A stretch of 64,000 nt of DNA from IMG/VR virus record IMGVR_UViG_3300048670_001104. The stretch is one strand, 5' to 3'. The notes beneath the pieces were generated by a model. The model was not told the DNA's origin. It saw only the letters and a program-made list of their open reading frames with translations, and did not search any database. This stretch comes from a virus (Duplodnaviria; Heunggongvirae; Uroviricota; Caudoviricetes). The translations under genes were made by a program, and so were the position numbers. Positions 1 to 64,000 of this stretch are shown here, one piece after another. Positions within the stretch are counted from its first letter, which is position 1, and the number at the start of each line of letters is the position of its first letter.

Positions 1-24
1 TTGGTGGGCTCAAGATGTATCCCG

Positions 25-327
25 TTAACTTGTGGAAACATTTGATTCCTCGGGAGATTTCTCTCGATAATCAATCTCATAACCGTTTTCTTCAAACAGT
101 CGCCGGATGATATTTTCATAGTGCTGCATGTAGTATTCCACAATGCGGTTGAAATCCTTGGGCGCACTGGTACCATTTAATTGTGCCTTGACCACAGAGA
201 GTTTCTTGAAGTCCAGGATCACACTGGCGGTTTGATGATCACGCAGCTTTAGATTGCGAGCCACAGCCGTGCTTTCATCAATCTGCCCGTTGGCCTTTTT
301 GTAGTAAGTGATTATCAGGTATCTCAT
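25..327 (-). CDS. hypothetical protein; possible clamp-loader small subunit (gp62-like) by position downstream of the gp44-like gene
   Basis: 100-aa ORF. Its start overlaps the stop of the upstream clamp-loader gene (ATGA-type junction at 324-327). No motif I can assign. Confidence 0.4.
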   Translation of the reverse strand: MRYLIITYYKKANGQIDESTAVARNLKLRDHQTASVILDFKKLSVVKAQLNGTSAPKDFNRIVEYYMQHYENIIRRLFEENGYEIDYREKSPEESNVSTS

Positions 328-1247
328 TTAATGTTTGCTAGTTCGATCAAGGTAGCACTCAAGTTGATCTCCACATCAGCCACTGATGTGTGATTCACGA
401 TACCGTTGCGGATGATCACAACCGCTTGGTCCTTTTGTTCGTCTGTGTTGCCCCAGAGATCCAAGTTGTCATACATCCAACGGAACACATCTTCTGCTTC
501 CTCGGGTGTGCTGCTCTGGCACAGCAAGGTTCTGGCCTGGCGGATCTGCCCACGCTTGAACATGTCCACGCAGTCCAGTTTCCAGTCCTTTGCTGCTCGA
601 TCTGTAGCACTAGGCGGGCTCAATGTGCCTGACTGTGAATTCATCTGCACAAGATTCAAACACTTACGCAGGTCAGGATAAGTGGCCTTGACATAAGTGT
701 CCAACACATCTAGATCAAACGCCATGTTTTCTTCCACCAACACAGTGGCCACTCTGGCAGTGAATTCTGTGTGATCAGTTTTGGTGATATGGAATCCTTG
801 GCAGCGACTGTGGATGGGATCAATGATCTTGTGTGGATAGTTACAAGTCATGATGAACCGCACTGTGCTTGAATAGTCTTCCATCAAGTTGCGTAATGCA
901 GGCTGCACTGATTCCTTGTTCATGTAGTCTGCTTCGTCGATCAACACCACTTTGAATTTGCCAAATGGCATGGTCTGCACAAACGAGATCAGCCGGTCCA
1001 CCCATTCAATCTTGCGACCTTCTTTAGATCCATTCACATACATCACATCATATTCGTCTACACCCAGTTCGTTTATCAGCACTTTGGCCAAGGTAGTCTT
1101 GCCTGTGCCTGCTGCACCACTCAGTAGCAGGTGCGGAATTGATCCGTCCCGGATCCAGGATTCGACCTGTTCACGCTGTGCGTCGTCCACAAACACATAT
1201 CCATCCACCTTGCTTGGACGATACTTTTCTACCCATAACTGTTTCAT
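324..1247 (-). CDS. 44: clamp loader ATPase (T4 gp44 / RFC small-subunit-like AAA+)
   Basis: KYRP box, Walker A GAAGTGKTT, DEAD-like LIDEADYM, SRC sensor motif. Organisation matches the T4 gene 44 family. Confidence 0.88.
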   Translation of the reverse strand: MKQLWVEKYRPSKVDGYVFVDDAQREQVESWIRDGSIPHLLLSGAAGTGKTTLAKVLINELGVDEYDVMYVNGSKEGRKIEWVDRLISFVQTMPFGKFKVVLIDEADYMNKESVQPALRNLMEDYSSTVRFIMTCNYPHKIIDPIHSRCQGFHITKTDHTEFTARVATVLVEENMAFDLDVLDTYVKATYPDLRKCLNLVQMNSQSGTLSPPSATDRAAKDWKLDCVDMFKRGQIRQARTLLCQSSTPEEAEDVFRWMYDNLDLWGNTDEQKDQAVVIIRNGIVNHTSVADVEINLSATLIELANIK

Positions 1248-1435
1248 ACATAATCCTTATACATTTGTTTTCTACCTTCAATACTGAGTTGGGCGTCGAA
1301 GATCTCGGTAGTGCGTTGCATCATGGCACAGGCTATCATCAACAATTCTTCTCTGCTGTCACTCATCATGATCTGGCGATCGATAGGTGTCATGAGTTCA
1401 TCCATACGCTTTCGTACTGCTTGTCTATCATGCAT
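1244..1435 (-). CDS. hypothetical small protein
   Basis: 63-aa ORF with RBS AGGAG 9 nt upstream, directly downstream of a consensus promoter. Overlaps the gp44 start by 4 nt. Confidence 0.45.
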   Translation of the reverse strand: MHDRQAVRKRMDELMTPIDRQIMMSDSREELLMIACAMMQRTTEIFDAQLSIEGRKQMYKDYV

Positions 1436-1459
1436 TTTACACCGGCTCCTGTAGTGTGT

Positions 1460-1488
1460 ATTTTAGTGAAATGTGTGTTGATTGTCAA
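1460..1488 (-). promoter_or_regulatory. sigma70-type promoter TTGACA-N17-TAAAAT
   Basis: Minus-strand reading: -35 TTGACA (1483-1488), 17-nt spacer, -10 TAAAAT (1460-1465). About 25 nt upstream of the ATG at 1435. Confidence 0.6.
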
Positions 1489-1501
1489 CACAGGATTGTT
1501 C

Positions 1502-1993
1502 TTATTTTTGGGTTAGGCCGCGTTCTATTTCGGCTGCTGCTACACGTCGTCGCAGACTTGAACTGGAGAATGAGTGATCGCGACCATTGAATACTAGTTC
1601 GATGCCTCGCGCATTACCTTCATGCCGGCCGGTGAATTGTTTGTTTTCGTATTCCACACCCAAGATACGCACATCCACGGGCAGGATCAACAGCAGATCC
1701 ACAAGGTCTTGCTCGGTCTGATACACCACAACTTCATCCACATAGCGACATGCAGCCAGTTGTATCTGGCGTTCCACTATGCTCTGCACCGGTGGATTCT
1801 TTTCTGTAGGACGATCTATGGTGGGATCAGTTTGCAAGCCTGCAATCAAGTAGTCGCAATGGTTCTTGGCGTCTGATAGCATGGCGATATGGCCAGCATG
1901 CAGCATGTCAAAGGTGGAGAAGGTAATGCCAATGCGTTTGCCCTCGGCCTTGAGCAGTTTGACATGATTGAAGATCAATTGTGCTGCATCCAA
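1502..1993 (-). CDS. cytidylyl/adenylyl-transferase (TagD / HldE domain-II-like nucleotidyltransferase)
   Basis: TFDMLHAGH (HxGH nucleotidyltransferase motif) followed by DYLIAG...ERQIQLAACRYVDEVVV. This pattern matches glycerol-3-P cytidylyltransferase and ADP-heptose synthase domain II. Confidence 0.7.
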   Translation of the reverse strand: MDAAQLIFNHVKLLKAEGKRIGITFSTFDMLHAGHIAMLSDAKNHCDYLIAGLQTDPTIDRPTEKNPPVQSIVERQIQLAACRYVDEVVVYQTEQDLVDLLLILPVDVRILGVEYENKQFTGRHEGNARGIELVFNGRDHSFSSSSLRRRVAAAEIERGLTQK

Positions 1994-2376
1994 TCGGGTT
2001 TGGCTTCCACATGGATCGCAGTGGAGAATGTGTCATCGTTGGGCTTTTCGTCACTCATCATCATGATATCTTTAGGATCTACACGCCGCAGAGTAACCTT
2101 GCCCGATTCATCTTCCACATCGATACCACGAGTCCACCGACCGTGTTCAATACATATCCATTGTCCAGGTGTGACATCCAGTTGCTCGGGACCCACAGCA
2201 TACACTTGGCCCCAACGTGGACGGATGCCGGTGCTCTTGCCATTGTCATTGGGTATGATAATGCCACTGGTGGTGATGCGGGCATCGAATACCATGTCAC
2301 TTACAATCACTGAGTCTTTCAGTGGTTGCAGTTGATCACGGCGGATCTGATGTGGTTGATATGCTGGTTTGATCAT
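1975..2376 (-). CDS. co-chaperonin GroES-like (T4 gp31 functional analogue)
   Basis: IKPLxDxV...G(I/L)(I/V)xP...GxVxAVG..V..GD.V pattern over about 95 aa, with an N-terminal extension. Confidence 0.65.
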   Translation of the reverse strand: MIKPAYQPHQIRRDQLQPLKDSVIVSDMVFDARITTSGIIIPNDNGKSTGIRPRWGQVYAVGPEQLDVTPGQWICIEHGRWTRGIDVEDESGKVTLRRVDPKDIMMMSDEKPNDDTFSTAIHVEAKPDWMQHN

Positions 2377-2778
2377 TTATTCCTCGTCTGTGATTTTTGC
2401 TGCGCGAGCCATGGCAGCGGCTAATCCTGCTGCGGGCTGTTCCACGGGAGGTGCCGCACCTTGTTCTCTCAAGGCCTGGCGCTGTGCTCGTGCTTGTTCA
2501 ATTTTTGCTTGCTCGGCTGCCCGGGTAGCCGCAGCATCGGTTTCTTTCTGTGCTCGACTGCTGGCAGGAATGGGTCCTGCTGCGGTGTTGGTAGCACGAT
2601 TGAGATTGCGGTTCACCTGCTGTGATCTGGTAGAGATCACACGACCATTGGCATCCAATTTGTCTCCGCGGGCATTGACATTCATGTTGCCCACAGCTCT
2701 CACATGTTCGTTTTGCACTTCCAGCGCACCCAGATCCACGATCCTGCCTTGTGCTGTTCTATAAACTTTCTTTGTCAT
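2377..2778 (-). CDS. hypothetical protein
   Basis: 133-aa ORF. Its stop abuts the GroES-like start (TAA then ATG). GAGGAA RBS for the next gene lies within its last codons. Confidence 0.5.
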   Translation of the reverse strand: MTKKVYRTAQGRIVDLGALEVQNEHVRAVGNMNVNARGDKLDANGRVISTRSQQVNRNLNRATNTAAGPIPASSRAQKETDAAATRAAEQAKIEQARAQRQALREQGAAPPVEQPAAGLAAAMARAAKITDEE

Positions 2779-2798
2779 ATTTTTGCTCCTTGAGATAT

Positions 2799-3317
2799 TT
2801 AACGCAGGAATTCTGCGATGTCTAAATTGTAGTGTAGGCTGTCTATCCTGTGTACCTTCAACAGATACAGCACATAACTGGCCACTGAACTACCACGGCC
2901 CACGCCCCATATGAGATTGTTTTGTTGCATGACATCTGTCAAGAACTTGAGATATCTCAAGAGATCAAACAAGTCTCGTGCTTGATACAGCAAGAGTTCT
3001 TCTCCCACACGCTGTAATGCTGCTTCAGATTCGCACAGATTCAACACATGTTCTGCGATGTCCATGTGCTTGTATTCGTCGGGCATGAGCCATCGACCTT
3101 GATTCTCATGATCAAAGTCTTCCACTGTCACAGCCTGCATGGCCAGTTCATTGTACTGTATGAATTTGGGCGCATGCTCCAATATCAAAGCGGCTGTTTC
3201 TAGATCCACTGTGGCATCCACCAACATGCCGTTGATGGGTATGCTTTGACCACGCATGAGCATGGCTACGCAATCATCTTCTGAGAAGATCATCTGTCCC
3301 AAATGATCAGTTTTCAT
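2799..3317 (-). CDS. hypothetical protein with DnaE (Pol III alpha)-like GVGRGSSVASYVLYLL...IDSLHYNLDIAEFL motif at the C-terminus
   Basis: The ORF track gives 2799..3503. I trimmed the start to the Met at 3317 because the N-terminal 60 aa are low-complexity and overlap the upstream ORF. The C-terminal 45 aa resemble the conserved GPGRGSAAGSLVAY..DPL.YDLLFERFL segment of DnaE. Confidence 0.4.
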   Translation of the reverse strand: MKTDHLGQMIFSEDDCVAMLMRGQSIPINGMLVDATVDLETAALILEHAPKFIQYNELAMQAVTVEDFDHENQGRWLMPDEYKHMDIAEHVLNLCESEAALQRVGEELLLYQARDLFDLLRYLKFLTDVMQQNNLIWGVGRGSSVASYVLYLLKVHRIDSLHYNLDIAEFLR

Positions 3318-3912
3318 CTGTGGGAAACTTGGCGAATACCACGGTGTTTGTTTCGTTCTTGGGCGGTTCTGTGCCGCTCCAGCCAAGATCAATATCGCGC
3401 CATGTGGGTGTTCTATTGATCTTGACCACACGCTTGCCGCCAGTGGCCGGTTTGAAGTTGCTGTGTACCGGACCAGAATCGGTCCACCAGCCAGGATCTG
3501 CACAAGGACCCAGACTTTCTTGGGAGCTGTGCAAGTATCTCACATTGTCTCCCAACAGGCTCTGTATGGTCACATTGGTCACGATCATTCTTTCTTCCAG
3601 GATAGCATTGAGTTTGCAGTATAACGCAATACCAATGATCTGGTCAATGGGTTCCTCGGGCATTGTGGTCATCTTGATTCCAGCTGCTGCCAATGCTCGC
3701 AGTTGTTCCTGATTGGTCTGTTTGATGAACACAGTGTTGGTGAGTTCGTGATACACAAAGTGATTGAGTCGTGCCATGCAGGTCACATGATCTTCATGAT
3801 TATCAGTATTGGTGTGTATGCTCAGTTCAGCCGAGTAGTCGTTGATCTGTAGTCGATCTTCAAACCATATGGCTGCTCGCCAGTTCATGTCATATTCTAA
3901 TCTTACGTTCAT
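3307..3912 (-). CDS. hypothetical protein
   Basis: 201-aa ORF. 11-nt overlap with the downstream ORF after start trimming. No assignable motif. Confidence 0.45.
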   Translation of the reverse strand: MNVRLEYDMNWRAAIWFEDRLQINDYSAELSIHTNTDNHEDHVTCMARLNHFVYHELTNTVFIKQTNQEQLRALAAAGIKMTTMPEEPIDQIIGIALYCKLNAILEERMIVTNVTIQSLLGDNVRYLHSSQESLGPCADPGWWTDSGPVHSNFKPATGGKRVVKINRTPTWRDIDLGWSGTEPPKNETNTVVFAKFPTDEN

Positions 3913-4148
3913 GATATATCAATCTTGTCGTTGAATGAGTCGGTGTCACCAGCTTTGAGTGCAGACAGTGCCCGCATCTTCTGTTGGTATTTTCCGTTGT
4001 AGCTTTCTATAGCCATACGGATCTGATCGCAAAGATATCCATTTCCCATCCTGTGAGCAATGTTGAGTTTTTTGTGCAGTTCAGAGACCTTTGAACCCAG
4101 TTGTTCTAGGGTCATGTCCTCCAAGTTGTTGATAAACGGATGTTCCAT
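3909..4148 (-). CDS. hypothetical small protein
   Basis: 79-aa ORF. ATGA-type overlap with the 3307..3912 start. Confidence 0.45.
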   Translation of the reverse strand: MEHPFINNLEDMTLEQLGSKVSELHKKLNIAHRMGNGYLCDQIRMAIESYNGKYQQKMRALSALKAGDTDSFNDKIDIS

Positions 4149-4200
4149 TGAAACCTTTGCTGTTGTATTTTACAGCAGATGCCACTGGAAGTCAACTCAA

Positions 4201-5091
4201 TTAGGCGAATGCTGTGCCGTTGTTGCCGACGCAATACCATTTGGAGTTGATATATTGTAGAGTCACAGCTTGTCCAATTGCACTGAAAGTGATAGTGCCT
4301 GTTCCAGAGGTTTTCCATCCCGCATTGGTCACAGTGATGGTCATGTTTCCAACATACACAGCCATCATTATGGTCTTGATCTGACCGGCAAATCCTGCGG
4401 CCAGTGTGGCAGTAGATGCTCCACTGGTGGTAAGATATGTAGCGGTGGTGGTCAGGCTCACCACCCCGGCTGTGCCCACCAGGCTTTGGCTGCTGGGAAG
4501 ATAGATCGGATCCATGTTTCGGCTACTATCGAACACAGAGATTGTGGTGCCACCGTCGCTGGTGGTGAAATCGTATGTGTAAGTTCCGCTCTGAGAATAA
4601 CTTATTGTTCCTGCACTATAACCCTGTAGGTTACCGATTCCCACGCTGACCGCAGCGGGCAATACCACAGTTGATGCTGTGTTGAGGATGGTGATGGCCA
4701 CTCGAACTATACCAAAGTTGCCAGCAACCGGAAAGTTTGTAAATGCCAAAGAGATAGAACTTCCACTGCTTGCTGTGACAGTTTGATAATGTCCAGCAGT
4801 GTAATCGATGGTCACTGTGCCTGTCAAGGTTCCCAGGATGGCTGCCACAGCACTGAAGTCCGAGATGTTGGCATTGCTGAGTGGACTTCCACCCATGTTA
4901 TTGTTCAAAGCAGTACCGGTGAGTGCTGCTTTGAGTACCGCGTTGGTCTGCAGATCCGTGATCTCGTTGGCTGCATACTGAAAGTTGGTCTTGGTGTTGG
5001 TGAAGTTGTCACGGAAACCTTGACTGTTGTTGTCTTGTCCGGCTATTGGATATGTGCCGTCGATGTCGTTTGGGTTAATTGCACTGGTCAT
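4201..5091 (-). CDS. virion structural protein (tail fiber / baseplate-like, S/T/G-rich)
   Basis: 296 aa, S/T/G/N-rich beta-like composition. Located in the structural block. AGGAA RBS. ATAAATA motif about 45 nt upstream on the minus strand. Confidence 0.55.
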   Translation of the reverse strand: MTSAINPNDIDGTYPIAGQDNNSQGFRDNFTNTKTNFQYAANEITDLQTNAVLKAALTGTALNNNMGGSPLSNANISDFSAVAAILGTLTGTVTIDYTAGHYQTVTASSGSSISLAFTNFPVAGNFGIVRVAITILNTASTVVLPAAVSVGIGNLQGYSAGTISYSQSGTYTYDFTTSDGGTTISVFDSSRNMDPIYLPSSQSLVGTAGVVSLTTTATYLTTSGASTATLAAGFAGQIKTIMMAVYVGNMTITVTNAGWKTSGTGTITFSAIGQAVTLQYINSKWYCVGNNGTAFA

Positions 5092-5099
5092 AGTTGTTC

Positions 5100-7754
5100 C
5101 TACACTAAAATGTTCCTACGGGGAAATACTAGATATTTATCGAATGCGTCTGTGTTGGTATAGATATCAACAGGTGCTTCGAATCGCATGCTAGTGCTGT
5201 CAAATGTGGTTGCTTCTCCGGACCCTACCACAAAATCAAACTCTGCTCCGGTGCCAGATCCCACAATGTTGGTTCCTGTGATGTTGGTGTATGTGTCACC
5301 GTCACTGAACAACGGTGCAGTTCCCACAAGATTCAGTATGGTGATGGCACCGGTGGTTGTGTTGATATCTTGTACTGTGATGGTCACACTGTTTAGTACA
5401 TCGGTACCGCCAAGGTCGCTGCCTGCAATCAAGATACGATCACCAATTTTGTAACCAGTTCCGGCGTTTACAAACGCATCAACTTCGTAGTGCAACACCA
5501 GATCAAATGTGGTTTCTGCCGGCGCTGGCACCCAGGCACCTGATGTGGAGTCGGCAATGGGATCCCAATGTATGCTGAGTAATCTATCCAGTTCATATCT
5601 GTCAACTTCAAAGTCCACAAGATTGAGTTGTTGCCCAAATTGTGTGCGAATATTGTAGGCCACTTGGCCTGATGCGCCAGGGTGACAATATGCGATCACC
5701 CAGGCTGGTGTGAATCCCAGTACCTTGCCATCTGCTTGCTTGCTCAACATCCACAGTGGTAAGAGATTGCTTATCTGCCCCACCACGTCTATCACTTGAT
5801 CTCGCATGTTGGGCAAGCTGTTGGGATACACTGTGGTGATTTCTGTGCTGTCACCTGCATTGATGGGATACGGCAGAGTGACCTGTTTGCTCACACTGAT
5901 TCCGTCATTGTTCACAAGATCATCTTGTACGGCACTGTAGACCACTTCGTAGACCACATCACCAGTGACTGGATCCAGGGCCTGTGCTGTTTTGATTTCG
6001 CCCAGTATGAGATTTTTCCAATAATGATTTTTGATCAAACTGCTGATATACAATTCATAGGTTGAACTGGTGAGTCCAAAACAATGATTGTATATGACCG
6101 AAGTGGCTATGCCAAAGTTGGGATCTTGTGGTCTGAAGATGAGATCAGATCTAAAGATATCGGAATTCTGTATCAGTTGATTTATCAAGGCACGACTGGT
6201 GTACGGAGGCATGGCCTTGATGTAGAGATTCTCATAGGGCTCATTGTACTCTCGCAGCACTTTCACTGTGAAGGTCTTGAACACCGACACATACCCATCA
6301 ACTGAATAGGCATTCACAGTGAATGTGTATTGGGTGTCAAATGTGGTCTCTTGTGGCGACTGTATCAGTGTGGTACGCAATTCTTTGTCAAATGTGGTAG
6401 AGCCCAGGTCCACAGCAAATGTGTTAAAACTCACTCTACCGGCAATGTCGCCCGAGGGCAACAGTTGCAGACCTTGCGGTAATTTGTTGTACACCCCGGG
6501 CACATAATCGGGTGGAGGAATGGCCCCGGGTCTCAATTGATATTGCAGACTCCTGCCACCGGTGTTCACGGCCTCTACTTTTAGTAAACTGGTGGATCCA
6601 TTGATGATGCTGCCCAGATCAGCAGCAGTGAGCCAGATCACCTGTGTTTCTACCTGTCCTGTCAGCGTGATACTAAAGTAGTAAGGATCGGATTTTATCA
6701 CATCATCACTGGTGTTGATCAGATAGATGGCAAAATTGTATGTGATTTCCGAAGCACCTAAATCGGGCAAACGACCATACAACCAGCCTGTGAATGGATC
6801 AAGAGTGGTGCCCGGAGGAAGTTGCAATCCTGCACCGGGGTACTCAAGATATTCTATGATATAATCACCAAAGGTCAGTCCTTGGAATTGATATGCCCAG
6901 AAATTATCTGCTCGCACACGGCCCAGATCACTGGGTTGTGCATTGAGCAGGAATGGTAGATAATTTGGAGTCTGAGATGCATCCACAAAGGTGTCATCGG
7001 CAGTGATATCCGTGGTACTGGCTTGTAAGGTGGTTCTGCTGTACACAAAGATCTCATAGGTACGCAGGTCACTGGCCTTGCCGTCGGAGACTTCCAGTGT
7101 GAATTGATAATTGGTGTTGGGACTGTTGATCACAAAATCAAACGGATATTGATCAAACGCTATGATATTTGGTGATGTCCGGTCAAATCCACCATTGATG
7201 GTGACAGCATTTATTGGTATGATATATCCAGTGATCAGGCCCCGAGTACTGATACTCAGCCCCGGAGGAAGCTCACCGCTGATCAAGGTTATCACTGTGA
7301 CGTCAGCAGGATCTTGCTCAGAGATTTCGATCTGTATGGAATCAATGGGTGTGCCATCATAAAAAGTACCCACATTACCAGCAGGGGTCACAAACACCGG
7401 TGGGTTTTGTCCTGTAACTGTGAGATCGAATGTTCGATCTGCCAGCCGATCGATCACTACTCGTCCTTGTACTATTTTTTCTGTATAAGCACGTACCGCA
7501 AAGGTGCTGGTGACGGCTCTTGATACCGGTGCCGGGACACCTTGCACACTGGCAATGGCCTGCGGCACACCCGAAATCAATCCGGTTCGACTGCATTGTA
7601 TTCCTGGGGGCAATTGACCGGCCAACAAGGTATAATAAACTTCGTTGCCTTCAGGATCAGACGGGTCATAGGCCAACAAGGGCACCTGATAAAAAATACC
7701 TTCCGGTATGGTGCCCAGGCTACCTACAGGAGTGACCCAGACTGGTTGTGCCAT
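5100..7754 (-). CDS. large virion structural protein (baseplate / fiber-associated)
   Basis: 884 aa with repeated PPG(I/L)S/T-type segments (ELPPGLSISTRGLITG, GQLPPGIQCSRTGLISG). Its RBS is embedded in the VVGRM codons of the upstream fiber gene. Confidence 0.65.
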   Translation of the reverse strand: MAQPVWVTPVGSLGTIPEGIFYQVPLLAYDPSDPEGNEVYYTLLAGQLPPGIQCSRTGLISGVPQAIASVQGVPAPVSRAVTSTFAVRAYTEKIVQGRVVIDRLADRTFDLTVTGQNPPVFVTPAGNVGTFYDGTPIDSIQIEISEQDPADVTVITLISGELPPGLSISTRGLITGYIIPINAVTINGGFDRTSPNIIAFDQYPFDFVINSPNTNYQFTLEVSDGKASDLRTYEIFVYSRTTLQASTTDITADDTFVDASQTPNYLPFLLNAQPSDLGRVRADNFWAYQFQGLTFGDYIIEYLEYPGAGLQLPPGTTLDPFTGWLYGRLPDLGASEITYNFAIYLINTSDDVIKSDPYYFSITLTGQVETQVIWLTAADLGSIINGSTSLLKVEAVNTGGRSLQYQLRPGAIPPPDYVPGVYNKLPQGLQLLPSGDIAGRVSFNTFAVDLGSTTFDKELRTTLIQSPQETTFDTQYTFTVNAYSVDGYVSVFKTFTVKVLREYNEPYENLYIKAMPPYTSRALINQLIQNSDIFRSDLIFRPQDPNFGIATSVIYNHCFGLTSSTYELYISSLIKNHYWKNLILGEIKTAQALDPVTGDVVYEVVYSAVQDDLVNNDGISVSKQVTLPYPINAGDSTEITTVYPNSLPNMRDQVIDVVGQISNLLPLWMLSKQADGKVLGFTPAWVIAYCHPGASGQVAYNIRTQFGQQLNLVDFEVDRYELDRLLSIHWDPIADSTSGAWVPAPAETTFDLVLHYEVDAFVNAGTGYKIGDRILIAGSDLGGTDVLNSVTITVQDINTTTGAITILNLVGTAPLFSDGDTYTNITGTNIVGSGTGAEFDFVVGSGEATTFDSTSMRFEAPVDIYTNTDAFDKYLVFPRRNILV

Positions 7755-7758
7755 GGCT

Positions 7759-8868
7759 TTACATTCTTCCTACGACGATTTCTATTATGCCACTTTCACC
7801 ATCAAAGTTTTCCAGGGCCTTGCCGATCACTGTGCCCATGGCCGGGGCAGCCGAGGCTCGAGCATGACCATTGCCTGCGGATATCATCATGGCACCTTTG
7901 GTCACGGCACCGGTTACACTGGTGTGAACTCTTCCGGTCAATGCCACTATGGCTCTGTGATCTGCGGTAAGTCCGTTGTTCATGAGATAACTGGGATTGG
8001 CAGATATTACACCGGCCACTGTGGGATCTCCCTCTGTGGCGGACACAGTGACTTCTTTAGTGCCGCCAAAACTCACCACAGTACCTGGCTCGTAATCTGC
8101 ATCGGCTTCATACACTTCGGCCAAGTCGGCGTAGAGTGCTGTGGTTGCTTGTGCAAATATATTGTTAAAGTATGTGCTTGTGCTGCCAATATTGCCCACG
8201 GCGTTTGATGCGCCATTCACAATGGCAGTGGCTGCTGCACCCGAGTTCACCGTGAAGGTACCCGGAGTAACTGTACTTGCACCAACAAGACTCAATGTTC
8301 CTGTTCCGGCTGCTGTACCACCAGAAGCTTGTATTCTAAAATCAAAATCAGTGGAAACATTGCCGCTGCTGTGAAAATCGATGTATGGAGTATTGGGTAT
8401 CGAGGGGCTTCCTATTTCTAGACCTGCGCTGAGACCAGGGGCTACCAATGCAGTGGTACCAGTGGCCGACAATGTGCTGGCAATGGCTACTCCAGTTGCA
8501 GAAATACTGCCGGAAAAAACGGTACCAGCAGCAGAGATCAAGCCACTGGTTAATACATTACCACCAGTGACATTGCCTGCGCTACTAACTGTGTTGATGG
8601 CCAACAGCACGCCCGGAACTATCACGTTGCCACCAGTGATGTTGCCTGTGGCACTTATTGTGTTGGTTGATATTGTTACTCCGGATGCTAATAAATTGCC
8701 GCCGGTGATGTTGCCTGTGGCAGAAATCGTGGTGGCATTGTTGGTTATAAAACTTCCCAAAGTGGCCACTGTTGTCTTGTAAGTGGCACCGCTAAAATCA
8801 ACCGGCGCCACTGTGACACTGTTAATGGTTGTAGTTTCGGGTAATCCTGATATGCTTGTGGTTGCCAT
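7759..8868 (-). CDS. tail fiber-like protein with GN-rich repeats; C-terminal ~150 aa shared with the giant fiber gene
   Basis: Repeats of the form ISATGNITGGN. The C-terminus TSTYFNNIFAQATTALYADLAEVY...GIIEIVVGRM is ~80% identical to the C-terminus of 9029..13834. Confidence 0.7.
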   Translation of the reverse strand: MATTSISGLPETTTINSVTVAPVDFSGATYKTTVATLGSFITNNATTISATGNITGGNLLASGVTISTNTISATGNITGGNVIVPGVLLAINTVSSAGNVTGGNVLTSGLISAAGTVFSGSISATGVAIASTLSATGTTALVAPGLSAGLEIGSPSIPNTPYIDFHSSGNVSTDFDFRIQASGGTAAGTGTLSLVGASTVTPGTFTVNSGAAATAIVNGASNAVGNIGSTSTYFNNIFAQATTALYADLAEVYEADADYEPGTVVSFGGTKEVTVSATEGDPTVAGVISANPSYLMNNGLTADHRAIVALTGRVHTSVTGAVTKGAMMISAGNGHARASAAPAMGTVIGKALENFDGESGIIEIVVGRM

Positions 8869-8877
8869 TGTTTTTCC

Positions 8878-9018
8878 TTAGACGGTCACTAACAGGGTAC
8901 CCGAAATCGTAGTGATGTTCAACCCACTGATAGTGGTGATTTCGGTTCCGGGCGCCGGTCCTCCTTGGAAGTTCCATCCTTGCCCTATTTGCCATCCTGC
9001 TCCTACGATTAAACTCAT
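8878..9018 (-). CDS. small ORF (46 aa) between the two fiber genes
   Basis: Hand-translated: MSLIVGAGWQIGQGWNFQGGPAPGTEITTISGLNITTISGTLLVTV. AAGGAG RBS 7 nt upstream. The tail resembles the N-terminus of the 7759..8868 product. Confidence 0.3.
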   Translation of the reverse strand: MSLIVGAGWQIGQGWNFQGGPAPGTEITTISGLNITTISGTLLVTV

Positions 9019-9028
9019 TGCTTGCTCC

Positions 9029-12000
9029 TTATAATCTTCCTACTACGATTTCTATCATGCCTTCGGTGCCGTTGAAATCTTCTAATGCCTTGCCGATCAC
9101 AGAACCTAATATGGGATTGTGCTCTGCTCGTGCTTGACCGTCACCTGTTGCGACCATCATGTCACCTTTGGCTACTGTGCCAACCACTGATGTTGGCACA
9201 CGACCGGTCAGAGCCACTGCTATTGTGTGGTCGCCTTGCAGTCCAGAATTCATCACATGTGCTGGGTTGGTACTAACCACACCGGCTACTCTGCGACTGG
9301 AATCTGTTGTACTTATTGTTACTTCTTGCGTGCCACCAAATACTACCACAGTACCTGGCTCGTAAGCAGCATCCGTGGTATACATCTCTGCCAAGTCAGC
9401 ATACAGTGCTGTGGTGGCTTGTGCAAATATTTTGTTGAAGTAGGTACTGGATGACCCGATGTTGCCCACACCATTGCCTGCACCGTTGGTGATAGCAGTG
9501 GTCGCGCTGTTGATGGTTAAGCCAGTCAATGTGCCTACTGAGGTGATATTGCCCTGTGCTGCTGTGGTCACGGTTCCAGCAACCACAGCAGTAGTGGCAT
9601 TAGCCACTGTGCCTGACACATTGGCACCTGGGATACTAGTGAGACCTGCACCAGAACCGTTGAATTGGCTTCCGGTCACTGTGCCAGTCGCAGATATCAA
9701 GCCACCTGTATTAACATTACCGGCAGTCAAGTTACCGGTTAAACTGGCACTGGTTGTGAGGATCGTACCCACAATAGTACCAATGATATTGCCACCACTG
9801 ATGTTGCCTGTCCCGGAAATGATTCCAGATCCAAATAATATGTTACCACCAGTTACATTACCTGTGGTTGTGAAACTACCAGCAGTGACGCTGCCTGTGC
9901 CCGAAATTGCTCCACCGGAACCGGTTGTGGTGATGCCAGCAGCAGTGACATTACCCACCGCACTAACACTTGATCCGGTATTGACATTACCAGTAGCTGT
10001 TACTGATCCGGTAACTGATGCACCGGTGCTGAGAAACACTGCTATATTGGAAATTCCGCCCACGGTGACGATCGCAGAGCTATTGGCCACTGGGATACTG
10101 ATAGCACTGGTTCCGTTGGCAATACCGTTGGCTGTGCTGGTCACAGTAAGACCGGTAAGACTAGCACCGTTACCTAGGATATATGACCCGATCACGTTGC
10201 CAATGGCGCTGATGTTTGTTGCAGCAGTGACGTTGCCACTTACTGATACCTGTGTGCCGGTGAAACTGGCAGCATTCACAATGTTAGTGGCAATCACATT
10301 TTGGGCATTCAGGTTACCAGTCAAGCTGGCACTGGTAGTGGCAATGGTGCCCACGATTGTGCCTATGATATTGCCACCACTGATGTTGCCTGCGGCCGAT
10401 ATTGCACCACCGGTCAATATGTTAGCACCGGTAATATTACCACTCAATGACATCTGTGTGCCGATATAACTTGATGCACTTACAATATTACCGGCAATCA
10501 CACTGCTGGCATTCAAGTTACCGGTCAAGCTGGCACTGGTTGTGGCAATTGTTCCTACAATAGTTCCTATAATATTGCCGCCGGTGATGTTGCCTGTGGC
10601 ACTTATCTGACCACTGGTTCTTAAATTACCAGCATCAACATTACCACTCACTGATACCAATGTACCGGTATGACTTGCTGCATTTACAATATTACCGGCA
10701 ATCACACTGCTGGCGGTCAGGTTGCCAGTCAAGCTGGCACTGGTTGTGGCGATGGTGCCCACGATTGTGCCTATGATATTACCACCGGTGATGTTGCCGG
10801 TTGCCGATATCACGCCGCCGGTCAACAAGTTACTGCCTGTGATATTGCCGCTTACCGATAACAACCCACCGGTGAAGCTGGCTGCATTAGATATTGTGGT
10901 AGCAATCACATTGTTGGCGTTCAAGTTACCAGTCAAGCTGGCACTGGATGTGGCAATGGTCCCCACAATGGTGCCAATTATGTTACCGCCACTGATGTTG
11001 CCGGTGGCACTGATCACGCCACCGGTTAACAAGTTGCCACCCGTGACATTGCCACTCACACTCACTGATGTGCCGGTGAAACTGGCTGCATTCACAATGG
11101 TGGTGGCAATCACATTGTTGGCATTCAAGTTACCGGTCAAACTGGCACTGGTTGTGGCAATGGTACCTAGAATTGTACCAAAGATATTTCCACCGGTGAT
11201 GTTGCCTGCTGTGCTGATGATACCAGATCCAGCCAATAAGTTGCCGCCTGTGATATTGCCCGTGGCACTGACTTGCGCTCCTGTGGTCAAGTTGCCGCCG
11301 GTGACATTGCCTGTGGCAGTGACCAATCCGCCAGTTCTTACATTTCCGGCATCAATATTACCAGTCAAGCTGGCACTGGATGTGAGGATAGTGCCAGTGA
11401 TGGTACCGTTGATATTACCACCTGTGATGTTGCCCGTGGCACTGATCTCGCCACCGGTCAATATGTTGCCACCGGTCACATTGCCTGATACAGAAACTGC
11501 GGTTCCTGTATGTGCGCCTGCAACCACGTTTCCGCTGGTGCTGATTGTGTTGGTTGAGCTAATGGGAGATGTGGTGTTGAGACTGCTCAACACATTACCA
11601 CTCAAACTCAATACAGCAGCGTTCAAATTACTACCTGTGACATTGCCACTGGTATTGACATTGCCAGCAGTCAAATTACCTGAAAGACTGATGGCTGCCA
11701 CAAGAATAGTGCCGGTGATGTTGCCATTGATATTGCCGCCGGTGATGTTGCCTGTGGCACTGATCACGCCACTGGTTAACAAGTTGCCACCTGCGACATT
11801 GCCACTCACTGACACAATGGTACCGGTATGACTGGCTGCATTTATAATATTGCCAATGCTTGCATTGTTAGCAGTGATGTTGCCACTTAAACTGGCACTG
11901 GTTGTGGCAATAGTTCCCACGATTGTGCCAATGATATTGTTACCAGTGATGTTGCCAGTGGCACTTATAACACCGCCGGTCAATATGTTACCACCGGTCA

Positions 12001-13834
12001 CATTGCCCGATACTGATACCACCGCACCGGTATGGCTGGCCACGTTCACTATGGTGGTGAACATGCCATTATTGGCAGTGACATTGCCTACAACCGATAC
12101 GGCTGTGCCCAACAAACTGCTTCCGGTAATGTTACCTGTGGCTGTGATCTGACCAGCAGTTTGTAAGTTACCTGTGGCAGTGACCAGGCCGGCAGTGCGT
12201 AGGTTTCCTGCTTGAACATTACCTGCGGTTGACATCAATCCCGAAGTGTTGAGATTGCCGCCATCGATATTTCCAGTCACTGACACTATGGTTCCAGTTA
12301 AACTAGCAGCATTAAAAACAGTCGATATACTGAGATTGTTAGCATTGATGTTGCCCAACAGACTGATGCCAGTTGAGGTAAATGTGGCCACCGGAGTGAT
12401 ACCAGCCACAGCCACGGTTACATTTCCATTAGCGGCCACAGACACGCTTGAATTGCCGTTGATGATTTGACTACCGGTGCTGATAGAGAGATTGGTAATA
12501 TAGGCACCGTCACCCACAAAATACGCACCGGTACTGATGTTTCCGGTAACACTCACTGTCGACCCTGTATGGCTGGCTGCATTGACAATGGTGGTGGCTA
12601 TGACATTGTTGGCTGTGACATTGCCAGTCACGCTTACTACAGCACCTGTGTGACTGGCCACATTCACAATGTTAGTGAACTGGCCATTATTGGCAATCAC
12701 ATTTCCAGTGACCGATAATGTGGGAGCAGTGAAACTAGTCGTGACACTGATATTGTTGGCTTGGATATTGCCCGACACTGAAACAAGCCCGCCTGTGAAG
12801 CTGGCTGCATTGGCCCGTGTGGTGGCAACGATATTGTTGGCAGTGACATTGCCCGAAGTTGATATCTGTCCTGCTGTGTTTAAATTGCCGCCAGTGATGT
12901 TGCCTGACACTGACACCACGGCACCTGTGTGACTGGCCACGTTCACGATGTTAGTGAACATACCATTATTGGCAGTGACATTGCCGGTCACACTCACCAG
13001 GCCACCGGTATGGCTGGCAGCATTGGCAAGTGTGGTGGCAAAGATATTGTTGGAAGTGACGTTGCCACCAATACTAACACCGGACGCAGTGAACACAGCC
13101 ACATTGTTTCCAGTCACCACCACAGACACATTCGAATTCAGATCCACATTGACGTTGCTGGTGCCGTTGATAATGTAACTACCGGCACCAACTGATAGAT
13201 TAGACAGTTGGCTACCATCACCGATGAAAAAGCCACCGGTCACAACATTGCCTGCTGCTGACACTATATTAGAAGCATTGACATTGTTGGCCTTTACATT
13301 GCCAGTGGATGAGATGGTTCCTGTAACCGTGGCCACATTGGCAGCCGAGTCAAAAGTAAATCCTGCTGCGGCACCGGCATTGCCTGCGTTATTGAACAAC
13401 ACCTGTGTGTTAGAACCAGGAACTGTGAGATTACCAGCAATATTACCTGCAAATGTTCCAATGAAATACCCACTGGTGTTGATATTGCCTGTAGAAAAAA
13501 TCTGGCCGCCGGTGTTGAGGTTGGCCCCGGTGATGTTGCCTGTGGCTGAAATATTTCCAGCCAAGATGTTGCCGGCGCCACCGGTGATGTTTAATGAATT
13601 GGCATTTAGAATATTTGCAGTGACATTGCCAGATGCTGTGACCGACACCACGCTGACTGCGTTGGTCCACGATCTCACTCCATTGGTTCCCAGTGCAAGC
13701 AGGTCATTGGCATTGGTGCCGTTGCCGAGATTTGGTTCGGCTTGATTTAATCCCAAGAATTCATAACGATCGGCTGTGAGATTGCCCAGATCGGTTACTG
13801 GCACCCGTCCACTGATAAGTTTGATTGAGCTCAT
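9029..13834 (-). CDS. giant repetitive tail-fiber-like protein (1601 aa)
   Basis: Dozens of GN-rich units (VSVSGNVTGGNLLTGGVISATGNITGGNIIGTIVGTIATTSASLTGNLNANNVIA...). C-terminal module shared with 7759..8868. Confidence 0.8.
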   Translation of the reverse strand: MSSIKLISGRVPVTDLGNLTADRYEFLGLNQAEPNLGNGTNANDLLALGTNGVRSWTNAVSVVSVTASGNVTANILNANSLNITGGAGNILAGNISATGNITGANLNTGGQIFSTGNINTSGYFIGTFAGNIAGNLTVPGSNTQVLFNNAGNAGAAAGFTFDSAANVATVTGTISSTGNVKANNVNASNIVSAAGNVVTGGFFIGDGSQLSNLSVGAGSYIINGTSNVNVDLNSNVSVVVTGNNVAVFTASGVSIGGNVTSNNIFATTLANAASHTGGLVSVTGNVTANNGMFTNIVNVASHTGAVVSVSGNITGGNLNTAGQISTSGNVTANNIVATTRANAASFTGGLVSVSGNIQANNISVTTSFTAPTLSVTGNVIANNGQFTNIVNVASHTGAVVSVTGNVTANNVIATTIVNAASHTGSTVSVTGNISTGAYFVGDGAYITNLSISTGSQIINGNSSVSVAANGNVTVAVAGITPVATFTSTGISLLGNINANNLSISTVFNAASLTGTIVSVTGNIDGGNLNTSGLMSTAGNVQAGNLRTAGLVTATGNLQTAGQITATGNITGSSLLGTAVSVVGNVTANNGMFTTIVNVASHTGAVVSVSGNVTGGNILTGGVISATGNITGNNIIGTIVGTIATTSASLSGNITANNASIGNIINAASHTGTIVSVSGNVAGGNLLTSGVISATGNITGGNINGNITGTILVAAISLSGNLTAGNVNTSGNVTGSNLNAAVLSLSGNVLSSLNTTSPISSTNTISTSGNVVAGAHTGTAVSVSGNVTGGNILTGGEISATGNITGGNINGTITGTILTSSASLTGNIDAGNVRTGGLVTATGNVTGGNLTTGAQVSATGNITGGNLLAGSGIISTAGNITGGNIFGTILGTIATTSASLTGNLNANNVIATTIVNAASFTGTSVSVSGNVTGGNLLTGGVISATGNISGGNIIGTIVGTIATSSASLTGNLNANNVIATTISNAASFTGGLLSVSGNITGSNLLTGGVISATGNITGGNIIGTIVGTIATTSASLTGNLTASSVIAGNIVNAASHTGTLVSVSGNVDAGNLRTSGQISATGNITGGNIIGTIVGTIATTSASLTGNLNASSVIAGNIVSASSYIGTQMSLSGNITGANILTGGAISAAGNISGGNIIGTIVGTIATTSASLTGNLNAQNVIATNIVNAASFTGTQVSVSGNVTAATNISAIGNVIGSYILGNGASLTGLTVTSTANGIANGTSAISIPVANSSAIVTVGGISNIAVFLSTGASVTGSVTATGNVNTGSSVSAVGNVTAAGITTTGSGGAISGTGSVTAGSFTTTGNVTGGNILFGSGIISGTGNISGGNIIGTIVGTILTTSASLTGNLTAGNVNTGGLISATGTVTGSQFNGSGAGLTSIPGANVSGTVANATTAVVAGTVTTAAQGNITSVGTLTGLTINSATTAITNGAGNGVGNIGSSSTYFNKIFAQATTALYADLAEMYTTDAAYEPGTVVVFGGTQEVTISTTDSSRRVAGVVSTNPAHVMNSGLQGDHTIAVALTGRVPTSVVGTVAKGDMMVATGDGQARAEHNPILGSVIGKALEDFNGTEGMIEIVVGRL
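9990..12010. repeat. tandem ~204-nt (68-codon) repeats inside the giant fiber gene
   Basis: The motif caagctggcactgg recurs at 10322, 10526, 10730, 10934 (period 204) and then at ~11148, ~11376, ~11889 with drift. These repeats generate long shadow ORFs on the plus strand. Confidence 0.8.
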
Positions 13835-13841
13835 TCTGGCT

Positions 13842-14177
13842 TTATCCTGTTGATGTTTCTAACACGCTCAATGTCAATTGCGAAGCAGAATTTGCGCTGG
13901 CACCCACTGCAAAACTGTCTCCGGTCTGCAATATCAATCTACCGCCCACAAGATTTATAGCATCGTTTGACGGAAGTGACGCATCTCTCACCAGGGCCAC
14001 GTTGTTTCCGCCTATCTGAAATATATTTCCACTCACTGTGATGGTGTTACCGGTGAGATTACTCACCTGCGCCAACAGCACTACCGCGCTGTAACCACTA
14101 GGGCAAGTGTAAACATTGCCAATGGCAGTGGTCACGTTTACTGTTACTGTTTTAAATGCATTTAATACTGCTGGCAT
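13842..14177 (-). CDS. hypothetical virion-associated protein
   Basis: 111 aa, N/G/T-rich like the neighbouring fibers. AAGGAA RBS. Confidence 0.5.
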   Translation of the reverse strand: MPAVLNAFKTVTVNVTTAIGNVYTCPSGYSAVVLLAQVSNLTGNTITVSGNIFQIGGNNVALVRDASLPSNDAINLVGGRLILQTGDSFAVGASANSASQLTLSVLETSTG

Positions 14178-14197
14178 AATGATTCCTTAACTGTTAC

Positions 14198-16561
14198 TTA
14201 TGGCACTTCTTGCAAGGCCAAAATGTAGGGGGTCATGATCGCAAACAAGGATCTGTAAAAGTCATCACCACTCACTGTTCCTGTTGCTTGATTTACTGTA
14301 AACCCTGACCCTACTTTAAAATTACCTTTGTGGTCAGTGCTGGTAAAAGTGACTACACCACCATTTACTTCCACCACTTCTTGGTCTGACACTGGTATAC
14401 CACCATATTGTGGTAATGCTGTGGCAGGATTGGTGCCTGCACCAATATATTCAAATGTATGTGCGCTGGCAATAATAGCACTGCGGGTGTAGAATTCCAC
14501 ACCGGTGTTGGGCACTAGATTGGCTGAGAATGTTTCCTGGATGACCACAGTGGTATTACCTGCCGACGGGGTCTCGGGCAGTATGGTATCAATGGTGTAA
14601 TAGTTTATGGGAAAAAGATTCACATCCCAAGAACTGTATGTGCCTGATCCGTTTGTATCAGTTGCATCAACCACCAGAGCGCCTGTTCCGGAATTATATG
14701 ATTGCACTGTGCCGGTCAAGAAATTCACCGAATCATAGTCTATGATCACGTTTTGTCCTGCCGAATACGATAATCCTGTTCCTATGGTCAACGCAGCCAC
14801 CTGTACCGCAATGGTAAGTGTGGTGCTGCTGGTGGTGACATAATCGGCATCATTTATGACCATGACCGTATTCACGTTAGGTCTTACATTGCTCAAACTG
14901 CTGTTGCTGATCACAAAATTTCCACCAGTGCTGTAACCCACGGTATTGCCCGAAGTTTGTAGTGGCCCAATACCTTCAGATACCAATCCAAAATTACCAA
15001 TTGAACAATCTGATCCATTCAATGTACAGAAAGCACCGTATCTGACTCTAAGACCTATATCGCATGCAATAGGATATATGTTCACATGCTGCCCGTAGGC
15101 GCTGTTTAACATATCTACACCAATGCCTCCGCGGTTGATAATGGTGTAAAAGCCCAAGTGCATGGCCTTGGTACTGATATTACTCACAAGACTACCGTCA
15201 ATGCGACAACCAGTTCCTGTGGTTGTAGAGGATGTGATATTCTGTATGTAAGGACTTACAAACACATCCTGTGTGGGTGTGGCAGGATCATAAGCGAAGG
15301 CAGCTCCCAAGTAATCTTTTAAAGTAACACCCCATACATAAGTGCCATTGGTCATGTAGAACATGTCAGTGGCCACATTCAGTGGCAGTATATTTACAGT
15401 TCTAAGATTATCGCCCATCAATGCAGATTTTGGTGGGATAGTGATGGGATTATCTTCAACATATGTGCCCGATGCCACACGCACAGATATATTGCCACCC
15501 AATGCGGTGGCGGCTGTCATTGCAGCCTTGATGGTAAGGAATGGAGTGTTCAATCCACCATTGTTTGAGTCGCTGCCGTTCTTGGCCACATAGAATGTGT
15601 TGGACACGGATGGGATAGGACCCAGCACATTACCACTGGCACTGATTATGCTGGTGTTGATATACTGTGATAGAATGAAATCAGCATCCAGTTCATTATC
15701 AATTGTGACAGTGGCCGAGAATCTCACATCTGGGGTCACTGTGATCTGGCTGCTGTCTCCAGAGTCAATCAAGGTGGTAAAGATATTACCATACACGCCC
15801 TGATTACCTATGACATTGTTGCCAGTGATATTGCCCCCGGCTGTGACCACACCGGCTGTGGTGATATTACTGCCAGTGAGATTGCCAGTGGCGGACACAC
15901 GACCACCGGTATTGAGATTACCGCCTGTGATATTACCCGATGCACTTATCAAACCGGTCACATTTAATCCGCTTGTGGTGAACACAGCAACATTTGATGT
16001 GCCTGCGATTGTGACATTGGCATTGCCGTCCGATGCAAAAAATCCCAATTCACTGCTGCCATAAGCTATGGCATTTCTAGTAATATTACCTGCCAATGTG
16101 GCATTACCTGTGATATTGAGATCACCAAATACAGTCACAAGATTTGGTGATACCTGTAGAGTAAGATTGCCTTGAACTACAGAATTGATCACTCCATCGA
16201 TTGTGGGAATATTGACATTGCTGGTTCCATACACAATAGACCTGGCTTGTGAAATATCTGTGAGAAAATAGCCATTTCCTATAAAATAGTTTCCAGTGGA
16301 TATGTTACCCACAGCCGAAACAGTTTTTCCAATGATTCCGGTGTTGGTAATGGTCAATACATTGGATACGTTGCCCACACCTGCGTAGATGTTGCCATCC
16401 GGTACTGGAATGATTACATTACTGGAGCCATTGGTGATTTTGGTAGTGCCAACCTGGGAGAGGTTGATAAAATTGTTGTTTATCTTTATATAGGCAGTGC
16501 GTAACGGATCACCGTTGCCATCATCCGGTGCAGCACCAACATCGACTAATTCATAGGTCAT
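14198..16561 (-). CDS. structural fiber/spike-like protein (787 aa)
   Basis: GN-rich repeats (GNITGGNLNTGG) plus a central non-repetitive region. GAGGAT RBS. TAAATA motif ~30 nt upstream. Confidence 0.7.
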   Translation of the reverse strand: MTYELVDVGAAPDDGNGDPLRTAYIKINNNFINLSQVGTTKITNGSSNVIIPVPDGNIYAGVGNVSNVLTITNTGIIGKTVSAVGNISTGNYFIGNGYFLTDISQARSIVYGTSNVNIPTIDGVINSVVQGNLTLQVSPNLVTVFGDLNITGNATLAGNITRNAIAYGSSELGFFASDGNANVTIAGTSNVAVFTTSGLNVTGLISASGNITGGNLNTGGRVSATGNLTGSNITTAGVVTAGGNITGNNVIGNQGVYGNIFTTLIDSGDSSQITVTPDVRFSATVTIDNELDADFILSQYINTSIISASGNVLGPIPSVSNTFYVAKNGSDSNNGGLNTPFLTIKAAMTAATALGGNISVRVASGTYVEDNPITIPPKSALMGDNLRTVNILPLNVATDMFYMTNGTYVWGVTLKDYLGAAFAYDPATPTQDVFVSPYIQNITSSTTTGTGCRIDGSLVSNISTKAMHLGFYTIINRGGIGVDMLNSAYGQHVNIYPIACDIGLRVRYGAFCTLNGSDCSIGNFGLVSEGIGPLQTSGNTVGYSTGGNFVISNSSLSNVRPNVNTVMVINDADYVTTSSTTLTIAVQVAALTIGTGLSYSAGQNVIIDYDSVNFLTGTVQSYNSGTGALVVDATDTNGSGTYSSWDVNLFPINYYTIDTILPETPSAGNTTVVIQETFSANLVPNTGVEFYTRSAIIASAHTFEYIGAGTNPATALPQYGGIPVSDQEVVEVNGGVVTFTSTDHKGNFKVGSGFTVNQATGTVSGDDFYRSLFAIMTPYILALQEVP

Positions 16562-16613
16562 AGATACATATCCTCTGGTGTATTTACCAGAGCTGTGTAT
16601 CTAGTGTATTATG

Positions 16614-16934
16614 CTAAACGGAGAAACTTGATCCGCAGCCGCAGGTGGTTTTTGCAGCGGGATTATTGATCACAAAACTGGATCCCATGACATCTTCACG
16701 GTAATCTATTGTGCTGTCTTGTAGATATTGCATGCTCATGGCATCTACTACCACACGAACTTCTTCATAGTTAAAGTCAAAATCATCATCATTTTGATCT
16801 TCGTCAAAGGTGAATCCATAACTGAATCCCGAACATCCACCACCCTGCACAAATACTCTGAGCTTGAGATCAGGATTGGCTTCTTCGGCAATGAGTTCTC
16901 GCAGTTTGCTAACTGCTCCAGTTTCTAGTTTCAT
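16614..16934 (-). CDS. A-type Fe-S cluster carrier (IscA/HesB/ErpA family)
   Basis: [11 protein letters not shown] and the C-terminal CGCGSSF cysteine motif, typical of HesB/IscA. Confidence 0.85.
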
Positions 16935-16946
16935 AATTGATTCCGT

Positions 16947-17489
16947 TTATAGTCTTTCTGAGCACACATCCCAGTTGATGATGCGCCAGATATTGTTGAG
17001 ATATTTCTCTTTGTCCCACTGATAGTCTGTGGCCCACACATGCTCCCACCAGTCAATAAGTACGCATATATCTGTACGCACAGCATGATTTGCGATGGTC
17101 TTGATCTCTCCACCAGTGCTGAGATATACCCAGCCGGATCCTTGGATCTTCATGGCTTTTTCTTTCACAGCGTCCTGGAATGCTTCATAACTCTTGAACT
17201 TGCGTTCAATCAGTTCTAGCACAGCACCACGCGGGCGATTTGTGCCCTTGGGCGGTTGTAGTTGTGGGAAGAATTTGTTGTGTAAGAAACTGCCAGCACG
17301 GTTGAAATCAGGATCACCTTCGCCGGCATTGTAGCGTTTGGCATAGCCCGTGGCCAGATGCCCGTAGTGATAGTTGATACTGTCTGCACTCAGCACAGGT
17401 GCCAAATCATCTGGAGAATAGGGCAGTGGAGTGGTTTCCAACTTGGTTGGACGAGTGGTGGCTTCTATGAGATCAATATGTTCACGCAT
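16947..17489 (-). CDS. Fe/Mn superoxide dismutase
   Basis: LPYSPDDLAP..INYHYGH, FLHNKFF, GSGWVYL and DWWEHVW motifs. All four metal ligands of Fe/Mn SOD (His, His, Asp, His) are present. Confidence 0.82.
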   Translation of the reverse strand: MREHIDLIEATTRPTKLETTPLPYSPDDLAPVLSADSINYHYGHLATGYAKRYNAGEGDPDFNRAGSFLHNKFFPQLQPPKGTNRPRGAVLELIERKFKSYEAFQDAVKEKAMKIQGSGWVYLSTGGEIKTIANHAVRTDICVLIDWWEHVWATDYQWDKEKYLNNIWRIINWDVCSERL

Positions 17490-17497
17490 GTGAGTAT

Positions 17498-17716
17498 TTA
17501 GCGGCGGCGAGTTATACGACCTCTGGTGAGATCATAAGGTGAGAACTCAATCAACACACGGTCACCCAGTAGGATTTTAATATCATGTTTACGCATGCGG
17601 CCAGAGATGTATCCGATCACGGGTTTTGTTACACCATCTAACTGTATACGGAACATGGTATTGGGCAGCACTTCTAGTACCTTGCCTTCTAATTCTAGTG
17701 TTTCTTCTTTGGCCAT
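17498..17716 (-). CDS. infA: translation initiation factor IF-1
   Basis: [68 protein letters not shown] aligns almost residue-for-residue with bacterial IF-1. Start set at the internal Met (ORF track 17498..17869). Confidence 0.85.
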
Positions 17717-17723
17717 TCGTGCA

Positions 17724-18176
17724 TTACTTAGCGAAACTGATCTCCGCGGTAATCTTCTGTAGCCGATCATAGCGGAAACTGCGCCAGGCATTCTGATCCA
17801 GATCATACACACGCTGTGTGACAGGATCAGGTTCCTTGCGTAGCTTTCGGCTTTCTGCAAGCCCATCAATGTTCACAGTAGAACTAGCCTCAATCTCTGT
17901 GGGCACAGGTTTGGGAGGCGCAGGTGGAATTCGACTTCGGTCCAGAGTGCATCGCATGTCTCGTACAGTGCCATCTGATTTCACAAACTGCACAGTGACT
18001 ATGGTGTTGCCCAGCAGATTCTGCACCCAGCCACGGATCTGTTTTCGGTCAGCCTCGTCGGCTTCCTGATATTGTGTGCCCGGCTGACCTTTTAGCAGCC
18101 GGAACACTTCTGCTTTTTCCCAATCTAATGTATCCATAACATCTCCTCTAAAAGTTAACGACCGTTTTTTCTTCAT
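17724..18176 (-). CDS. hypothetical protein
   Basis: 150 aa. ATGA overlap with the upstream paralog gene at 18173-18176. Confidence 0.5.
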
Positions 18177-18391
18177 GACCATCTCAGCAGAAACATTGTG
18201 TAATCTCTATTGTTTTCCCAAATACACCAATCCATGTTATCATCCGCTGGTATATCGAATTTACCCAACAATTCTCTCGCTGCTGCTCTTCGATATTCCG
18301 TTGGCAATTCCATCAGATCAGCAACAAATGGTGCCAATCGACTTTGCAATCTTGGAAACTTGGTCAGTTTATAAAATTGCATTTTAATCAT
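18173..18391 (-). CDS. small protein of FLL(K/R)W(S/Q) paralog family (copy 5)
   Basis: C-terminus ...[18 protein letters not shown]. Start trimmed to the Met whose ATG overlaps the upstream stop (ATGA). Confidence 0.5.
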   Translation of the reverse strand: MIKMQFYKLTKFPRLQSRLAPFVADLMELPTEYRRAAARELLGKFDIPADDNMDWCIWENNRDYTMFLLRWS

Positions 18392-18582
18392 TGCCACCTC
18401 AACAAGAACCATGCAGCATGTTTTTCCTCGCGGAACTCGAACACACCTTCGCCCATATACCCCCACCCATCGTCGATATGCCTACCGAATTGTTTCGAGC
18501 ACCATTCAACACAAGGTGTCCACCCTTGATTGACCAAAGGGGACATCACGCTGACCACATACCATCCGTTGACCGGGTTCAT
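18388..18582 (-). CDS. small protein of FLL(K/R)W(S/Q) paralog family (copy 4)
   Basis: ...EWCSKQFG...EKHAAWFLLRWQ. ATGA junction at 18579-18582. Confidence 0.5.
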   Translation of the reverse strand: MNPVNGWYVVSVMSPLVNQGWTPCVEWCSKQFGRHIDDGWGYMGEGVFEFREEKHAAWFLLRWQ

Positions 18583-18800
18583 GACCACCTCATCAAGAAC
18601 ATGGTCAGGTCCTGTGGTCGTTTGAAATACCACCGGCCGTTGGAATAACTATAGGTTTCGTCTGGGAAAGTCTCTGAACACCAGGCGCTTTGATCCCACA
18701 ACTCACGGTCGGGTGTGAGCGCATGGGCCGCCGGGGTGCTATGAGTCAGTCGAACTCTGCGGCGACCGTAATCAACATTCAATACAGGATTCTCTGTCAT
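18579..18800 (-). CDS. small protein of FLL(K/R)W(S/Q) paralog family (copy 3)
   Basis: ...AWCSETF...RPQDLTMFLMRWS. ATGA junction at 18797-18800. Confidence 0.5.
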   Translation of the reverse strand: MTENPVLNVDYGRRRVRLTHSTPAAHALTPDRELWDQSAWCSETFPDETYSYSNGRWYFKRPQDLTMFLMRWS

Positions 18801-19051
18801 GACCATTTCAACAGGAACCACACGTAATCTGCTTCATCACGGAACCATAAATGTTGTCCGTTTGTGTACCAACGTTCGTCGGGCAGACTCATTCTCTTTT
18901 TGGGACCATCCAGATGCGTAATGCTGCTGGTAGTTTGGCCAAACTGTTCGTCACACCACCGCACTTGTGTGCTCCATTCTTTTCCACCATTGGGAACAAG
19001 TATAGTATAATAAGGTCGGCCGTATACTGTGCTTTGTTCGTTTGTGTTCAT
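18797..19051 (-). CDS. small protein of FLL(K/R)W(S/Q) paralog family (copy 2)
   Basis: ...RWCDEQFG...DEADYVWFLLKWS. ATGA junction at 19048-19051. Confidence 0.5.
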   Translation of the reverse strand: MNTNEQSTVYGRPYYTILVPNGGKEWSTQVRWCDEQFGQTTSSITHLDGPKKRMSLPDERWYTNGQHLWFRDEADYVWFLLKWS

Positions 19052-19341
19052 GACCACTTCAATAAAAACATGGTTCTGTCTGCTTCATTGCGGAACCAAT
19101 ACTTACGATCACTGCCCACCCAGAGTCCATGTTCGGTCATCCAATCACCGTTGCCGAATGTGATCACTACCCAATCTCCCATCTTATCCCACTCCTTACG
19201 AGAGTAGTTGCATGGCTGGACCCAATAGGGCCATCGAGTTTGATTGTCAGCATAACCAGTTTCAAGGCGTTTCATGGTGAGTTGGGCTATAGTATCCGTT
19301 ATTTCATCTACCCACTTGGCGGTGAATCCCTTGTTGGTCAT
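19048..19341 (-). CDS. small protein of FLL(K/R)W(S/Q) paralog family (copy 1)
   Basis: ...NEADRTMFLLKWS. ATGA junction at 19338-19341. Confidence 0.5.
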   Translation of the reverse strand: MTNKGFTAKWVDEITDTIAQLTMKRLETGYADNQTRWPYWVQPCNYSRKEWDKMGDWVVITFGNGDWMTEHGLWVGSDRKYWFRNEADRTMFLLKWS

Positions 19342-19727
19342 CGACGCATTGAGGCGGCGTCTATTGCTTGTTGCTGGTTGAACACCGGCTGCAAACAAGA
19401 TTTATGTAGGACAGTCACTCCAATGATCTCAGTGCCTGTATAAACTTTCACATTGGGCGTGGTGTCATGCCCTGCTGTGACCCTGCTGGGGATGTGATGA
19501 GTGTTGGTGCGACCCACTGGCGTTTCCAGTCGATACACCAAGGGCTCTGCTTTCATAGCACGGGCTTGTTTTTTCTTTTCTGCTTCCACACCTTGACGTT
19601 TCAGCAGTTCCTTCCACTCAGTATCAAGTTCGCGGGCCTTCTGGGCTTCAGCAGCATTACGGTATTTGAACTTGCCCTTTTTCTTGCCGTTGAGACTTAG
19701 GGCAGGGCCGCACATGTGCATGGTCAT
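19338..19727 (-). CDS. hypothetical protein (first gene of the promoter-driven operon)
   Basis: 129 aa. GGAG RBS. Directly downstream of the promoter at 19754..19782. Confidence 0.5.
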   Translation of the reverse strand: MTMHMCGPALSLNGKKKGKFKYRNAAEAQKARELDTEWKELLKRQGVEAEKKKQARAMKAEPLVYRLETPVGRTNTHHIPSRVTAGHDTTPNVKVYTGTEIIGVTVLHKSCLQPVFNQQQAIDAASMRR

Positions 19728-19753
19728 AGAGTTCTCCAGGTAATCATGTGCTT

Positions 19754-19782
19754 ATTATAGCACAGCTGGAATTACTGGTCAA
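19754..19782 (-). promoter_or_regulatory. sigma70-type promoter TTGACC-N17-TATAAT
   Basis: Plus strand reads tattatagcac...ggtcaac. On the minus strand this is TTGACC, 17-nt spacer, TATAAT. Confidence 0.7.
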
Positions 19783-19785
19783 CGA

Positions 19786-20100
19786 CTATTTGAACAGGAT
19801 CAGCGCCATTAGAACAGCCTGCACAATGAATCCAGTACCCACCGTGACTATGTTCAGCATGTCTTTGAGCACCACAGCCCGCATGAACAGCAACACCAAA
19901 CCGGCCCACATGAACAGCACAATATCTAAACTGGGTGTGCGATCACTCAGCCCAGTCATCAGGGCAAGCAAAGTTGGAACTGTGGCAGCATGTAGAACCA
20001 ACGCAGCCATCCATTGCAGGGTCTCTGCTGAAAGTCTGGGCAAGTGTTCCTGCAGCCAAGTGAGCACAGATTTTGGCCAGTTTTGCGGTTCAAAGGTCAT
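19786..20100 (-). CDS. membrane protein (holin/pinholin candidate), translationally coupled to the cell-wall hydrolase
   Basis: 104 aa from MTFEPQNW. Two to three hydrophobic helices. ATGA overlap with the hydrolase stop at 20097-20100. Confidence 0.5.
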   Translation of the reverse strand: MTFEPQNWPKSVLTWLQEHLPRLSAETLQWMAALVLHAATVPTLLALMTGLSDRTPSLDIVLFMWAGLVLLFMRAVVLKDMLNIVTVGTGFIVQAVLMALILFK

Positions 20101-20669
20101 GTTTTTTCTCCATAAAAGATATGATGTCCGATTTTCTCTAACCGGGGCTTTTTCCAACCCGGATTCACATAGTCAGCGTGATAGTAAAGTGCGTCTTTTA
20201 ATCCGGGCAAGCGGAATCCTTCCAACAGCACTTTCTTGGCCACTTCTTCACTTTCGTTCCAAAGAGGTCGGTGGATCACTTTGCCGGGATTTCCTCTTTC
20301 ACAGAACCATGAGAACTGGCACACCACTTTTTCGTAAAACACATTTTTCTGATATACCACCGCACACACAGAACTGGCAAACCGGCCAGACTCCACGCGG
20401 TTCATGGTGACTTGTGCCACACCCACTTTGCCTTCAAATGGTTCGTTTGCAGCTTCCCAGTAGATGTTGCGTGTGAGGCAATCTAGTTCTCGAGTGCGTT
20501 GAGCAGCACTGATGTAGCCTGTGGGTAGGTCGACCGATTGTTCACGCAGTGTTTCAAATCGGGCAGAAGTTACAGCACATACCACATAGATCACTGCCGC
20601 CAGGCCAAAGGCCTTCAGCAGATATGAACCGTAGCGTTGTGCCAGAGAGGATAGTTGATTTGCTTTCAT
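20097..20669 (-). CDS. SleB-type cell wall hydrolase (Hydrolase_2 family) with N-terminal signal-anchor; endolysin candidate
   Basis: CLTRNIYWEAANEPFEGKVGVAQVTMNRV...VCAVVYQKN...QFSWFCERG matches the SleB/cell-wall-hydrolase family. N-terminal hydrophobic G/A-rich helix LLKAFGLAAVIYVVCAV. The track start 20702 is GTG, so I use the ATG at 20669. Confidence 0.75.
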   Translation of the reverse strand: MKANQLSSLAQRYGSYLLKAFGLAAVIYVVCAVTSARFETLREQSVDLPTGYISAAQRTRELDCLTRNIYWEAANEPFEGKVGVAQVTMNRVESGRFASSVCAVVYQKNVFYEKVVCQFSWFCERGNPGKVIHRPLWNESEEVAKKVLLEGFRLPGLKDALYYHADYVNPGWKKPRLEKIGHHIFYGEKT

Positions 20670-20749
20670 GGTAGTGTTACTTACTGAAATGGGCAAAATC
20701 ACCCGGGATATCGAATCAAAACAGTATGGTTTTGGTCGATCACATGTGT

Positions 20750-20777
20750 ATTATACACTCACCAGTCGAATTTGCAA
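20750..20777 (-). promoter_or_regulatory. sigma70-type promoter TTGCAA-N16-TATAAT
   Basis: Plus strand gtgtattatacac ... tttgcaaacc. Upstream of the hydrolase gene. Confidence 0.55.
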
Positions 20778-21550
20778 ACCGGGATCGGCAACATCTTGTG
20801 TAGATTTGCGGCGCGGATCTCACGGTATCGGCGAAGATTTTTCTTTTCTTGTGCGGAGTCTACACCACAGTTGGTTTCGGCTTGAGTCATAGCCAGTTCC
20901 AATTCAGGATAGGTCATGCCCAGTTGATCTTGATCGGTGCGGCCATCTGTCCACAATCCATCTGTAGGGGGTGCATCAATGATCTCTTGTGGCAGGCCCA
21001 GTTCACGACCCATGTCCCACACCGCAGTTTTCATGCAGTCACCAATGGGGCTGATATCCACACCGCCGTCGCCATACTTGGTAAAAAAGCCCACACCAAA
21101 GTCTTCCACTCGGTTGCCTGTGCCCACAACAATACCGCGGTTGCATTGTGCGATCTGATACAGAGTCATCATACGCAATCTAGCACGACTGTTGGCACTG
21201 GCCAACTGGTATGTTCCGTGTGTGTCATCTTCGATATCACAGTAGGGATCTACCTTCTTTTCAAATGCAGCAAACACAGGAGTGAGATCCATACTCATGT
21301 GTGTGACTGTGTCTGCATGGCGTTCCAGCAACCAACTGGCCTGCATGGAACTGCAATTGTCCAAGGTTCGGTTTTGCCGGATGGGCATCTGCACCACGAT
21401 GGTTTTGAGTCCAGTTCTAGCACACAATGCACTCACCACACTACTATCAATACCACCAGAGATACCCACCACCAGTGTGTTGATTTTGGCACTGCGGGCA
21501 TAGCTCTTGATCCACTTCACGATGGTGGTGATGCGTTGTTTGGGTGTCAT
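20759..21550 (-). CDS. nadE: NH3-dependent NAD+ synthetase
   Basis: PP-loop GISGGIDSS. GTGNRVEDFGVGFFTKYGDGGVDISPIGD...LGLPQEIIDAPPTDGLW matches NadE. Start set at the Met forming an ATGA junction with the upstream stop. Confidence 0.85.
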   Translation of the reverse strand: MTPKQRITTIVKWIKSYARSAKINTLVVGISGGIDSSVVSALCARTGLKTIVVQMPIRQNRTLDNCSSMQASWLLERHADTVTHMSMDLTPVFAAFEKKVDPYCDIEDDTHGTYQLASANSRARLRMMTLYQIAQCNRGIVVGTGNRVEDFGVGFFTKYGDGGVDISPIGDCMKTAVWDMGRELGLPQEIIDAPPTDGLWTDGRTDQDQLGMTYPELELAMTQAETNCGVDSAQEKKNLRRYREIRAANLHKMLPIPVCKFDW

Positions 21551-22128
21551 AGTTTTGGCTTGGGCAACTTCTTCAAGGCTTCCCACATCTTGGTTTTCTC
21601 TTGGCATTTCTTCTCCAGTTTTCTATAGCGTTCGCCCAGGCGGCGTAGGTCGTCCCATTCCTTTTCCAGTTCAGGATTGGGTGTGAGGATGTTCAGTCGT
21701 TGTTCCACCTGTTCCATCCACTTGTTCATGCTCTTGCCGTTGATCCGGATGTCGGCCTTTTCGCCTTTTATATCGATCTGCCCGGATTGTTCAACCTTCA
21801 TGTTATAGTCGGTGGCGGATGAGCCGATATTCAAGCCGGTGCCGGTAGTGGTCAGCGTTTGATAAGGAGAGTTGTTGGTATACACATTCGGACTCAGGCC
21901 GATATGACCCACCTGATGTATTCCACCTGTGGCACTCTGGGCAGCAGTGATTTGACCCCAGGGCATACTGGACTCTCTGCTGGATATGTTCCACTCATCA
22001 TACTCCTGCAGGTTCTTCACTGCCGACGCAAGACCTCGCATGCGGCTCCTCATGTTGGCCTCGGCCTCCTGAACCTTGCTATTGAACTCTTTCGAGGTCA
22101 ACGGACCAATAGTCGCCGGGTCGATCAT
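21547..22128 (-). CDS. hypothetical protein
   Basis: 193 aa with a coiled-coil-like C-terminus. ATGA junctions on both sides. Confidence 0.5.
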   Translation of the reverse strand: MIDPATIGPLTSKEFNSKVQEAEANMRSRMRGLASAVKNLQEYDEWNISSRESSMPWGQITAAQSATGGIHQVGHIGLSPNVYTNNSPYQTLTTTGTGLNIGSSATDYNMKVEQSGQIDIKGEKADIRINGKSMNKWMEQVEQRLNILTPNPELEKEWDDLRRLGERYRKLEKKCQEKTKMWEALKKLPKPKL

Positions 22129-22310
22129 TTGGCCGCTAGTGCTTCTTTTTCTGCGGTGATCTCTTTGCGGCGTTCTTTGATGCCTTTGCTCATCTCCTGC
22201 AGAGCTTTTCTAGCTCGGGCTGCTGCGGCTTTCACATCCTTGGTTGTGAATTTCTCATTTTCGGCGATGTATGTTTCGTAAGCAGCTACGATTTGTTCGT
22301 GATTGGTCAT
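22125..22310 (-). CDS. hypothetical small K/A-rich protein
   Basis: 61 aa from MTNHEQ. AAGGAAA RBS 8 nt upstream. The ORF-track Met at 22346 lies upstream of the predicted TSS. Confidence 0.5.
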   Translation of the reverse strand: MTNHEQIVAAYETYIAENEKFTTKDVKAAAARARKALQEMSKGIKERRKEITAEKEALAAK

Positions 22311-22351
22311 TTTGTTTTTCCTTGTGTTGATGAGCACTGTGCTCATGTGCT

Positions 22352-22380
22352 AGTATATACACCTTGGAACAAGATGTCAA
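22352..22380 (-). promoter_or_regulatory. sigma70-type promoter TTGACA-N17-TATACT
   Basis: Minus-strand reading of tagtatatac...tgtcaa. Confidence 0.65.
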
Positions 22381-22381
22381 A

Positions 22382-22597
22382 TTATTCTATAAAGATATGG
22401 CGCCGCTCCCATGAGTCCCATATGGTGGTGAGGTTCCAGTCGCCTGCCCATGAAAGTTGAAACAGGCCCAGTGCCCGATAGTCAGGCAGATGTAAACGGT
22501 TTTCTATGATGCGAGCTGCTGCTGTGGGATTGGATCTGATCCATGTCTTGAACTTGGCATCCGGTAGTTCCCCGCGGTATAATATTATGTATTGCAC
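22382..22597 (-). CDS. hypothetical protein
   Basis: 71-aa ORF. No own promoter or RBS seen. Lies just downstream of a terminator, so expression is uncertain. Confidence 0.3.
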   Translation of the reverse strand: MQYIILYRGELPDAKFKTWIRSNPTAAARIIENRLHLPDYRALGLFQLSWAGDWNLTTIWDSWERRHIFIE

Positions 22598-22630
22598 AGA
22601 GTTGGCATGAGCCTTTGCCCACGAGATATT

Positions 22631-22660
22631 TAGCCAAAAGAAAAGGCCCTTGCGGGCCTT
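22631..22660 (-). terminator. Rho-independent terminator (AAGGCCC-TTGC-GGGCCTT followed by U-tract on minus strand)
   Basis: 7-bp GC stem, 4-nt loop, then TTCTTTTGG on the transcribed (minus) strand. Downstream of gene 22687..23025. Confidence 0.7.
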
Positions 22661-22686
22661 TGGCGTGCGGAATCAGTGCCCGATTA

Positions 22687-23025
22687 TTAGGCTGTTGCTT
22701 CCTGTGTTGCAGGAGTCTTGGATGCAGAAACCACCTTGGTGGCTTTGATCTTGACTTCGCCTTTCTTGGCCACCTTGGCTTTTTCAGCCAGCTTGTTGGC
22801 TACTGCAAAGCCAGCATCACCAGCGGTAATGCCCAGGGTCTGCAGATGTTGCAGAGCCTCCATCTTGGTCATTGCCCGAGGCAGTTCAATCAAGTTGATA
22901 TTGGTGCAGTTGTTTTTGTTGAGAATCTTGATGCGAGCCACCAAGTCGTTTGCAAAGCGCACCTTGACGGTGCCATCGCTGTTAGTTGCAGTACCGGATA
23001 CGGTAAAAGTTTTTTCTGTTGCCAT
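22687..23025 (-). CDS. hypothetical protein with lysine-rich C-terminal tail (possible DNA-binding)
   Basis: 112 aa. Flanked by its own consensus promoter and terminator, so it forms a single-gene transcription unit. Confidence 0.55.
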   Translation of the reverse strand: MATEKTFTVSGTATNSDGTVKVRFANDLVARIKILNKNNCTNINLIELPRAMTKMEALQHLQTLGITAGDAGFAVANKLAEKAKVAKKGEVKIKATKVVSASKTPATQEATA

Positions 23026-23079
23026 GATAAGTTGCCTTTTTTTGAGTTGATTAAAATGCTGTTCCGCACAGCTGACCTA

Positions 23080-23108
23080 ATTATAACATAAAGGTTGATC
23101 AGTGTCAA
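23080..23108 (-). promoter_or_regulatory. sigma70-type promoter TTGACA-N17-TATAAT
   Basis: Minus-strand reading of aattataac...gtgtcaacc. Confidence 0.7.
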
Positions 23109-23121
23109 CCTTTTTGTCACG

Positions 23122-23379
23122 TTAGATTTCTGGAGTTTGCCGAATATGTTCCGCAAACTGACCTTCAGAAACCATGGTCGAGAAGGTCTCGAACAGGATG
23201 TCGAATTTACGGTCGTATACTTTGGACAGGGCTCGCAGCTCATCGGTGTCGGCACCGGAGTTGGCAAACTGTCGGAGATCGTCCACCATGCTCCAGCAGG
23301 TCAGAATCTGCTGTTCCAGATCAAATCGATCCACGGTTCGTGGCACTTGGGACGTTTTGGGGTTTTTGTCTTTTTTCAT
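23122..23379 (-). CDS. hypothetical protein
   Basis: 85-aa acidic ORF. ATGA junction with the upstream gene. Confidence 0.45.
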   Translation of the reverse strand: MKKDKNPKTSQVPRTVDRFDLEQQILTCWSMVDDLRQFANSGADTDELRALSKVYDRKFDILFETFSTMVSEGQFAEHIRQTPEI

Positions 23380-23504
23380 TTTGCTACCTCTTGTGAAGTT
23401 TGTTTGATTGATTCAACACCACGATCTGCCACACGGGCCAGGCCCGTGAAGCCAATGGTGCTGACTACTACGCCTAACACAAAACCAATAATAAGTTTGA
23501 TCAT
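23376..23504 (-). CDS. small membrane protein (42 aa)
   Basis: MIKLIIGFVLGVVVSTIGFTGLA forms one TM helix. Start chosen at the ATGA junction 23501-23504. Confidence 0.4.
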   Translation of the reverse strand: MIKLIIGFVLGVVVSTIGFTGLARVADRGVESIKQTSQEVAK

Positions 23505-23782
23505 ACTTTCTCCGCTGTTTTTGGAAAACGTCCAAAGGCTTCTGCGGCACCATTGCAGTCCCACAACTTCTGTCCGTATTTGCCTAGCAACCAAACCTGA
23601 ATGTCATCATGTGCGGCCCACTGTATGCATTCTTTTCGTGCAGTTTCATAGTTATTGGTTTTCAACAAGATCTGACGACCTTCTGTGTCGATCTCAGCAT
23701 CCTCCTTGGAAGATACATCTGTTACCACCTGGTATTTAGATAGGTATCGCATCGTTGCTCCTTTTGTTTTGCATGATCTCAC
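23501..23782 (-). CDS. hypothetical protein
   Basis: 93-aa ORF. Confidence 0.45.
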   Translation of the reverse strand: MRSCKTKGATMRYLSKYQVVTDVSSKEDAEIDTEGRQILLKTNNYETARKECIQWAAHDDIQVWLLGKYGQKLWDCNGAAEAFGRFPKTAEKV

Positions 23783-24057
23783 ATGCTCCAGTAAGTTTCA
23801 GAGGAAGGAGAGCAGAAGTAAGGCGTGTTCACATCTTCTTGGAACTCCGCACCACTCATCAGGTTCTTGCGAGTCACCATGCGCGGTTTGTAGTGCTGGG
23901 TGTTCACAATGCTCAGCTCATCAACCGACCAACCTGCTTTGCGGCACAGACGAGTGCGAGTGGCACGGGCCGATGCAAAGGTCTTGTAGGAACGAGTCTT
24001 GTTAGGACCATCAGTAGCGATAAGTCCAGTAGCGCGAACGATAATGTAGTAGCTCAT
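23779..24057 (-). CDS. hypothetical basic protein
   Basis: 92 aa from MSYYIIV. GGAG RBS. The ORF-track start 24168 lies upstream of the promoter. Confidence 0.45.
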   Translation of the reverse strand: MSYYIIVRATGLIATDGPNKTRSYKTFASARATRTRLCRKAGWSVDELSIVNTQHYKPRMVTRKNLMSGAEFQEDVNTPYFCSPSSETYWSM

Positions 24058-24090
24058 TTTTTGCTCCAGTGTGTTGCTGTGTATGCATGT

Positions 24091-24119
24091 ATTATAGCAT
24101 TTCGAGCAATACCGGTCTA
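24091..24119 (-). promoter_or_regulatory. sigma70-type promoter (TAGACC-N17-TATAAT, weak -35)
   Basis: Plus strand has gtattatagcat with ggtcta 17 nt away. Confidence 0.45.
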
Positions 24120-24168
24120 CCGATTTCAACACAAAAAGTTGCGATTTTGTGTGGTTTTTTTGCAACAT

Positions 24169-24594
24169 TTAGTTTGCAATCAAAGGTGGAATCCTGCTCA
24201 TCGCAGACCATATCTGACCGTTGGGAATATCGTGCTCTTGATACCCTTCGAATATCATATCTAAATATCCCCTACTGGGGCCACAATCCAGATTATCAGG
24301 TTGCATCCTATAACATTCTGCCATGATGATATTGCCTTGATATTCAACTGGCAATACTGCACGATCGTAATATGAGGGATACCCTTCTAGCATATCCAAA
24401 TCCTCTAGATGTTCTTCATCAATTAGCCATAGCACCCCGTCCACAGCTTCTCCTGCCCGTGCCACAACATCAGCATGATGGCTGAATCTAAACTCATGAT
24501 CCAACAATCGAGCGTGACCAAAAGAGATGGCACCAGGGCACCTCCAGGTCATGCTGGATCGATTGGTATTCATTCCGTAGGCAAAATAGAACAT
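24169..24594 (-). CDS. gamma-glutamyl cyclotransferase-like (AIG2/GGCT fold)
   Basis: N-terminal MFYFAYGMNTNRSSM...ARL motif matches the YFAYGSNL signature of GGCT. Confidence 0.6.
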   Translation of the reverse strand: MFYFAYGMNTNRSSMTWRCPGAISFGHARLLDHEFRFSHHADVVARAGEAVDGVLWLIDEEHLEDLDMLEGYPSYYDRAVLPVEYQGNIIMAECYRMQPDNLDCGPSRGYLDMIFEGYQEHDIPNGQIWSAMSRIPPLIAN

Positions 24595-25562
24595 TCTTCT
24601 GTAATAAGATCAGGGTTAGCGTATTTTACGATTTTGGGTGCTTTTGGAATTTTTACTTTTTTAGGTTTTTTGTGGTTTGGGATTTCGCCACGTTCTTTAA
24701 CACTTTTATCTTTACCTTCCAGAGCTAGTTTAGCGTTGAGCGCCGCTGAAAAATCTTTTATTACTTCATTGTCAATACGGTCTTGTGCAGTTGCACAATA
24801 CTCTTTGCTCATGTCAATGCCTAAATATCGCCTTCCAGTTCTTTCAGCAACAAAGGTGGTGGTGCCTGCTCCGTTGAATGGATCAAGTATTACATCGTTT
24901 TGGAAGGAGAACATCTTCAATGCTCTGTATGCTAGTTCTGTCGGAAACATAGCAGGGTGGCCATAGTCTTTCATATTGCGTTCAGGAGCAATGCTCCATT
25001 TGGCATCGGCCCAGGTCTTAAACTCATTGCCGGTGATATCGGCCAACACACTATCTCCATTGTGCTTGAGTTCACCTTTGCAAAATACTTCCAGGAACTC
25101 CCAGGTGTATTTAAAATATGGGCCACTGGGACTCTTCCAAGAGCCCCATGCACAATAAGCACAGTTCCTGTGATTTTTTTCCCAAAGTATTTCGGCCTTC
25201 CAGATAAGTCCACGATCAATGAATCCTTTTGAGATTAGATGATGACTGGGAATATACTCACTAAACAACGGCTGGGTGTTGACAATGATTCGGCCTCCGT
25301 GTTTTACTACTCGGATGCACTCGTCAAAAATTTCCCAAAGCATATTAAAATACGATGGCCAATCGGTCTCATCGTCGTGAGTGTCATATCCCATCCCAAA
25401 GTTATAAGGTGGTGATGTGAATACTAGGTCTACGCAATTGTCAGGCAGTTGTTTCAACACACTCAAGCTGTCGGCGTTAACAATTTGATTAGTATATTGA
25501 AGAGGAAAATCGTTATTTTGTTTTGAGAATTCTTTGGTATAGCTTTTGTAGCCGGCGGCCAT
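24570..25562 (-). CDS. DNA methyltransferase (N6-adenine or N4-cytosine, beta class)
   Basis: Motif IV DLVFTSPPY precedes motif I LDPFNGAGTT (FxGxG). AAGGA RBS. Confidence 0.85.
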   Translation of the reverse strand: MAAGYKSYTKEFSKQNNDFPLQYTNQIVNADSLSVLKQLPDNCVDLVFTSPPYNFGMGYDTHDDETDWPSYFNMLWEIFDECIRVVKHGGRIIVNTQPLFSEYIPSHHLISKGFIDRGLIWKAEILWEKNHRNCAYCAWGSWKSPSGPYFKYTWEFLEVFCKGELKHNGDSVLADITGNEFKTWADAKWSIAPERNMKDYGHPAMFPTELAYRALKMFSFQNDVILDPFNGAGTTTFVAERTGRRYLGIDMSKEYCATAQDRIDNEVIKDFSAALNAKLALEGKDKSVKERGEIPNHKKPKKVKIPKAPKIVKYANPDLITEECSILPTE

Positions 25563-25596
25563 GCTGTGTCCTTAAAAATGTTATTGTACAGCAATA

Positions 25597-25623
25597 CTTA
25601 TGCAGGGTCAAGCCCTGCATAAG
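25597..25623. other. perfect 11-bp inverted repeat (cttatgcaggg-tcaag-ccctgcataag) in the MTase / upstream-gene intergenic region
   Basis: Seen directly in the sequence. Candidate attenuator or operator between the candidate nuclease and the MTase. Confidence 0.6.
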
Positions 25624-25630
25624 TTGTGTA

Positions 25631-26476
25631 TTACCAATTCCAGATAATACCATTATCGTCAATTGACTCACGCAAAGTTTTACTTGAGTTCGATGCGATT
25701 ACATTATATGTTGTGAATTGCGTCGGGTGTGCAGTAGACAATTTGGCAATGAGTGTATTCTTAACTTCCTGAAATCGGGTGTATTTTAATGCTGGATACT
25801 TTTCTTTTACACGGTTAACACCACGTTCACATACCACTAAATTGATATGATCTGCGATTTCAGATCCTTTTGTTGCACCTACTGACACATTGTTATCAGT
25901 GATGAATACATGTTTTGCGTTTGGAAAACTTTGATGTAAACGAAGTCCTTGAGCGTTTACTCCATTGAAACAGGTTGAGCAAGCATGGCCACCTTTATCT
26001 TCAACTGCAATGATAGGAACTAAAACAGATTTTCTGTTAATCGTAGTTTCGATGGCTAGCCCTCCATCAACGTCTTTAAGAGGAGTGTACCCATTGGAGT
26101 ACACAGTTTCCACAATAGGCCTGTTTTGAATAACTACAACCTTACTATTTTTCCATGACGGGTTTTTTAAAAGCTCGCAGCGAACTAACTCAAAAATTGG
26201 AGCCCACTTTTGTTCTCGCCACGTAGAATACTTCTTATTCTGCCCAATGTTGATTGGATTAGACTTCTGCGGTAGTTCGTGCCATTTCTCCCACATGAAT
26301 TTATCGTACGGGGTAATACGATTGATGTATTCTTCTACATCAATGTTTCCATTAAGTAGATCTGCCATCGCTTTTTCTACGGCATCTAACATAGATACCG
26401 CCTGTTTAATGTAAGGATGATCTGTACTGGATGCCGTAAGTGTTTTACGATGATACTGAAGATTAAAATTACTCAT
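25631..26476 (-). CDS. hypothetical protein; candidate PD-(D/E)xK restriction endonuclease partner of the adjacent MTase
   Basis: 281 aa. ...LKDVDGG...PIIAVEDKGG fits a D...(D/E)xK arrangement. Immediately upstream of the MTase on the same strand. AAGGAA RBS. Confidence 0.55.
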   Translation of the reverse strand: MSNFNLQYHRKTLTASSTDHPYIKQAVSMLDAVEKAMADLLNGNIDVEEYINRITPYDKFMWEKWHELPQKSNPINIGQNKKYSTWREQKWAPIFELVRCELLKNPSWKNSKVVVIQNRPIVETVYSNGYTPLKDVDGGLAIETTINRKSVLVPIIAVEDKGGHACSTCFNGVNAQGLRLHQSFPNAKHVFITDNNVSVGATKGSEIADHINLVVCERGVNRVKEKYPALKYTRFQEVKNTLIAKLSTAHPTQFTTYNVIASNSSKTLRESIDDNGIIWNW

Positions 26477-26589
26477 TTAAATTTCCTTTTCTGTCTAATA
26501 GACGTTTGGTTAGGTTGGATGGTCCAACCATCGTGCCGCACAAGGCGGGCGTTTAAGTTATAGCAAGAACTATTTCTTACTATGCTGTT

Positions 26590-26618
26590 AGCATAGCAGA
26601 GTAGAAGTTAATTGTCAA
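26590..26618 (-). promoter_or_regulatory. sigma70-type promoter TTGACA-N17-TATGCT overlapping a palindrome TATGCTgttAGCATA
   Basis: Minus-strand reading of agcata...tgtcaa. Confidence 0.5.
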
Positions 26619-26619
26619 C

Positions 26620-26647
26620 CACTAAAATCAGCAGAATCAATCTGCTG
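26620..26647 (-). terminator. Rho-independent terminator (CAGCAGA-ttgat-TCTGCTG + AUUUUAG)
   Basis: 7-bp stem downstream of gene 26767..27117, followed by a U-rich tract on the minus strand. Confidence 0.55.
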
Positions 26648-26766
26648 TTGCCGAAATCGTTGAGCTTCAGTTTCGTTATCAAACGTGCCTAATACTTCCA
26701 TACCACCCAGCGGATGAGAGAACCACACCAGCCATTGGTCTTCATCTTGTGTGCAATGCAGTTCAG

Positions 26767-27117
26767 TCATACAATTGCATCCTTTTGAGTTCTACGGTAA
26801 CCGTAGATCCGTTCACCTCGAGCACGGATCAGATCTGCGGCGTATTGTGGATCTGTCCGGAACATCGCCACAATATCTTCTTGGGTGATGTTGCCATCCA
26901 CACCAATGGCATAGATCTCATAATGCCGTTGTGTGTTGAATCGGGCTCGCAGTTGCCAGTGTTGGATATTGAAATCTTCTCGGGGCACCGGCTTGTTGGC
27001 TAGTATGGCCCAGGTTTTCAAAGCAGGATCAGCAACCTCCCCGATGGCTTCAAGGCCGTTGCAATCCCACATCACGCAAAATGTGCGTGGGCGTGATTCT
27101 TCGTCGTCATCCATCAT
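26767..27117 (-). CDS. hypothetical protein
   Basis: 116-aa ORF. Confidence 0.5.
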   Translation of the reverse strand: MMDDDEESRPRTFCVMWDCNGLEAIGEVADPALKTWAILANKPVPREDFNIQHWQLRARFNTQRHYEIYAIGVDGNITQEDIVAMFRTDPQYAADLIRARGERIYGYRRTQKDAIV

Positions 27118-27338
27118 AGTCGAAACTGTGCCAACAGTTCCTGGGCTTGATCACGGAACTCGTTCACACGCCGTTCCAGGACCTCATAGGCCATGAGCCG
27201 CATCAATACCAAGGCTTGTTGGCGATCGTATTCGTCCAGTTCAGCATACCAATCCAGATACTCGTCCTGGCTGGTGAAACTCCAGATCTGGTCCAACATC
27301 TGATGTTGCTCTTGAGAGAGATTTTCAATTCGAATCAT
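27114..27338 (-). CDS. hypothetical small acidic protein
   Basis: 74 aa. AGGAG RBS. ATGA junction with the downstream gene. Confidence 0.5.
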   Translation of the reverse strand: MIRIENLSQEQHQMLDQIWSFTSQDEYLDWYAELDEYDRQQALVLMRLMAYEVLERRVNEFRDQAQELLAQFRL

Positions 27339-27363
27339 AGAGTCTCCTGTCTAACATGCGATT

Positions 27364-27393
27364 AGTTTAGCACAGATCAACCTTTTGCGTCAA
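27364..27393 (-). promoter_or_regulatory. sigma70-type promoter TTGACG-N17/18-TAAACT
   Basis: Minus-strand reading of agtttagcacagatcaaccttttgcgtcaacc. Confidence 0.45.
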
Positions 27394-27652
27394 CCGGTTT
27401 TGTGGATTTGGGCGCAGGCCAGGGAGTGTGCGGGTCAACAGGTGTTGCGACCAGATCCGGATCTCGTGGATGTTGGAAATCTGGATTCAGTGCGGTGTGG
27501 TGACTGATCCAGGTATACACTGACCACTGCACCGGTTGCCACCATCGTGCGAACATGTTGTTGATCACGATGATAGTGGCTGCTGCTGTGATGGCTGCAA
27601 AGCCCAGCAGGATAAAACAAAGAAACATGTTGGTTGCTGATTCAATACTCAT
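27377..27652 (-). CDS. hypothetical membrane protein
   Basis: 91 aa with an N-terminal TM helix FLCFILLGFAAITAAATIIVI. Confidence 0.4.
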   Translation of the reverse strand: MSIESATNMFLCFILLGFAAITAAATIIVINNMFARWWQPVQWSVYTWISHHTALNPDFQHPRDPDLVATPVDPHTPWPAPKSTKPVDAKG

Positions 27653-27957
27653 GATAGATCCTCTTGATTGGTTAGTCCGTTGCTGCGTCGATCTCTGGGC
27701 TCTTCTATGTTCTGATCAAACCTCTTTTGTTTTATAGTTGGCTCCCCTAAAACTTTTGCACTTGAACAAAGCAAACATTGTGGATTGCCGCAATCCATGG
27801 CATGTTGCTTGGCTAGTCGATGTGGATTTTTAACATTCTTATCATCTGATGAGCCGTGTGCTCGGGCGATCTTCAGTTGCTTGTTGATAGCGTTGTCGTC
27901 TTTGAGCAATCGCTTGCTGTGTTTGAATCGGTCTTGTTCTGTGCTCATTATTGCCAC
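27649..27957 (-). CDS. hypothetical protein
   Basis: 102-aa basic ORF. ATGA junction at 27649-27652. Confidence 0.45.
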   Translation of the reverse strand: MAIMSTEQDRFKHSKRLLKDDNAINKQLKIARAHGSSDDKNVKNPHRLAKQHAMDCGNPQCLLCSSAKVLGEPTIKQKRFDQNIEEPRDRRSNGLTNQEDLS

Positions 27958-28181
27958 TTCAATAAAAATGCGAAATAATCTCGGTCACTGTCAAAATAAA
28001 AAATATATCTACCTGGTTGTTGATGGCTGCTCATCTCTACCAGTTGCCATCGCCAATCACCTACCAGTTCGTCTTTGCACCACTCAATCACATGATCCAG
28101 GATGCCTGTTTTCTTTTTGAGTTCATGTGAGTATTCGAAACTTTCCTGGTTGCGTATAACATAATTTTCTAAAACTTGCAT
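27948..28181 (-). CDS. small protein of FLL(K/R)W(S/Q) paralog family (distal copy)
   Basis: ...EWCKDELVG...DRDYFAFLLKWQ. Confidence 0.5.
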   Translation of the reverse strand: MQVLENYVIRNQESFEYSHELKKKTGILDHVIEWCKDELVGDWRWQLVEMSSHQQPGRYIFYFDSDRDYFAFLLKWQ

Positions 28182-28206
28182 GTATCGTTATATATGCACT
28201 CGTCTG

Positions 28207-28446
28207 CTACCTCTGCCACTTTAGGCTGTAAAAGGTTGCCTGGGCAGGATCCCGGAATCCAATGATCACTTTTCTTATATTTTTTCCAAGCAGTGACCAT
28301 TCGTTTATGGTAACTGGATCCGCAACCTTGGGTATGTAGCACCAAGTGAAATCCTGGTCCAGGACTAATCCAGCATCTCGCAATGCCCAAGCCATCTCCA
28401 TACCTCGAGAGGCTGTGGCCCCTTCAATCACCACTTCAGACCACAT
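28207..28446 (-). CDS. small protein related to the FLL(K/R)W(S/Q) family (divergent)
   Basis: ...TWCYIPKV...PAQATFYSLKWQR. Confidence 0.45.
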   Translation of the reverse strand: MWSEVVIEGATASRGMEMAWALRDAGLVLDQDFTWCYIPKVADPVTINEWSLLGKNIRKVIIGFRDPAQATFYSLKWQR

Positions 28447-28675
28447 ACTCTTCCTGGATATACAGTTCTAGATCCGCTGTGGCCCAATGCTTCATGACCA
28501 TCAAAAACACATCATAGATTTCAAAAAACTTGCAGAAACTCTCTCCATATGCTATGCCTTTTATAGCATCCCAGGTGTAGAGTTTTTGCCAATGTTCGAA
28601 CTGTGTTCGGGTGATCCGTAACTCTCTGGCTCGGGTTTTGGTTGCCTCTAACTGATCTACTAGATTTTTAAACAT
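28436..28675 (-). CDS. hypothetical protein
   Basis: 79-aa ORF. Confidence 0.45.
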   Translation of the reverse strand: MFKNLVDQLEATKTRARELRITRTQFEHWQKLYTWDAIKGIAYGESFCKFFEIYDVFLMVMKHWATADLELYIQEEYVV

Positions 28676-29129
28676 TGACTTCTATCCATGTGTGATCGCC
28701 TAGCCATTGCACCTGGGCGATGTATTGATAATCCTCTGGTGAGCCTGAACTCCAACCCTCGGGGCCTCGCATGCACAATCGATTGATGTTTTTCCTTGAG
28801 TCATACACCAACCAATAGTTCTTTCCATGTGCTATCTGGAACTGATACTCCGCGGCATGCACAGCATCCGTGATCTCCAGACGCCGTTTGATCTGTTGGG
28901 CCTGACGCTCCAGCACACTCACCAGTTCCATGATCCGATCATATTCCTGCTGGGCATGCATTCTTGCCACATTGAGCATGATGTCTTTTTGCTTTTCCAC
29001 AGGCACAAGATCAAACTTGGGCCCGGAACTCTCCGTGGCATAAGGAACCGCACTGCGATTGATGAATGGCACCAGCACATTGCCAGCGGTCACATCAAAA
29101 CTATCACGCCCTTTGAGGATGTTGCTCAT
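28668..29129 (-). CDS. hypothetical protein
   Basis: 153 aa from MSNILKG. TGATG junction with the upstream stop. Confidence 0.5.
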   Translation of the reverse strand: MSNILKGRDSFDVTAGNVLVPFINRSAVPYATESSGPKFDLVPVEKQKDIMLNVARMHAQQEYDRIMELVSVLERQAQQIKRRLEITDAVHAAEYQFQIAHGKNYWLVYDSRKNINRLCMRGPEGWSSGSPEDYQYIAQVQWLGDHTWIEVNV

Positions 29130-29809
29130 CAGTCCCAAAGTGATTGGAAATAAACACCAAACAGTCGGAATCCGTTCTGTATGCGTTTCTCTACCACTCG
29201 CATGCCGTCGTAATCGCACTGGTAGGTGTGGTTGGGGCCGTCTTCTGTTTCATACAGCAAGGCCTTGCCGGTGTCGGGATCACTCTTGGCCACCTTCCAC
29301 TTCCAGTCGATCTCACCGGAACGATAGGCATCTTCCCAGGAGTCATCCAGTTTGCATTCAAACGCAAAGATCATCTCATCCAGCACCCAATCCCAACGAC
29401 GAAAGTGATTGTCGTCAGTGTCCCATTCGTTTTCTTTGGGACCGGCTTCTGTGCTACGCAGATTCATTCCCTCGGGCACATCTTCGTCATCTACCAAGGG
29501 AGCACCATGTTTGTCCTTCTTCAACTGTTTGAGCATGGGCAAGATTATATAGGCCAAGGTGTGATCCATGCTCCAGGTATCGTAGCGGTCAATCTTCACA
29601 TACTCGATCCGGGGATGCACAAAGTCCAAGAACTTCATCCAGGCACCACATACGGGGCTCAAGCGATCCACCCACTTTTGATACTTGTGGTTGGGTTCGT
29701 TGAGATGATTGTAAAAAACATCGTCATCTTTTTCCCAGAAGCAAACTGCTTTGAGGATGGTGTAAGGGCTGACCCAGTGATTGCGGTAGCCACTCATGTA
29801 TACTTTCAT
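29129..29809 (-). CDS. hypothetical protein (W/D/E-rich)
   Basis: 226-aa ORF. ATGA junction at 29806-29809. Confidence 0.55.
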   Translation of the reverse strand: MKVYMSGYRNHWVSPYTILKAVCFWEKDDDVFYNHLNEPNHKYQKWVDRLSPVCGAWMKFLDFVHPRIEYVKIDRYDTWSMDHTLAYIILPMLKQLKKDKHGAPLVDDEDVPEGMNLRSTEAGPKENEWDTDDNHFRRWDWVLDEMIFAFECKLDDSWEDAYRSGEIDWKWKVAKSDPDTGKALLYETEDGPNHTYQCDYDGMRVVEKRIQNGFRLFGVYFQSLWD

Positions 29810-30081
29810 TCTTTTACTCCAAAGTGATCTCTAACATTCATAGTGGCAATGACCAAGGCATTGTTCCACTGGGTGTATTTGTTGTCGGCTGATTCGCTTA
29901 ATTCAGCGAACTTGTCTCCTGATAACTGGCCCACGATCCGTGTTCCTGCCACCTGGTCGATACATTCGTTCACGATCAGTTCAGCAAACTTGGCGGATGT
30001 AAAATCGGAATAGTCAGTGCCCTCGGCACCAAAGCGAGCACCAGCCTTGTGTAAAAGTAGATCTATTAGTTTTTGTTTCAT
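29806..30081 (-). CDS. hypothetical protein, paralog of 30078..30281
   Basis: Shares FAELIVNECIDQVAG and the C-terminal (R)DHFGVKE with the next gene. Confidence 0.5.
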   Translation of the reverse strand: MKQKLIDLLLHKAGARFGAEGTDYSDFTSAKFAELIVNECIDQVAGTRIVGQLSGDKFAELSESADNKYTQWNNALVIATMNVRDHFGVKE

Positions 30082-30281
30082 AGTTCAACTCCAAAATGTT
30101 CTCTAATGTCATCACCCATGGTTCCACCGCCCGCCTGCCGCTCACGCAGGATATGATCCACCCGGCCAGCACATTCTTTCACAATCAACTCGGCGAACTT
30201 TTGCCTATCAAAGATTCTTTCTTGCCCATTACTATAATAGTCAGTGGCCTGTCTCTCAAGTTGTCTAATTCTTTCGTTCAT
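30078..30281 (-). CDS. hypothetical protein, paralog of 29806..30081
   Basis: FAELIVKECAGRVDHI...REHFGVEL. Confidence 0.5.
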   Translation of the reverse strand: MNERIRQLERQATDYYSNGQERIFDRQKFAELIVKECAGRVDHILRERQAGGGTMGDDIREHFGVEL

Positions 30282-30469
30282 TCTTCAACCTTACGGATTT
30301 CCCAAGTGCCATCCTCACGGTCAACCCACTTCAAGTTGTCGCCGGGATTCCACCCCACTTCATCCAGCATGTCCTGCGGGAATGGTAGCACAAGGTCACC
30401 ACTTCCGTCGTCGGCTTCTTCAAGGGTCACTGTCCATGATTTCGTTGCTTCAGTCATACTACACCTCAA
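30278..30469 (-). CDS. small AbrB/MazE/SpoVT-like swapped-hairpin protein (tentative)
   Basis: 63 aa. ...VTLEEADDGSGDLVLPFPQDMLDEVGWNPGDNLKWV pattern. Confidence 0.4.
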   Translation of the reverse strand: MRCSMTEATKSWTVTLEEADDGSGDLVLPFPQDMLDEVGWNPGDNLKWVDREDGTWEIRKVEE

Positions 30470-31343
30470 AAGTTTTCAACTGCCAATCAGCGGCTTGCTG
30501 CTCATAGCCATCATAGCCGCGTGGGTTGCATACCACTCGGCATGTGCCGATCATGTAGTCAAACTCGTGATGAGTGTGACCATGTGTCCACATACAGATC
30601 TGCGGATGATCCAACATCAACTCGCTCAAGTCCGAACTGTAAGCACCATTCACGATGACATCGCCTTCATACTCTGGCTTGGTGCTGAGTTTGCTGGGCG
30701 AGTGATGTCCAACCACCACAAACTTTCCAGCAGGGTTTGCAGCCACAGCCTCACGAATCACAGCAAGCATGGCATTGTGATCTGTCACAGAATCCTCTGG
30801 GCAGAACTTGGCATCACGCTCCTGGAATGTAAAGAAGTCTTTGTCAGGATTTTCAGGATCAGGCATGTAACTTTTGAATGTTACTTTTTTGCTGCTGTTA
30901 CGGATCACCCGGTAGTCATTCATCATACCACGGATACTGCTCAGTGTGCGCGGATCTTCTTTGTTCATGTCAGTCCACAATGTGCCGCACACAAAGGTCA
31001 CATCACCCAAGGTCATGGTTTCTTTGTCTAACACATGCAGGTTCTTCAAGTATGATAACTTGCTCTTCAAGTGCGGAATCGAAGTGGCATAATCACCGTT
31101 GTAGTGCTCATGATTGCCTGCGATGTAGATCACATGATCAAACTGTGAGGCACAGTGTTCAAAGAAAGTGTGGTATCTGTGGCTCTTGGTATGCTCACCC
31201 AGGAGGTTATGCACATCGCGATCACCAAGATCACAAGCCACGCAGATGTCACCGCTGAGGATGAGAACATCCGCCCCGTCAGTGTTGTTGATTTCCAGTG
31301 CGCCAAACTCCAGGTGGACATCACTGGCTAATGCGATTTTCAT
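30459..31343 (-). CDS. calcineurin-like metallophosphoesterase
   Basis: ALASDVHLE, LILSGDI, GNHEHY, GHTHHE motifs. Confidence 0.8.
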   Translation of the reverse strand: MKIALASDVHLEFGALEINNTDGADVLILSGDICVACDLGDRDVHNLLGEHTKSHRYHTFFEHCASQFDHVIYIAGNHEHYNGDYATSIPHLKSKLSYLKNLHVLDKETMTLGDVTFVCGTLWTDMNKEDPRTLSSIRGMMNDYRVIRNSSKKVTFKSYMPDPENPDKDFFTFQERDAKFCPEDSVTDHNAMLAVIREAVAANPAGKFVVVGHHSPSKLSTKPEYEGDVIVNGAYSSDLSELMLDHPQICMWTHGHTHHEFDYMIGTCRVVCNPRGYDGYEQQAADWQLKTFEV

Positions 31344-31675
31344 ATTGCTTCTTTCAGTTGTTGTGCCGCAGGGTCCTCTTTAATCAAGGCTGCTTCCTTG
31401 TGAGGATAGCGTTGGCGGAATCGTTCTTGCACTTCCGTCATGTTTTGCCCCATGCATACAAATTCTTTCGTTAGACTATTATAGCACATAAACTGCCCGT
31501 CTACGGCCTCTATATCCAAAATAATCAACTTTTGTTTTACCATTTTATCCACAAACTCTTCCACTTCGTGATCTGTCTCATTGAACTCACGCCAGGCTCG
31601 GTAGATGTTGATCACTTGCAAAATCATCACACCCAGCACCATACCAACGAAAACAGGTATAATAAAGTCTATCAT
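31340..31675 (-). CDS. hypothetical membrane-anchored protein
   Basis: 111 aa with an N-terminal TM helix. Confidence 0.5.
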   Translation of the reverse strand: MIDFIIPVFVGMVLGVMILQVINIYRAWREFNETDHEVEEFVDKMVKQKLIILDIEAVDGQFMCYNSLTKEFVCMGQNMTEVQERFRQRYPHKEAALIKEDPAAQQLKEAI

Positions 31676-31682
31676 GATGTAG

Positions 31683-32006
31683 TTATGCTTGACGGATTGA
31701 TTCCATTGTGATCATCTTGCCCAGTTCGCGTTCGAAATCCAGTTCGTCCGAGATCACATAGTGTCGATAGTTGGTGTCGTCTTTGCGGCGATCGTAGTGC
31801 CGGAATGTGATGATCTTGCCACCGATTGCACTCATCACAGTGATGTTCAAGCCTGCGTGGCCATCAATGCTATCACTATAGCTGTGAACCGATAAGCCTC
31901 GGCGAGGTTTGATTAGAGAATTGGCTTCCGTGCTGGTCAATCCTGTGCTGGCATTTTCCCAATCTTCTCTCACCCACTTGACTATCATGCGTTTAAACCA
32001 GTTCAT
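31683..32006 (-). CDS. hypothetical protein
   Basis: 107 aa from MNWFKRM. ATGA junction at 32003-32006. Confidence 0.45.
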   Translation of the reverse strand: MNWFKRMIVKWVREDWENASTGLTSTEANSLIKPRRGLSVHSYSDSIDGHAGLNITVMSAIGGKIITFRHYDRRKDDTNYRHYVISDELDFERELGKMITMESIRQA

Positions 32007-32455
32007 GCTGCTTTCCTTTGTTTCAAATATTGTTCCCACTGGATCCATTGATTCTGCACCAAGAAGCCCCAATCGCGTTGTTTGGGCCCGGGCATGAACA
32101 GCGTCCAGCATGTGATGTTGGGATCCAGTTCGATCCTGTGATAGGTATTGGCTCGAGCAGTGCGGAAACTGCCTGCACCATACCAACGACTCACTTCACC
32201 TGTTTTGCGACCTTCGGTGTCAAAAACGGGTGTCCATTCCCAGTAGCCACCACGCAAAATCAGTGTGGCAAATGGCCAAGGATGATCATGCACATCGTCC
32301 GGATCTGACTTCAAGAACTTATGCACAAACGCATTGAACGGAAAACGCTCACGGTCCTTGAGGAACACATAGTAGCGTTCCAGGTAGGGTTCGTTGTCTA
32401 GCCGATCACGGATCACACGATAGCGGCCCAGTCTGGTAAAAAGTTGTTTGATCAT
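32003..32455 (-). CDS. hypothetical protein
   Basis: 150 aa. AAGGAA RBS. Driven by the promoter at 32477..32505. Confidence 0.55.
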   Translation of the reverse strand: MIKQLFTRLGRYRVIRDRLDNEPYLERYYVFLKDRERFPFNAFVHKFLKSDPDDVHDHPWPFATLILRGGYWEWTPVFDTEGRKTGEVSRWYGAGSFRTARANTYHRIELDPNITCWTLFMPGPKQRDWGFLVQNQWIQWEQYLKQRKAA

Positions 32456-32476
32456 CCATTGATTCCTTTACCCGTG

Positions 32477-32505
32477 TAGTATACACGAAACGGAGTTTGT
32501 GGTCA
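32477..32505 (-). promoter_or_regulatory. sigma70-type promoter TTGACC-N17-TATACT
   Basis: Minus-strand reading of agtatacacg...ggtcaa. Confidence 0.65.
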
Positions 32506-32531
32506 AGAAAAAACCCTGCATCTGGCAGGGT
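32505..32531 (-). terminator. Rho-independent terminator (CCCTGC-cagat-GCAGGG + UUUUUUC); A-tract on the other side makes it potentially bidirectional
   Basis: Plus strand reads aaaaaaccctgcatctggcagggtttgtt. Downstream of gene 32555..32818. Confidence 0.7.
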
Positions 32532-32554
32532 TTGTTCCAGGTCAATCCCGAGTA

Positions 32555-32818
32555 TTACAGACCAAGTGCCATTGCACGGTAGCCAGCAGCCACCAGTTTG
32601 CGACTGGGCTTGCCGATGCGATATTCGGTCACTTCCACATGGTTCTTGGCCATGCGACGGTTTGCATACACTGCAAAACCTGCTTGACGCACACGGCTGA
32701 CTTCAGCACTGATGTTCTTGATACCAAAACGCTTTTCAGCTTGGCTGGGGCTCACGCTCTCGCCGGCTTGCAGGGCTGTGAACAGTTTGAAGGTCTTGGT
32801 GTTTTCGCTAATACGCAT
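32555..32818 (-). CDS. putative small DNA-binding protein
   Basis: 87 aa. AGGAGA RBS. Own promoter with a palindrome in the leader. Confidence 0.5.
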   Translation of the reverse strand: MRISENTKTFKLFTALQAGESVSPSQAEKRFGIKNISAEVSRVRQAGFAVYANRRMAKNHVEVTEYRIGKPSRKLVAAGYRAMALGL

Positions 32819-32863
32819 ATTTTTAATCTCCTATGAAAGATGCTGTTGCCACAGCATGATCAC

Positions 32864-32892
32864 AGTATAAGCGATCTGCAACAGATGTGCAA
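32864..32892 (-). promoter_or_regulatory. sigma70-type promoter TTGCAC-N17-TATACT, followed by 7-bp inverted repeat ATGCTGT-tgcc-ACAGCAT (32840-32857) in the leader
   Basis: Read from the minus strand. The palindrome lies between the -10 and the RBS of the putative DNA-binding gene. Confidence 0.55.
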
Positions 32893-32971
32893 TACTTTTT
32901 GGTGGTCAATGTTGCCAAAATATCTAAAAAATAAACGGCGCACATAAATACACTTGTAACCGGAGGCACCC

Positions 32972-33403
32972 ATGTTACACACCATCACCCAACCCAACGA
33001 CTACCTATTGAATCTCATCAAAGACGACCCGGTGCGGCCCGAGATACCGCTGAGCGATCGAGTGAACAACAACAGCCGAATCTATGTATGGAAGAATGGC
33101 GAGGCGACTGCCGCGGTCACCTGCGTGAAGTTCCTTGAGTCAGTGCCTGCTGCTGTGGAGGACATGGCCGAACTGGTCGAGAGTGCCACCACAGCGGTGT
33201 TCTACACCATCTGGAGTTATGCCGCTGGTGCTGGGCGTACCTTGATCCAAGAAGCCCAGAAGTCGATTGAATCGGAGTTTCCGGGCATTCAGACCTATGT
33301 GACCTTGAGCCCCAAGACAGAAATGGCCCGGCGTTTCCATATCAAGAATGGTGCTAGGGAACTGCGAGAAAACCTCAACACCATCAACTACATCTACAAG
33401 TGA
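32972..33403 (+). CDS. GNAT-like acetyltransferase (tentative)
   Basis: 143 aa. GGAGG RBS. VFYTIWSYAAGAGRTLIQEA resembles GNAT motif A. ATAAATA motif 22 nt upstream of the ATG. Confidence 0.5.
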   Translation: MLHTITQPNDYLLNLIKDDPVRPEIPLSDRVNNNSRIYVWKNGEATAAVTCVKFLESVPAAVEDMAELVESATTAVFYTIWSYAAGAGRTLIQEAQKSIESEFPGIQTYVTLSPKTEMARRFHIKNGARELRENLNTINYIYK

Positions 33404-33522
33404 CGTGTAGTGTGATGATCTGATCCAAAGGTTCCATATCGCTGGATCAGCCAACTCACAACCAGACCACCAAAAAAGCCCACACCATACAGTGTGATCG
33501 CAAAATAAAATACATAGATCAT
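33394..33522 (-). CDS. small membrane protein (42 aa)
   Basis: MIYVFYFAITLYGVGFFGGLVVSWLIQ. ATGA junction with the stop of the SWIM-finger gene. Confidence 0.35.
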   Translation of the reverse strand: MIYVFYFAITLYGVGFFGGLVVSWLIQRYGTFGSDHHTTRHL

Positions 33523-33866
33523 GGCACACTCTTGATGTGTTTGCAGTCGCCTCGAAACCGGAATCCTGAGCAGGTGCAAGACCATTCGCCACGCACTTCA
33601 GTGACCTTGTACACATCACCTTTACTGCCCTTTACTTCCCACACACGGCCTTCGAACTCGGGTGAGCGGATGTCAGTCTTGAACTGCACAGGGTTCAGCT
33701 TGAACTTGCGTCCGCGAATGTCAATGCGGATAGGAGCCTTGAACATGACGGGACGGTTGGCACCTCGAGGCACATAAGCAAACATCTTGCTCTTGGCATC
33801 ATCCATGAGATACACATGGTTAGGAGCAGTATCCTTCCATTCAGTTGTCTCGGCAAACCATTTCAT
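33519..33866 (-). CDS. SWIM-type zinc-finger protein
   Basis: C-terminal CTCSGFRFRGDCKHI (CxC...CxH). Confidence 0.55.
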   Translation of the reverse strand: MKWFAETTEWKDTAPNHVYLMDDAKSKMFAYVPRGANRPVMFKAPIRIDIRGRKFKLNPVQFKTDIRSPEFEGRVWEVKGSKGDVYKVTEVRGEWSCTCSGFRFRGDCKHIKSVP

Positions 33867-34044
33867 CTTGTGTCCTTAATTTGGTCGGCGTGTGTGGCGT
33901 TGATATCGATATTCTCGGCGGAGCCACCACTTGTACCGGGCAAAGTATTCCTCCAAGGTCCAGCGTGGTTCACCCCAGCCATCATGCTCGTCGCAGTTCT
34001 GCCGCCACAGTTCAGCCAGCCATTGCCGAAATGACTGGTTCATA

Positions 34045-34269
34045 TCAGTCCTTTTTTGTCTTTATAGAGACTTGGTACTTAAACAGGATACCGACCAGGA
34101 ACTGGAGTCCCCAGGCCTGTAGCCACTCAATCTGTTTGACACCATCCACTGCGGGCACAAGGCATCCATTCCACAGCAGCATCACTGGCCACGCCAGTAG
34201 GAAGGATACAAACAAAGCACCTGCGACCAGGATAACAAATGCACCTAGATATGCGAAGAATTTGTCCAT
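34045..34269 (-). CDS. hypothetical membrane protein
   Basis: 74 aa with two hydrophobic helices. Confidence 0.5.
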   Translation of the reverse strand: MDKFFAYLGAFVILVAGALFVSFLLAWPVMLLWNGCLVPAVDGVKQIEWLQAWGLQFLVGILFKYQVSIKTKKD

Positions 34270-34270
34270 G

Positions 34271-34537
34271 TTATTCTCCAGTGTAAAGTTCGTAGATTCG
34301 AACGCTAGGATCCATCCGGAACAACTCAGTTGCAGCCGCTGTCAGGGCACTATGCTTGGCCCGAATCTGGCCACGGCTCAGTTCGCCATCGCAGGTGAGA
34401 TTCTCGGGGCTCAAGTCTGCATCCAGACTGTCAGCCACACGCTGGCGACCTCGGGCAGTTTCAAGTTCAAACTGCTCACCCTTAAAGATGGCGTTCCACT
34501 TGTTCTTCTGGTTGATGTATGCTTGCAATGCTGTCAT
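34271..34537 (-). CDS. hypothetical protein
   Basis: 89 aa from MTALQAY. GGAGA RBS. The ORF-track start 34717 lies upstream of the promoter. Confidence 0.5.
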   Translation of the reverse strand: MTALQAYINQKNKWNAIFKGEQFELETARGRQRVADSLDADLSPENLTCDGELSRGQIRAKHSALTAAATELFRMDPSVRIYELYTGE

Positions 34538-34651
34538 GCTGTTCTCCAGGTTAAAAAGATTGGCTGGGCTCTGCCCATTTAATGCTCCTTGCTTGACTTT
34601 TTGCTTTCGCGTGTCTCGCTTTTTGGAGCAACCTTGTTTGTCTATGTGTGT

Positions 34652-34680
34652 ATTATAGCACTTGGACCATTTCTGGTCAA
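34652..34680 (-). promoter_or_regulatory. sigma70-type promoter TTGACC-N17-TATAAT
   Basis: Plus strand tgtattatagcac...ggtcaacc. Confidence 0.7.
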
Positions 34681-34685
34681 CCGTT

Positions 34686-34958
34686 TTATGCGGCTTCCAG
34701 CATGTTAGCAGGCACATTCCAACGAGCAGTGGGCGTCTTGATCAGCACAAACTTCAGTTTGACCTTCTCCACTTCGCCCACATAAGTCATGCCGTTTTTG
34801 TTGCTGGTGAATTTTACGCGGTCGCCCACAGAGAAACTGCGGAGTTTGGTCTTGGTCAGTTGGCTGCGAGCGTATTTCACAGCGTCAATGATAGAACTCA
34901 GTTGATCATTAGTAAACGAACCAGTGATGATCGCAGTGTTGATTGCCTTGATATCCAT
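34686..34958 (-). CDS. hypothetical protein
   Basis: 90 aa from MDIKAIN. AAGGAG RBS 7 nt upstream. Confidence 0.5.
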   Translation of the reverse strand: MDIKAINTAIITGSFTNDQLSSIIDAVKYARSQLTKTKLRSFSVGDRVKFTSNKNGMTYVGEVEKVKLKFVLIKTPTARWNVPANMLEAA

Positions 34959-34988
34959 TTGAGACTCCTTTTTGCTGAACATGCGTGT

Positions 34989-35017
34989 ATTATAGCATTT
35001 TGGGCATTAGCAGTCAA
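34989..35017 (-). promoter_or_regulatory. sigma70-type promoter TTGACT-N17-TATAAT
   Basis: Plus strand gtattatagcat...cagtcaacc. Confidence 0.7.
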
Positions 35018-35086
35018 CCGAAAAATCCAACCCAAGTTGCGATTTAATTTAGCAATTCTAGTTGGCATTTCATAAGTACCTGTAAC

Positions 35087-35389
35087 ATGAAATACATATT
35101 TGCTGCACTTGTTTTGACATCCTCGGTTGCTCACGCTCAGTTGTCTGAATACGAGCGCCGATTCACCTGTGGCAAAACCCAGTTTGTGATCTCGGCCCTG
35201 ACTCGAAATGCCCAAGAAAAACCCATATGGTCCGGAACAGATCCGCAGTCCGGAACTGAAACCATGATATTACAAAACACCCGGACTCTGACCTGGACTG
35301 TGGTACAGTACGATCAGGACATGGCCTGTGTGCTGCACAGTGGCACAGGGTTTCGAATCCTAAAGGATTCTTTTAAAGAATCCCATTAA
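35087..35389 (+). CDS. hypothetical secreted protein
   Basis: 100 aa with signal peptide [17 protein letters not shown]. Confidence 0.45.
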
Positions 35390-35970
35390 CGAGTGGTTAT
35401 CACTTTGTCAGCCAGGCCATAGGCCACTGCTTCTTCCGCAGTCATAAAATTATCACGCTCCATGTCAGCTCGTAAAGTATCATATGATCGACCGGTGTGT
35501 GTGACATAGATATCAGTTAGAACTTTCTTCCAACGCAACAATTCGCGAGCTTGGATTTCCACATCTGTGGCCTGTCCTGATGCACCGCCCAAGGGTTGAT
35601 GGATCATGTGGCGTGCGTTGGGCAGGATATAGCGTTGGCCTTTGGCACCGGCGCTGGCCAACAACGAGCCCATCGATGCTGCTTGCCCCATAACAATGGT
35701 CATCACATCGGGCTTGATAAACTGCATGGTATCATAGATGGCCATGCCGGCTGTGACACTTCCACCCGGTGAATTGATATACAAGCTGATGGCTTTGTCA
35801 GGATTGTCTGCTTCCAAAAACAGCAACTGAGCGCACACCAGGCTGGCCGAGTGCCCATGCACTTCACCATCTAACATGATCACACGGTCGCGTAATAGCC
35901 GGCTGTAGATATCATAACTGCGTTCACCTTTGGAGGTTTGCTCGAGAACCATGGGCACTAGACTTGACAT
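35386..35970 (-). CDS. clpP: ATP-dependent Clp protease proteolytic subunit
   Basis: [26 protein letters not shown] aligns closely with mature E. coli ClpP. Ser-His-Asp triad context [14 protein letters not shown] present. AAGGAA RBS supports the start at 35970. Confidence 0.9.
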
Positions 35971-36947
35971 AATATTCCTTGTTTGATTTTGATCCACTGA
36001 TGTTGTACATGATCAGTGAAGTGATGTTTATTATATAGGATTTTCTCCTGTAGAGCAAGATATTTGGCTTGCCAATATTGAGGAGTCTGTTCGCACAGCA
36101 CTATCAAAAAGTCAGCAAGGTTGTCCGGCGTTGACAGATCCAAATCCGTGATGTCTCGGAAGTCGGTCACATAGGATTCGAATCCATGATCTCGCAACCA
36201 CTGTGTGCCGCCGTCGGGGTCATACACCAAGAATGGCCTGCATCCCACCACAGGCTTATAAATTTTTTCACTCACAAATCCTGTTCGATTGATATCATAA
36301 AATGTTTCTGTCACAATGTTTACAAAATGTCGTTGCCAATTCTCGATGTGTCCCAAACTCACTATGTCATTTGGTATACCATAGTGGTCTCGTGATGCAT
36401 TGGGTGCCAGATTGTCGTGATCTGTATCAACCACCAGAGATCTTGTGGCAGTTCCAGAACCACCCATGCTGACCATGCCGTGTTGCAACAGATCAAGAGA
36501 CTGCAATTCGTTGTAGAGTTTTTGCCGGTGCCAGTGTGGTTTACGATTCAAACACATGTAGGCTGTGTCGATCTTGGATGCATCGGTCAGTTGATCCAGG
36601 GCCGGTGCATTTAGAAATTTGTCCACAAACACAGCACAAAAATCCAAAGAGTGATCTCCAGGATAATATCCCACCGAGACAACTTCACAGTCAAACTCAT
36701 CGTACCAGTCTGGTCTAGGAATGGCAGCATCGATCATGGCCACCAGCACAATCCTATCCAGTTGATTGTTTCTCAACCAAGCCAACACCTGCTGATGATA
36801 TTCAGTGGAATACCAAACTGAATTTATTACCACAGTGCGACTGGTGTCTCGAGCCATGTGCTGCAACAGATCATCAACTATGCTTTGTTCAAACTGTTTA
36901 AGGGGCCAAACTGATCCCCATCCATTGTCAAATTTTTTGATAATCAT
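35958..36947 (-). CDS. glycosyltransferase, GT10 (fucosyltransferase)-like C-terminal motif
   Basis: NIVTETFYD...[21 protein letters not shown], compared with the FucT motif E(N/T)...TEK...A...G.VPVV.G. Paralog of 36928..37974 and 54705..56042. Confidence 0.55.
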
Positions 36948-37974
36948 GAGTTGTCAAATCAATCTGATGGGCACAAATCTTTTCAAGATGGCGGCGGTTG
37001 TACCGGGCAATTTCATGTGCCTGATCCAAAATCACATGTTGATCGCTGCGGCCGCGTTCCAACAGTGTGTTCATGCTTTTCCGCATGAGATGCCACCGTT
37101 CAGGGCCCTGATACAGGTCATAACTCTCATCCCAAATTTCATTATAGGTACGAAATCCCATACCACGCAATCTTGCAAGATAGTATCGCGGGCCGTAAAC
37201 CAGGATAGGTTTGGCAGCCATGAGTGGGCGAATGGTTTTTTCTGTAGGAAAAAAAGTATTGCCCTGTGTGTAGGTCTCACATACAATTTCCACAGCAAAC
37301 TGATCATAATATTGCAACAGACTGGCGTTGGTGTCGGCATATGACACAGGAGTGGCAAATTGATCTCTCACTGATTTAGAATCCACACTGGGTATGAGAC
37401 CTTTGTCAAACCAATCAAACATGTCCACTTGTTTATGCAGCGGTAACCAGTCAGATATGATGTCAAGATTACGCCGATGCTGATCAGACACCTTCCACGG
37501 AAATGGTTGTACATGTTGCATGAGACTGGCAAAAACTTGTGTGTGGATGGAACCGGTACCCGCAGGCATCAAGTTATACAGTATCGCTGCTCGGCTCATG
37601 GTCAATCGTCCGATGAATATGCCAAATGTTTGTTGATATTGTAATTGTTGTTCTAGGGTGGGTTCTGTGTGTTGCCAGTAATCTCGCACCATGGTAAAAA
37701 AATGGCTGAGGTCATTGCATGCAATTCGTCGATATGGCACGAATTCCACAGGATTGCTCCATCTCAACACATGCACAGTGTGCGGTGATTGTTGCCTATT
37801 TTTAAGCCAATCGTTTATCACTGCGGTGATGCCTAACAGTTCCAAGCTGGGCCCTTCGCTGCGTAGATCTAACACCAGTGGTTGTCCCTGGGGATGTTGA
37901 TTCAATTGCTGTTGGAATTGTGCTGGGTTGTTCCAGCAATCGCCATCAAATTCTACTGCTATGGGTTCTGTCAT
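36928..37974 (-). CDS. glycosyltransferase, GT10 (fucosyltransferase)-like C-terminal motif
   Basis: VEIVCETYTQGNTFFPTEKTIRPLMAAKPILVYGP...LRGMGFRTYNEIWDESYD. Confidence 0.55.
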   Translation of the reverse strand: MTEPIAVEFDGDCWNNPAQFQQQLNQHPQGQPLVLDLRSEGPSLELLGITAVINDWLKNRQQSPHTVHVLRWSNPVEFVPYRRIACNDLSHFFTMVRDYWQHTEPTLEQQLQYQQTFGIFIGRLTMSRAAILYNLMPAGTGSIHTQVFASLMQHVQPFPWKVSDQHRRNLDIISDWLPLHKQVDMFDWFDKGLIPSVDSKSVRDQFATPVSYADTNASLLQYYDQFAVEIVCETYTQGNTFFPTEKTIRPLMAAKPILVYGPRYYLARLRGMGFRTYNEIWDESYDLYQGPERWHLMRKSMNTLLERGRSDQHVILDQAHEIARYNRRHLEKICAHQIDLTTHDYQKI

Positions 37975-38002
37975 TTCAATACTTATGTGACACTAAATAC
38001 CA

Positions 38003-39578
38003 CATGAGAGATTTAATCAACGCACTTGATACCATAATAACTGAAGTGACCATCAGCAAACCCAAATATGGGCCCGGCACTCAATTTTCTGTGTCCACAG
38101 GATCAGAATCTGGGAAAAAGTTACTAGGATTGTTACAGCAACAAGGATTTGATGCTACCCCACCCATGACCAGACAAGATGCCGACGAAATGAGCGAAGA
38201 AGATATCCTAAATCTTCCCACAGTCTCATATGGAAAGGGCAGTGACGGTTATATTTTTTCTAACAATGCCGGACAAACTGTTTTGATTACTGGCAGTGCC
38301 AGCACTATTGGGCCGGCGTTCAATGCGTATACCGGGGCCACCGCCGATTCCGATGTTGGAAAAATTGCCAATCGCGGCGAGACAGCTGAAGGTATCCTGG
38401 GTGCTGCAATGTTTGCTAAATTTACCAAACGCGAACCTGATGAAGACATTGGCACAGTGACCCCTCAAGACATCAGCAATGTACTTGACAGTTTGCAACA
38501 AACTGGTGAAGATCAGTATCAAGTGGAAGTAGAAGATTTTGATAACAAACACGCAGATGTGATTTCATTTGTGCTGAGACTTAAATCTGGGCCGTATCAG
38601 GATCTCATGGATCCGGACAAACGCCCATTGTTGGCCAGTGAATTTAGTAGTGCTGCCGCTTACGTAAACAGTTCTGATGCTGAACGATACAGCAAGTATT
38701 TTTATATCAATGGCCGGTCAGACCAGATCGTGATCATGGCCGACGGCGTCACAGGTGAAAAAGAACAAAAGACCGATGTGTGGGTATATGTCACAGATGA
38801 GGATGGCCAGCCACGCAAACTCAGACTCAATACCAGCTTGAAGGTAGGTGGTATTAAACAGTTTGGACAGGTGGGTGGCGATAGTGAAGAAACTCAAGAA
38901 ACCTTGTGGAACTACTTTGGAATCAATGTAGGTCCTGCGTTGGCTAAATTTGCCAAAGCAAGAAAATCCAATTCACCAACAGCAACAAGAGATGCATTCA
39001 AACAAATGTATCAATACGCTGCCAACCAACTAGACCAAAAACTGCAAAACGCCAGCCCCAAAGATGAGGCCAACATACTGGACGGCATCGCCAATGGCAT
39101 CACACATTTTGCTACCCTGGGTGATCCTAATGTTGAACTTGTGGACTTTAGTGATGGTGGATTTAAAATTTTGAGATTCAACAAGTTGGTTGAAAAATTG
39201 AAAAATGTAGATCTCGAAGCCACCTATTCCGATAGCAAACCACAAAAAAATGGACCGGATCGAGAAACTTGGCCTGAGGTTCAGATACATGAACGCGACA
39301 ATCCTAAGAACAAACTACTGACCATCAGGATGAAAATAGAGAATAAACCCAACGGTGGTATCTATGTTCGCAACTACATTGAAAAAGGGCCGCTGTTGGA
39401 AAAACTCACTGAGTATCGAAAAGCCAGTTGGGATAGATCCCCGGCTGCTACCGGTGCTGATGAACTAGATGCAGTGACCAGCACACCAAGACTCACCGGC
39501 CCAGGTGCTAAAGCAGCAAGAACCAGCCACGAACCCAGGATGGATCGTGCCACACTGGGTAGAAACTACAAAGGATGA
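38003..39578 (+). CDS. hypothetical large protein (523 aa)
   Basis: Plus-strand ORF. Start set at the first Met that avoids overlap with the minus-strand GT gene. CTAAATA sits immediately upstream. Lies upstream of the LysM-M23 gene. Confidence 0.5.
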
Positions 39579-39582
39579 AAAT

Positions 39583-40791
39583 ATGAAAGCACATGAATTT
39601 TTAGCAGAAGCAGATTCTACCAAATCTTACGAAATTAAACGAGGTGATACTTTGAGTCGGATAGCAAGAGATAACTCAACCACAGTGAATGCCATCATGG
39701 ATCTCAACCGAGATAACCGAGCCATAAGAGATCGTGACACCATCTATGCCGGCGGCACTATAAAGATACCCACCACATCAACTGGCACTGATTCAGATGC
39801 CCGAATCAAACGTCAAGGAGCAACATCAGCTGACAAATCAGATACGGTTGCCAAGATAGGCAATCAAGAATTTCCACTCACAAAAGGTCCCGACGCGCCC
39901 GGTGCCAATGATGACATGGGCGGAGATAATTTTGGAATCGACGATACCGAATGGGAGTTTCCCACTGTTGAACTGGGATTTGGTGATCCTGGATATGCTC
40001 CGTTGACCGGAAAAACCCACGTAGAAAGACGCCCTGACGGTAATTGGTATTACACTAGCAATGGAGTGATGGCCAAGCCCGATGTGGCACGATTTGCTGA
40101 AAAAAGGTTTAACGGTCTCTACGTGGTCAAATCGAAAGACATAGGCAGTCAGAAGTTCCCAATGACCAAGGGCCCGGGTGTTGATAAATCAAAAGCATCT
40201 AGTCCAGATCAAAGCGACGCTGAAACCGAACGTCTTGCTAGGATGAATGCTCTAAAGACAAAATCTGCTGTCAAACCGCCTGCCAAGCCCGAGAAGGATC
40301 AAGGCGATAAAACCAAAAAACGATCTACATACATGCCGCCGGATCAAGAAGACATATCTCCCATAGCCACAGACGGCTGGCTCACTGATAAATTTGGATC
40401 TAGTAGAGTTGGCAGAAAAAGCGGACACGAAGGCATTGACTTACATGCACCGATAGGCACTCCGGTCCTGGCCCCAAACAATGCCAAGGTGCTCAGTGTT
40501 GGTAATGATTACAGTCGAGGTAAGTTTATCATCCTAGGAGATGACCGAGATAATCCCACACATCAGTTTATGCACCTCGACAAAACAGACCAGGTAAAAC
40601 AAGGCGACTATGTATACAAAGGCGATGTTATAGCTACATCGGGCAATACAGGATACAGAGAGAGAATCGATCCATCGGTACAAGGAGGAAAACTCCGTGT
40701 ACGAGTAGATCCTCATCTGCATTGGACAAAATATGTCAACGGAGAGAAAGTGGATGCATCTAAATTTGTAAAATTACCAACCAAACCCTAA
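39583..40791 (+). CDS. LysM domain + M23 metallopeptidase (peptidoglycan hydrolase)
   Basis: LysM: YEIKRGDTLSRIARDNSTTVNAIMDLN...GGTIKIP. M23: HEGIDLHAPIGTPVLAP...HLDK...GNTGY...PHLHW. AAGGA RBS. Confidence 0.8.
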   Translation: MKAHEFLAEADSTKSYEIKRGDTLSRIARDNSTTVNAIMDLNRDNRAIRDRDTIYAGGTIKIPTTSTGTDSDARIKRQGATSADKSDTVAKIGNQEFPLTKGPDAPGANDDMGGDNFGIDDTEWEFPTVELGFGDPGYAPLTGKTHVERRPDGNWYYTSNGVMAKPDVARFAEKRFNGLYVVKSKDIGSQKFPMTKGPGVDKSKASSPDQSDAETERLARMNALKTKSAVKPPAKPEKDQGDKTKKRSTYMPPDQEDISPIATDGWLTDKFGSSRVGRKSGHEGIDLHAPIGTPVLAPNNAKVLSVGNDYSRGKFIILGDDRDNPTHQFMHLDKTDQVKQGDYVYKGDVIATSGNTGYRERIDPSVQGGKLRVRVDPHLHWTKYVNGEKVDASKFVKLPTKP

Positions 40792-41367
40792 TCAGATAGA
40801 GGATATCTGATCGCAGATGTTGTAGGCCAATGCTTCTTCTGCTGTGAGCCAAACATCGTGCGGTGGTAACAAGGTCTTCCTGATTTCATCTTCACGCAAT
40901 CCTGTGCATTCTCGATAGTGTGCTACCATGCGTTTTTGTGTGAGTTCAAACTCCTTGATGGTGGCAAACAATTCATGCACCTTGCCATCTGTGCCCCAGC
41001 TGAACTGATGACTCATGATTGAGGTATTGGGAGTCAAGGTTCGTCGGCCAGGAGATCCTGCCAAGAAGATCATGAGCCCTGCTGATTGTATCTGGCCCAG
41101 CCCCACAGTCTTGATGTAGATCTTGCTGCTACGCATCACGTCAATCAGCGCAAAAGCGGCACTCATGTCACCGCCATCGCTACAGATCATCAACAGCAGT
41201 TCTCGTTTCTTTTTCTTGGCCACGAGATTCTCATGCAAGATCCATTCAATAACCGGGGCGATGGTTTCATTGCTCACATCGCCCATGAACACATACACAC
41301 CATGATCGTGTAAGGCATCATGGTGTGTGCGTTCTATGACTTCATTGCTGTCGGAATGAAGAGCCAT
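40792..41367 (-). CDS. ClpP-like protease subunit (second paralog)
   Basis: ICSDGGDMSAAFALIDVM...GQIQSAGLMIF (active-site Ser context) ...SHQFSWG (His) ...PHDVWLTAEEALAYNICDQI. Confidence 0.78.
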   Translation of the reverse strand: MALHSDSNEVIERTHHDALHDHGVYVFMGDVSNETIAPVIEWILHENLVAKKKKRELLLMICSDGGDMSAAFALIDVMRSSKIYIKTVGLGQIQSAGLMIFLAGSPGRRTLTPNTSIMSHQFSWGTDGKVHELFATIKEFELTQKRMVAHYRECTGLREDEIRKTLLPPHDVWLTAEEALAYNICDQISSI

Positions 41368-41371
41368 GGCA

Positions 41372-41938
41372 TCACTTCAGGGCGTTGTCAAGATCTCGGA
41401 ACGCTTCGGCACTGCGGCCCTTGGCCAGGCGGGCGGCCTCTAATCGGTCCTTGCGTTTCTGCAACAGGTTGGCGTCACCTGTGGGCAATGCTACCAACAC
41501 ATAGGTGCGATAGCGACTGCCTTCGGTGATGTGCTTGATCTCACGCACTTCGGTACCAGTGATGTCCACCGAGGGGCATATGGCCTTGATGGCCAGTTCA
41601 GAAGTTTCAGTGCTGTACTCACCGCTGTCTTGCATGAACACCTTGCCTTGCTGTTCAATCTTGCCACCTGCGGCAATACAGATCTTGCCATATGCAAACA
41701 TCTTGGCCTTCCACTCACTCATGCTGAAATCATTGCTCACCGCGGCTCCGGTAGCAAACACAGCATTGTCGCTGTTGGGCATGGATTTCATCCACTTGGG
41801 AATATTGTCCACAGTGACTGCCACGATCTTTTCTTGGCGTTGATTTTCATCGTAGGCCTTTTTCTCGTAGTTTTCCTTGGGAACCGAGTTACAAGCAGCC
41901 AAACTGGCCACCACGGCTAATGCAATAATATTTTTCAT
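41372..41938 (-). CDS. lipoprotein (LPP20-like)
   Basis: Lipobox VASLAACN. 188 aa. Confidence 0.5.
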   Translation of the reverse strand: MKNIIALAVVASLAACNSVPKENYEKKAYDENQRQEKIVAVTVDNIPKWMKSMPNSDNAVFATGAAVSNDFSMSEWKAKMFAYGKICIAAGGKIEQQGKVFMQDSGEYSTETSELAIKAICPSVDITGTEVREIKHITEGSRYRTYVLVALPTGDANLLQKRKDRLEAARLAKGRSAEAFRDLDNALK

Positions 41939-41947
41939 TTCAAGTCC

Positions 41948-42076
41948 TTACTTTGATTTAATCCAGTCACCGGCTTTGGAAAGATCCTGACCAGCACCAC
42001 TAATTGCTCCACCAAGGGTACCACAGGCGGAGAGCAAGGCCGCTACCATGATCACTAACACAAAACTACCTTTCAT
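41948..42076 (-). CDS. entericidin-like small lipoprotein (42 aa)
   Basis: Hand-translated: MKGSFVLVIMVAALLSACGTLGGAISGAGQDLSKAGDWIKSK. Lipobox LSAC. AAGGA RBS. Own promoter. Confidence 0.5.
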   Translation of the reverse strand: MKGSFVLVIMVAALLSACGTLGGAISGAGQDLSKAGDWIKSK

Positions 42077-42110
42077 ATCTGTCCTTTCAGATCAAGAGTT
42101 GGAAAAACAT

Positions 42111-42140
42111 ACTATAGCACATGAATCAGAACTTGTCAAC
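42111..42140 (-). promoter_or_regulatory. sigma70-type promoter TTGACA-N18-TATAGT
   Basis: Plus strand actatagcac...ttgtcaacc. Confidence 0.55.
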
Positions 42141-42689
42141 CACCACCCACTTGGAATTGTGGATCTCACAGATGATGCCCTGCCAGGTTCTCACATCCCG
42201 CCCGGTGAAGCCAGTGTCCAAGAACCAACGGCACCGAGTACCATTGTACCAAAATTCACGTGGATAATCTGGGTGCGGTCGGAACTGGGCCAAGTCCGCC
42301 ACTGTGCCTGGATTGGCCTGTCGTATGGTGTCCAGGGTGTGATCGTCTCGGCAGATCAGAATCTTTTCCGAAATCACTTTGCTGGCAGCCACTTGCTCTC
42401 GTACCGAATCTTCAGCACGTTTCACAGCCACAGCACAGGCAGAATCTCTTGGTGTGTTTCCGGGCCACGCATATTCACCGTTGGCAGTGTACCAGGCAGC
42501 ACCAACTCGGGCACGAAAGGTCACTAGACATCGTTTTCCGCCTGTGGGTTCAGGCACCACTGTGGCTGTGAGTTGTGTGCGTTCAGAGATCACTGCTGAA
42601 CTCTGACTCACAGTCTTGTCCTGCAACACACACTGATCAGCATGGGCAGTGGCTGCTGCCATGACCACTGCGGATAGAAGATTCTTCAT
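42126..42689 (-). CDS. hypothetical secreted protein
   Basis: Signal peptide MKNLLSAVVMAAATAHA. 187 aa. Confidence 0.5.
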   Translation of the reverse strand: MKNLLSAVVMAAATAHADQCVLQDKTVSQSSAVISERTQLTATVVPEPTGGKRCLVTFRARVGAAWYTANGEYAWPGNTPRDSACAVAVKRAEDSVREQVAASKVISEKILICRDDHTLDTIRQANPGTVADLAQFRPHPDYPREFWYNGTRCRWFLDTGFTGRDVRTWQGIICEIHNSKWVVVDKF

Positions 42690-42694
42690 CTCAT

Positions 42695-43045
42695 TCACTT
42701 CTTTTTTGTAGGGCAATAATTGATCAGATTCTGTATCTTATAATCAATAAAGGCATCGGTCATCCCGTTCCCCTGATAGTGGTTGTCGGCATACTGATCA
42801 GGATCTGTAACTTTCAACCAGGGTTGAAAGATATTTTTCAACTTGGCCAATGAACGATCATCTCTGGTGCTCCGCATGCTGTCCAGCATCACTATCTGTT
42901 CATTTCTCTTGGAGCAATCAACTTGAAAGGTATTGATATCGCCGAACCCCATCTGACGAGATGCAGGAGCAGCACAACCACTACACAGGATTGCAAGCGT
43001 AGCGCACATTCCAAATGCGAGCACGGATCTGTAAGGCATATTCAT
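42695..43045 (-). CDS. putative lipoprotein
   Basis: MNMPYRSVLAFGMCATLAILCSGC lipobox. Start uncertain because of overlap with the 42981 gene. Confidence 0.4.
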   Translation of the reverse strand: MNMPYRSVLAFGMCATLAILCSGCAAPASRQMGFGDINTFQVDCSKRNEQIVMLDSMRSTRDDRSLAKLKNIFQPWLKVTDPDQYADNHYQGNGMTDAFIDYKIQNLINYCPTKKK

Positions 43046-43199
43046 TTGATTCCTTGGGTAATTGATTTTCGAGCCAGCGTATGATTCCATATTGATTTGC
43101 ACAGTCATTGGGTATTGTACTCACATCCACAGGTGGTGATAACCTGGGTCCAAAGTTGCTGCACCCTGCCAACAGCAGCACTATCAAGACGTATCTCAT
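42981..43199 (-). CDS. putative lipoprotein
   Basis: MRYVLIVLLLAGCS lipobox. ATGA junction with the upstream RHH gene. Confidence 0.45.
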   Translation of the reverse strand: MRYVLIVLLLAGCSNFGPRLSPPVDVSTIPNDCANQYGIIRWLENQLPKESNEYALQIRARIWNVRYACNPV

Positions 43200-43351
43200 G
43201 GCACACTGGTTTCCTGATCCAGGTATTCTCGCAGGATCCGTTCGATCATCTGGTTCAGTGTGATATCATGCTCATGCGCCTTTAGCATCAGTTGATACAA
43301 GAGATCTTCATCAAGATCAATTTCAATGGTCACACGGTTATCTTGAGTCAT
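43196..43351 (-). CDS. ribbon-helix-helix (CopG/Arc-like) small protein (51 aa)
   Basis: Hand-translated: MTQDNRVTIEIDLDEDLLYQLMLKAHEHDITLNQMIERILREYLDQETSVP. Beta strand followed by two helices, typical of RHH. Confidence 0.45.
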   Translation of the reverse strand: MTQDNRVTIEIDLDEDLLYQLMLKAHEHDITLNQMIERILREYLDQETSVP

Positions 43352-43572
43352 GCTTTGCCTTTCAAATCTTCCACACGAGCATTTATGCAGGTGCCTTCCA
43401 GTGTTGAGATCTTGCCTTGATTGGCCCGTTCGGCTACTTCAATCATGTGAACTTTTTGAGTGTCAATGCTGGCTCGGCATTGTGCCTCTGACTTGTAATG
43501 AATCTGTGCCTGCATGAAATTGCAGTTGCTGTTGAAGCACACGAACAGCACAGGTATGAAAATTTCAATCAT
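43348..43572 (-). CDS. small secreted protein
   Basis: Signal-like MIEIFIPVLFVCFNSNC. 74 aa. Confidence 0.4.
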   Translation of the reverse strand: MIEIFIPVLFVCFNSNCNFMQAQIHYKSEAQCRASIDTQKVHMIEVAERANQGKISTLEGTCINARVEDLKGKA

Positions 43573-43583
43573 TTTTAGGATCC

Positions 43584-43697
43584 ATCAAAAAGCAAGACAA
43601 GATATACAATAAAACACAGGCCGAAATTAACAGTTACAGCAACCAGGGCTGTCATGAAGTATTGTGGCAGTGTGAATGCAGAGAAGAGTTTTTTCAT
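43584..43697 (-). CDS. small hydrophobic peptide (37 aa, tentative)
   Basis: MKKLFSAFTLPQYFMTALVAVTVNFGPVFYCISCLAF. ATGA junction with the upstream stop. Confidence 0.25.
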
Positions 43698-43861
43698 TGT
43701 TCATACCTTTGGTTAACATGTTTGGGGCGGCGTTGATAACGCACTTTGCTCTGCTCCACCCGCCCACGGAATGGAGTATCGCGCGAATACAACTCCACAG
43801 CACGACGGCGCTGTCGAGGCAGTTGAATCACAAAACTAGTTGGTGTCATCTTTGCATCCAT
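43694..43861 (-). CDS. small basic protein
   Basis: 55 aa from MDAKM. Downstream of the promoter at 43884..43912. Confidence 0.4.
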   Translation of the reverse strand: MDAKMTPTSFVIQLPRQRRRAVELYSRDTPFRGRVEQSKVRYQRRPKHVNQRYEQ

Positions 43862-43883
43862 AAAAAATCCGGTCCATGCTGTT

Positions 43884-43912
43884 ATTATAGCAGGAACCGG
43901 ATTAGTGGTCAA
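43884..43912 (-). promoter_or_regulatory. sigma70-type promoter TTGACC-N17-TATAAT
   Basis: Plus strand gttattatagcag...ggtcaacc. Confidence 0.7.
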
Positions 43913-43930
43913 CCAGTTTTTGTACGGTTT

Positions 43931-44044
43931 TTAGTCCATGAGTCGTCGGGCGCCTTCGTGATCTCCGCGCTGGGCCAATATTGCAGCAGCACGAGCACGG
44001 CCCATTTCTATCAGAAAATAGTAAATGGATTGAAGAAACTTCAT
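43931..44044 (-). CDS. small protein (37 aa, tentative)
   Basis: MKFLQSIYYFLIEMGRARAAAILAQRGDHEGARRLMD. ATGA junction with the upstream stop. Confidence 0.3.
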   Translation of the reverse strand: MKFLQSIYYFLIEMGRARAAAILAQRGDHEGARRLMD

Positions 44045-44226
44045 ATCATCCAACTCTTGTTGCGAGCTGAATACATCAGTTCGAATCTGCGCTCCAGTGC
44101 TTCCACTTGCTGAATTGTGGTAGGACGGTGTGACAAGATGTACTGTTCCATTCTGGTTCCATAGTGCTGTGGCTCACTGAACCAATCCACAGCTCGTTTG
44201 ACATAGTCTCTCAGTGTCGTGAACAT
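44041..44226 (-). CDS. hypothetical protein
   Basis: 61-aa ORF. Confidence 0.45.
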   Translation of the reverse strand: MFTTLRDYVKRAVDWFSEPQHYGTRMEQYILSHRPTTIQQVEALERRFELMYSARNKSWMI

Positions 44227-44227
44227 G

Positions 44228-44509
44228 TTATGCTCCTTTGGTATGTGCGTTGGCCTGATATGCTTTCATAATGCCTTCGCCAAATTTGGCGTAATCAAAC
44301 TTGGCAGCTTCACGCAGAACCTTCTGGGTTTCTTGCATGATTTCAGTGGCTGCGTCTGTAGTGGCTCGGACGGCCTTTTTGGTGTAATCAGCCTGGGTGT
44401 CAATGAAATGATTCATGGACTCGGCGATGTGCTCGTTGGTGACGAAAGTCTTGACGAATTGTTTTTTACTGTTTTGAACAGTGTCGATCAGGGTGTCTGC
44501 TGTGAACAT
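44228..44509 (-). CDS. hypothetical protein
   Basis: 93 aa. AAGGAG RBS. Its 5' leader is homologous to the hsp20 leader. Confidence 0.55.
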   Translation of the reverse strand: MFTADTLIDTVQNSKKQFVKTFVTNEHIAESMNHFIDTQADYTKKAVRATTDAATEIMQETQKVLREAAKFDYAKFGEGIMKAYQANAHTKGA

Positions 44510-44571
44510 GGGTTTCTCCTTAGATAAGCAAGTAGACTATAGGACCCGCACCATGCAGCATCCTATGTGCT

Positions 44572-44600
44572 ATTATATATGACAAATTGCGGCAATGCAA
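44572..44600 (-). promoter_or_regulatory. sigma70-type promoter TTGCAT-N17-TATAAT
   Basis: Minus-strand reading of gctattatatat...atgcaa. Confidence 0.6.
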
Positions 44601-44639
44601 CATTTAAGGCGGTATTATGTCATATTTAATAAATAAAAT

Positions 44640-45134
44640 ATGAGTGATTTGCCCGAAATTCAATATTGTGCATTGCCCGAGTGCAATAAACCATTTTCCA
44701 ACTGGCGGAGCAAATGCTGCTGTAAAAGTCATCAGGGCAGATATTCTGCAAAAATGAGATGGGGGACGCTCAATGAACCTGACCGTCCAAAACAGCGATC
44801 AAAAAGTTATGAGTTGGCGATTCAGACCAATACTCCATTTATACCAAAACAGAAATTATCACAAGATCAAAAAAAAGCAAAGTGGGCTGCATATGTGGTC
44901 GCACGCCGACGATTGCGTGATAAATCTATGCCAACCTGGGCTAACAAAGAAAAAATAAACGAAATATATCTACAAGCGAGAGAACTGACCGCACTTACTG
45001 GTATCAGGCACGAGGTAGATCATATTGTCCCAACTAAACACGAATTAGTGTGCGGATTACATTGTGAGTTTAATTTGCAAATTTTGCCAAAGAATCAAAA
45101 TCGACAAAAATCAAATAAATTTGCTATAGAATAA
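44640..45134 (+). CDS. HNH homing endonuclease
   Basis: C-terminal HEVDHIVP...CGLHCEFNLQILPKNQNRQKSN (H-N-H). Zinc-finger-like N-terminus CALPECNKPF...CCCKSH. Opposite strand to the preceding block. Confidence 0.8.
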   Translation: MSDLPEIQYCALPECNKPFSNWRSKCCCKSHQGRYSAKMRWGTLNEPDRPKQRSKSYELAIQTNTPFIPKQKLSQDQKKAKWAAYVVARRRLRDKSMPTWANKEKINEIYLQARELTALTGIRHEVDHIVPTKHELVCGLHCEFNLQILPKNQNRQKSNKFAIE

Positions 45135-45165
45135 TACACCAATAAATATCTCATAGGAGACACCC

Positions 45166-45555
45166 ATGTTCAAGAAAATCGTAGAATTCTTTACCGGAAA
45201 GAAACCAGAAAGCAGTTTTGCTCATCCTCTGGATGCAGTGACCACGCCCAATGTGCCGCAAGCACCGTACAAAGTGGAACCACCTGCCGCCACAACACCG
45301 ATTCCATATGTTCCGGCCAACGAACCACCCAAGTGCGGTTGCGGTCGTAGTGCCACAGGATACTGTGTTGGCCTACACAAACTCACACCCGAACAATGGG
45401 CAACCAGCACCAGCAACCCCGACTATGTGACCAAAGTAGTTGTGCCTGAACCTCAAAAGAAGCCACGCAAACCTGCTGTGAAAAAGCCTGCTGTGATCAA
45501 GGCACCCGCTACCAAAGCACCAGCAAAGCCTCGAGCAAAGAAGACTCCACAATAA
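45166..45555 (+). CDS. hypothetical protein with P/K-rich basic C-terminal tail
   Basis: 129 aa. AGGAGA RBS. ATAAATA motif 18 nt upstream. Confidence 0.5.
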   Translation: MFKKIVEFFTGKKPESSFAHPLDAVTTPNVPQAPYKVEPPAATTPIPYVPANEPPKCGCGRSATGYCVGLHKLTPEQWATSTSNPDYVTKVVVPEPQKKPRKPAVKKPAVIKAPATKAPAKPRAKKTPQ

Positions 45556-45576
45556 CCTGATAGATTTAAAATAACA

Positions 45577-45607
45577 CCCTCACTAAATACCAGTGGGGTT
45601 TTATTTT
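45577..45607 (+). terminator. Rho-independent terminator (CCCtCAC-taaatacca-GTGGGG + TTTTATTTT)
   Basis: Hairpin plus T-tract after gene 45166..45555. Near-duplicate of the terminator at 46568. Confidence 0.6.
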
Positions 45608-45632
45608 GACTAAAAATATCATGGAGTCGAAT

Positions 45633-45815
45633 ATGGTGACAATCAAAAAAGCAGTTCATAGGCACAAGGCAGCGCCGCCACCTCCCCCACCGGCACCCTC
45701 GGCGACCACAAAAAGTTTTCCAACCGCAGCATTGGGTCTGGGCATGGTAGTGTTGACCAACTATCAGGCCGAAGTAAAACAGGCCTTGGCATTATTGTTA
45801 AAGACATTCACATGA
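45633..45815 (+). CDS. hypothetical small protein
   Basis: 60 aa from MVTIKK (GGAG 8 nt upstream). Polyproline segment. Confidence 0.4.
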   Translation: MVTIKKAVHRHKAAPPPPPPAPSATTKSFPTAALGLGMVVLTNYQAEVKQALALLLKTFT

Positions 45816-46543
45816 AAATACTAGATAAAATTTTAGAATACCGTCGCGCACCATATATCACTGCTGGTGTAATATTCGTCTGCAGCCTGGCTGTGTTGAG
45901 TTGCTTTAAAAGTGCAGAGACCCAACTGACCACACTCAATCACGCTGCGTCACTTACTCGCACTATGGCCAAATCTTCAGATGATTTAACCAACTATGCT
46001 AGATTTTTTGTAACAACCAAGAACGAACAATGGCGAACAGAGTTCACCCATGTACTTAAAATCCGCAACGGTGAAGTGGCGGATGAAAAGGGTGTCACGA
46101 AATCGTTCAAAGATAGAGTAAAAGAAGTACCGTTTTCGCAGACTGAATTGGATCAGTTGTTGAAAGCAGAACAACTGAGCAACAATCTTGCTCGACTAGA
46201 AGTCGAAGCGTTTGCCTGGATCGACAAAGGTCGGCCTGAAATAAATTTTGAAATACAGATGCATCACTATATGGCAGCACAGATGTTGATGTTCGGTGAT
46301 GATTACAAAAAATACAAAAAAGAAATTGTGGACACTACAAATGGCTTTTATGTCATGGTCGTGGACAGATTGCAATCTGAATACTTGTTTTACATGTCAG
46401 CAGCCTGGACCCTGATCACGGTTATCAATTTGAGTTTGCTGCTGTTGGTCATGATCATCAAACACAAAGACGATGCTAAACCTCAGCGTGTGACAGTTAA
46501 AAAAGCCATACCCAAGCCTAGACCAAAGAAAACTGTTCAGTAA
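45812..46543 (+). CDS. hypothetical membrane protein
   Basis: 243 aa. TM helices at both ends. C-terminal K/P-rich tail similar to that of 45166..45555. Confidence 0.5.
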   Translation: MKILDKILEYRRAPYITAGVIFVCSLAVLSCFKSAETQLTTLNHAASLTRTMAKSSDDLTNYARFFVTTKNEQWRTEFTHVLKIRNGEVADEKGVTKSFKDRVKEVPFSQTELDQLLKAEQLSNNLARLEVEAFAWIDKGRPEINFEIQMHHYMAAQMLMFGDDYKKYKKEIVDTTNGFYVMVVDRLQSEYLFYMSAAWTLITVINLSLLLLVMIIKHKDDAKPQRVTVKKAIPKPRPKKTVQ

Positions 46544-46567
46544 ACCACCAGTTTTTCTTCTTCCTGA

Positions 46568-46597
46568 CCCCACTTAAATATTAGTGGGGTTTATTTT
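46568..46597 (+). terminator. Rho-independent terminator (CCCCAC-ttaaatatta-GTGGGG + TTTATTTT)
   Basis: Perfect 6-bp GC stem followed by a T-tract. Confidence 0.7.
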
Positions 46598-46633
46598 GAC
46601 TAAAAAAAATAATAACAGGGAGAAAAACCTAGT

Positions 46634-46885
46634 ATGGCCAACATGGTATGGTCTATTGTCATCATCAGTGTAGGGGCTGTGTCCCCAGTTATACAACAGA
46701 TCGGAATCTTTCAGGATGAGGCAACTTGCCAAAGGAGCCTGACTGACCTTAAATCACAGACACCTGTTCAGCACAAAATGGTATGTGTGCAATATCCCGA
46801 GCCACCTCCCCCGCCTGCGCCGGCAAAACCTCCCCCACCTCCGCCACCTTCACAATCCACCAGTAGCAGGGATGCACGAAAATGA
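46634..46885 (+). CDS. small membrane/secreted protein with polyproline tract
   Basis: 83 aa. GGGAGA RBS. Confidence 0.45.
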   Translation: MANMVWSIVIISVGAVSPVIQQIGIFQDEATCQRSLTDLKSQTPVQHKMVCVQYPEPPPPPAPAKPPPPPPPSQSTSSRDARK

Positions 46886-47373
46886 TAGATCCGTTCACAG
46901 CCTTTGCCATAGCTCAGGCCGCGGTGGCCGGTATCAAAAAAGCCGTGCAACTGGGCAAAGATGTCAACGGCCTCATAAACGACTTCAGCAAATTCTATCA
47001 AGCAGCAGATGTGCTGCATCACTCTGCTACCAAGGCCAGGATAGAAAGCATACGCATGAGCACGGCGGAGATCAATGCCAAGGCTTTAGAAATGGCCATG
47101 GCGTCAAGAGCATTGAGAATACATGAAAAAGAACTCAAAGACATCTTGTTTTGGAGCGGCAACGCAGATGTTTACTATGAGATGCAGGCCGAACGCAAAC
47201 GCATGATGGAAGAGCGACAAGCTGAAGATCGGCGTGTGGCTGAGCAGAAGCAACGAGACCGAGAGATGAAATACAATGCCATGATGGCCACATTGTGGTT
47301 CATGGGTTCATTGTGTATCATAATACCCATCTGCACTATCCTATTTCAACTGATTACAGTGAAGCATCTGTAA
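46882..47373 (+). CDS. hypothetical membrane-anchored coiled-coil protein
   Basis: 163 aa. ATGA junction with the upstream gene. Confidence 0.5.
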   Translation: MIDPFTAFAIAQAAVAGIKKAVQLGKDVNGLINDFSKFYQAADVLHHSATKARIESIRMSTAEINAKALEMAMASRALRIHEKELKDILFWSGNADVYYEMQAERKRMMEERQAEDRRVAEQKQRDREMKYNAMMATLWFMGSLCIIIPICTILFQLITVKHL

Positions 47374-47401
47374 ATCAATAAATAAACTACAAGGAAATCA
47401 C

Positions 47402-48010
47402 ATGACCATATTAGAAACACTGCGTGAGCAACGCTGGGACGATCATCGCTATTACCATCACAGCCGTATCAATCAATTCTTACATTTACTCAGTGCGTTA
47501 TCATTCATCGTGGCCTATGTGTATCTGATCATCGATCCTGTGATCAGTGCTTACATCGCCTGGTTGTTCTCAATGACCACACGCCAAGCCGGACATTTCT
47601 TCTTTGAACCCACGGACTACGACACCTACAATCAGGCCACACAAGATCACAAAGAGGCTATCAAGATTGGATACAATCTCAAACGCAAACGAGTACTGAT
47701 CGCTTGCTGGTTGGCTGTGCCGTTGCTGGCATATTTTGATGCGGCATTGTTTAACTTTGTGATGCCTGATGCTGCTCCAGACACCTTGATAGATAGAATT
47801 GGCTGGGGTTGGTTGTGGTTGGGTCTGGCTGCTGTGGTGTTCCGTATGATACAACTCACTGCCATACAAAGCCGTAGAGTCGCACTAGTGTGGTGTATCA
47901 AGATATTAACAGATCCATTCCATGACGCTGTGATCTATCGCAAGAGCCCGATCTATTTGTTGCGTGGGCAACTGATTGATCCTGACCTACGCCAAGACTA
48001 CGAAGATTAA
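47402..48010 (+). CDS. membrane protein (possibly DUF962/Mpo1-like)
   Basis: 202 aa. HxxxxNxxxH-like N-terminal region and multiple TM helices. AAGGAAA RBS. ATAAATA 17 nt upstream. Confidence 0.45.
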   Translation: MTILETLREQRWDDHRYYHHSRINQFLHLLSALSFIVAYVYLIIDPVISAYIAWLFSMTTRQAGHFFFEPTDYDTYNQATQDHKEAIKIGYNLKRKRVLIACWLAVPLLAYFDAALFNFVMPDAAPDTLIDRIGWGWLWLGLAAVVFRMIQLTAIQSRRVALVWCIKILTDPFHDAVIYRKSPIYLLRGQLIDPDLRQDYED

Positions 48011-49005
48011 AGTGGAGTAAGGTTGTCGCGGAATATCTGCCAGGCAGTCTGCCACGACCAGCGTTGGCTACCCGCTAACACTTGATCTCTATCCAACTGC
48101 AAACAACCAGTTATGGCATCGGCCAGGTCTTCATTCACAAATCCTGTCACACCCTGATCCACCACATCCAGTGGTCCTTGCACCGGATAAGCAGCCACTG
48201 GTGTGCCACAGGCCATGGCTTCGATCATCACTATGCCAAATGTCTCCCACTTGCTAGGAAACACAAACACATCAGCATCAGCATAGCATTGTGCCAGTGC
48301 ATGGCCAGTCTTGAATCCTTTGAACTCCACATCGGGATATAGTTTTTCCAGTCTAGCACGATCCGGGCCGTCACCTACCAACACTTTGCGAGCACCCGGA
48401 TAATTCAAACTGCAAAACGCATCCAGATTCTTTTCTATACTGAGTCTGCACACACATAACAGCACAGGGCCCGATCCTCTGCTGCCACGATAACCAGGAT
48501 TGAATACGGTTCTATCAACGCCACGGGTCCATGAGTTGATCTCACCCCAGAAGCCATGAGCTCGGAGTTCTTTCACCATGCTGTCCGTGGTTGTGAGCAC
48601 ACGACCCGAGTGCTTGTGGAACCACCGCACATACTTCCAGGTGATGCTTTCAGGTATCCTCAAAAATTTATGTAAGGCTTCAGGGTACTTTGTATGGTAA
48701 GCAGTATTATACCTACGATAGTGCCGGTCAAGATAAAATCTAGCGTAGAGACCCAAAGGACCTTCTGTGGCGATGTGTATATAATCCGGAGCCATCGTTC
48801 TAATCTTCTGCCCGATCGCCCAGGGAATCGAAACTTTAACTTCAGGGTAGCCTGGGCAATCAAAAAATACGAACTCCATGGGAGTAAGATATAACACACG
48901 ATAGCCATCCAGAACCGCACATGCCTCAATATTCTTGTATGTGGTAACAACGCCATTGATCTGCTCCGGCAAGTTATCTGTTATTATCAGTATCGTCTTG
49001 ATCAT
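48007..49005 (-). CDS. glycosyltransferase family 1 (GT4-type)
   Basis: VFPSKWETFGIVMIEAMACGTPVAAYPVQG (E-x7-E-like GT1 signature region). Confidence 0.8.
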   Translation of the reverse strand: MIKTILIITDNLPEQINGVVTTYKNIEACAVLDGYRVLYLTPMEFVFFDCPGYPEVKVSIPWAIGQKIRTMAPDYIHIATEGPLGLYARFYLDRHYRRYNTAYHTKYPEALHKFLRIPESITWKYVRWFHKHSGRVLTTTDSMVKELRAHGFWGEINSWTRGVDRTVFNPGYRGSRGSGPVLLCVCRLSIEKNLDAFCSLNYPGARKVLVGDGPDRARLEKLYPDVEFKGFKTGHALAQCYADADVFVFPSKWETFGIVMIEAMACGTPVAAYPVQGPLDVVDQGVTGFVNEDLADAITGCLQLDRDQVLAGSQRWSWQTAWQIFRDNLTPL

Positions 49006-49795
49006 TTTCTCGGGTCCATGTAACTATTTCCCACCGACCATCATGATGCTCTACAAGTGCTGTACAACTTTCCACCCAGTCACCATCATTCATGTAGGTC
49101 ACGCCGTTGATGTCGCGGATCTCTGCATGGTGGATGTGACCGCATATGACACCATCATATCCACGCTTCTTGCAGTAGTTAGCGAGATTCTGTTCAAACT
49201 GGAAAATAAAATCCACTGCTTTTTTCACACGATGTTTTAGATATTTACTCAAACTCCAATACCCAAAACCTAGTTTGTGCCGCAGCCAGTTGAATCTGGT
49301 GTTCCATATCAGGATCATGTCATAGGCCGCATCGCCAAGAAAACTCAACCACGGTGCCAGTCTGGTGATGCCATCAAACATGTCGCCATGCACCACGAGA
49401 TAATGTCGACCATCAGCACCCGTGTGTTCAGTCTGATTGCATATCTCTATCAAGCCAAAATTAAATCCATATGGTATCATTGGGCGCAGGAATTCGTCGT
49501 GATTGCCTGCCACATAGATCACTCGTGTGCCGCGTTTGGCATGGCCCAGCACACGCCGCACCACATTGGTATGGCTCTGTTTCCAACGCCATTTGTTCTG
49601 TTGGATACGCCAAGCATCAATGATATCCCCCACTAGGTACAGGGTATCACAGGTGTTGTGTTTGAGAAAGTTGTTGAGTCGGTCGGCCTGGCAGTCTCTT
49701 GTGCCCAGATGCACATCACTGATTGCTATTGTTCTATATTTTTTTTGTTGTTTTATCATAAATAAAAGTGTAGTTCGCGGGCGTCCACTCCCCAA
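48974..49795 (-). CDS. metallophosphoesterase, LpxH-like (UDP-2,3-diacylglucosamine hydrolase family)
   Basis: IAISDVHLG, LYLVGDIID, AGNHDEF, GHIHH motifs. Confidence 0.7.
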   Translation of the reverse strand: MGSGRPRTTLLFMIKQQKKYRTIAISDVHLGTRDCQADRLNNFLKHNTCDTLYLVGDIIDAWRIQQNKWRWKQSHTNVVRRVLGHAKRGTRVIYVAGNHDEFLRPMIPYGFNFGLIEICNQTEHTGADGRHYLVVHGDMFDGITRLAPWLSFLGDAAYDMILIWNTRFNWLRHKLGFGYWSLSKYLKHRVKKAVDFIFQFEQNLANYCKKRGYDGVICGHIHHAEIRDINGVTYMNDGDWVESCTALVEHHDGRWEIVTWTRENDQDDTDNNR

Positions 49796-49825
49796 CTACT
49801 CTAACGCTATAAGGAGCAATCAGTA

Positions 49826-50479
49826 ATGAGTATTTATAAAGAGATTCGTTACAAAAATATTAGGCTCAATGGGTATTACATCTATGCATATTTAAGAAAA
49901 GATGGCACACCTTACTATGTAGGTAAGGGGCAACAATACAGAGCATGGATGAATCACAGAGTCAATAATAAAGGAGTCCATACTCCTAAAGATATAGACC
50001 GTGTAATCATTATGGAGCAAGATTTATCCGAAGTAGGAGCGTTTGCATTAGAACGCAGATATATTCGCTGGTACGGCAGAAAGGATGTAGGCACAGGTAT
50101 ACTACATAATAGGACAGACGGTGGCGAAGGTGGATCAGGTGCAAGTGCCGGCAAGGCTCGTCCCGGGGAACTTAACGGAATGTATGGAAAGAGGCGGCTA
50201 CCAGAACTCATTGCCAAAGCAGTTGCCGCTTCGGTATTAAATTTAAAAGGTAAAACTTACGAGGAAATATACGGATTAGAAAAAGCCGCTAAACTAAGAA
50301 AACAGAGATCTGATTCCTTAAAGGGGAAAAAGAAATCTCCTGAACATGCCGCTAAATCTAAAGCCAACGGTATGAAGGGTGCTCTAAAGATTGGTGCCGC
50401 TCGTAAAGGCAAGACTTGGGATGAAATCTACGGCAAAGAAAAAGCCGACGAAATAAGAGCACTCCGACGGCTTAAATGA
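49826..50479 (+). CDS. GIY-YIG homing endonuclease (seg-like) with NUMOD-type DNA-binding repeats
   Basis: [20 protein letters not shown] (GIY...YIG), R, E, N catalytic residues. C-terminal repeats G(K/M)..S.EH..K.S.A..G. AAGGAG RBS. Confidence 0.85.
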
Positions 50480-51505
50480 TTACAACTCCAACCACCGACG
50501 ATGCAGTTGATCAGTGGCCAAGTTCTTGCCCTTGGCTTCGACCTGGATATCCCAATCTTCACTAAAGGTCAATGCCCAGTCAGTCACAGCTGAGTTCCAA
50601 AGAAAGTCCGAATGTGCTCGAAGTTTCTGTTTACGGTATCCCCGGTCAAGTAGTTGTGCGAGATCAGGTCGAGTTCCGGGATCGTGATCAACCAGAATAT
50701 CTTCACGGCTAACACTATAGTGAAGTGCAGGACGAGTACCGCGCCAAGACTCCACAACACGACGCGCCCTAGAGTCCGAGGGGGTGATGTATTCACCGGT
50801 GTTGATCCAGTGGTGGTGGATGTCCAGCGTAAGAGCACAATGCTCAGCCACAGCCAAAGTAACGTCGATACCATTTGTCATCTCATCATTCTCGATAGCG
50901 ATTAGATTCCTGGCTTCGGGTGTGAGTCGACCCAAAGTCTGCAGGAATTTAGCGGGGCCACCTTTACCGCTCAAATGCACATTTATCTTGAAACCGTGAT
51001 CATGCCAGCCAGCGCCATAGCCCATCCAACGAGCCATGTCTGCATGATATTCAAACTCTAGTATGCTGCGTTCAACGATCTCATCAGATTCCGACGCCAA
51101 CACACAGAACTGTCCAGGGTGGAAACTCAGCCGTACACCAAGACGACGAGCAGCCTCGCCCACAGGAGCAAATATCCGTTCGCAGTGGTCTTGGATTTCT
51201 GTTCGTTGCCACCAGTCGATCCAGGATGGTTCAGTGTAGCCTTGCAGCATTTCTGAACCTAGCCGGACCATACGGCGTTCTGGTGCCATTGCACCCACAC
51301 GCTCTACCATCATCAACGCAGCACGAGCATTGTGGTTCATGATGTCCCACTGACGCTGGTCGGCTTCTTCCTTGTGTTCGCGTAGCCAACGCATTGTGGT
51401 GCTTCTGCCGTTGATATCACGGTCCACAGCATTCACCTTCATACCGCCGCATTCATTAGGGTCGTTAAGCCACTTGCAGCAAAATCCGAATCGAGCCATG
51501 ATCAT
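50480..51505 (-). CDS. UV damage endonuclease UvdE/UvsE-like
   Basis: MIMARFGFCC, SFHPGQF, LDIHHHW, DIQVEAKGKNLA align with B. subtilis UvsE landmarks. Confidence 0.72.
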   Translation of the reverse strand: MIMARFGFCCKWLNDPNECGGMKVNAVDRDINGRSTTMRWLREHKEEADQRQWDIMNHNARAALMMVERVGAMAPERRMVRLGSEMLQGYTEPSWIDWWQRTEIQDHCERIFAPVGEAARRLGVRLSFHPGQFCVLASESDEIVERSILEFEYHADMARWMGYGAGWHDHGFKINVHLSGKGGPAKFLQTLGRLTPEARNLIAIENDEMTNGIDVTLAVAEHCALTLDIHHHWINTGEYITPSDSRARRVVESWRGTRPALHYSVSREDILVDHDPGTRPDLAQLLDRGYRKQKLRAHSDFLWNSAVTDWALTFSEDWDIQVEAKGKNLATDQLHRRWLEL

Positions 51506-52056
51506 GTACCGTTGTTGTTGTTACCTAGTAATTGTAACACATTTGGCAATAGATCTCTAGTGATATTGGAGAGTTTTTGGATGGGTTCGGCAAGATCGGT
51601 GTGATGATCTACGATCACCCATTGCTTACCGCTGAGTTCTATAGCGTTGGCCAGGATACCGATGTAGTTGTTTCTGCTTGGTGAGGGCGTGGTTTTTGCT
51701 TCCAGATCAAATCCTACCATGAGTATCACATCTGCTACACTAGCAACTAAATGTGTGGCTATGATGTCGTCAACCGAATCCACTGCAAAATCAAAAACTC
51801 CACCAAATGCTCGCACACCCACCGGCCGGTCTAACTGTTGATAAACAATTTCGGGTATGTAGAGATTACAGGTCTTGGCGTAGCCTTGACGGCACAATTT
51901 CTCTGCCTGTTCCGGATTCCAACATACCACATTGTCGGATTGGTAACTTCTTTGTGTGCGCCAACTACCCCAGATGGGTGCAAGATCCCGTATGGCCTGC
52001 ACTGGTGTAGTAGGCGGTAATACTGTATTTTCTGCAAACAACCATGCTATGTTCAT
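51502..52056 (-). CDS. hypothetical protein
   Basis: 184 aa. ATGA junctions on both sides. Confidence 0.5.
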   Translation of the reverse strand: MNIAWLFAENTVLPPTTPVQAIRDLAPIWGSWRTQRSYQSDNVVCWNPEQAEKLCRQGYAKTCNLYIPEIVYQQLDRPVGVRAFGGVFDFAVDSVDDIIATHLVASVADVILMVGFDLEAKTTPSPSRNNYIGILANAIELSGKQWVIVDHHTDLAEPIQKLSNITRDLLPNVLQLLGNNNNGT

Positions 52057-52970
52057 GCTTCTCTATGTAGATCCAAAGTAACGCAATGGAATCCACCACC
52101 CAAGGTCCTGCTGTGACGCAGTTGCATGGGTATCACTGTGAACTGGTTCTTTTCTAATAAGCTGATCAACATGGGTTGATCTTTATCCACGATCACTGTG
52201 TGAGGATTCACTACCAACATATTTAATGCTATCCATTTTGATGCATATGGGTACTGAAAGAATCCTTGTTCTTCCACGTGGTTGCAGTAGATCACTTCCC
52301 AGTCTTTGAGCGATTGAGGTAAGTTGTCGGGTGTCACACGACTGCCGTTGACCAGCACAAGACCTTCACGCAGTGGCACTATGGTTGAATCAATATGCAC
52401 ACCCGAATAGAAGTTAACTAATTCAATATCAACCGTAGGGAAATGCTTGCACATCCATTCATAAGCAGCCCGATTGCCCGAGGACGATTCTAAATAAATC
52501 CACTTATCATTTAGCCTAGCGATGTTGGCAGCATCCAAGGTCATTCCTTCGTGGCGAGGCATGAATAGATAGTTGGTGGCTGCATCCACGACATCGTGAT
52601 AGCATTGCAGTTCCATGTCTCTGCAGGGATACATCATGGCAGGATTCACTATGGTGTCGCCGTAAACCAACAGTCGATCTCTTGGACAATAGTTATACAT
52701 GCCATCATGTGCTTGGAAATTGAAATCATCTGGGCGGAACACTTCCACATTCAACGATTTCAGCAAGCCAACCAATTGATCAAGATCCTCGTTGGCCTCT
52801 GCAATAATCCAGTCTGGAACCGGTCCCGACGGCACAGGTGTATCTTTCCATAGTGTGCGTTCTTTTTCTAGTGCAAATACCGGATCATTTACCGGCCAGT
52901 TGGCGTGATCGGCACGCCCCACTACCGCGGATCGCAACGGATCCCATTCGTTATAACTGTGGATTTTCAT
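52053..52970 (-). CDS. amidinotransferase family protein
   Basis: C-terminal LGGGFHCVTLDLHR (catalytic Cys motif of the amidinotransferase / arginine deiminase superfamily). Confidence 0.68.
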   Translation of the reverse strand: MKIHSYNEWDPLRSAVVGRADHANWPVNDPVFALEKERTLWKDTPVPSGPVPDWIIAEANEDLDQLVGLLKSLNVEVFRPDDFNFQAHDGMYNYCPRDRLLVYGDTIVNPAMMYPCRDMELQCYHDVVDAATNYLFMPRHEGMTLDAANIARLNDKWIYLESSSGNRAAYEWMCKHFPTVDIELVNFYSGVHIDSTIVPLREGLVLVNGSRVTPDNLPQSLKDWEVIYCNHVEEQGFFQYPYASKWIALNMLVVNPHTVIVDKDQPMLISLLEKNQFTVIPMQLRHSRTLGGGFHCVTLDLHREA

Positions 52971-53488
52971 ACAGTTCCGGTTAGTTGTAATGTGTATCTA
53001 TTGGTTTGACCCATGTTGGCCGCCAGGTGCAAAAAGTCATCGTGCCATGATACCCAATCTCCGGCACGCCATCCTGTGACCGGAGTTCCGTTCATTTCTA
53101 GGTAGTGGCCGCTGGACCAGTCTTCCAGGAATACTATGGTCCTCACCACCGAATGTGTAGTTTCCAATCCATGTATCAGCTTGAATCTATCATAGGTATC
53201 TCTATGTGCAGGTAACACACAGCCCGGTATCATGCGATAGAAACTCCATGAGAATCTTTCAAACGGGAATACATCGCGAAATGAGTCTACCCAGGTAGGT
53301 TCACTGTTACGCATGTCATACATGTCTCCGGTGAATCTACTTTGAGAGAAGCCTAACCTACGCCATTCTGTGAGACTGGAAGAGTCGTTGAATGGTTCGT
53401 TGATGTAGGCTAGATCTCTGTGCCCGAGACCCCACCAAGGATCCACGTGCCCCTGTGCCCAGGTGTTATTTTGCGCGGGTGTTACCAT
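52967..53488 (-). CDS. hypothetical protein (cupin/hydroxylase-like, tentative)
   Basis: LPAHRDTYD...H spacing reminiscent of HxD...H metal sites. Confidence 0.4.
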   Translation of the reverse strand: MVTPAQNNTWAQGHVDPWWGLGHRDLAYINEPFNDSSSLTEWRRLGFSQSRFTGDMYDMRNSEPTWVDSFRDVFPFERFSWSFYRMIPGCVLPAHRDTYDRFKLIHGLETTHSVVRTIVFLEDWSSGHYLEMNGTPVTGWRAGDWVSWHDDFLHLAANMGQTNRYTLQLTGTV

Positions 53489-54704
53489 AGTGGATCACGG
53501 TTAACCCGGCCATGTCACCGAGTTTGCGCCATGGATCAACAATTATAGAACCCTGGGGAATTGTGCAATAGGGTTGTGTTTCGGGTTGATCACCGGTGTA
53601 CTCATATGTGATCTTGCGATCATGTGCCCACAGTATCACCGCTGGTCCAGTCAAATCTGTGACCACATCTGTAGGATCATCTGCCAATGGATCAAGATAC
53701 CGCACCTCAAATCCGGCTTGTTTCACATAATGTCCGACTAGGGTAGAGTATGATCCAATGCAGTAAGGAACATCGGGCTTGTAGGCCTTACCATGTATCA
53801 CTATGCCTAATGCATGTTGTCGAGCATGACCAATCAGGAATTCGGCTAGATTCCGTGCCTGGATCTCTCTGGCATGCATCACAGTATCAAACAAGTCGTA
53901 TCCGATATTGTATTCTTTTGCCAACCAACGCAGAGCAATGTTATCACGAGGGTGACAAGCGCCTGCATCACCCATGCCTGCTGTCATGTATTTGGGTCCC
54001 ATGATTCTCATGGTGCTACGTGACAGTGCATTTGTGACCACATCCACATTGATATTACCGATCCGCATGGCAAAATCTTGAATCATGTTTACCAAGCCCA
54101 CTTTGGCCGAGATGAACGTGTTATAGAAGATCTTCACAGCTTCGCATTCGTCCCAGGTGCCGATTTCATAGCGTGGGTCGTTCTGCATCACAGTATCGTA
54201 CAAATCCTTGAGTTCGCCTGCTATACCATTCCAGTCACCGTCCTCTGTACCAATCATGATCATTTCCGGATTGACCATGTCCCACTTGACCGATCCCATG
54301 GCAATGAGATAGGGGTTATATAAGAACTGATGTTTTGAGTCCAACAATGGCACAAAATGTTTACGTGTGGTACCCGGCAATACAGTGCTGATCAGTACCA
54401 CTTTCTTAGAATCACGTGCATGAGTGTTGACCTTGTTGATGGCATCAATCACTGCTGCATGACCAAAGTCTCGAGGTTCCATATGGCTGGACGGAACCGA
54501 TCCGTCATAGCCATCGGCATGTGGAGTTGGTACAGCAATAAAAATCCATTCGCTTTCGTTAACCAATTCATCGATATCGCAAACTTTTACCAAGTCACTC
54601 ACACGCGGGTAAATATCATAGCCTCTGACTTCGTGCTTCTCTGCCATGACTTCGGCGCAATCAAGTCCTAGCTTACCGATACCAATAAAACCAATTTTCT
54701 TCAT
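53466..54704 (-). CDS. nucleotide-sugar (UDP-glucose/GDP-mannose type) dehydrogenase
   Basis: N-terminal Rossmann KIGFIGIGKLG. Catalytic Cys context GDAGACHPRDNIAL. AAAGGAA RBS. Confidence 0.75.
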   Translation of the reverse strand: MKKIGFIGIGKLGLDCAEVMAEKHEVRGYDIYPRVSDLVKVCDIDELVNESEWIFIAVPTPHADGYDGSVPSSHMEPRDFGHAAVIDAINKVNTHARDSKKVVLISTVLPGTTRKHFVPLLDSKHQFLYNPYLIAMGSVKWDMVNPEMIMIGTEDGDWNGIAGELKDLYDTVMQNDPRYEIGTWDECEAVKIFYNTFISAKVGLVNMIQDFAMRIGNINVDVVTNALSRSTMRIMGPKYMTAGMGDAGACHPRDNIALRWLAKEYNIGYDLFDTVMHAREIQARNLAEFLIGHARQHALGIVIHGKAYKPDVPYCIGSYSTLVGHYVKQAGFEVRYLDPLADDPTDVVTDLTGPAVILWAHDRKITYEYTGDQPETQPYCTIPQGSIIVDPWRKLGDMAGLTVIHYGNTRAK

Positions 54705-56042
54705 ATGAACATTCCTTTAGATAATCTGTATCACTGGATACAAGGACTGGCTCAGCATCCTGTGATACTTTATGTATTCCACCCGCATGGCAGCAAAGAT
54801 ATTTCTGATCTAAAACCATTATATGAAATTAGTAATGAGATGTATTTAAAGCACTGCATGATCCCACAAATTGTGTGCCATGATCAAGAACCATTGGATT
54901 ATGCCAGTCATGAGTGGGATCATGATCTAGAAAGAATTTCTGCATGGTACTCGACCTTAAAATACGGTCGGGGCCATGGTAGACCGGACACTGGCACTAA
55001 ATTAAAAATGTTTCTTTTCTTTATTAAAGATCCTGCACTGAGTTGCGGACTTACATATCTCGGAGTCAATCAGTGGGACTGTGATTGGGTCGTGCTGCTG
55101 CATAGTGAAATCAACAGTGATGACGTAGAGAAATTTTCTCATAAAAAATTCCTTCCTGTTTATTACTGGTGCCATGCTGTGTTGGCTAGAGATTGGTATA
55201 GATTTGCCCAGCATGATGTTCGATTGCATCAAAAAAATATAAAAAAAACGTTCTTGGTCTATTGCAGAGATTGGACTCCCATAAGAGAATACCGATTGAA
55301 ATTTCTTGATCTATTGTTGGCTGCCAATCTATTGGATGATTGCAAGATCAGTACACAACACACAAACAGTCAAGGGGTGCATCTCAAAGACTATCAAATA
55401 CAGGACCCACGATTTGTGGTGGACACAGCACAATTACTATCCATACCCGATAACAATGCTCCGGCCACTGCCAGTGCCGACTATGACGCAGACGATTTTG
55501 TATCAACTGCTGTCAGTGTGGTGTTAGAAACTGTGGTGGATTCAAAGATACACCTGACAGAAAAAATACTCAGAGCCATTGCGTGTGGGCATGGCTTTGT
55601 GCTTGTGGCAGGACCGGAATCGCTGGCCTACTTGAGGAGATATGGATTTCGTACTTTTGGCACAGTGTTTGATGAAAGCTACGATACAGAAAAAGACACT
55701 GTGAAAAGATTAGAAAAAGTCATAGCGACCATGCAACAGATCAAGAATCTGTCAGAGTCAGACTGGCAAGAAATCAACGAGATAGCAGCACACAATCGGT
55801 CACGATTCTTCAGTGAGGATTTTGCTAACCAAGTACTCGACGAGTTAAAATCCAATCTTGATCCCGCAGTTGAATTCTGCATGAACAATCGCGGCAAACT
55901 AAATTGGGAATCAAGGAAGACCGCAAGAAAACACGGCCTGGGCAAACTTCTATCTCATGATATAAAAGCAAAAAATACCATGATAGAATTTAGAAAACAA
56001 AGATTATCTCGGAATCGCACCGGTCCAGGAATCATCAAGTGA
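54705..56042 (+). CDS. glycosyltransferase, GT10 (fucosyltransferase)-like (third paralog)
   Basis: VETVVDSKIHLTEKILRAIACGHGFVLVAGPESLAYLRRYGFRTFGTVFDESYD. Start codon abuts the divergent dehydrogenase start (cat|atg). Start uncertain. Confidence 0.5.
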   Translation: MNIPLDNLYHWIQGLAQHPVILYVFHPHGSKDISDLKPLYEISNEMYLKHCMIPQIVCHDQEPLDYASHEWDHDLERISAWYSTLKYGRGHGRPDTGTKLKMFLFFIKDPALSCGLTYLGVNQWDCDWVVLLHSEINSDDVEKFSHKKFLPVYYWCHAVLARDWYRFAQHDVRLHQKNIKKTFLVYCRDWTPIREYRLKFLDLLLAANLLDDCKISTQHTNSQGVHLKDYQIQDPRFVVDTAQLLSIPDNNAPATASADYDADDFVSTAVSVVLETVVDSKIHLTEKILRAIACGHGFVLVAGPESLAYLRRYGFRTFGTVFDESYDTEKDTVKRLEKVIATMQQIKNLSESDWQEINEIAAHNRSRFFSEDFANQVLDELKSNLDPAVEFCMNNRGKLNWESRKTARKHGLGKLLSHDIKAKNTMIEFRKQRLSRNRTGPGIIK

Positions 56043-56357
56043 CTGTGTTTTTAGATTTTGTATTCTCTGCTGCAACTCACTGTAGAATGAGTCCAGTTCG
56101 GTACCCCACCGACCTTGAAGGTGGCCAATGGCATCTTCACAATATTTCCAATTGCGTTTTCGGTATTCTCGCATGAGATTCTCATGCAGATCTTGATAGT
56201 GAGGCAAATTGGTCATTTCTAACAATGGAATCTTCTCCACTATGGCATACGCAGTGGCTGTTTGATCTCGGTCTTCAATCAAAAAAGTATCCAGTTCTAG
56301 CACAGTGTATTTTTCTCTGGCCAGTTCGGCCACATTGTCTCCAAATATTATGTTCAT
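56004..56357 (-). CDS. hypothetical protein
   Basis: 117-aa ORF. Overlaps the 3' end of the plus-strand GT gene by 39 nt. Confidence 0.4.
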   Translation of the reverse strand: MNIIFGDNVAELAREKYTVLELDTFLIEDRDQTATAYAIVEKIPLLEMTNLPHYQDLHENLMREYRKRNWKYCEDAIGHLQGRWGTELDSFYSELQQRIQNLKTQSLDDSWTGAIPR

Positions 56358-56381
56358 TGCGTTTCCTTTTAAATATGTATC

Positions 56382-57185
56382 ATGATTATTGCATTTGACT
56401 TAATTTCTGATTTACATCTGGACACCTGGCCTGAAGAATTTAACTGGAGCGGACAACCTACCAGCCCAGTTTGCATAGTGGCCGGAGACATCAGTTCTGA
56501 TCCCAGAGTGGTGAGAAACTGCCTTAAGCATCTTGCCAACTGTTATGCGGCTGTGTTCTATATCGACGGCAACGACGAACATAAATTTAGATTTCATCAA
56601 CTGGGAGAGAGCTACCGAGACCTAGCCAGAGGAATAGGTCGATTGCCCCGCGTGACATATCTCCAGGACAATGTGATTGTGATAGATGGTGTGGCCATAA
56701 TCGGTACCAATGGATGGTGGGGATACGACCTAGATGAAACCATTGATAGAGATCATTCCAAACAACACATGGTTGATTGGTACGCCAAGATACAGCCCGA
56801 TCATGAAATTGATCCTGAAGTGATAAGTGATCTTTCTCGTAAAGATGCAGCATATCTCATTAGCACTGTACAACGGTTACAAACACACAATGATGTGAAA
56901 AAGATAGTGGTTGTTACTCATACAGTGCCCGGTGCAAATTTAATCCAACACGATATAGAATTATCAGGCACCACACAATTCAATCACATGGGCAATAGAC
57001 TCATGCATCTGGTGCATACCAATGATACTGAACGCAAAATCCATACCTGGTGCTTTGGTCATTATCACGGCAGTGTGAATCAGTACATCAATGGAATACA
57101 TTTTGTCAACAACTGTAGAGGGCGCGGAGACACCCCTTACAACCAAAATCCTTATTTTCCCAAACGCATCACTATAGAGACCTGA
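56382..57185 (+). CDS. calcineurin-like metallophosphoesterase
   Basis: DLHLD, AGDI, GNDEH, GHYHG motifs. Confidence 0.7.
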   Translation: MIIAFDLISDLHLDTWPEEFNWSGQPTSPVCIVAGDISSDPRVVRNCLKHLANCYAAVFYIDGNDEHKFRFHQLGESYRDLARGIGRLPRVTYLQDNVIVIDGVAIIGTNGWWGYDLDETIDRDHSKQHMVDWYAKIQPDHEIDPEVISDLSRKDAAYLISTVQRLQTHNDVKKIVVVTHTVPGANLIQHDIELSGTTQFNHMGNRLMHLVHTNDTERKIHTWCFGHYHGSVNQYINGIHFVNNCRGRGDTPYNQNPYFPKRITIET

Positions 57186-57494
57186 TCACTTGGAATCAGG
57201 TTCTAGTTTGATCTGCAATGGGTATTCTTGCTCTCGAGCACTGGCAGTGACTTCTGTGCCTTTTTGCTCGGCAATCTCAAAAGGCAGCACAGCCACTGTG
57301 GCTTGACCGTGCTCATGGATACCCACTGTGAGTTGCGTGGCAGTTTCTACTGTGTAATCAAAAAACTCCACCAAACTGCCTACCACAAATTCCATTGTGG
57401 TGGTGTTGTCGTTGATATAGATCACACGATAAAGAGGCGGCTCTTTGACGGCTTTTTTTGTTCGAGTAATAGTTGCTGCTTCTGCGTTTGACAT
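57186..57494 (-). CDS. clpS: Clp protease adaptor ClpS
   Basis: KEPPLYRVIYINDNTTTMEFVVGSLVEFFDYTVETATQLTVGIHEHGQATVAV matches the ClpS core. Start at the Met preceded by GAGGA. Confidence 0.85.
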   Translation of the reverse strand: MSNAEAATITRTKKAVKEPPLYRVIYINDNTTTMEFVVGSLVEFFDYTVETATQLTVGIHEHGQATVAVLPFEIAEQKGTEVTASAREQEYPLQIKLEPDSK

Positions 57495-57509
57495 AGTGGT
57501 CCTCATGGA

Positions 57510-57531
57510 GTGGCAGGGTGATTCCTGCCAC
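57510..57531. other. 8-bp GC-rich hairpin (GTGGCAGG-gtgatt-CCTGCCAC) between hsp20 stop and clpS start
   Basis: Seen in the sequence. T-rich on the plus side only. Candidate processing/attenuation site or terminator for the convergent plus-strand transcript. Confidence 0.4.
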
Positions 57532-57549
57532 TGTATTTACACAATTATA

Positions 57550-57996
57550 TTACGAATTGTAAGCAATCGCAATACTCTTTGGCTTGGCTGACTCAGGAAC
57601 TTCACGTTCCAGCAGCACAGTCAAGATACCATCACGAATGGCAGCACCTTTCACTTCCACATGCTCAGCAAGCGGAAATGTCTGTTTGAAATCTCTAGCA
57701 GAGATTCCACGGTGCAGATATTCGTGTTCTTGGTCTTTTTCAGTTTTCTTGGCACCTGTAATGGTGAGCAAGCGTTGATCAAGACTGATATCAATTTCGC
57801 CTTCAGCAAATCCAGCCACAGCCACTTCAATGGTCACGGTGTGATCACCGGTCTTGATCACATTGTGAGGTGGGTAGTTGGTTGAACTTTGAGTCTGTGT
57901 GACACGCTGTAGGTCGGTGAACAGATCGTCAAAACCAATACCAAATTTGTTGAATGCGGGGATATCGAAGGCACGAAGGTGCAGAGTTTTTGTCAT
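57550..57996 (-). CDS. small heat-shock protein Hsp20 (IbpA-like)
   Basis: YPPHNVIKTGDHTVTIEVAVAGFAEGEIDISLDQRLLTITGAK...YLHRGISARDF matches the alpha-crystallin domain. AAGGAG RBS. Confidence 0.85.
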   Translation of the reverse strand: MTKTLHLRAFDIPAFNKFGIGFDDLFTDLQRVTQTQSSTNYPPHNVIKTGDHTVTIEVAVAGFAEGEIDISLDQRLLTITGAKKTEKDQEHEYLHRGISARDFKQTFPLAEHVEVKGAAIRDGILTVLLEREVPESAKPKSIAIAYNS

Positions 57997-58064
57997 GTTG
58001 TTTCTCCTTTAATAAGCAAGTATGACTATGAATGTAGACCCCACCATGGGCATCTACAAGTGTA

Positions 58065-58093
58065 TTTATACATAAAATCTCAATGATTGTCAA
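58065..58093 (-). promoter_or_regulatory. promoter TTGACA-N17-TATAAA containing an exact TATAAATA (T4 late-type) element
   Basis: Minus-strand reading of tgtatttatacataaaatctcaatgattgtcaa. Lies upstream of hsp20. Confidence 0.55.
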
Positions 58094-58352
58094 GTTTCAT
58101 CGGCTCGATCATTCTGTAGTTTCGGAGTTCCGGATGTTTAGGATTCCAAGTCAGGGCAAAAAAACTATACATCTCATCGGGCTCTAGCACTACCCTAGTG
58201 ACATATTTTACCGTTTTGATTTGGTAAGCAATCGTATGCTTCTGATACCAGATCAGTAATTCTTCATGTAATATATGATTGACCCAAGCTGCTTGGCTAG
58301 GCTTGTCGTTGACTCCAAGATCAGCAGCAAGGAGATCAAACGCGATATACAT
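58080..58352 (-). CDS. hypothetical protein coupled to clpX
   Basis: 90 aa. TGATG 1-nt overlap with the clpX stop. Confidence 0.5.
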   Translation of the reverse strand: MYIAFDLLAADLGVNDKPSQAAWVNHILHEELLIWYQKHTIAYQIKTVKYVTRVVLEPDEMYSFFALTWNPKHPELRNYRMIEPMKLDNH

Positions 58353-59557
58353 CAGTCTGTGCCGTCTAACGCAGCAGGTGCTAGTACCATGCTGGGCTCG
58401 ATCTTAACGACCTTGATGCCCATTCCTGAATAACGACGTAGATTAAACATGTGTGGTATCAAGGTGCGTTCAATCTCTGAATGCAAGCCTCTAGCACCTG
58501 TTTTGTTTGTGAGTGTGCGTTCTGCTATGAGATCCAGGGCAGATTCAGTGAACTCCAACTCCACGCCATCTTCTTTGAACAGCCAGTGATACTGTTCAAT
58601 ATAGTTGTTCTTGACTTCGGTAAGGATGCGGATCAAGTCTGCTTTTGACAGTTCACGCAGGCTTACCCAGTTGGGAAAGCGTCCCACAAACTCTGGAATC
58701 ATACCAAACTTCACAAGGTCGTCCGGTGTGGTCATGTCCAGGTCTGTGTCTATACTGGCTTGTACTCGGGCATTAAATCCGATTGATGTGCCTTGCACAC
58801 GATTCTTTACTATGCTGTCTAGCCCTACAAAAGCACCACCGGCAATAAACAAGATATTCTTGGTATCGATCTCGATCATGTCACCGCCGGGGTGTTTGCG
58901 CCCGCCCGCAGCACTCACGCGGCACACTGTGCCTTCTACCATTTTCAGCAGAGCCTGTTGCACACCTTCTCCGGATACATCGCGTGTGATTGAGGTCGAT
59001 TCCCCTTTACGAGCGATCTTGTCAATCTCATCCACAAACACAATGCCTCTCTGTGTTTTGGCAATATCGTTGCCCGATGCAGCATACAGTCTGCTGATTA
59101 GACTTTCCACATCATCGCCCACATAACCTGCTTCGGTGATTGATGTTGCATCTGCGATGGCAAAAGGCACGTCAAGATATCGTGCCACACTTTTGGCCAG
59201 CAGGGTTTTGCCCGAGCCAGTTGGTCCCAACATCAGGATGTTGGCTTTGTCCAGTTCGGGTTCCGCTGTGGTCTTGCTGATGCGTTTGTAATGATTCACA
59301 ATGGCCACGGCCAACATGATCTTGGCAGAGTGTTGGCCTATCACATATTGATCTAGGTATTTCTTCAACACCATGGGATCCATCTTGTCTGATGGTTGTG
59401 GAGCGATCTCCACCACAGGTGTTTCATCCTTGAGCAAGTCCTGGCAGAAGTCCACGCATTCGTTGCAGATACCTGCGTATTCACCCACGATGAGGTTCTT
59501 TACCGAGTCTTTGTTTTTGCCGCAGAAGCTGCAATTGGTGTGTGTTTCTTTGGTCAT
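58352..59557 (-). CDS. clpX: ATP-dependent Clp protease ATP-binding subunit ClpX
   Basis: N-terminal C4 zinc finger CSFCGK...CNEC. Walker A GPTGSGKT. Extended similarity to ClpX throughout. Confidence 0.9.
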
Positions 59558-61086
59558 TTGGTATGTATGCGTTGTTCTATCTGATCGCGTTCGCTGTCAC
59601 TAAGCATATCCGGGTCATAGCGACCTTGTTCAATTTCATCAATCAAGTGATCGATGTATGCTGTGTCGTAGGTGTAGTTTTCTCGATTGATAATGTTGAT
59701 CCATTGATCGCCATTGTGTTTATATAGTTGGTTGGGAATGGCCGAGGTTAAAACATAGGTATCACCCTTGGTTCCTCCAGCAGGTAACTCTGTTCCAAAA
59801 TTGGCTTCGGGTTCGCGATGTAGGTAGTCTATCCAAGGCAGTCGATCTATCACGCCCACATCCAGCAACCGTCGTTGGCGTTTGAGACTGTCTCGTGGAT
59901 GGTCGGCTTTCCATCGTGCCTTGGCTGACTTGACTTCAGGGCTGTCTTCATCATCATCTTCTTCTGCTACGACTACTGGTTCTTCATCATCGGAGAATGG
60001 GCCATCCATGACATCACACTGGTTGTTAGGGCAGAACAATCCTATGCCGGGTGCATTGATCAGTTCTGTTGAGCACTTGTGGCAGTGGATGGCTTGGTAG
60101 TCAGTTGCTACGGTCTCTCGGATCTGTTCAAGCTGATCATTGGTGAGGGGGCCGTCATCTGGTTCGTAGTCCGGGACAGGCATGGACACAGTCGGCCAAG
60201 TCACATCAGCAACTGGTTCCGGCCAGGGTCGATTGTGTACATTTTCAGAAACATGTTCCTCAACTGGCTCTTCAATCTTGACCTTGGGCTTTTCTCTAGC
60301 CCACTTGAGACTTTCTGTAGCAGCCAACAACATCATGATGGCCAAGGGATCAAACACAAACACCAACAAGATTATGACCCAACGCACTGCTCGCTCTAAC
60401 ACATTGGTATCAGGGCTGTCGCCGTAGATCAGTGCTGCTATGTATTTGATTGGACCAACTTCGGCTTCCACCTTGCGAACTTCGGCCGCAATTGGAGCAC
60501 GGTCTTGATTGAGTGCTGTGATACGCTTTTGGCTTTCTGCAATTTCCGCAAGCAGGCGCTGACGCTCTTTCTGTTGGCTGCGCCTAACAGCCACAGCCTT
60601 GTCCGCACCTTGTGTGTCTGAACTGCGACCCATAACCTGGTCCACAGCCTGGTCCATTTGCGTAAGGGATTTACGGCTAACATCTATATTCTCCTTTTCA
60701 GTCCGGATTTTCTCATCATACACGGCAATTTTGGCAAGGACATCACCACTTACCAAACTCTGATCGCTATGGGCCTTTGATAGGAAACCAAAGATACCCA
60801 TGCTTGTGATCAACATCAACAACATCACAGCAGGAACCAAGTATAGTTTCATCAACCATCTGGCTCGATGCCAATACTCGTGCAGCCATATGGTCACAAC
60901 AACCTTGGCCACTTCTAGTATTGATCCCATGATCATGATGGGTATCACTGCCGCGGCAAAGATAGCTGCCAGGCCTGCTATGCTATAGTAGGCAGCAATA
61001 ACGCTGAGGCTCAAGGCCACAGCCAAGGTTATAAGACTGAGGAACATAAGATTATTTACCGGGTGGTGCGATGATAGTAACACCAC
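59554..61086 (-). CDS. membrane protein with long coiled-coil and acidic C-terminal region
   Basis: 510 aa (alternative start at the Met at 61047). N-terminal TM helices. ATGA junction with clpX. Confidence 0.5.
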
Positions 61087-61369
61087 ACTTTATGGCCACC
61101 CATGTGCCAAACTTTTCGTCGGGCACATCAAACCAAATACGCTCTTGTTTTTTTTCGTCAAGCCAGATGTTATGGCTCAATCGGCGCTTGGCACCGGATT
61201 GTCCACGCCAGTTACGGCCATACAAGGCATTGGCTTCGCGGATGATCTTGTACCACATCTCCGTAGTGCCAATCTCCATGTAAACGCGGTGCATGGGCGA
61301 GGGCGTTTTTTCAAGCGAGTTAAGTGACTCAGACATACTCAACGCAGAGGTCTCAATGTTAACAGACAT
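61052..61369 (-). CDS. hypothetical protein
   Basis: 105 aa. AAAGGA RBS. Preceded by a ~180-nt leader. Confidence 0.5.
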   Translation of the reverse strand: MSVNIETSALSMSESLNSLEKTPSPMHRVYMEIGTTEMWYKIIREANALYGRNWRGQSGAKRRLSHNIWLDEKKQERIWFDVPDEKFGTWVAIKCGVTIIAPPGK

Positions 61370-61558
61370 TTCTATATCCTTTCCAGACTATTTCTCATAG
61401 CATACTCCCAGGAACATCCTGGTTTTGATCTTTCGATCGAGGTCTCGGTCGCAACCTACGAGATTTATGTTCGAAGTGCTACGGAACAAGCAGGCATCTC
61501 GAGATTATGTTACCCTGCCCGCCCATCGAACAACTCACCTCCCCGCCCATGCCTAGCA

Positions 61559-61587
61559 ATTGTAGCACAGACCAGGAAAGGTGTCAA
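61559..61587 (-). promoter_or_regulatory. sigma70-type promoter TTGACA-N17-TACAAT
   Basis: Minus-strand reading of attgtagcacagaccaggaaaggtgtcaa. Confidence 0.6.
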
Positions 61588-61605
61588 GCCCAATCTGGTC
61601 TCGGA

Positions 61606-62304
61606 TTATTCTTTTCTGCCGCCGAACAACTGCAATAGATTGATAAACAGATTGATGAAATCCATGTACAAAGTCAATGCACCGCGCACTTCTGCGGCAT
61701 CACTGGTCTCTGCACTGAGTTCTTGACGGATTTGTTGTGTGTCGTAAGCAGTTAGTCCCAAGAAGATGATGATTGCCAAAGCCGAGATCACCATCTGCAT
61801 CACAGTGGATCCGATAAAGATATTCACAATACTGGCAATCACAATGGCAATCAAGCCCACAAACATCATCTGGCCCATTGAGCTTAGATCTTTTTTGGTA
61901 AAATAACCATAGCCACTCATTACCCCAAACAGGATGGCCGCACCCATGAATGCACTCACAATCGATCCCATGGTGAACACAGCAAAGATCGTGGCAAAAC
62001 TCAAGCCCATCAAGGCTGCAAAGCCATGCAAGCATAACTGTGCCACACCTTTAGTTGGATTGTTTCCTAGCACCATGCTAATACCAAATATTGCTGCCAG
62101 TGGTGCAAAGATCACAATCCACTTTAGGATGCCTGTAAAAAAGAATGCCAGCAACTCTGGGCTGGTTCCCACAAAGTAACTGACCAACATTGACACAATC
62201 ACCGCCAGGCTCATGTGTCCATACACACGGCCCATAGCACTGTTGATTTCTTCTGCTGAACGATAATTTATAAAACCGTTTTCTGTATAATTTGTACCAA
62301 ACAT
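61606..62304 (-). CDS. Bax inhibitor-1 / YccA family membrane protein
   Basis: Seven TM helices. C-terminal ALTLYMDFINLFINLLQLFGG matches the BI-1/YccA signature. AAGGAG RBS. Confidence 0.82.
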   Translation of the reverse strand: MFGTNYTENGFINYRSAEEINSAMGRVYGHMSLAVIVSMLVSYFVGTSPELLAFFFTGILKWIVIFAPLAAIFGISMVLGNNPTKGVAQLCLHGFAALMGLSFATIFAVFTMGSIVSAFMGAAILFGVMSGYGYFTKKDLSSMGQMMFVGLIAIVIASIVNIFIGSTVMQMVISALAIIIFLGLTAYDTQQIRQELSAETSDAAEVRGALTLYMDFINLFINLLQLFGGRKE

Positions 62305-62314
62305 ATCGTTCTCC

Positions 62315-63115
62315 TTATTTTCCGTTGGTGGCCACTGTGGGTGTAACTACTCCATTGATAACCAGTGTTTGACCTTTGAAGTTGGCAATGGCATCTGGCA
62401 ACTTACGCATGGCTTCTGCTTCGGCTTCGGCCATCAGCAAGGGAATTGCCATTGGGTTGGCCTGCATGCTTTCGTTACGCTTGCGAGCTGTGGCCACTTT
62501 GACTTCTTCAGTCTTGAACTCGTTCTTGGCCTTGACCAATTCGTTAGCTGAAGCCACAACTGAGTCGGCTGGCACAATATTACGAATCAACACTTGACCA
62601 ATCATGATAGTGCCATCCAACTTTTCTTCCGCCAGGATTCGAGTAATCTGTTCCTTGATTTCAGTTTCCATGGCCTGTCGGCTATCGGCCATGTCCAGAG
62701 CTTCGTACTTGCGAGCACTCTTGTAGATAGCGTTACGTGCAGCATTGAAGAGGTAGTTGTACATCAAGTAAACGTCACCATCGTCCACGGCGTGAAAGCT
62801 GCGATTCTTGCTGTTGTAGATTTCAGCTACCTGTGCTTGATTGATGTTGTAGGTGATCAAGGCATCAAAGTCTTTCATTGTGCTGTTGTCTTTGGCCAGT
62901 GGAGTCATGTTCTCAACTTTAACACTGATCTCTTTCACAGGGAAAGTGATCACAGTTCCAATGATAGTCTGATTAAACGAACCAGGCAGCAACTCACCGG
63001 TGTTGACCTGTTTGTCAAAGCCCACACGAAGGCCAACCTCACCAGTTTCAATACGAGTACAACCTGTGGCCAGCAAGGCTGCGGTAAGAACGGAGAGAGT
63101 CAAAATACGTTTCAT
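62315..63115 (-). CDS. SPFH/band-7 (prohibitin/HflC-like) lipoprotein
   Basis: Lipobox LLATGC. SPFH core with a coiled-coil C-terminal region. AAGGAAA RBS. Confidence 0.78.
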   Translation of the reverse strand: MKRILTLSVLTAALLATGCTRIETGEVGLRVGFDKQVNTGELLPGSFNQTIIGTVITFPVKEISVKVENMTPLAKDNSTMKDFDALITYNINQAQVAEIYNSKNRSFHAVDDGDVYLMYNYLFNAARNAIYKSARKYEALDMADSRQAMETEIKEQITRILAEEKLDGTIMIGQVLIRNIVPADSVVASANELVKAKNEFKTEEVKVATARKRNESMQANPMAIPLLMAEAEAEAMRKLPDAIANFKGQTLVINGVVTPTVATNGK

Positions 63116-63124
63116 TATGTTTCC

Positions 63125-63301
63125 TTAAAATAAAATTACGATCACAGTCATTACCAGAACAGTCAGCAATGACACAATTATACTGTATGCAATGGACTTT
63201 GTCAAGGTCCACTGCTCCAGGCCTGTCATGTTTCTCCAGGCAGTGATACCAAAGTGAATCACCACAGCAAGCACAGCAAACGCCAACCAGAGTCTAATCA
63301 T
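63125..63301 (-). CDS. small membrane protein
   Basis: MIRLWLAFAVLAVVIHFGITAW...two TM helices. Confidence 0.4.
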   Translation of the reverse strand: MIRLWLAFAVLAVVIHFGITAWRNMTGLEQWTLTKSIAYSIIVSLLTVLVMTVIVILF

Positions 63302-63305
63302 GATA

Positions 63306-63518
63306 CTAAACGTCTCGTTCCATCTCACAGGCTTCGCGCACAAGGCTCAAGACCTCATCCACATTACTGCACATGATCTTTGCATTCACATAGTCGCCTT
63401 TTTTGTTGCGTCCACCCACTTCTACCATGAAGCCATTGTCATACATGTTGATTGAAAAGTTCTCATTCACTTTGACCAACTTGTCGCTGATCTTACTTAC
63501 CGTTTTTGCTGTTGCCAC
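63306..63518 (-). CDS. hypothetical protein
   Basis: 70-aa ORF. Confidence 0.45.
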   Translation of the reverse strand: MATAKTVSKISDKLVKVNENFSINMYDNGFMVEVGGRNKKGDYVNAKIMCSNVDEVLSLVREACEMERDV

Positions 63519-63542
63519 GCTTTTCTCCTTTTAAAATCTGTA

Positions 63543-63821
63543 TCATTGATAACATTCCCAAGTGTTGGCATCATAATTCCAATGCCGTGTGTCATAGAAT
63601 TGCAGTTCCGTTTCGTATCCAAACACACCCCACATGATTCTAGCACCTGCGTGGTCACCTTGTAGTGTCCATTCAAACTCTAGATTGATCAAGTTGCCAG
63701 TGCGGTATCCGTTGAACTCCCAGGCCTTGTTTCGAGAGATGGATCCTGACTTGTTCCACAGTATGTCCCACACCTTATTGGTCCGCCATGGCATGGCTAT
63801 ACCGAAGTTTAGATTGATCAC
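63543..63821 (-). CDS. hypothetical protein (GTG start per ORF track)
   Basis: 92-aa ORF. Start overlaps the stop of the partial upstream ORF (GTGA). Confidence 0.4.
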   Translation of the reverse strand: MINLNFGIAMPWRTNKVWDILWNKSGSISRNKAWEFNGYRTGNLINLEFEWTLQGDHAGARIMWGVFGYETELQFYDTRHWNYDANTWECYQ

Positions 63822-64000
63822 ACCACTTTGCCTAATACGCCGTAGATCAACTTATCCAGTTCTGCTTGATAATCGTGGTTGCCCAGTCGACGCTTGTGCC
63901 AGATTGTCTCCAGCAACAGTCGCATCTCATCAGCATCCACACCCCGGGCGTTGTAATCTTGACCACGACTCTCTAACTCTTGGATCAGTTCGTCAGTGTC
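63818..64000 (-). CDS. partial CDS (C-terminal 60 codons; gene continues beyond the window)
   Basis: Open frame through the window edge ending ...LGNHDYQAELDKLIYGVLGKVV*. Not in the ORF track because it lacks a start inside the window. Confidence 0.4.
   Translation of the reverse strand, partial: DTDELIQELESRGQDYNARGVDADEMRLLLETIWHKRRLGNHDYQAELDKLIYGVLGKVV

Follow-up and report, generated by a model that had tools for sequence, protein, structure and literature searches.

A predicted minimal superoxide dismutase and an ErpA-type iron-sulfur carrier encoded side by side in an uncultivated jumbo phage

The genome of an uncultivated jumbo phage, analyzed here as a window of 64,000 nucleotides, carries an accessory pair of adjacent genes on the minus strand. 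The first encodes a minimal His-type Fe/Mn superoxide dismutase (SOD) of 180 aa (16947..17489) and the second an ErpA-type A-type carrier of Fe-S clusters of 106 aa (16614..16934). The pair is a genuine and coherent accessory module of a kind known in outline. With moderate confidence, we regard the two genes as auxiliary metabolic genes of the phage, whose products would cooperate against the oxidative loss of Fe-S clusters. A previous sequence-only reading had located both reading frames and quoted several of their motifs. All of these are real, the coordinates are exact, and the profile and PDB matches lie far beyond chance.

Metal site and reduced architecture of the phage SOD

Profile and PDB searches, alignment, an AF2 model and Foldseek comparisons all identify the longer of the two proteins as a member of the Fe/Mn SOD family. 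It contains the strings INYHYGHL, SFLHNKFF and IDWWEH, and its C-terminal domain covers the full length of the Pfam profile Sod_Fe_C (PF02777, positions 1-102; 72.2 bits against a threshold of 20.9, E 4e-20). The N-terminal hairpin domain scores 24.7 bits with PF00081, under the threshold of 27, because the hairpin is truncated, and only profile positions 5-42 of 82 are matched. Scores against the NCBIfam equivalogs are 70.7 for SodB (NF007832, cut-off 348) and 33.7 for SodA (NF008177, cut-off 363). A sequence search of the PDB returned superoxide dismutases at E ~1e-21. The AF2 model has a pLDDT of 94.3 and a pTM of 0.88 and places the metal ligands on the canonical secondary-structure elements. 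The top 50 Foldseek matches of this model in the PDB are all catalytic Fe/Mn SODs (TMq 0.76-0.85, probability 1.00), at an identity of ~24-29%.

Alignment with E. coli SodB (Fe) and SodA (Mn) bears out the earlier proposal that all four metal ligands are kept. H41, H70, D146 and H150 occupy the columns of SodB H26, H73, D156 and H160 and are invariant in the family. The columns of Tyr34, Trp122, Trp158 and Glu159 are matched as well, with Tyr49 at the gateway Tyr34 position and Glu149 at that of Glu159. Across 79 distinct phage orthologues, spanning 36-100% identity, H41, Y49, G66, H70, W120, H135, D146, W148, E149 and H150 are 100% conserved. The residues to which the sequence-only reading had looked for a distinction between Fe and Mn follow neither classic pattern. 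The Fe signature of the E. coli enzymes consists of Gln69 and Ala141 and the Mn signature of Gly77 and Gln146, whereas the phage protein combines a Gly with a water-coordinating C-terminal His: Gly66 aligns with SodB Gln69, at the N-terminal Gln site, and His135 with SodA Gln146 and SodB Ala141. At the level of sequence, this signature is His-type and SodFM3/4-like. By published rules, an Fe-preferring or cambialistic enzyme is more likely than a Mn-specific one: the C-terminal His type is mostly Fe-preferring (9/13 tested enzymes), and Leu at the X(D-2) position, here L144, is found in the cambialistic enzyme of S. aureus (PMC10172142).

Beyond the metal site the protein departs from the canonical enzymes. 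The gateway His30 position is taken by Leu45 in all clade members, and the position of Tyr163, the cross-dimer partner of His30, is A153 here and Ala, Ser, Val or other residues in the family. Across representatives the two residues are either both present or both absent. H44, the His that directly follows YHYG, is neither a ligand nor at the gateway position. A pairwise HMMER alignment had equated H44 with His30 by means of a one-residue gap. We discarded this assignment and adopted the helix register without gaps, H41/L45/Y49 (i, i+4, i+8), which is backed by a MAFFT alignment with 81 sequences and by a continuous helix 35-54 in the model.

Only 28 residues separate the first two ligands, compared with 46 in SodB and 54 in SodA, so that the helical hairpin, which contributes to the oligomer interface, falls 18-26 residues short of its length in the E. 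coli enzymes. With these helices shortened, the model suggests that the tetramer interface is probably absent. As a consequence of the short hairpin, the change of His30 to Leu and the loss of Tyr163, the oligomer state and turnover may differ from those of canonical SODs. An extra helix at the N-terminus (residues 2-11) is family-specific, conserved and amphipathic, and it is unanchored in the monomer model (pLDDT ~59). For short-hairpin forms that retain His30 and Tyr163 (P0159, P0213), no matches were obtained in IMG/VR. The earlier judgement that the SOD is probably catalytic is partly supported: the complete set of ligands and the fold speak for it, but the replaced gateway pair and the shortened hairpin are departures that it had not taken into account. 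On balance, we consider the protein to be probably an active, metal-binding, minimal Fe/Mn enzyme.

The carrier gene and its conserved surroundings

The neighbouring gene, previously assigned to the HesB/IscA class, belongs there and can be placed more precisely. Its product carries the strings QGGGCSGF and TCGCGSSF and matches Pfam Fe-S_biosyn (60.2 bits, E 2.8e-16), phrog_17776 (144 bits) and, over residues 2-106, the ErpA equivalog NF010147 (164 bits, cut-off 117); the models for IscA and SufA give scores under their cut-offs. In the PDB it matches the ErpA homologue HI1723 of H. influenzae (2apn, E 8e-37). In an alignment of 67 distinct phage orthologues, the three cluster-ligand cysteines (Cys34, Cys98 and Cys100) are retained, apart from a single gap at the position of C100. 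By sequence, this is a bona fide ErpA-type carrier, akin to E. coli YadR and HI1723, and it matches the equivalog model over its full length. The phage ErpA family is already on record, both as phrog_17776 and in HMO-2011-type marine phages, where erpA and iscU have been reported as auxiliary genes (PMC9038755). In contrast to these known genes, the ErpA described here is fixed directly downstream of a SOD in a jumbo-phage lineage.

Upstream of the SOD lies the gene for translation initiation factor IF-1 (17498..17716, minus strand; 72 aa from an internal ATG), which scores 96 bits with TIGR00008 against a cut-off of 61 and ends 8 nt before the SOD start. Further upstream, a WYL_2 / Sm-like SH3 domain protein of 152 aa (17724..18182, minus strand) is a frequent, less constant neighbour of the IF-1, SOD and ErpA trio. 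Since SOD and ErpA share their orientation, are 12 nt apart and follow IF-1, they are probably co-transcribed. On the other side, the intergenic stretch that separates the stop of ErpA from the start of a 787-aa fibre-like gene (16562..16613, minus strand) can fold into a stable RNA hairpin (-21.7 kcal/mol, z -3.7), with its 3' arm extending into the fibre start codon. The hairpin has no T-tract; it may mark where the accessory cassette gives way to the structural genes, or a point of regulation between the two. A scan for sigma-70 promoters and terminators at 14-20 kb found sites no more numerous than in shuffled sequence, and the sole strong promoter-like site upstream of the block is at 19782-19754. 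PADLOC matched none of the five genes of the block to a defence system, Rfam gave no match, and no tRNAs were found in the window. The window also encodes ClpX and ClpP. Megablast of the 14-20 kb region against GenBank phages returned nothing, and the phage therefore has no close cultured relative. The only taxonomic pointer is a Haliscomenobacter MAG, and nothing indicates a marine origin.

The co-occurrence of the pair, which the earlier reading had suggested looking for in marine metagenomes, is readily seen in related phages. ErpA adjoins SOD in 75/80 SOD-anchored loci, and SOD lies upstream of ErpA in 63/64 ErpA-anchored ones. The order IF-1, SOD, ErpA is conserved reciprocally on contigs of uncultivated jumbo phages, the longest of them, within the set of loci retrieved, measuring 349 kb, and the trio is retained down to 36% SOD identity (L089-L092). 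Both genes are under purifying selection, with dN/dS values of 0.008-0.074 for SOD and 0.075-0.184 for ErpA in pairs with dS < 1.5. Among related phages, such a conserved gene order is weak evidence of functional coupling. The SOD family as a whole comprises at least 220 IMG/VR loci, so the statement that phage-encoded SODs are uncommon applies among cultured phages only. Our literature search on phage-encoded superoxide dismutase found nothing, and a 2026 review of jumbo phages does not mention superoxide.

The locus also takes up further genes. Insertions between IF-1 and SOD include, in 12 loci, radical-SAM genes that carry CxxxCxxC motifs; in L032 such a gene sits between SOD and ErpA. Other cargo includes an HNH-motif protein, GDS-motif hydrolase-like proteins and unknowns, the motifs having been read by eye; the GDS-type insert has no Pfam family. 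Within the 64-kb window itself, a motif scan and four Pfam batches revealed no Fe-S client genes or CxxxCxxC motifs, and only a weak match to a 2OG/Fe(II)-type hydroxylase at 52967-53488. No scaffold gene (iscU/sufB) was seen in the window.

Viral and cellular relatives of the phage SOD

Among cultured phages, gp261 of Pseudomonas phage PA5oct and NVP2275O_049 of Vibrio phage 2.275.O belong to the same short-hairpin family (38-39% identity). They share the ligands, the Leu at the His30 position, the C-terminal His and the N-terminal extension, and counterparts of gp261 are annotated as sodB in phages MIJ3 and Callisto. Their genomic setting differs: in both, the gene lies beside neither ErpA nor IF-1, the neighbours across the two phages being ClpS, S21, IF-3 and topoisomerase genes, and no ErpA match was found in either genome. 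The GenBank annotation flags gp261 as detected by ESI-MS/MS, a method that was applied to virion preparations of PA5oct (PMC7318152), and the SOD is therefore expressed in a cultured relative.

The closest parallels in cellular organisms are the His-type SODs of groups SodFM3 and SodFM4, described by Sendra et al. in 2023 (PMC10172142) and represented, for example, in the archaea Sulfolobus and Aeropyrum. The phage protein shares with them the two-domain SodFM fold, three His and one Asp as ligands, Gly at the N-terminal Gln site and the C-terminal water-coordinating His, and with SodFM4 the loss of His in the HXXXHH motif. The archaeal His-type structures 3ak2, 1wb8 and 1b06 are among its best Foldseek matches. 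It differs from both groups in its hairpin of 28 rather than 46-54 residues, without the long tetramer-interface helices, in lacking the second and third His of HXXXHH (H41-x3-L45-A46) as well as Tyr163, and in having the additional conserved N-terminal helix and Leu at X(D-2). Phages were not sampled in that survey, whose text contains neither the word 'phage' nor 'virus'.

Possible roles of the pair and competing readings

In the mechanism we favour, superoxide in the infected cell would be dismuted by the predicted SOD to O2 and H2O2. The phage ErpA would, under aerobic conditions, load apo-proteins with Fe-S clusters that it receives from the ISC/SUF scaffolds of the host. Together, they would reduce oxidative cluster loss and accelerate re-insertion during infection. 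Likely beneficiaries, whether encoded by the host or by the phage, would be proteins whose [4Fe-4S] clusters are exposed and possibly also mononuclear-iron enzymes, among them the radical-SAM enzymes that related phages carry at the same locus. The earlier suggestion of an auxiliary module that protects Fe-S enzymes is consistent with the reciprocal pairing and the radical-SAM inserts; the joint role of the two proteins is itself an inference.

Rather unlikely is the view that SOD and Fe-S carrier act as annotated and independently of each other, their adjacency being the inherited order of one phage lineage at an insertion-tolerant locus and no sign of a functional module. Each gene does occur alone. 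One is found without the other in L011, L048, L060, L072, L074, L175, PA5oct and Vibrio phage 2.275.O; SOD lacks ErpA in the two cultured phages, in L093-L099 and in five clade loci, and ErpA lacks SOD in L175. In addition, the locus is an insertion hot spot with unrelated cargo, and IF-1, which has no obvious link to Fe-S clusters, is equally strongly conserved alongside. Neither SOD-ErpA nor IF-1-SOD fusions exist among the homologues of 215-631 aa, whose extensions are unrelated. Against mere inheritance stands a co-occurrence above 93% in both directions and an order kept down to 36% SOD identity while the fibre and WYL_2 neighbours vary. Moreover, the sole recurrent type of insert with an identified function, radical-SAM, is [4Fe-4S]-dependent.

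A bolder proposal, which we offer as quite unlikely, concerns the short-hairpin proteins as a group. They may form a distinct Fe/Mn-SOD lineage, found so far mainly on phage contigs and with the smallest core known (~160 aa), that has traded the His30-Tyr163 bridge and the long hairpin for the N-terminal amphipathic helix and would hence have a different oligomeric state or docking partner. Their fixed place between IF-1 (or, in further jumbo phages, the neighbours ClpS, S21 and IF-3) and ErpA would then reflect a dedicated role: to keep one specific iron-dependent step, either in the expression of phage genes or in the maturation of Fe-S enzymes, working under oxidative stress, and not to serve as general scavengers.

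Very unlikely, in our judgement, is that the protein keeps its metal site and serves mainly for something other than bulk superoxide removal, be it as a subunit, structural or regulatory, of a complex for translation, transcription or proteostasis or as a redox enzyme whose chemistry is altered by a remodelled substrate funnel. SOD folds with such duties exist: the mitoribosomal proteins mS42 and mS43 are structural, and PAP4/FSD3 and PAP9/FSD2 of plastids, which act in the context of the plastid RNA polymerase, are among the weak PDB sequence matches of the phage SOD. The genomic context fits this idea, as in three divergent lineages of jumbo phages the SOD has genes for translation or proteostasis as neighbours (IF-1 here; ClpS, S21, ClpX, a heat-shock protein and FtsH in PA5oct; IF-3, S21 and a ClpS-like gene in Vibrio phage 2.275.O), with the ClpX and ClpP of the present window adding to the picture. 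So does the joint loss of His30 and Tyr163 together with the gain of the N-terminal helix, which could be a docking element. However, the ligands, the water-coordinating His, Tyr34, Trp and Glu159 are invariant, as selection for catalysis predicts. The sequence-only reading had noted that a match to a non-catalytic SOD-fold family would count against its claim; in fact catalytic SODs outrank PAP4 and PAP9 (80 bits versus 57-64 bits), the model matches catalytic SODs throughout, and the phage protein keeps every ligand. No evidence for a partner complex was found. Human MnSOD mutants with substitutions of His30 retain activity. Such mutants have been crystallised and kinetically studied (PDB 1n0n title).

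Cu,Zn-SODs of some giant eukaryotic viruses have been reported to act in the virion or at entry. A corresponding role for the phage SOD, as a virion-associated or ejected protein that protects the particle or acts at entry, is hardly credible: the ESI-MS/MS flag of gp261 and the direct contact of the gene with tail-fibre or baseplate-like genes in this window, L095 and L099 would suit it, but the same flag is carried by the thymidylate synthase, GTP cyclohydrolase, FtsH and DNA ligase of PA5oct and is therefore not specific for structural proteins, and the SOD matches no structural-protein family and no PHROGs family.

The reading of SOD and ErpA as cooperating accessory genes does not change any concept, as SODs of viruses and Fe-S assembly genes of phages had both been described before. 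If active, the phage SOD would be a naturally minimised Fe/Mn enzyme, which would define ~20 hairpin residues, the gateway His30 and the Tyr163 bridge as dispensable parts of the fold. With it, the SodFM classification would come to include viruses, a group left unsampled by the latest survey of the whole family. The SOD-ErpA pair has been maintained under strong purifying selection in a family that counts at least 220 loci of uncultivated jumbo phages, which suggests that large aerobic phages are limited in their productivity by oxidative damage to iron cofactors.

Two adjacent genes and their families

The sequence-only reading had proposed a probably catalytic Fe/Mn superoxide dismutase next to an IscA/HesB-type Fe-S carrier, and every motif string it quoted is found in two minus-strand ORFs, one encoding a SOD-like protein of 180 residues from an ATG start (16947..17489) and the other a protein of 106 residues immediately downstream (16614..16934). 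In Pfam, the larger protein hits the C-terminal domain of Fe/Mn SODs (PF02777, 72.2 bits, E 4e-20) and, weakly and under the threshold of 27 bits, the N-terminal hairpin domain (PF00081, 24.7 bits); in NCBIfam it scores just 70.7 bits against a SodB equivalog cut-off of 348 bits. The smaller protein matches PF01521 (Fe-S_biosyn, 60.2 bits), stays below the cut-offs of the NCBIfam IscA and SufA equivalogs and reaches that of ErpA with 164 bits vs 117; its phage family is covered by its own PHROG. PDB matches are cambialistic and Fe SODs of Porphyromonas/Bacteroides for SOD (E ~1e-21) and H. influenzae HI1723 (2apn, E 8e-37) for ErpA.

Pairwise Nei-Gojobori comparisons, each against the window and restricted to pairs with dS < 1.5, gave dN/dS values of 0.008-0.074 for SOD and 0.075-0.184 for ErpA. 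Both genes are functional and evolve under purifying selection, with the tighter constraint on SOD. Three cysteines of ErpA are conserved across 67 distinct orthologues.

A putative His-type active site on a minimal scaffold

We aligned SOD with 76 diverse database representatives and with the SodB and SodA sequences annotated in the E. coli K-12 genome. All four metal ligands are in place (H41, H70, D146 and H150, corresponding to SodB H26, H73, D156 and H160), and the gateway residue Tyr34 (Y49), Trp122 (W120), Trp158 (W148) and the dimer-interface Glu159 (E149) are retained. Together with L45, G66 and H135, these residues are invariant in 79 distinct phage orthologues of 36-100% identity. 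The Fe-versus-Mn discrimination suggested by the sequence-only reading returned neither classic answer, because Gly occupies the N-terminal Gln site (G66; SodB Gln69, SodA Gly77) and His the C-terminal one (H135; SodA Gln146, SodB Ala141). The same residue pattern characterizes the SodFM3/4 'C-terminal His' class, in which 9 of 13 enzymes tested were Fe-preferring (Sendra et al. 2023, PMC10172142). At X(D-2), two residues ahead of the Asp ligand, small residues (Gly, Ala) go with Mn and Thr or Val with Fe, and the S. aureus enzyme, which is cambialistic, has Leu (PMC10172142); the window has L144, and the phage orthologues carry Leu in 77 cases and Ile in 3. Since the C-terminal His class is mostly Fe-preferring and Leu at X(D-2) occurs in a cambialistic enzyme, the phage SOD is predicted to be either Fe-preferring or cambialistic.

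The departures from canonical enzymes are family-wide and consistent. Ligands 1 and 2 are 28 residues apart (46 in SodB, 54 in SodA), the loop joining β-strands 2 and 3 is about 8 residues shorter, and Leu45, Ala46 and Ala153 take the positions of His30, His31 and Tyr163. In Fe/Mn SODs a hydrogen bond between His30 and Tyr163 spans the dimer interface, which fits our observation that the two residues are kept or lost jointly across the aligned database representatives. Most full-length family members also carry an N-terminal extension of 15-20 residues with a recurring amphipathic pattern (e.g. DIRxxIxLLE; HIDLIE in the window). In our SOD this conserved stretch comprises residues 1-17, with a helix predicted at 2-11 (pLDDT ~59), and is without counterpart in cellular SODs.

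The fold is that of Fe/Mn SODs. An AlphaFold2 model from a 53-sequence alignment reached a pLDDT of 94.3 and a pTM of 0.88, low scores being confined to the N-terminal extension, and its predicted ligand positions are as expected, on helices 35-54 and 60-76, at the end of strand 141-146 and at the start of helix 149-156. The top 50 Foldseek matches in the PDB are all catalytic Fe/Mn SODs (TMq 0.76-0.85), archaeal His-type SODs among them.

Genome context and relatives

The window is phage DNA. Long fibre-like ORFs (14198..16561, 9029..13834 and 5100..7754) lie immediately downstream of ErpA, and further genes encode an M23/LysM peptidase, UvdE, an N6/N4 DNA methylase and a clamp-loader-like AAA+ protein; no tRNA or Rfam match was found within the window. 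On the minus strand there are also an NAD synthase (20759-21607, 165 bits), a GT4 glycosyltransferase (48007-49005), a weakly matching Asp/Arg β-hydroxylase-like 2OG/Fe(II) protein (52967-53488) and a UDP-glucose/GDP-mannose dehydrogenase (53466-54704). A proteostasis set on the same strand, consisting of ClpP (40792-41367), ClpX with a zinc finger (58352-59557), a Bax1-I/YccA-type membrane protein (61606-62304; 'FtsH-interacting' in the PA5oct annotation) and an SPFH/Band-7 protein (62315-63115), is reminiscent of phage PA5oct with its ClpX, ClpS and FtsH genes. Five tandem, slightly overlapping paralogous ORFs of 79-116 aa (18173-19398, -), for which no family match was found, share in alignment an invariant Trp and the C-terminal motif F[RK]xExDxxMFLL[RK]WS; at one relative's locus, L099, similar tandem genes ending F(K/R)L(T/A/V)W(G/M) adjoin SOD.

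No GenBank phage matches the region closely at the DNA level. By protein, the closest cultured SOD relatives come from PA5oct-group jumbo phages of Pseudomonas (285-288 kb, 39%) and from Vibrio phage 2.275.O (349 kb, 38%). Relatives occur in at least 220 IMG/VR loci, the best 80 of which show 77-96% identity on contigs up to 349 kb, and on protein-database contigs up to 375 kb. Two phage-like contigs binned in a Haliscomenobacter sp. MAG (L109 and L110; NZ_JBBAKG010000049.1, NZ_JBBAKG010000036.1) share synteny over NAD synthase, WYL_2, IF-1, SOD, ErpA and fibre genes. This bin, the only taxonomic pointer, hints weakly at a host in the Saprospiraceae (Bacteroidota), or reflects phage contamination.

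Phage erpA and iscU are auxiliary genes on record (PMC9038755; PMC5332604). The SOD family bears the JGI label 'Fe-Mn family superoxide dismutase', and a few jumbo-phage records in GenBank name it 'sodB' or 'manganese/iron superoxide dismutase'; our literature search found no paper discussing or testing it, and the SodFM survey is without viral sequences (Sendra et al. 2023, PMC10172142). Several 'phage' records with canonical-length SOD, ErpA or IF-1 resemble misfiled bacterial sequence and inflate apparent phage SOD/ErpA counts; examples are contigs of Acinetobacter phage MD-2021a and of 'Staphylococcus phage SA 1306 Kay' (137-282 kb), and WGS contigs of Salmonella enterica.

Gene linkage and a possible role in iron-cofactor defence

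The most constant gene upstream of SOD across the clade is translation initiation factor IF-1 (17498-17716, -; 72 aa, TIGR00008 96 bits). Other phage-encoded copies in GenBank belong mostly to phages of very large size (Lak phages, Sinorhizobium phage Phosso, an uncultured 595-kb phage). Among SOD-anchored loci, ErpA lies directly downstream in 75 of 80 and IF-1 directly upstream in nearly all; conversely, SOD is present in 63 of 64 ErpA-anchored loci with sufficient upstream DNA. Where both genes occur they are less than 60 nt apart in 55 of 72 loci, and the trio persists in L089-L092 at SOD identities of 36-42%. Window spacings are 8 nt from the IF-1 stop to the SOD start and 12 nt from the SOD stop to the ErpA start, with no clear Shine-Dalgarno seen by eye ahead of either start, and co-transcription of the three genes is likely. 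They end a minus-strand gene array preceded by a near-consensus sigma-70-like promoter that is a consensus match only (19782-19754, -; TTGACC, 17 nt, TATAAT, extended TG, 11/12 matches). The 52-nt spacer between ErpA and the fibre gene (16562-16613) folds into a stable RNA hairpin (-21.7 kcal/mol, z -3.7; equalled by 1 of 200 shuffles) without a T-tract. Its 3' arm reaches the fibre AUG, and it may serve as a signal in translation or processing.

The gaps flanking SOD are insertion hot spots in relatives. Genes for radical-SAM proteins with CxxxCxxC motifs, in size classes of ~375 aa and ~515 aa plus one of 500 aa, occupy the IF-1/SOD gap in 12 loci and the SOD/ErpA gap in one (L032). Cargo in the former gap (L004, L006, L009, L010, L023, L025, L088 and others) and the latter (L032) also includes GDS-motif hydrolase-like and HNH-motif proteins, both recognized by eye rather than by family match, a small Cys-rich protein of 79 aa and several proteins of unknown type.

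The best-supported reading, which we consider probable, is that SOD and ErpA form an accessory gene pair defending iron cofactors. Fold identity, intact ligands, selection and synteny are shown by the data, and activity, metal, clients and cooperation are inferred. The main rival, that they function independently and are merely syntenic, strikes us as unlikely. In its favour, SOD occurs without ErpA in five clade loci and ErpA without SOD in L175, and no SOD-ErpA fusion was found among the homologues searched. PA5oct, Vibrio phage 2.275.O and L093-L099 lack the trio, SOD there adjoining ClpS/S21/IF-3 or structural genes. The repeated proximity of IF-1, IF-3, S21 and ClpS, the absence of both His30 and Tyr163, and the novel N-terminal helix would suit a moonlighting or structural role tied to translation or proteostasis, which we regard as improbable. 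Virion association, suggested by the adjacency of SOD to fibre genes and by a non-specific MS flag on the PA5oct orthologue gp261, is very improbable.

What is new is the recognition that jumbo phages carry a minimal SOD lineage, of the His type and lacking His30, and that it is paired in a fixed manner with ErpA and IF-1. For the defence of iron cofactors, such a SOD would reduce the level of superoxide, which oxidizes mononuclear iron sites as well as exposed [4Fe-4S] clusters. The A-type carrier ErpA, which E. coli requires under aerobiosis (PMC5040110), would supply replacement clusters, and the radical-SAM proteins from the recurrent insertions may plausibly be their phage clients.

Follow-up and report, generated by a model that had tools for sequence, protein, structure and literature searches.

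A bacterial-type translation initiation factor IF-1 in a conserved gene module of a jumbo-phage lineage

The IF-1 gene and its immediate neighbours

The window (the whole 64,000-nucleotide stretch of viral DNA that was analysed, IMG/VR record IMGVR_UViG_3300048670_001104) contains an infA-type coding sequence for translation initiation factor IF-1 at positions 17498–17716. The open reading frame lies on the minus strand, with its ATG start codon at 17716–17714 and its TAA stop codon at 17500–17498, and comprises 72 codons plus the stop. A previous reading of the locus, made from the sequence alone (the sequence-only reading), had these coordinates exactly, while the strand was absent from it. 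The GC content of the gene is 45%, compared with 47% for the window.

The same frame can be read as a protein of 123 residues from a TTG codon at 17869, which adds an in-frame upstream extension outside the gene (17717–17869, minus strand). We rejected this longer reading as an artefact, as the extension runs over the 3′ end of the coding region of the upstream gene (WYL_2, below) in another frame. An equivalent N-terminal extension is present in some JGI gene calls (99–102 residues), and most of the relatives' IF-1 proteins are called at 72 residues, beginning MAKEE. Given this predominance of 72-residue calls and the overlap of the TTG extension with the upstream gene, we take ATG 17716 to be the true start.

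IF-1 is tightly packed between its neighbours, all of which are on the minus strand. The upstream gene (17724–18182) is predicted to encode a WYL_2 protein with an Sm-like SH3 β-barrel (PF10902, 43 bits; phrog_1086), and a gap of 7 nt separates its stop codon from the IF-1 ATG. Downstream, 8 nt after the IF-1 stop codon, is the ATG of a gene for a protein resembling Fe/Mn superoxide dismutase (SOD-like, 16947–17489; Sod_Fe_C, 72 bits), which retains all four metal ligands when aligned to 1UES. The module is closed by a gene for an A-type Fe–S cluster carrier (IscA/HesB-like, 16614–16934; PF01521, 60 bits; phrog_17776, 144 bits). A TAAATAC motif (17494–17500, minus strand) overlaps the IF-1 stop codon and ends 4 nt before the SOD-like ATG, and in every locus where the SOD-like gene directly follows IF-1, this motif recurs with the same spacing.

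Phage context of the window

The contig is a fragment of a jumbo-phage genome. The window encodes a clamp loader of T4 type (phrog_168, 263 bits), which shares 51% identity with that of the Pseudomonas jumbo phage PA5oct and 41–44% with its counterparts in SCTP-2, Atu_ph07 and Phosso. PHROG family matches identified tail-fibre and baseplate-wedge proteins, and genes for a DNA methyltransferase, an endonuclease and an endolysin/peptidase are also present. When 20 kb of window sequence was compared by megablast with 50,697 phage records, no nucleotide match was obtained, and the phage is therefore placed by protein similarity only.

Across the 64-kb window, ARAGORN detected no tRNA genes and Rfam, at gathering thresholds, no RNA families; with both searches empty, IF-1 is accompanied by no other translation component in the window. 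When IF-1 and its neighbours (seven proteins) were compared with the PADLOC defence-system models, none matched at E ≤ 0.01. The window also carries cell-like auxiliary genes of the kind typical of jumbo phages, encoding ClpX, two ClpP proteins, a Cpn10-like protein, NAD synthase, a Bax-inhibitor-1 homologue and UDP-glucose dehydrogenase.

Conservation of the module across the lineage

A protein search returned 2,910 IF-1 homologues, the best 120 of which are 70–99% identical. Every one of these 120 relatives whose contig was inspected had a common gene order, running from NAD synthase, a cell-wall hydrolase and small ORFs through WYL_2 and IF-1 to the SOD-like gene (after an occasional insert), the IscA-like gene and tail-fibre genes. 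The contigs inspected are up to 240 kb in length; those from IMG/VR reach 367 kb, and the longest on record 476 kb. The exact IF-1 protein of the window is already public on seven contigs, where its JGI name is IF-1.

We analysed 88 loci, comprising 80 of the 280 IMG/VR stretches that encode a relative and eight metagenome loci. In 81 of the 88, IF-1 and a downstream SOD-like gene share a strand, and in 51 the two abut directly, while the IscA-like gene is downstream in 70. Upstream, WYL_2 is present in 58 of the 88 loci, in 48 of them immediately before IF-1. The conserved order of IF-1 and the SOD-like gene, together with the clamp loader and the tail-fibre and baseplate genes, upholds the earlier view that this IF-1 is phage-borne. 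Sampling was also reversed, with 80 loci fetched via the SOD-like protein, of which we counted the 71 whose upstream sequence extended for 1.5 kb or more. IF-1 is upstream of the SOD-like gene in 70 of these 71 loci, and is thus a fixed component of this lineage, which is widespread in the environment, and not an occasional passenger.

Assignment to the IF-1 family

The window protein matches the TIGR00008 infA equivalog model with 98.2 bits (cut-off 61.15; E = 2e-28), with residues 3–71 aligned onto model positions 1–68 of 69. It also matches PF01176 (74.2 bits; cut-off 30.2) and, in PHROGs, phrog_30201 (93.7 bits), and its PDB sequence matches are IF-1 in 12 cases out of 12. The match to IF-1 is far above chance, and the TIGR00008 and PF01176 profiles agree with the name first given to the protein. 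Aligned with E. coli IF-1, the window protein has 39 of 71 residues identical (55%) with a single one-residue gap; the sequence-only reading had described a nearly residue-for-residue alignment with bacterial IF-1, which is right as to colinearity and too strong as to identity. The cold-shock and S1 Pfam families (PF00313 and PF00575) gave no match at E ≤ 0.01, and PF01176 was the sole family returned.

Predicted fold and ribosome-contact residues

An AlphaFold (AF2) model of the window IF-1, built on 26 lineage sequences, has a pLDDT of 86 and displays a single OB domain. The five-stranded barrel is made up of strands at residues 7–17, 21–26, 33–37, 53–58 and 65–71, with a short helix (residues 39–43) following strand 3 in the β3–β4 loop. 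The best Foldseek matches to this model are IF1 chains in 30S complexes (9h9h_X, 9fco_I and 1hr0_W), with r.m.s.d. values of 0.9–1.2 Å and TM-scores of 0.91–0.95. The eukaryotic and archaeal factors eIF1A/aIF1A rank after IF1, and no cold-shock proteins are among the 50 Foldseek matches listed. Pfam, TIGR00008 and Foldseek therefore all place the protein with IF-1, and none assigns it to a cold-shock or other S1-fold family.

The contacts made by IF1 on the 30S subunit have been described, with K39 and M42 touching G530, R41 and R46 touching the flipped A1492/A1493, and H35, Y60, R64 and R66 facing uS12, while the β1–β2 loop sits in the minor groove of h44 and the C-terminal Arg touches rRNA (PMC10913371, PMC4611024). 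In the window protein, K39, R41, M42 and R46 correspond to R40, R42, K43 and K47, respectively, and H35, Y60, R64, R66 and the C-terminal Arg to Y36, Y61, R65, R67 and R71. The LPNTMFR loop between β1 and β2 is retained. The 30S contact positions are identical or conservatively substituted in the window protein, and among 66 distinct sequences of the lineage they change, if at all, by K/R swaps or other conservative replacements, so that the A-site contact residues are retained in both.

Lineage-specific substitutions

The 66 distinct phage-lineage sequences were compared with the 76 bacterial IF-1 sequences nearest to the phage protein, and because the bacterial sequences were picked for this nearness, the contrast between the two groups is conservative. 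At the position of window D45, bacteria have the aromatic residue that follows the helix (Phe or Tyr in 71 of 76), whereas the phage lineage has Asp or Asn in all 66 sequences. At R70, the aromatic residue of β5 (Tyr or Phe in 72 of the 76 bacterial sequences) is replaced by Arg in 61 of the 66 phage sequences. K31 takes the place of the bacterial His in the β2–β3 turn (70/76), at a position that is variable in the phage lineage. Two further positions differ, with L50 (Leu in 59/66 phage sequences) at a bacterial Pro (67/76), and F58 (Phe in 59/66) at a bacterial Leu (65/76). The β2–β3 loop holds an extra residue in 51 of the 66 phage-lineage sequences, which is absent from 74 of the 76 bacterial ones, and the C-terminus of the phage IF-1 is shorter by one residue than the bacterial C-terminus.

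The near-invariant bacterial residues at the D45, R70 and K31 positions are thus absent from the window protein, which marks it as a variant, these residues being outside any formal definition of IF-1. Judging from the sequence comparison, these three changes and the loop insertion could signal an activity that departs from the canonical one. Reportedly, in work by Gualerzi and colleagues from 1989, His29 of E. coli IF1 is implicated in 50S-induced ejection of the factor.

Selection and origin

IF-1 is under strong purifying selection in the lineage. The median dN/dS across 333 informative pairs is 0.078, and for the closest relatives dN is 0.015–0.05 and dS 0.5–1.4, giving dN/dS values of 0.016–0.054. 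One homologue (L095) has a single amino-acid difference, with synonymous sites near saturation. Together, the TIGR00008, PF01176 and phrog_30201 matches, the AF2 model, the Foldseek comparison and the dN/dS values confirm that the gene truly encodes a bacterial-type IF-1 and is strongly conserved.

Within the lineage, IF-1 proteins are 58–99% identical to the window protein. On average, the relatives match the window at 70% identity for IF-1, 75% for the SOD-like protein and 73% for the IscA-like protein, and IF-1 therefore diverges about as fast as its neighbours in the lineage, unlike its slow rate among cells. In GTDB (one genome per species), the IF-1 matches listed are 52–66% identical, the best of them 63–66%, and are scattered over many phyla. 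Given these low and scattered matches and the deep divergence within the lineage, the acquisition of IF-1 is old, and the matches listed single out no donor lineage. In a neighbour-joining tree of 149 IF-1 sequences, the phage proteins (this lineage with Phosso, Lak, LR7565xx and DAC19) all separated from the 77 bacterial ones, but the bootstrap value of ∼0.1, from an alignment of 72 columns, is negligible and too low to speak for a single origin of all phage IF-1. Two records of Acinetobacter phage MD-2021a have the top identity in INPHARED (60.9%); these we discarded as bacterial contigs, in which infA lies between truA, ansA and leuBCD.

Transcription and translation signals

A σ70 promoter-like site (19754–19782, minus strand), consisting of TTGACC, a 17-nt spacer and the extended −10 element TGcTATAAT, is located 2.07 kb upstream of IF-1. 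It is followed by a GGAG site and a first ORF, and heads a co-directional, tightly packed run of genes that ends with IF-1, the SOD-like gene and the IscA-like gene. Between this promoter-like site and IF-1 we found no terminator-like site on the minus strand. In the whole window, 11 sites match at least 11 of the 12 promoter positions, compared with 0.92 expected from shuffles. Ten of the 11 are on the minus (main coding) strand, and all ten have a 17-bp spacer, seven of them with TGn. Most relatives have a similar site 0.45–3 kb upstream of IF-1, which agrees with the two hexamers at 11 or all 12 positions and in almost all cases has a 17-bp spacer. It is plausible, from these patterns, that the genes are transcribed by host RNA polymerase as an early-type unit. 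The description of the locus as an early region is made plausible to this extent, namely by a near-consensus σ70 pattern upstream of IF-1 in the window and in most relatives, and is a deduction from that pattern alone.

The IF-1 start has no Shine–Dalgarno (SD) core, and in the relatives an SD core is present at 15 of 73 distinct junctions. Many other window genes are preceded by canonical AAGGA or AGGAG at the proper distance; the gene list of the SD survey was heuristic, including some spurious plus-strand ORFs and omitting IF-1, and the SD counts are rough lower bounds. The ATGA coupling of genes seen in the first reading is real, with four-base ATGA or GTGA start/stop overlaps in at least ten gene pairs of the window. 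The same reading conjectured that IF-1 could bias initiation toward leaderless or weak-SD messages; the common overlaps and the SD-less IF-1 start would suit this, the many canonical SD sites less so.

Three window ORFs, among them the SOD-like gene, have the pattern TAAATA[CT] 3–5 nt ahead of the ATG. TAAATAC is modestly enriched (11 observed against 5.2 expected), and for the exact octamer of T4 late promoters, TATAAATA, the window shows no enrichment (2 observed against 1.1 expected). Speculatively, TAAATAC may be a T4-late-like promoter element that gives rise to a leaderless SOD mRNA, or alternatively a termination–reinitiation junction.

Discussion

The explanation we consider rather probable is that the window encodes a functional, A-site-binding IF-1 of a jumbo phage, which is vertically inherited in a fixed module and sustains initiation on phage messages, probably from an early host-type promoter. 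The observations beneath it are the homology, the fold, the retention of contact residues, the purifying selection, the fixation in the lineage and the phage context. An ancestor of the lineage would have acquired IF-1 long ago, and inheritance since then would have been vertical, in the module of WYL_2, IF-1, SOD-like and IscA-like genes. IF-1 would be made by host RNA polymerase from the putative σ70 promoter ∼2 kb upstream, within an early-type operon. From its contact residues, the product is predicted to bind the host 30S A site as cellular IF-1 does, against helix 44, the 530 loop and uS12, where it may support host IF2 and IF3. Initiation on phage messages might then continue, or speed up, after host expression is shut down in a long infection. 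Ribosome binding, the timing of expression and the benefit to the phage are what we infer in this explanation.

The changed positions may instead mean that IF-1 has been re-tuned, docking in the A site as before, with substitutions that change its cooperation with IF3 and IF2 or its release, and thereby shift the choice of start site to phage mRNAs (weak-SD, reinitiating or leaderless). We regard this as possible, if rather unlikely. The combination of kept 30S contacts, three replaced near-invariant positions and a lengthened β2–β3 loop is what such a factor might show, and because IF1 provides anchoring points for the IF3 C-terminal domain (CTD) and IF2, changes at its surface could alter fidelity (PMC5037330). 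The translation signals would also suit it, in that IF-1 itself starts without an SD core, as do most of the relatives' junctions, four-base start/stop overlaps are frequent, and the three ORFs preceded by TAAATA[CT] would have leaderless mRNAs if this motif is a T4-type late promoter. However, many window genes have canonical AAGGA or AGGAG sites, the enrichment of TAAATAC is modest, and part of the substitution signature is within natural variation, given that Thermus IF-1 presumably also lacks the two histidines. More tentatively again, and in our view improbably, the protein could be a specialised IF-1 and not a spare copy, its A-site docking surface kept and three positions replaced such that release kinetics or IF3/IF2 cooperation are altered. 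Host ribosomes would then be steered to phage starts, including SD-less reinitiation junctions and possibly leaderless TAAATAC-N4-ATG late transcripts such as that of the SOD-like gene.

An activity away from the ribosome, in which the protein acts as an RNA chaperone or cold-shock-like OB protein that melts structure in phage RNA or antiterminates, seems to us very unlikely. The OB fold is common to CspA-type proteins, the adjoining WYL_2 is another small β-barrel, of Sm-like fold, and IF-1 is reported to have RNA chaperone activity and to compensate for csp defects. Yet neither the Pfam search nor the 50 structural matches listed include a cold-shock protein, the top structural matches being IF1 throughout, followed by eIF1A/aIF1A, and conservation in the lineage falls precisely on the residues that contact the ribosome.

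We give even less credence to a dominant-negative decoy, which would fill the host A site without productive initiation and so aid host shut-off. Retained binding residues alongside changes at other near-invariant positions would be compatible with a decoy, but phage messages use the same ribosomes, and phage translation would be blocked too. A plain blocker would not need most of the canonical IF-1 sequence kept under purifying selection as strong as that observed, and we know of no case in which IF1 overproduction serves as a shut-off strategy. Finally, that the gene is a host infA present through misassembly, binning or a prophage-adjacent position is scarcely credible, even though some database 'phage' IF-1 genes really are bacterial (as with Acinetobacter phage MD-2021a), as independent viral contigs from many samples share this gene order, IF-1 is separated from the phage genes on either side by only 7 and 8 nt, its GC content of 45% sits close to the 47% of the window, and cellular IF-1 proteins reach at most 66% identity among the GTDB matches listed whereas the relatives of 74–99% identity are all in phage synteny.

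Comparison with known IF-1 systems

The window protein shares with bacterial IF-1 (E. coli IF1, 1AH9 and 9FCO chain I; T. thermophilus, 1HR0 chain W) the length of 72 residues, the single OB domain with its β3–β4 helix, the basic contact residues and the LPNTMFR loop. It differs in being phage-encoded and evolving at a phage rate, in its longer loop (by one residue) and shorter C-terminus (by one residue), and in the changes at D45, R70, K31, L50 and F58. The factors eIF1A/aIF1A share the OB core and the A-site position on the small subunit (Foldseek TMq 0.73–0.83), but are only 14–28% identical; the window IF-1 lacks their helical subdomain and their extensions at both termini.

Among cultured phages, the closest IF-1 is that of Sinorhizobium phage Phosso (PV764938, 469 kb), which is annotated as IF-1 and is 57.7% identical to the window protein. 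It shares an Asn at the D45 position and the ILLGD motif, and the Phosso clamp loader is 41% identical to that of the window. In contrast, Phosso IF-1 keeps Tyr at the R70 position, and its neighbourhood is different, comprising a Clp-family ATPase, a MutT-like gene and IF-1, followed by hypothetical genes on the opposite strand.

IF1 and IF3 were listed among the translation genes of huge phages by Al-Shayeb et al. in 2020, who read huge-phage IF1 as redirecting host translation (PMC7162821). The huge-phage IF1 proteins of Lak megaphages, LR756508 and LR756511 resemble the window protein in their length of ∼72 residues and in belonging to genomes of more than 200 kb. They are only 44–49% identical to it, keep the bacterial Phe or Tyr at the D45 position, and belong to other lineages and neighbourhoods. 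Bacteroides DAC phages also carry a more distant IF-1. In Jug (jumbo gut) phages, whose hosts are Bacteroides/Phocaeicola, a 'translation initiation factor 1A' of the IF-1 family is one of 39 single-copy core genes (PMC12880540). By this description, the gene is fixed clade-wide there as it is in the present lineage (PMC12880540).

Phage-borne IF-1 can therefore no longer be called rare, as the sequence-only reading had it, with huge-phage IF1 published in 2020, a Jug core gene, a PHROGs family, 280 IMG/VR relatives and a JGI annotation. In the literature searched, we found no paper on this phage lineage or its IF-1 signature, and no biochemically characterised phage initiation factor. The discovery itself is incremental, as the class is published and the protein is auto-annotated publicly; its wider interest is that phage initiation factors are part of the case for a takeover of translation by huge phages. 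The lineage offers a clean natural experiment, with a fixed IF-1 spanning 58–99% identity, its ribosome contacts intact and a short, defined list of substitutions, and the protein is small and easily synthesised, so that it could teach us the role of the substituted positions in IF-1 generally. Set against the known systems, the class of phage IF-1 is familiar, and the parts that are worth experiment are the lineage-specific substitutions and the near-universal retention of the gene in the clade.

Divergence within the IF-1 module and its upstream ORF array

We compared the genes of the IF-1 module with their counterparts in related loci on other contigs and found that they have not diverged in step. 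In two of these loci (L140 and L154), IF-1 is only 61–62% identical to that of the window, while WYL_2 is 72–75% and IscA 82–84% identical. For two others (L097 and L099) the disagreement runs the opposite way, with IF-1 at 93–97% identity and WYL_2 at 59–65%. This discordance between IF-1 and its neighbours suggests, at the level of sequence identity, that recombination has taken place inside the module among members of the lineage.

Upstream of WYL_2 lies a paralogous family of five tandem, partly overlapping small ORFs (18173–19398, minus strand) encoding 80–116 residues each, which share the C-terminal motif W..WC..FG...FR.E.D..(M/W)FLL(R/K)WS. The two members that we tested had no match in Pfam, PHROG or PADLOC. 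Arrays of similar-sized ORFs occupy the same place in relatives, between the hydrolase gene and WYL_2.

The highest-identity ‘phage’ IF-1 matches came from two INPHARED records labelled ‘Acinetobacter phage MD-2021a’ (CAKLQH020000005.1 and CAKLQF020000005.1; locus L090). Since infA sits among ansA, truA, gadX and leuBCD on these contigs, they look like bacterial chromosome, and we did not count them as phage IF-1.

Candidate expression signals

Near-consensus sigma-70 promoter sites are over-represented, with 11 in the window compared with 0.92 expected across both strands. One is on the plus strand and ten are on the minus strand, which is the main coding strand (first hexamers starting at 63205, 61587, 43912, 42139, 35017, 34680, 23108, 22380, 19782 and 1488); all ten have a 17-bp spacer and seven carry an extended −10 TGn. 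This excess of predicted sites suggests that a set of transcription units relies heavily on host RNA polymerase.

A second motif, (T)ATAAATA(C/T), resembles the T4 late promoter and is repeated across the window, with copies on the minus strand (17494–17500, 16580–16586, 2795–2801 and 57533–57539) and on the plus strand (32945–32951, 45143–45149, 37994–38000 and 56370–56376). The string TAAATAC occurs 11 times compared with 5.2 expected. Several copies are followed by an ATG 16–30 nt downstream, with a Shine–Dalgarno sequence in between. Three are just 3–5 nt ahead of an ATG, namely those at the SOD-like gene, at a start within the ORF at 37878–39578 and at the ORF at 56382–57185, and if the motif is a promoter, the mRNAs from these three starts would be leaderless. 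Nearly all relatives in which the SOD-like gene directly follows IF-1 have TAAATA[CT]-N3-4-ATG at the SOD-like start.

The heptamer TAAGTAA (17724–17730) lies 6–8 nt upstream of the IF-1 ATG and recurs at the corresponding site in many of the related loci (including L083, L107, L113 and L140). It is conserved at the nucleotide level regardless of which of its two TAA triplets ends the upstream gene, and could serve either as a stop in two frames or, through its UAAG, as a weak Shine–Dalgarno-like element. Across the whole window TAAGTAA is not enriched (4 observed, 3.9 expected).

Proteostasis, SOD-like and IscA-like genes

For proteostasis, the phage carries a ClpX with a zinc finger (58352–59557), two ClpP paralogues (35386–35997 and 40792–41367), which score 275 and 102 bits, and a Cpn10-like protein (1975–2376); the set also includes a Bax-inhibitor-1/YccA-type membrane protein (61606–62304).

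Within the module, the phage encodes a 180-residue Fe/Mn superoxide-dismutase-like protein (16947–17489, minus strand), followed by an IscA/HesB-type Fe-S carrier (16614–16934, minus strand). Across the related loci, both genes are fixed to the same degree as IF-1. Of the 71 loci sampled through the SOD-like gene, L207 (IMGVR_UViG_3300032218_003673) is the only one that lacks IF-1 within the 2.67 kb upstream; this could reflect natural loss, or an IF-1 gene located farther off. Aligned to Porphyromonas gingivalis SOD, the SOD-like protein keeps all four metal ligands (the histidines of YHYG and HNKFF, and the aspartate and histidine of DWWEH); the protein has a shortened N-terminal hairpin domain.

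Follow-up and report, generated by a model that had tools for sequence, protein, structure and literature searches.

Within a 64-kb window of viral DNA (the whole stretch that we analysed), five small genes, g5 to g1, form a minus-strand chain (18173..19341, all with ATG starts on inspection of the open reading frames) whose products end in tails that fit (M/W)FL(L/M)(R/K)W(S/Q). On balance, we consider this locus to be probably best explained as a coupled accessory array in an uncultured jumbo phage, built from members of a phage-only domain family, with a C-terminal tail that is dual-coded and genes that act as swappable cassettes. Under this explanation the locus would be part of a translationally coupled array of accessory genes, probably early, in which related phages would gain, lose and replace whole cassettes, with breakpoints at the gene junctions.

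The chain begins with a gene of 129 residues (19338..19727, minus strand; phrog_27048), whose stop overlaps the start of g5 in CGATGA. It continues on the same strand through g5 (97 residues, 19048..19341; tail MFLLKWS, junction AAGTGGTCATGA), g4 (84 residues, 18797..19051; tail WFLLKWS, junction AAATGGTCATGA), g3 (73 residues, 18579..18800; tail MFLMRWS, junction AGGTGGTCATGA), g2 (64 residues, the minimal domain, 18388..18582; tail WFLLRWQ, junction AGGTGGCAATGA) and the partial member g1 (72 residues, 18173..18391; tail MFLLRWS, junction AGATGGTCATGA). A last ATGA links g1 to a WYL_2-domain gene (17724..18176, minus strand; Pfam PF10902, E = 5e-11), which may in this way be translationally coupled to it, and genes for a phage IF-1 (PF01176) and an Fe/Mn SOD (PF02777) follow on the same strand. 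Six successive ATGA overlaps are thereby present from 19341 to 18173, counting those of g5 with the gene before it and of g1 with the WYL_2 gene. The first-pass annotation had described five tandem paralogous ORFs chained start on stop; all five are present and family-related, and every junction of g5 to g1 has the 4-nt ATGA overlap. Its proposal that TGGTCATGA generates the ATG of the next gene is likewise borne out, four of the junctions reading TGGTCATGA and that of g2 TGGCAATGA, but it overlooked a nucleotide-level signal in the (R/K)-W codons. The pattern ARRTGGNNATGA occurs five times in the window, against 1.26 occurrences expected by chance, and all five are array junctions. A frameshift fusion across ATGA was considered and dropped because, as read from the sequence, TGGTCATGA contains no slippery heptamer.

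Two further copies lie about 9 kb away on the minus strand, as had been reported: g7 (79 residues, 28207..28446), a divergent member with the tail FYSLKWQR* and a TAG stop, and, after a 25-nt spacer, g6 (77 residues, 27948..28181; tail FLLKWQ*). The TAA stop of g6 overlaps the next ATG by 1 nt (TAATG) and so may couple it to a downstream gene that is not a family member and has no Pfam match (MSTEQDRF..., 27649..27945, minus strand). Upstream stops thus lie over downstream starts at the six ATGA sites and at the TAATG after g6. The W-C-x-(E/K)-x-F block that had been ascribed to the array is found in g2, g3 and g4 only, the corresponding residues being WCKDEL in g6, WVVITF in g5 and WCIWEN in g1.

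A predicted sigma-70-type promoter heads the chain (19754..19782, minus strand; TTGACC-17-(TG)CTATAAT), matching 11 of 12 consensus hexamer positions and carrying an extended -10 TG. The related loci L125 and L004 have the same two hexamers and the same GGAGAAC ribosome site, in contrast to the sequence upstream of the -35, which diverges in L125. We infer that this promoter is active, and no terminator-like sites were found on the minus strand between 19750 and 17000. A promoter conserved base for base in two relatives fits early transcription by the host RNA polymerase, in agreement with the earlier placement of the locus in an early region, and the array is probably expressed early.

Whether the copies constitute one family was assessed with profile HMMs. 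In leave-one-out searches each of the seven copies ranks first among the 957 ORFs of the window (E = 2e-8 to 7e-4; g7, 6.7e-4), and when the tail is trimmed only g4, g3 and g2 still rank first, a within-window result that is weak on its own. An external profile was therefore of particular interest: it comprises 41 sequences, none from the window and some of them close orthologues of window genes (e.g. g6), and the last 7-8 residues were cut from model and queries alike. This tail-less model matches g2 (1.2e-16), g4 (3.5e-13), g5 (3.8e-9), g6 (7e-8) and g3 (2e-6), and has no match to g1 or g7. The expectation that all seven copies align beyond the C-terminal peptide accordingly holds for g2 to g6 and fails for g1 and g7, which share little beyond the tail. 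The match of g1 to the family HMM is confined to the tail; this gene retains WC and the C-terminal helix, apparently without the central FG...beta-hairpin core, and its body has no orthologue among the 130+ loci fetched. Pairwise identity among the window copies is 16-34%, whereas five of the seven (g2 to g6) have their own orthologues in related phages at 44-81% identity; g7 also has orthologues of its own (P0069, P0078 and others). Four columns are invariant across the family (W, C, F and W), all far from the tail, and the conserved motifs of the domain are W..WC..FG, RW, F.F..E.D and F.L(R/K)W.

Searches of curated collections returned little. None of the seven copies matches Pfam better than E = 0.1 or has a match in NCBIfam 20, and in PHROGs v4 the single match is of the N-terminus of g7 to phrog_12903 (E = 0.009). 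Ten further members and the Phosso proteins described below have no PHROG match, and 47 diverse members have no curated family in common. All homologues in sets of 420 and 722 are labelled 'hypothetical'. The family comprises at least 916 cluster representatives (50% identity, E <= 1e-3), and for almost all the 150 representatives listed the match ends no more than a few residues short of the C-terminus; a scan of the genomes of 185,579 species with a narrow sub-alignment gave only one match. Neither megablast with the region nor tblastn with g4 and g2 found a match among 50,697 phage records; a more consensus-like member gave weak matches that led to a cluster in the cultured, 469-kb Sinorhizobium phage Phosso, whose hypothetical proteins 570-579 include distant members (E = 1.6e-13 and 2.4e-11 against the family HMM). 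A literature search on FLLRW-like motif strings returned no relevant work. The family is phage-restricted and consists of Trp-rich proteins of 55-145 residues; on sequence evidence, it is a paralogous small-protein family in phage with no prior annotation.

The conserved part lies at the very C-terminus and is predicted to form a compact domain of two layers (beta-alpha-beta-beta-alpha). The AF2 model of g2 has this topology (pLDDT 94.8, pTM 0.81) and shares it with the model of g4 (pLDDT 73.7), which reads beta-beta-alpha-beta-beta-alpha. The F, L and W residues of the last helix probably pack on the sheet, a placement that derives only from their amphipathic spacing. UniProt/BFVD entry A0A6J7WFP6 ('Uncharacterized protein [uncultured Caudovirales phage]') resembles g2 at a TM of 0.82 and 43% identity; it and Phosso 570-579 are true relatives, none of them annotated. 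Unlike the array proteins, the Phosso members continue beyond the helix, one to an LRYKGT end and the other for about 35 more residues, and they lack the AGG-TGG-NNATGA junction.

We examined codon use at the tail across 323 members, with those that seeded the search excluded; the loci were found via the junction pattern itself, and neighbouring genes in one array are not fully independent in these statistics. An overlap with the next gene is present in 79% of members (ATGA 59%, TAATG/TGATG 11%, GTGA/TTGA 9%). The Arg before the terminal Trp is encoded by AGG in 144/191 cases (75%) compared with 86/985 (9%) of the remaining Arg residues in these genes (Fisher p = 4e-81), the final codon takes the form NNA (TCA, GCA, TTA, ACA, CTA, GGA, GTA, CAA) although the residue varies, and AGG use falls from 63% with an ATGA overlap to 22% without one (p = 6e-7). 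These three observations therefore point to AGG-UGG-NNA-UGA as a Shine-Dalgarno-like site combined with the next start. Family-wide, the final codons of the upstream gene do contain an SD-like sequence that is under selection at the nucleotide level. In the window AGG occurs at the junctions of g3 and g2 only (2/5, the others being AAG, AAA and AGA), and the Shine-Dalgarno argument is therefore mainly a family-wide one; SD-like 4-mers precede 27/70 window genes, compared with 14% of random positions. At the RNA level, AGG-UGG-NNA-UGA would give a Shine-Dalgarno-like GAGG/AGGUGG 5 nt ahead of the stop-overlapping AUG, an AGG-to-AUG spacing of about 5 nt being near the lower limit of what is usual; at the protein level, the same conserved tail would double as the last helix of the domain. 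Translational coupling would then operate at the junctions, and each gene would carry the initiation signals for whichever gene comes next and so be a self-contained cassette.

Comparison with related phages, which have arrays of 7-15 genes at the same position, suggests that such cassettes move. L004 has 15 chained genes there, most ending in ...L(K/R)W(S/A/L)*. Relative to L125, DNA homology stops exactly at the g5 stop and returns 11 nt before the g3 ATG, then stops again at the g2 stop and returns 10 nt before the WYL_2 ATG; two other cassettes replace g4 in L125, and another two replace g1. Across L125, L129 and L004, the ends of homology blocks fall 0-21 nt from junctions in nine of ten cases, and the array differences between relatives amount to whole-cassette gain, loss or replacement. 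Since DNA homology breaks at junctions, cassettes have been swapped. The junction itself may be the recombination substrate, and the identical runs there are only about 9-14 nt long; where genes abut, any viable indel should leave its breakpoints at gene boundaries, and the observed pattern is compatible with junction-mediated recombination without requiring it. The relatives reach 347.5 kb (the g6 orthologues P0068 and P0103 are on contigs of 256 kb and 347.5 kb) and carry cyanophage-type auxiliary genes, and one relative encodes heme oxygenase and bilin reductase.

Family members are under purifying selection: dN/dS between orthologues is 0.18-0.60 for g2 to g5 and below 1 in every computable pair. 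By gene, it is 0.18-0.26 for g5 (orthologues in L125, L129 and L004), 0.26 for g4 (L004; not found at the corresponding position in L125 or L129), 0.24 for g3 (L129, 81% identity) and 0.60 for g2 (L125); for g6 it is not computable, as synonymous sites are saturated. The first gene of the chain, 85-91% identical to its L004 and L125 orthologues, has a dN/dS of 0.10-0.14. DNA alignment shows that L125 also has an intact g3 orthologue of 70 residues, left uncalled by the source pipeline, and this rules out L125 5846-6001 as a g3 pseudogene remnant.

The first-pass annotation had read the array as the product of rapid local duplication of a host-takeover or anti-defence family, and a recent expansion of this kind, diverging in an arms race, is rather unlikely in our assessment. 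It would account for the tandem layout behind a sigma-70-type promoter, for differences in array content between close relatives with 85-91% identity in the flanks, and for member dN/dS values (0.18-0.60) that exceed the 0.10-0.20 of flanking genes. However, paralogues that are only 16-34% identical, with orthologues of g2 to g6 in other phages, are not fresh copies, and the 196 adjacent member pairs from about 110 viral loci have a median identity of 38%, with no pair above 80%; by these sequence comparisons the paralogues are old. A dN/dS below 1 in all computable pairs also argues against this view. As to takeover, no known anti-defence or takeover family was matched in Pfam, PHROGs or NCBIfam, and the seven copies are not the strongly acidic proteins expected of an Ocr/Arn-like DNA mimic (pI 5.2-7.9, net charge -4.2 to +0.5; family median pI 5.7). 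For a variable early accessory array a candidate role in host takeover or anti-defence is nonetheless plausible, and our low-confidence guess at a biochemical role is that these proteins are a diversified set of binders or adaptors with host or phage partners.

The tail could instead be a mere by-product of an RNA-level need for a Shine-Dalgarno site and an overlap, making the 'family' a convergent set of unrelated ORFs. Such convergence would suit the strong AGG and NNA nucleotide bias, as well as g1, g7 and several L004 cassettes (62, 122, 123 and 130 residues) that have only the tail in common, yet we regard it as decidedly improbable: five of the seven window copies match the tail-less external profile (E = 1e-16 to 2e-6), the invariant residues lie away from the tail, a common fold is predicted with high confidence, the (K/R)W ending is kept in 49/72 members (68%) without an overlapping start, and in Phosso the domain occurs without the junction. 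Very unlikely, in our view, is descent from PCD/DCoH-like or RuBisCO-associated (RbcS-/acRAF-like) proteins as divergent cyanophage auxiliary metabolic genes. A faint match of g2 to RuBisCO_small (E = 0.14), a JGI label 'RuBisCO small subunit' on one member (P0365) and the relative with heme oxygenase and bilin reductase hint at it, and the models do show the beta-beta-alpha-beta-beta-alpha fold of PCD/DCoH (PDB 2ebb, 1uso), but the resemblance to these structures and to acRAF (4low) is one of fold only. Sequence identity to them is 5-7%, the family profile matches no PDB sequence at E <= 10, g2 scores 12.7 bits against a 27-bit gathering threshold for PF00101 while the other six copies have no match, and 5-20 divergent copies per genome are unlike either an enzyme or RbcS. 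The PCD active site has conserved His residues, whereas the invariant columns of this phage-only family with a Trp-rich core include no His; membership of PCD/DCoH or RbcS/acRAF was rejected, for PCD/DCoH for want of a profile match and an invariant His and for the RuBisCO small subunit on the sub-threshold score. That the ORFs are spurious or decaying is extremely unlikely. g1 does look as if it had suffered an internal deletion, the fetched loci contain no orthologue of it, and the gene callers of the source records mis-call starts and miss members, but dN/dS for g2 to g5 is well below 1, conserved clusters number in the hundreds, the predicted fold is confident, and the unbroken, in-register overlap chain is conserved across phages.

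The coupled, swappable array that we favour has a partial precedent in the hyperplastic regions of T4-type phages, where modular shuffling is mediated by PeSLs, intergenic promoter and stem-loop units that make each cassette its own transcription unit (Arbiol et al. 2010, PMC2839356; Comeau et al. 2014, PMC4122927). Common to both are small, mostly ORFan, non-essential genes, insertion, deletion and replacement between close relatives, a T4-related myovirus-like context, and a short repeated motif with an expression function that bounds these events, although here selection for intact abutting genes could also explain the boundaries. Unlike PeSL cassettes, each with an intergenic sigma-70 promoter and stem-loop terminator, the array has no intergenic DNA and one promoter-like site (19782..19754) for the whole chain, and its motif is coding (last helix plus ATGA) and would act in translation rather than transcription, with recombination at the motif being our reading. 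An ATGA stop/start overlap with a Shine-Dalgarno sequence inside the upstream gene is a general feature of bacterial and phage operons, and the array shares with it the 4-nt overlap and an SD-like run of purines over the final codons of the upstream cistron. What sets the array apart is that the signal sits in the conserved C-terminal motif that defines the family and is repeated at each junction in arrays of 5-20 genes, with an AGG bias (75% versus 9%) tied to the overlapping start.

A stronger version of this reading, which we consider improbable, is that the tail and junction constitute a plug-and-play adapter, serving at once as helix, ribosome-binding site, start codon and recombination site, for an integron-like shuffling of ORFs without an integrase. 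Jumbo phages would then insert and shuffle ORFs within one co-translated early operon, and the common domain would be a scaffold presenting variable N-terminal peptides. Some cassettes of relatives (for example P0257; L004 12736-13071) contain about 30 residues copied from that N-terminal part of the T4-type major capsid protein where conservation is highest (Pfam Gp23 positions 2-48). As a lead only, this segment may correspond to the Gol region, a binder of EF-Tu and trigger of the Lit abortive-infection protease (review PMC3014915). Cassettes bearing the segment could be decoys for capsid-sensing defences or modulators of translation factors.

These observations describe a large unannotated, phage-specific domain family that comprises at least 916 clusters (50% identity) and reaches 20 copies at a locus, and such proteins account for a noticeable part of the 'dark matter' in the genomes of aquatic jumbo phages. 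The tail is a clean case, with strong statistics, of a single short motif selected at the protein and mRNA levels at once, and its dual coding is relevant to codon-usage and dN/dS analyses and to gene callers, which mis-call these arrays. If the junction mediates exchange, it would explain how long co-translated accessory arrays are built and reshuffled without regulatory DNA, and would give the design of synthetic polycistronic phage constructs a simple rule to follow.

Five consecutive small open reading frames lie on the minus strand of the window, as the first-pass annotation had claimed, each beginning with ATG and each start overlapping the previous stop as ATGA: g5 (19048..19341, 97 aa), g4 (18797..19051, 84 aa), g3 (18579..18800, 73 aa), g2 (18388..18582, 64 aa) and g1 (18173..18391, 72 aa). 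The chain continues both ways past these genes: an upstream 129-aa gene (19338..19727, minus strand) ends CGATGA on the g5 start, and the start of a downstream WYL_2-domain gene (17724..18176, minus) is overlapped by the g1 stop. All five occurrences of the junction pattern ARRTGGNNATGA in the 64-kb window (1.26 expected) are array junctions. The two further copies reported about 9 kb away were also found, namely g6 (27948..28181, minus), whose stop overlaps the next ATG (TAATG), and g7 (28207..28446, minus), which ends KWQR* with a 25-nt spacer after it. The W-C-x-(E/K)-x-F block said to unite all five array genes is present in g2, g3 and g4 only.

Kinship among the seven copies was assessed with leave-one-out HMMs, in which each copy ranked first against 957 other six-frame window ORFs (E 2e-8 to 7e-4); trimming eight C-terminal residues left just g4, g3 and g2 in first place. 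In a stricter test, the profile was built from 41 external sequences and no window sequences, and the conserved C-terminal tail was cut from model and queries alike. This profile, some rows of which are close orthologues (e.g. of g6), recovered g2 (1.2e-16), g4 (3.5e-13), g5 (3.8e-9), g6 (7e-8) and g3 (2e-6), and did not recover g1 or g7. Similarity beyond the C-terminal pentapeptide, on which the proposed relationship hung, was thus recovered for g2-g6 and not for the other two, and g2-g6 are homologous along the full length of the domain. The family member g7 has diverged strongly and has orthologues of its own. g1 keeps just WC and the last helix, its central FG...hairpin segment seems to have been lost, and its body has no orthologue among the fetched loci.

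Neither the seven copies nor 47 diverse relatives match Pfam, PHROGs or NCBIfam, and word-seeded searches returned 420 and 722 proteins, every one labelled “hypothetical”. When 1.84 billion cluster representatives were searched exhaustively with HMMER, 916 matched at E<=1e-3; among the 150 listed, matched proteins are 53-146 aa long and in nearly all the profile ends at most a few residues from the C-terminus. The family consensus is W..(M/I)..WC...FG(P)...RW(Y)....F(W/E)F(R)xExDxTxFxL(R/K)W(S), with W, W, F and W invariant and C, F and L near-invariant; the proteins are mildly acidic to neutral and contain 4-9% Trp, a residue that makes up 1.4% of long window ORFs. Genomes of 185,579 bacterial and archaeal species gave a single occurrence of the g2 subfamily, located on a 1.5-kb MAG contig, and the family is therefore essentially viral; every neighbour in BFVD is an “uncultured Caudovirales phage” protein. 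Public gene calls cannot be relied on for these arrays: the related contig L125 has an intact g3 orthologue (5843..6055) that was left uncalled, and many g2-type entries (e.g. P0097, P0023, P0050) open with a spurious stretch, VVFQTTTGPDHVLDEVV, that comes from reading the upstream tail in another frame.

The array had been attributed to rapid local duplication, a reading not supported by the identity of the window paralogues, only 16-34%. Across about 110 loci, adjacent member pairs (n = 196) have a median identity of 38%, with none above 80%; the arrays are cassette mosaics, not fresh duplicates. Their flanks are constant in related contigs (NAD synthase, cell-wall hydrolase and the 129-aa gene on one side; WYL_2, IF-1 and superoxide dismutase (SOD) on the other) and their contents differ: g5, g4, g3, g2 and g1 in the window; g5-like, 78 aa, 96 aa, g3-like, g2-like, 95 aa and 85 aa in L125 (a 117-kb ENA contig); g5-like, 89 aa and g3-like in L129 (87 kb); and 15 chained genes in L004 (347.5 kb, NCBI assembly GCA_050655815.1), most ending ...L(K/R)W(S/A/L)* and some with bodies unlike the family. 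In blastn between window and L125, homology stops exactly at the g5 stop (19048) and restarts 11 nt before the g3 ATG, and a second block stops at the g2 stop (18388) and restarts 10 nt before the WYL_2 start. L129 and L004 follow the same pattern, such that 9 of 10 block ends in the comparisons with relatives fall within 21 nt of a junction.

These block ends fit recombination inside the conserved junction; selection that keeps abutting genes intact, however, would produce an identical pattern, and we therefore only infer junction recombination as the step by which cassettes may have been exchanged. Among described phenomena, the array most resembles PeSL-mediated modular shuffling in the hyperplastic regions of T4-type phages (PMC2839356, PMC4122927), but there the repeated element is an intergenic promoter-terminator and here it is a junction that is coding and acts in translation. 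ATGA chaining recurs in another tandem small-gene family (...KFAELIV.EC...HFGV(E/K)(E/L)*), unrelated to the first, with two window copies (29809..30084 and 30081..30284, minus) and seven consecutive copies in L129 (2893..4608) joined by a GAAGAATGA junction. These phages may generally place conserved C-termini at overlapping junctions.

A degenerate junction pattern was used to fetch 120 viral loci, which were scanned with the family HMM and gave 442 members (up to 20 per locus-strand), and codon and overlap statistics were limited to the 323 members not themselves matching the seed pattern. Gene ends in this set carry an ATGA overlap in 59% of cases, against a crude background of 18% in long ORFs, TAATG/TGATG in 11% and GTGA/TTGA in 9%. 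The Arg codon preceding the terminal Trp is AGG in 144/191, compared with 86 of the 985 other Arg codons in these genes (p 4e-81). As their last codon the genes use TCA, GCA, TTA, ACA, CTA, GGA, GTA or CAA; the residue varies and the third-base A, which makes the overlapping ATG, is constant. AGG makes up 63% of the K/R codon with an ATGA overlap and 22% without an overlapping start (p 6e-7), whereas the (K/R)W ending is retained in 49 of 72 genes without one. The tail is hence dual-coded, with the helix serving the protein and the codon choice serving the message. The motif (G)AGG-UGG sits 5 nt ahead of the AUG and looks like the AAGGA-type sites found ahead of 39% of window genes (14% at random positions). 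In the window array itself, AGG is used only in g3 and g2, with AAG in g5, AAA in g4 and AGA in g1.

A near-consensus promoter, TTGACC-17-TGcTATAAT, is predicted at 19782..19754 (minus strand), and both it and a GGAGAAC ribosome site are conserved in L125 and L004. L125 differs upstream, where a 403-aa radical-SAM gene (3388..4599), absent in the window and L004, is inserted immediately before the promoter; homology with the window restarts at the -35 hexamer, and the promoter therefore also marks a module boundary. No terminator-like site was found on the minus strand between promoter and SOD gene, which, with promoter conservation, supports a predicted single host-polymerase (early-type) transcript of the 129-aa gene, the array, WYL_2, IF-1 and SOD. 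The WYL_2 gene, then the phage translation initiation factor IF-1 (17498..17716, minus, ~72 aa) and the Fe/Mn SOD (together 16947..18176, minus) share the array's orientation and are apparently co-transcribed with it; the trio also lies downstream of the array in L004 and L125, where SOD is followed by a gene for Fe-S biogenesis (PF01521).

The array genes are real: paired with their orthologues on three related contigs (44-81% amino-acid identity), they have dN/dS of 0.18-0.60, against 0.10-0.20 for the flanking 129-aa and WYL_2 genes. The AlphaFold2 model of g2 (65-sequence alignment; pLDDT 94.8, pTM 0.81) places a short strand before helix 22-32, hairpin 40-44/47-50 and helix 53-63, and that of g4 is beta-beta-alpha-beta-beta-alpha with a disordered insert (pLDDT 73.7). 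We read the modelled fold as DCoH-like in topology, a resemblance confined to the fold. Nothing in the sequence points to catalysis, because the invariant residues are aromatic core residues.

Variation is concentrated in two places, an N-terminal extension and the helix 1-hairpin loop, and longer relatives carry distinct N-terminal peptides. In a Gp23-like subfamily (proteins P0257, P0161, P0235 and P0262, and L004 12736..13071), about 30 N-terminal residues (..LLPIIRRTLPNLIAsQIVGVQPM..) are joined to the domain; the start of Pfam Gp23 is matched at 28-31 bits (cut-off 24.4) by four of the five, and far more weakly, at 12 bits, by P0262. By tblastn, the N-terminal 48 residues of P0257 match major capsid genes in 630 T4-like phage records. 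The fused segment is a piece of capsid protein copied onto a small accessory protein. It falls in the N-terminal stretch of the capsid protein that is best conserved; the Gol region, gp23's most conserved according to a review, binds EF-Tu and triggers Lit (PMC3014915), and a possible correspondence between the two is offered as a lead only. A second subfamily (L004 11731..12099; P0184, P0187, P0190, P0172, P0212, P0214, P0266, P0267) carries a ...(K)PGE...(A/S)GRQxGKS... segment that has no match in Pfam or other databases and by eye resembles a P-loop or terminase Walker-A region. P0151 (141 aa, metagenomic) holds two family domains in one polypeptide, the first tail (FILKWL) continuing into the second copy, and looks like a fused cassette pair. 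Our best guess, held with low confidence, is that the domain is a scaffold or adaptor presenting variable segments to host or phage partners.

A comparison with 50,697 phage records gave no near DNA match to the window, and its relatives are ~340-350 kb in size. Its genes include tail-fibre genes, a DNA methylase, NadE, UDP-glucose dehydrogenase and an AAA/Lon-like protein; notable cargo at 20097..21607 and 24169..25562 (minus) includes a SleB-type cell-wall hydrolase, NH3-dependent NAD synthase, a gamma-glutamyl cyclotransferase-like protein and an N6/N4 DNA methylase. NadE is closest (~52%) to pelagi- and cyano-myophage NadE, with that of pelagiphage HTVC008M (52%) the closest. The L129 array adjoins DnaK/HSP70, HSP20, ClpS, heme oxygenase and ferredoxin-dependent bilin reductase (6451..10411), and these cyanophage-type auxiliary genes hint at a cyanobacterial host for the clade.

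The family is new to curated databases, yet not categorically new biology. Distant members (E 1.6e-13 and 2.4e-11), lacking the terminal RW-stop junction, are clustered in the 469-kb cultured jumbo phage Phosso of Sinorhizobium (PV764938.1, 405682..409750), with at least two clear and several possible members, all annotated hypothetical; the cluster is flanked by threonyl-tRNA synthetase and ADP-ribosyl glycohydrolase. This cultured phage offers an experimentally tractable way into the family.
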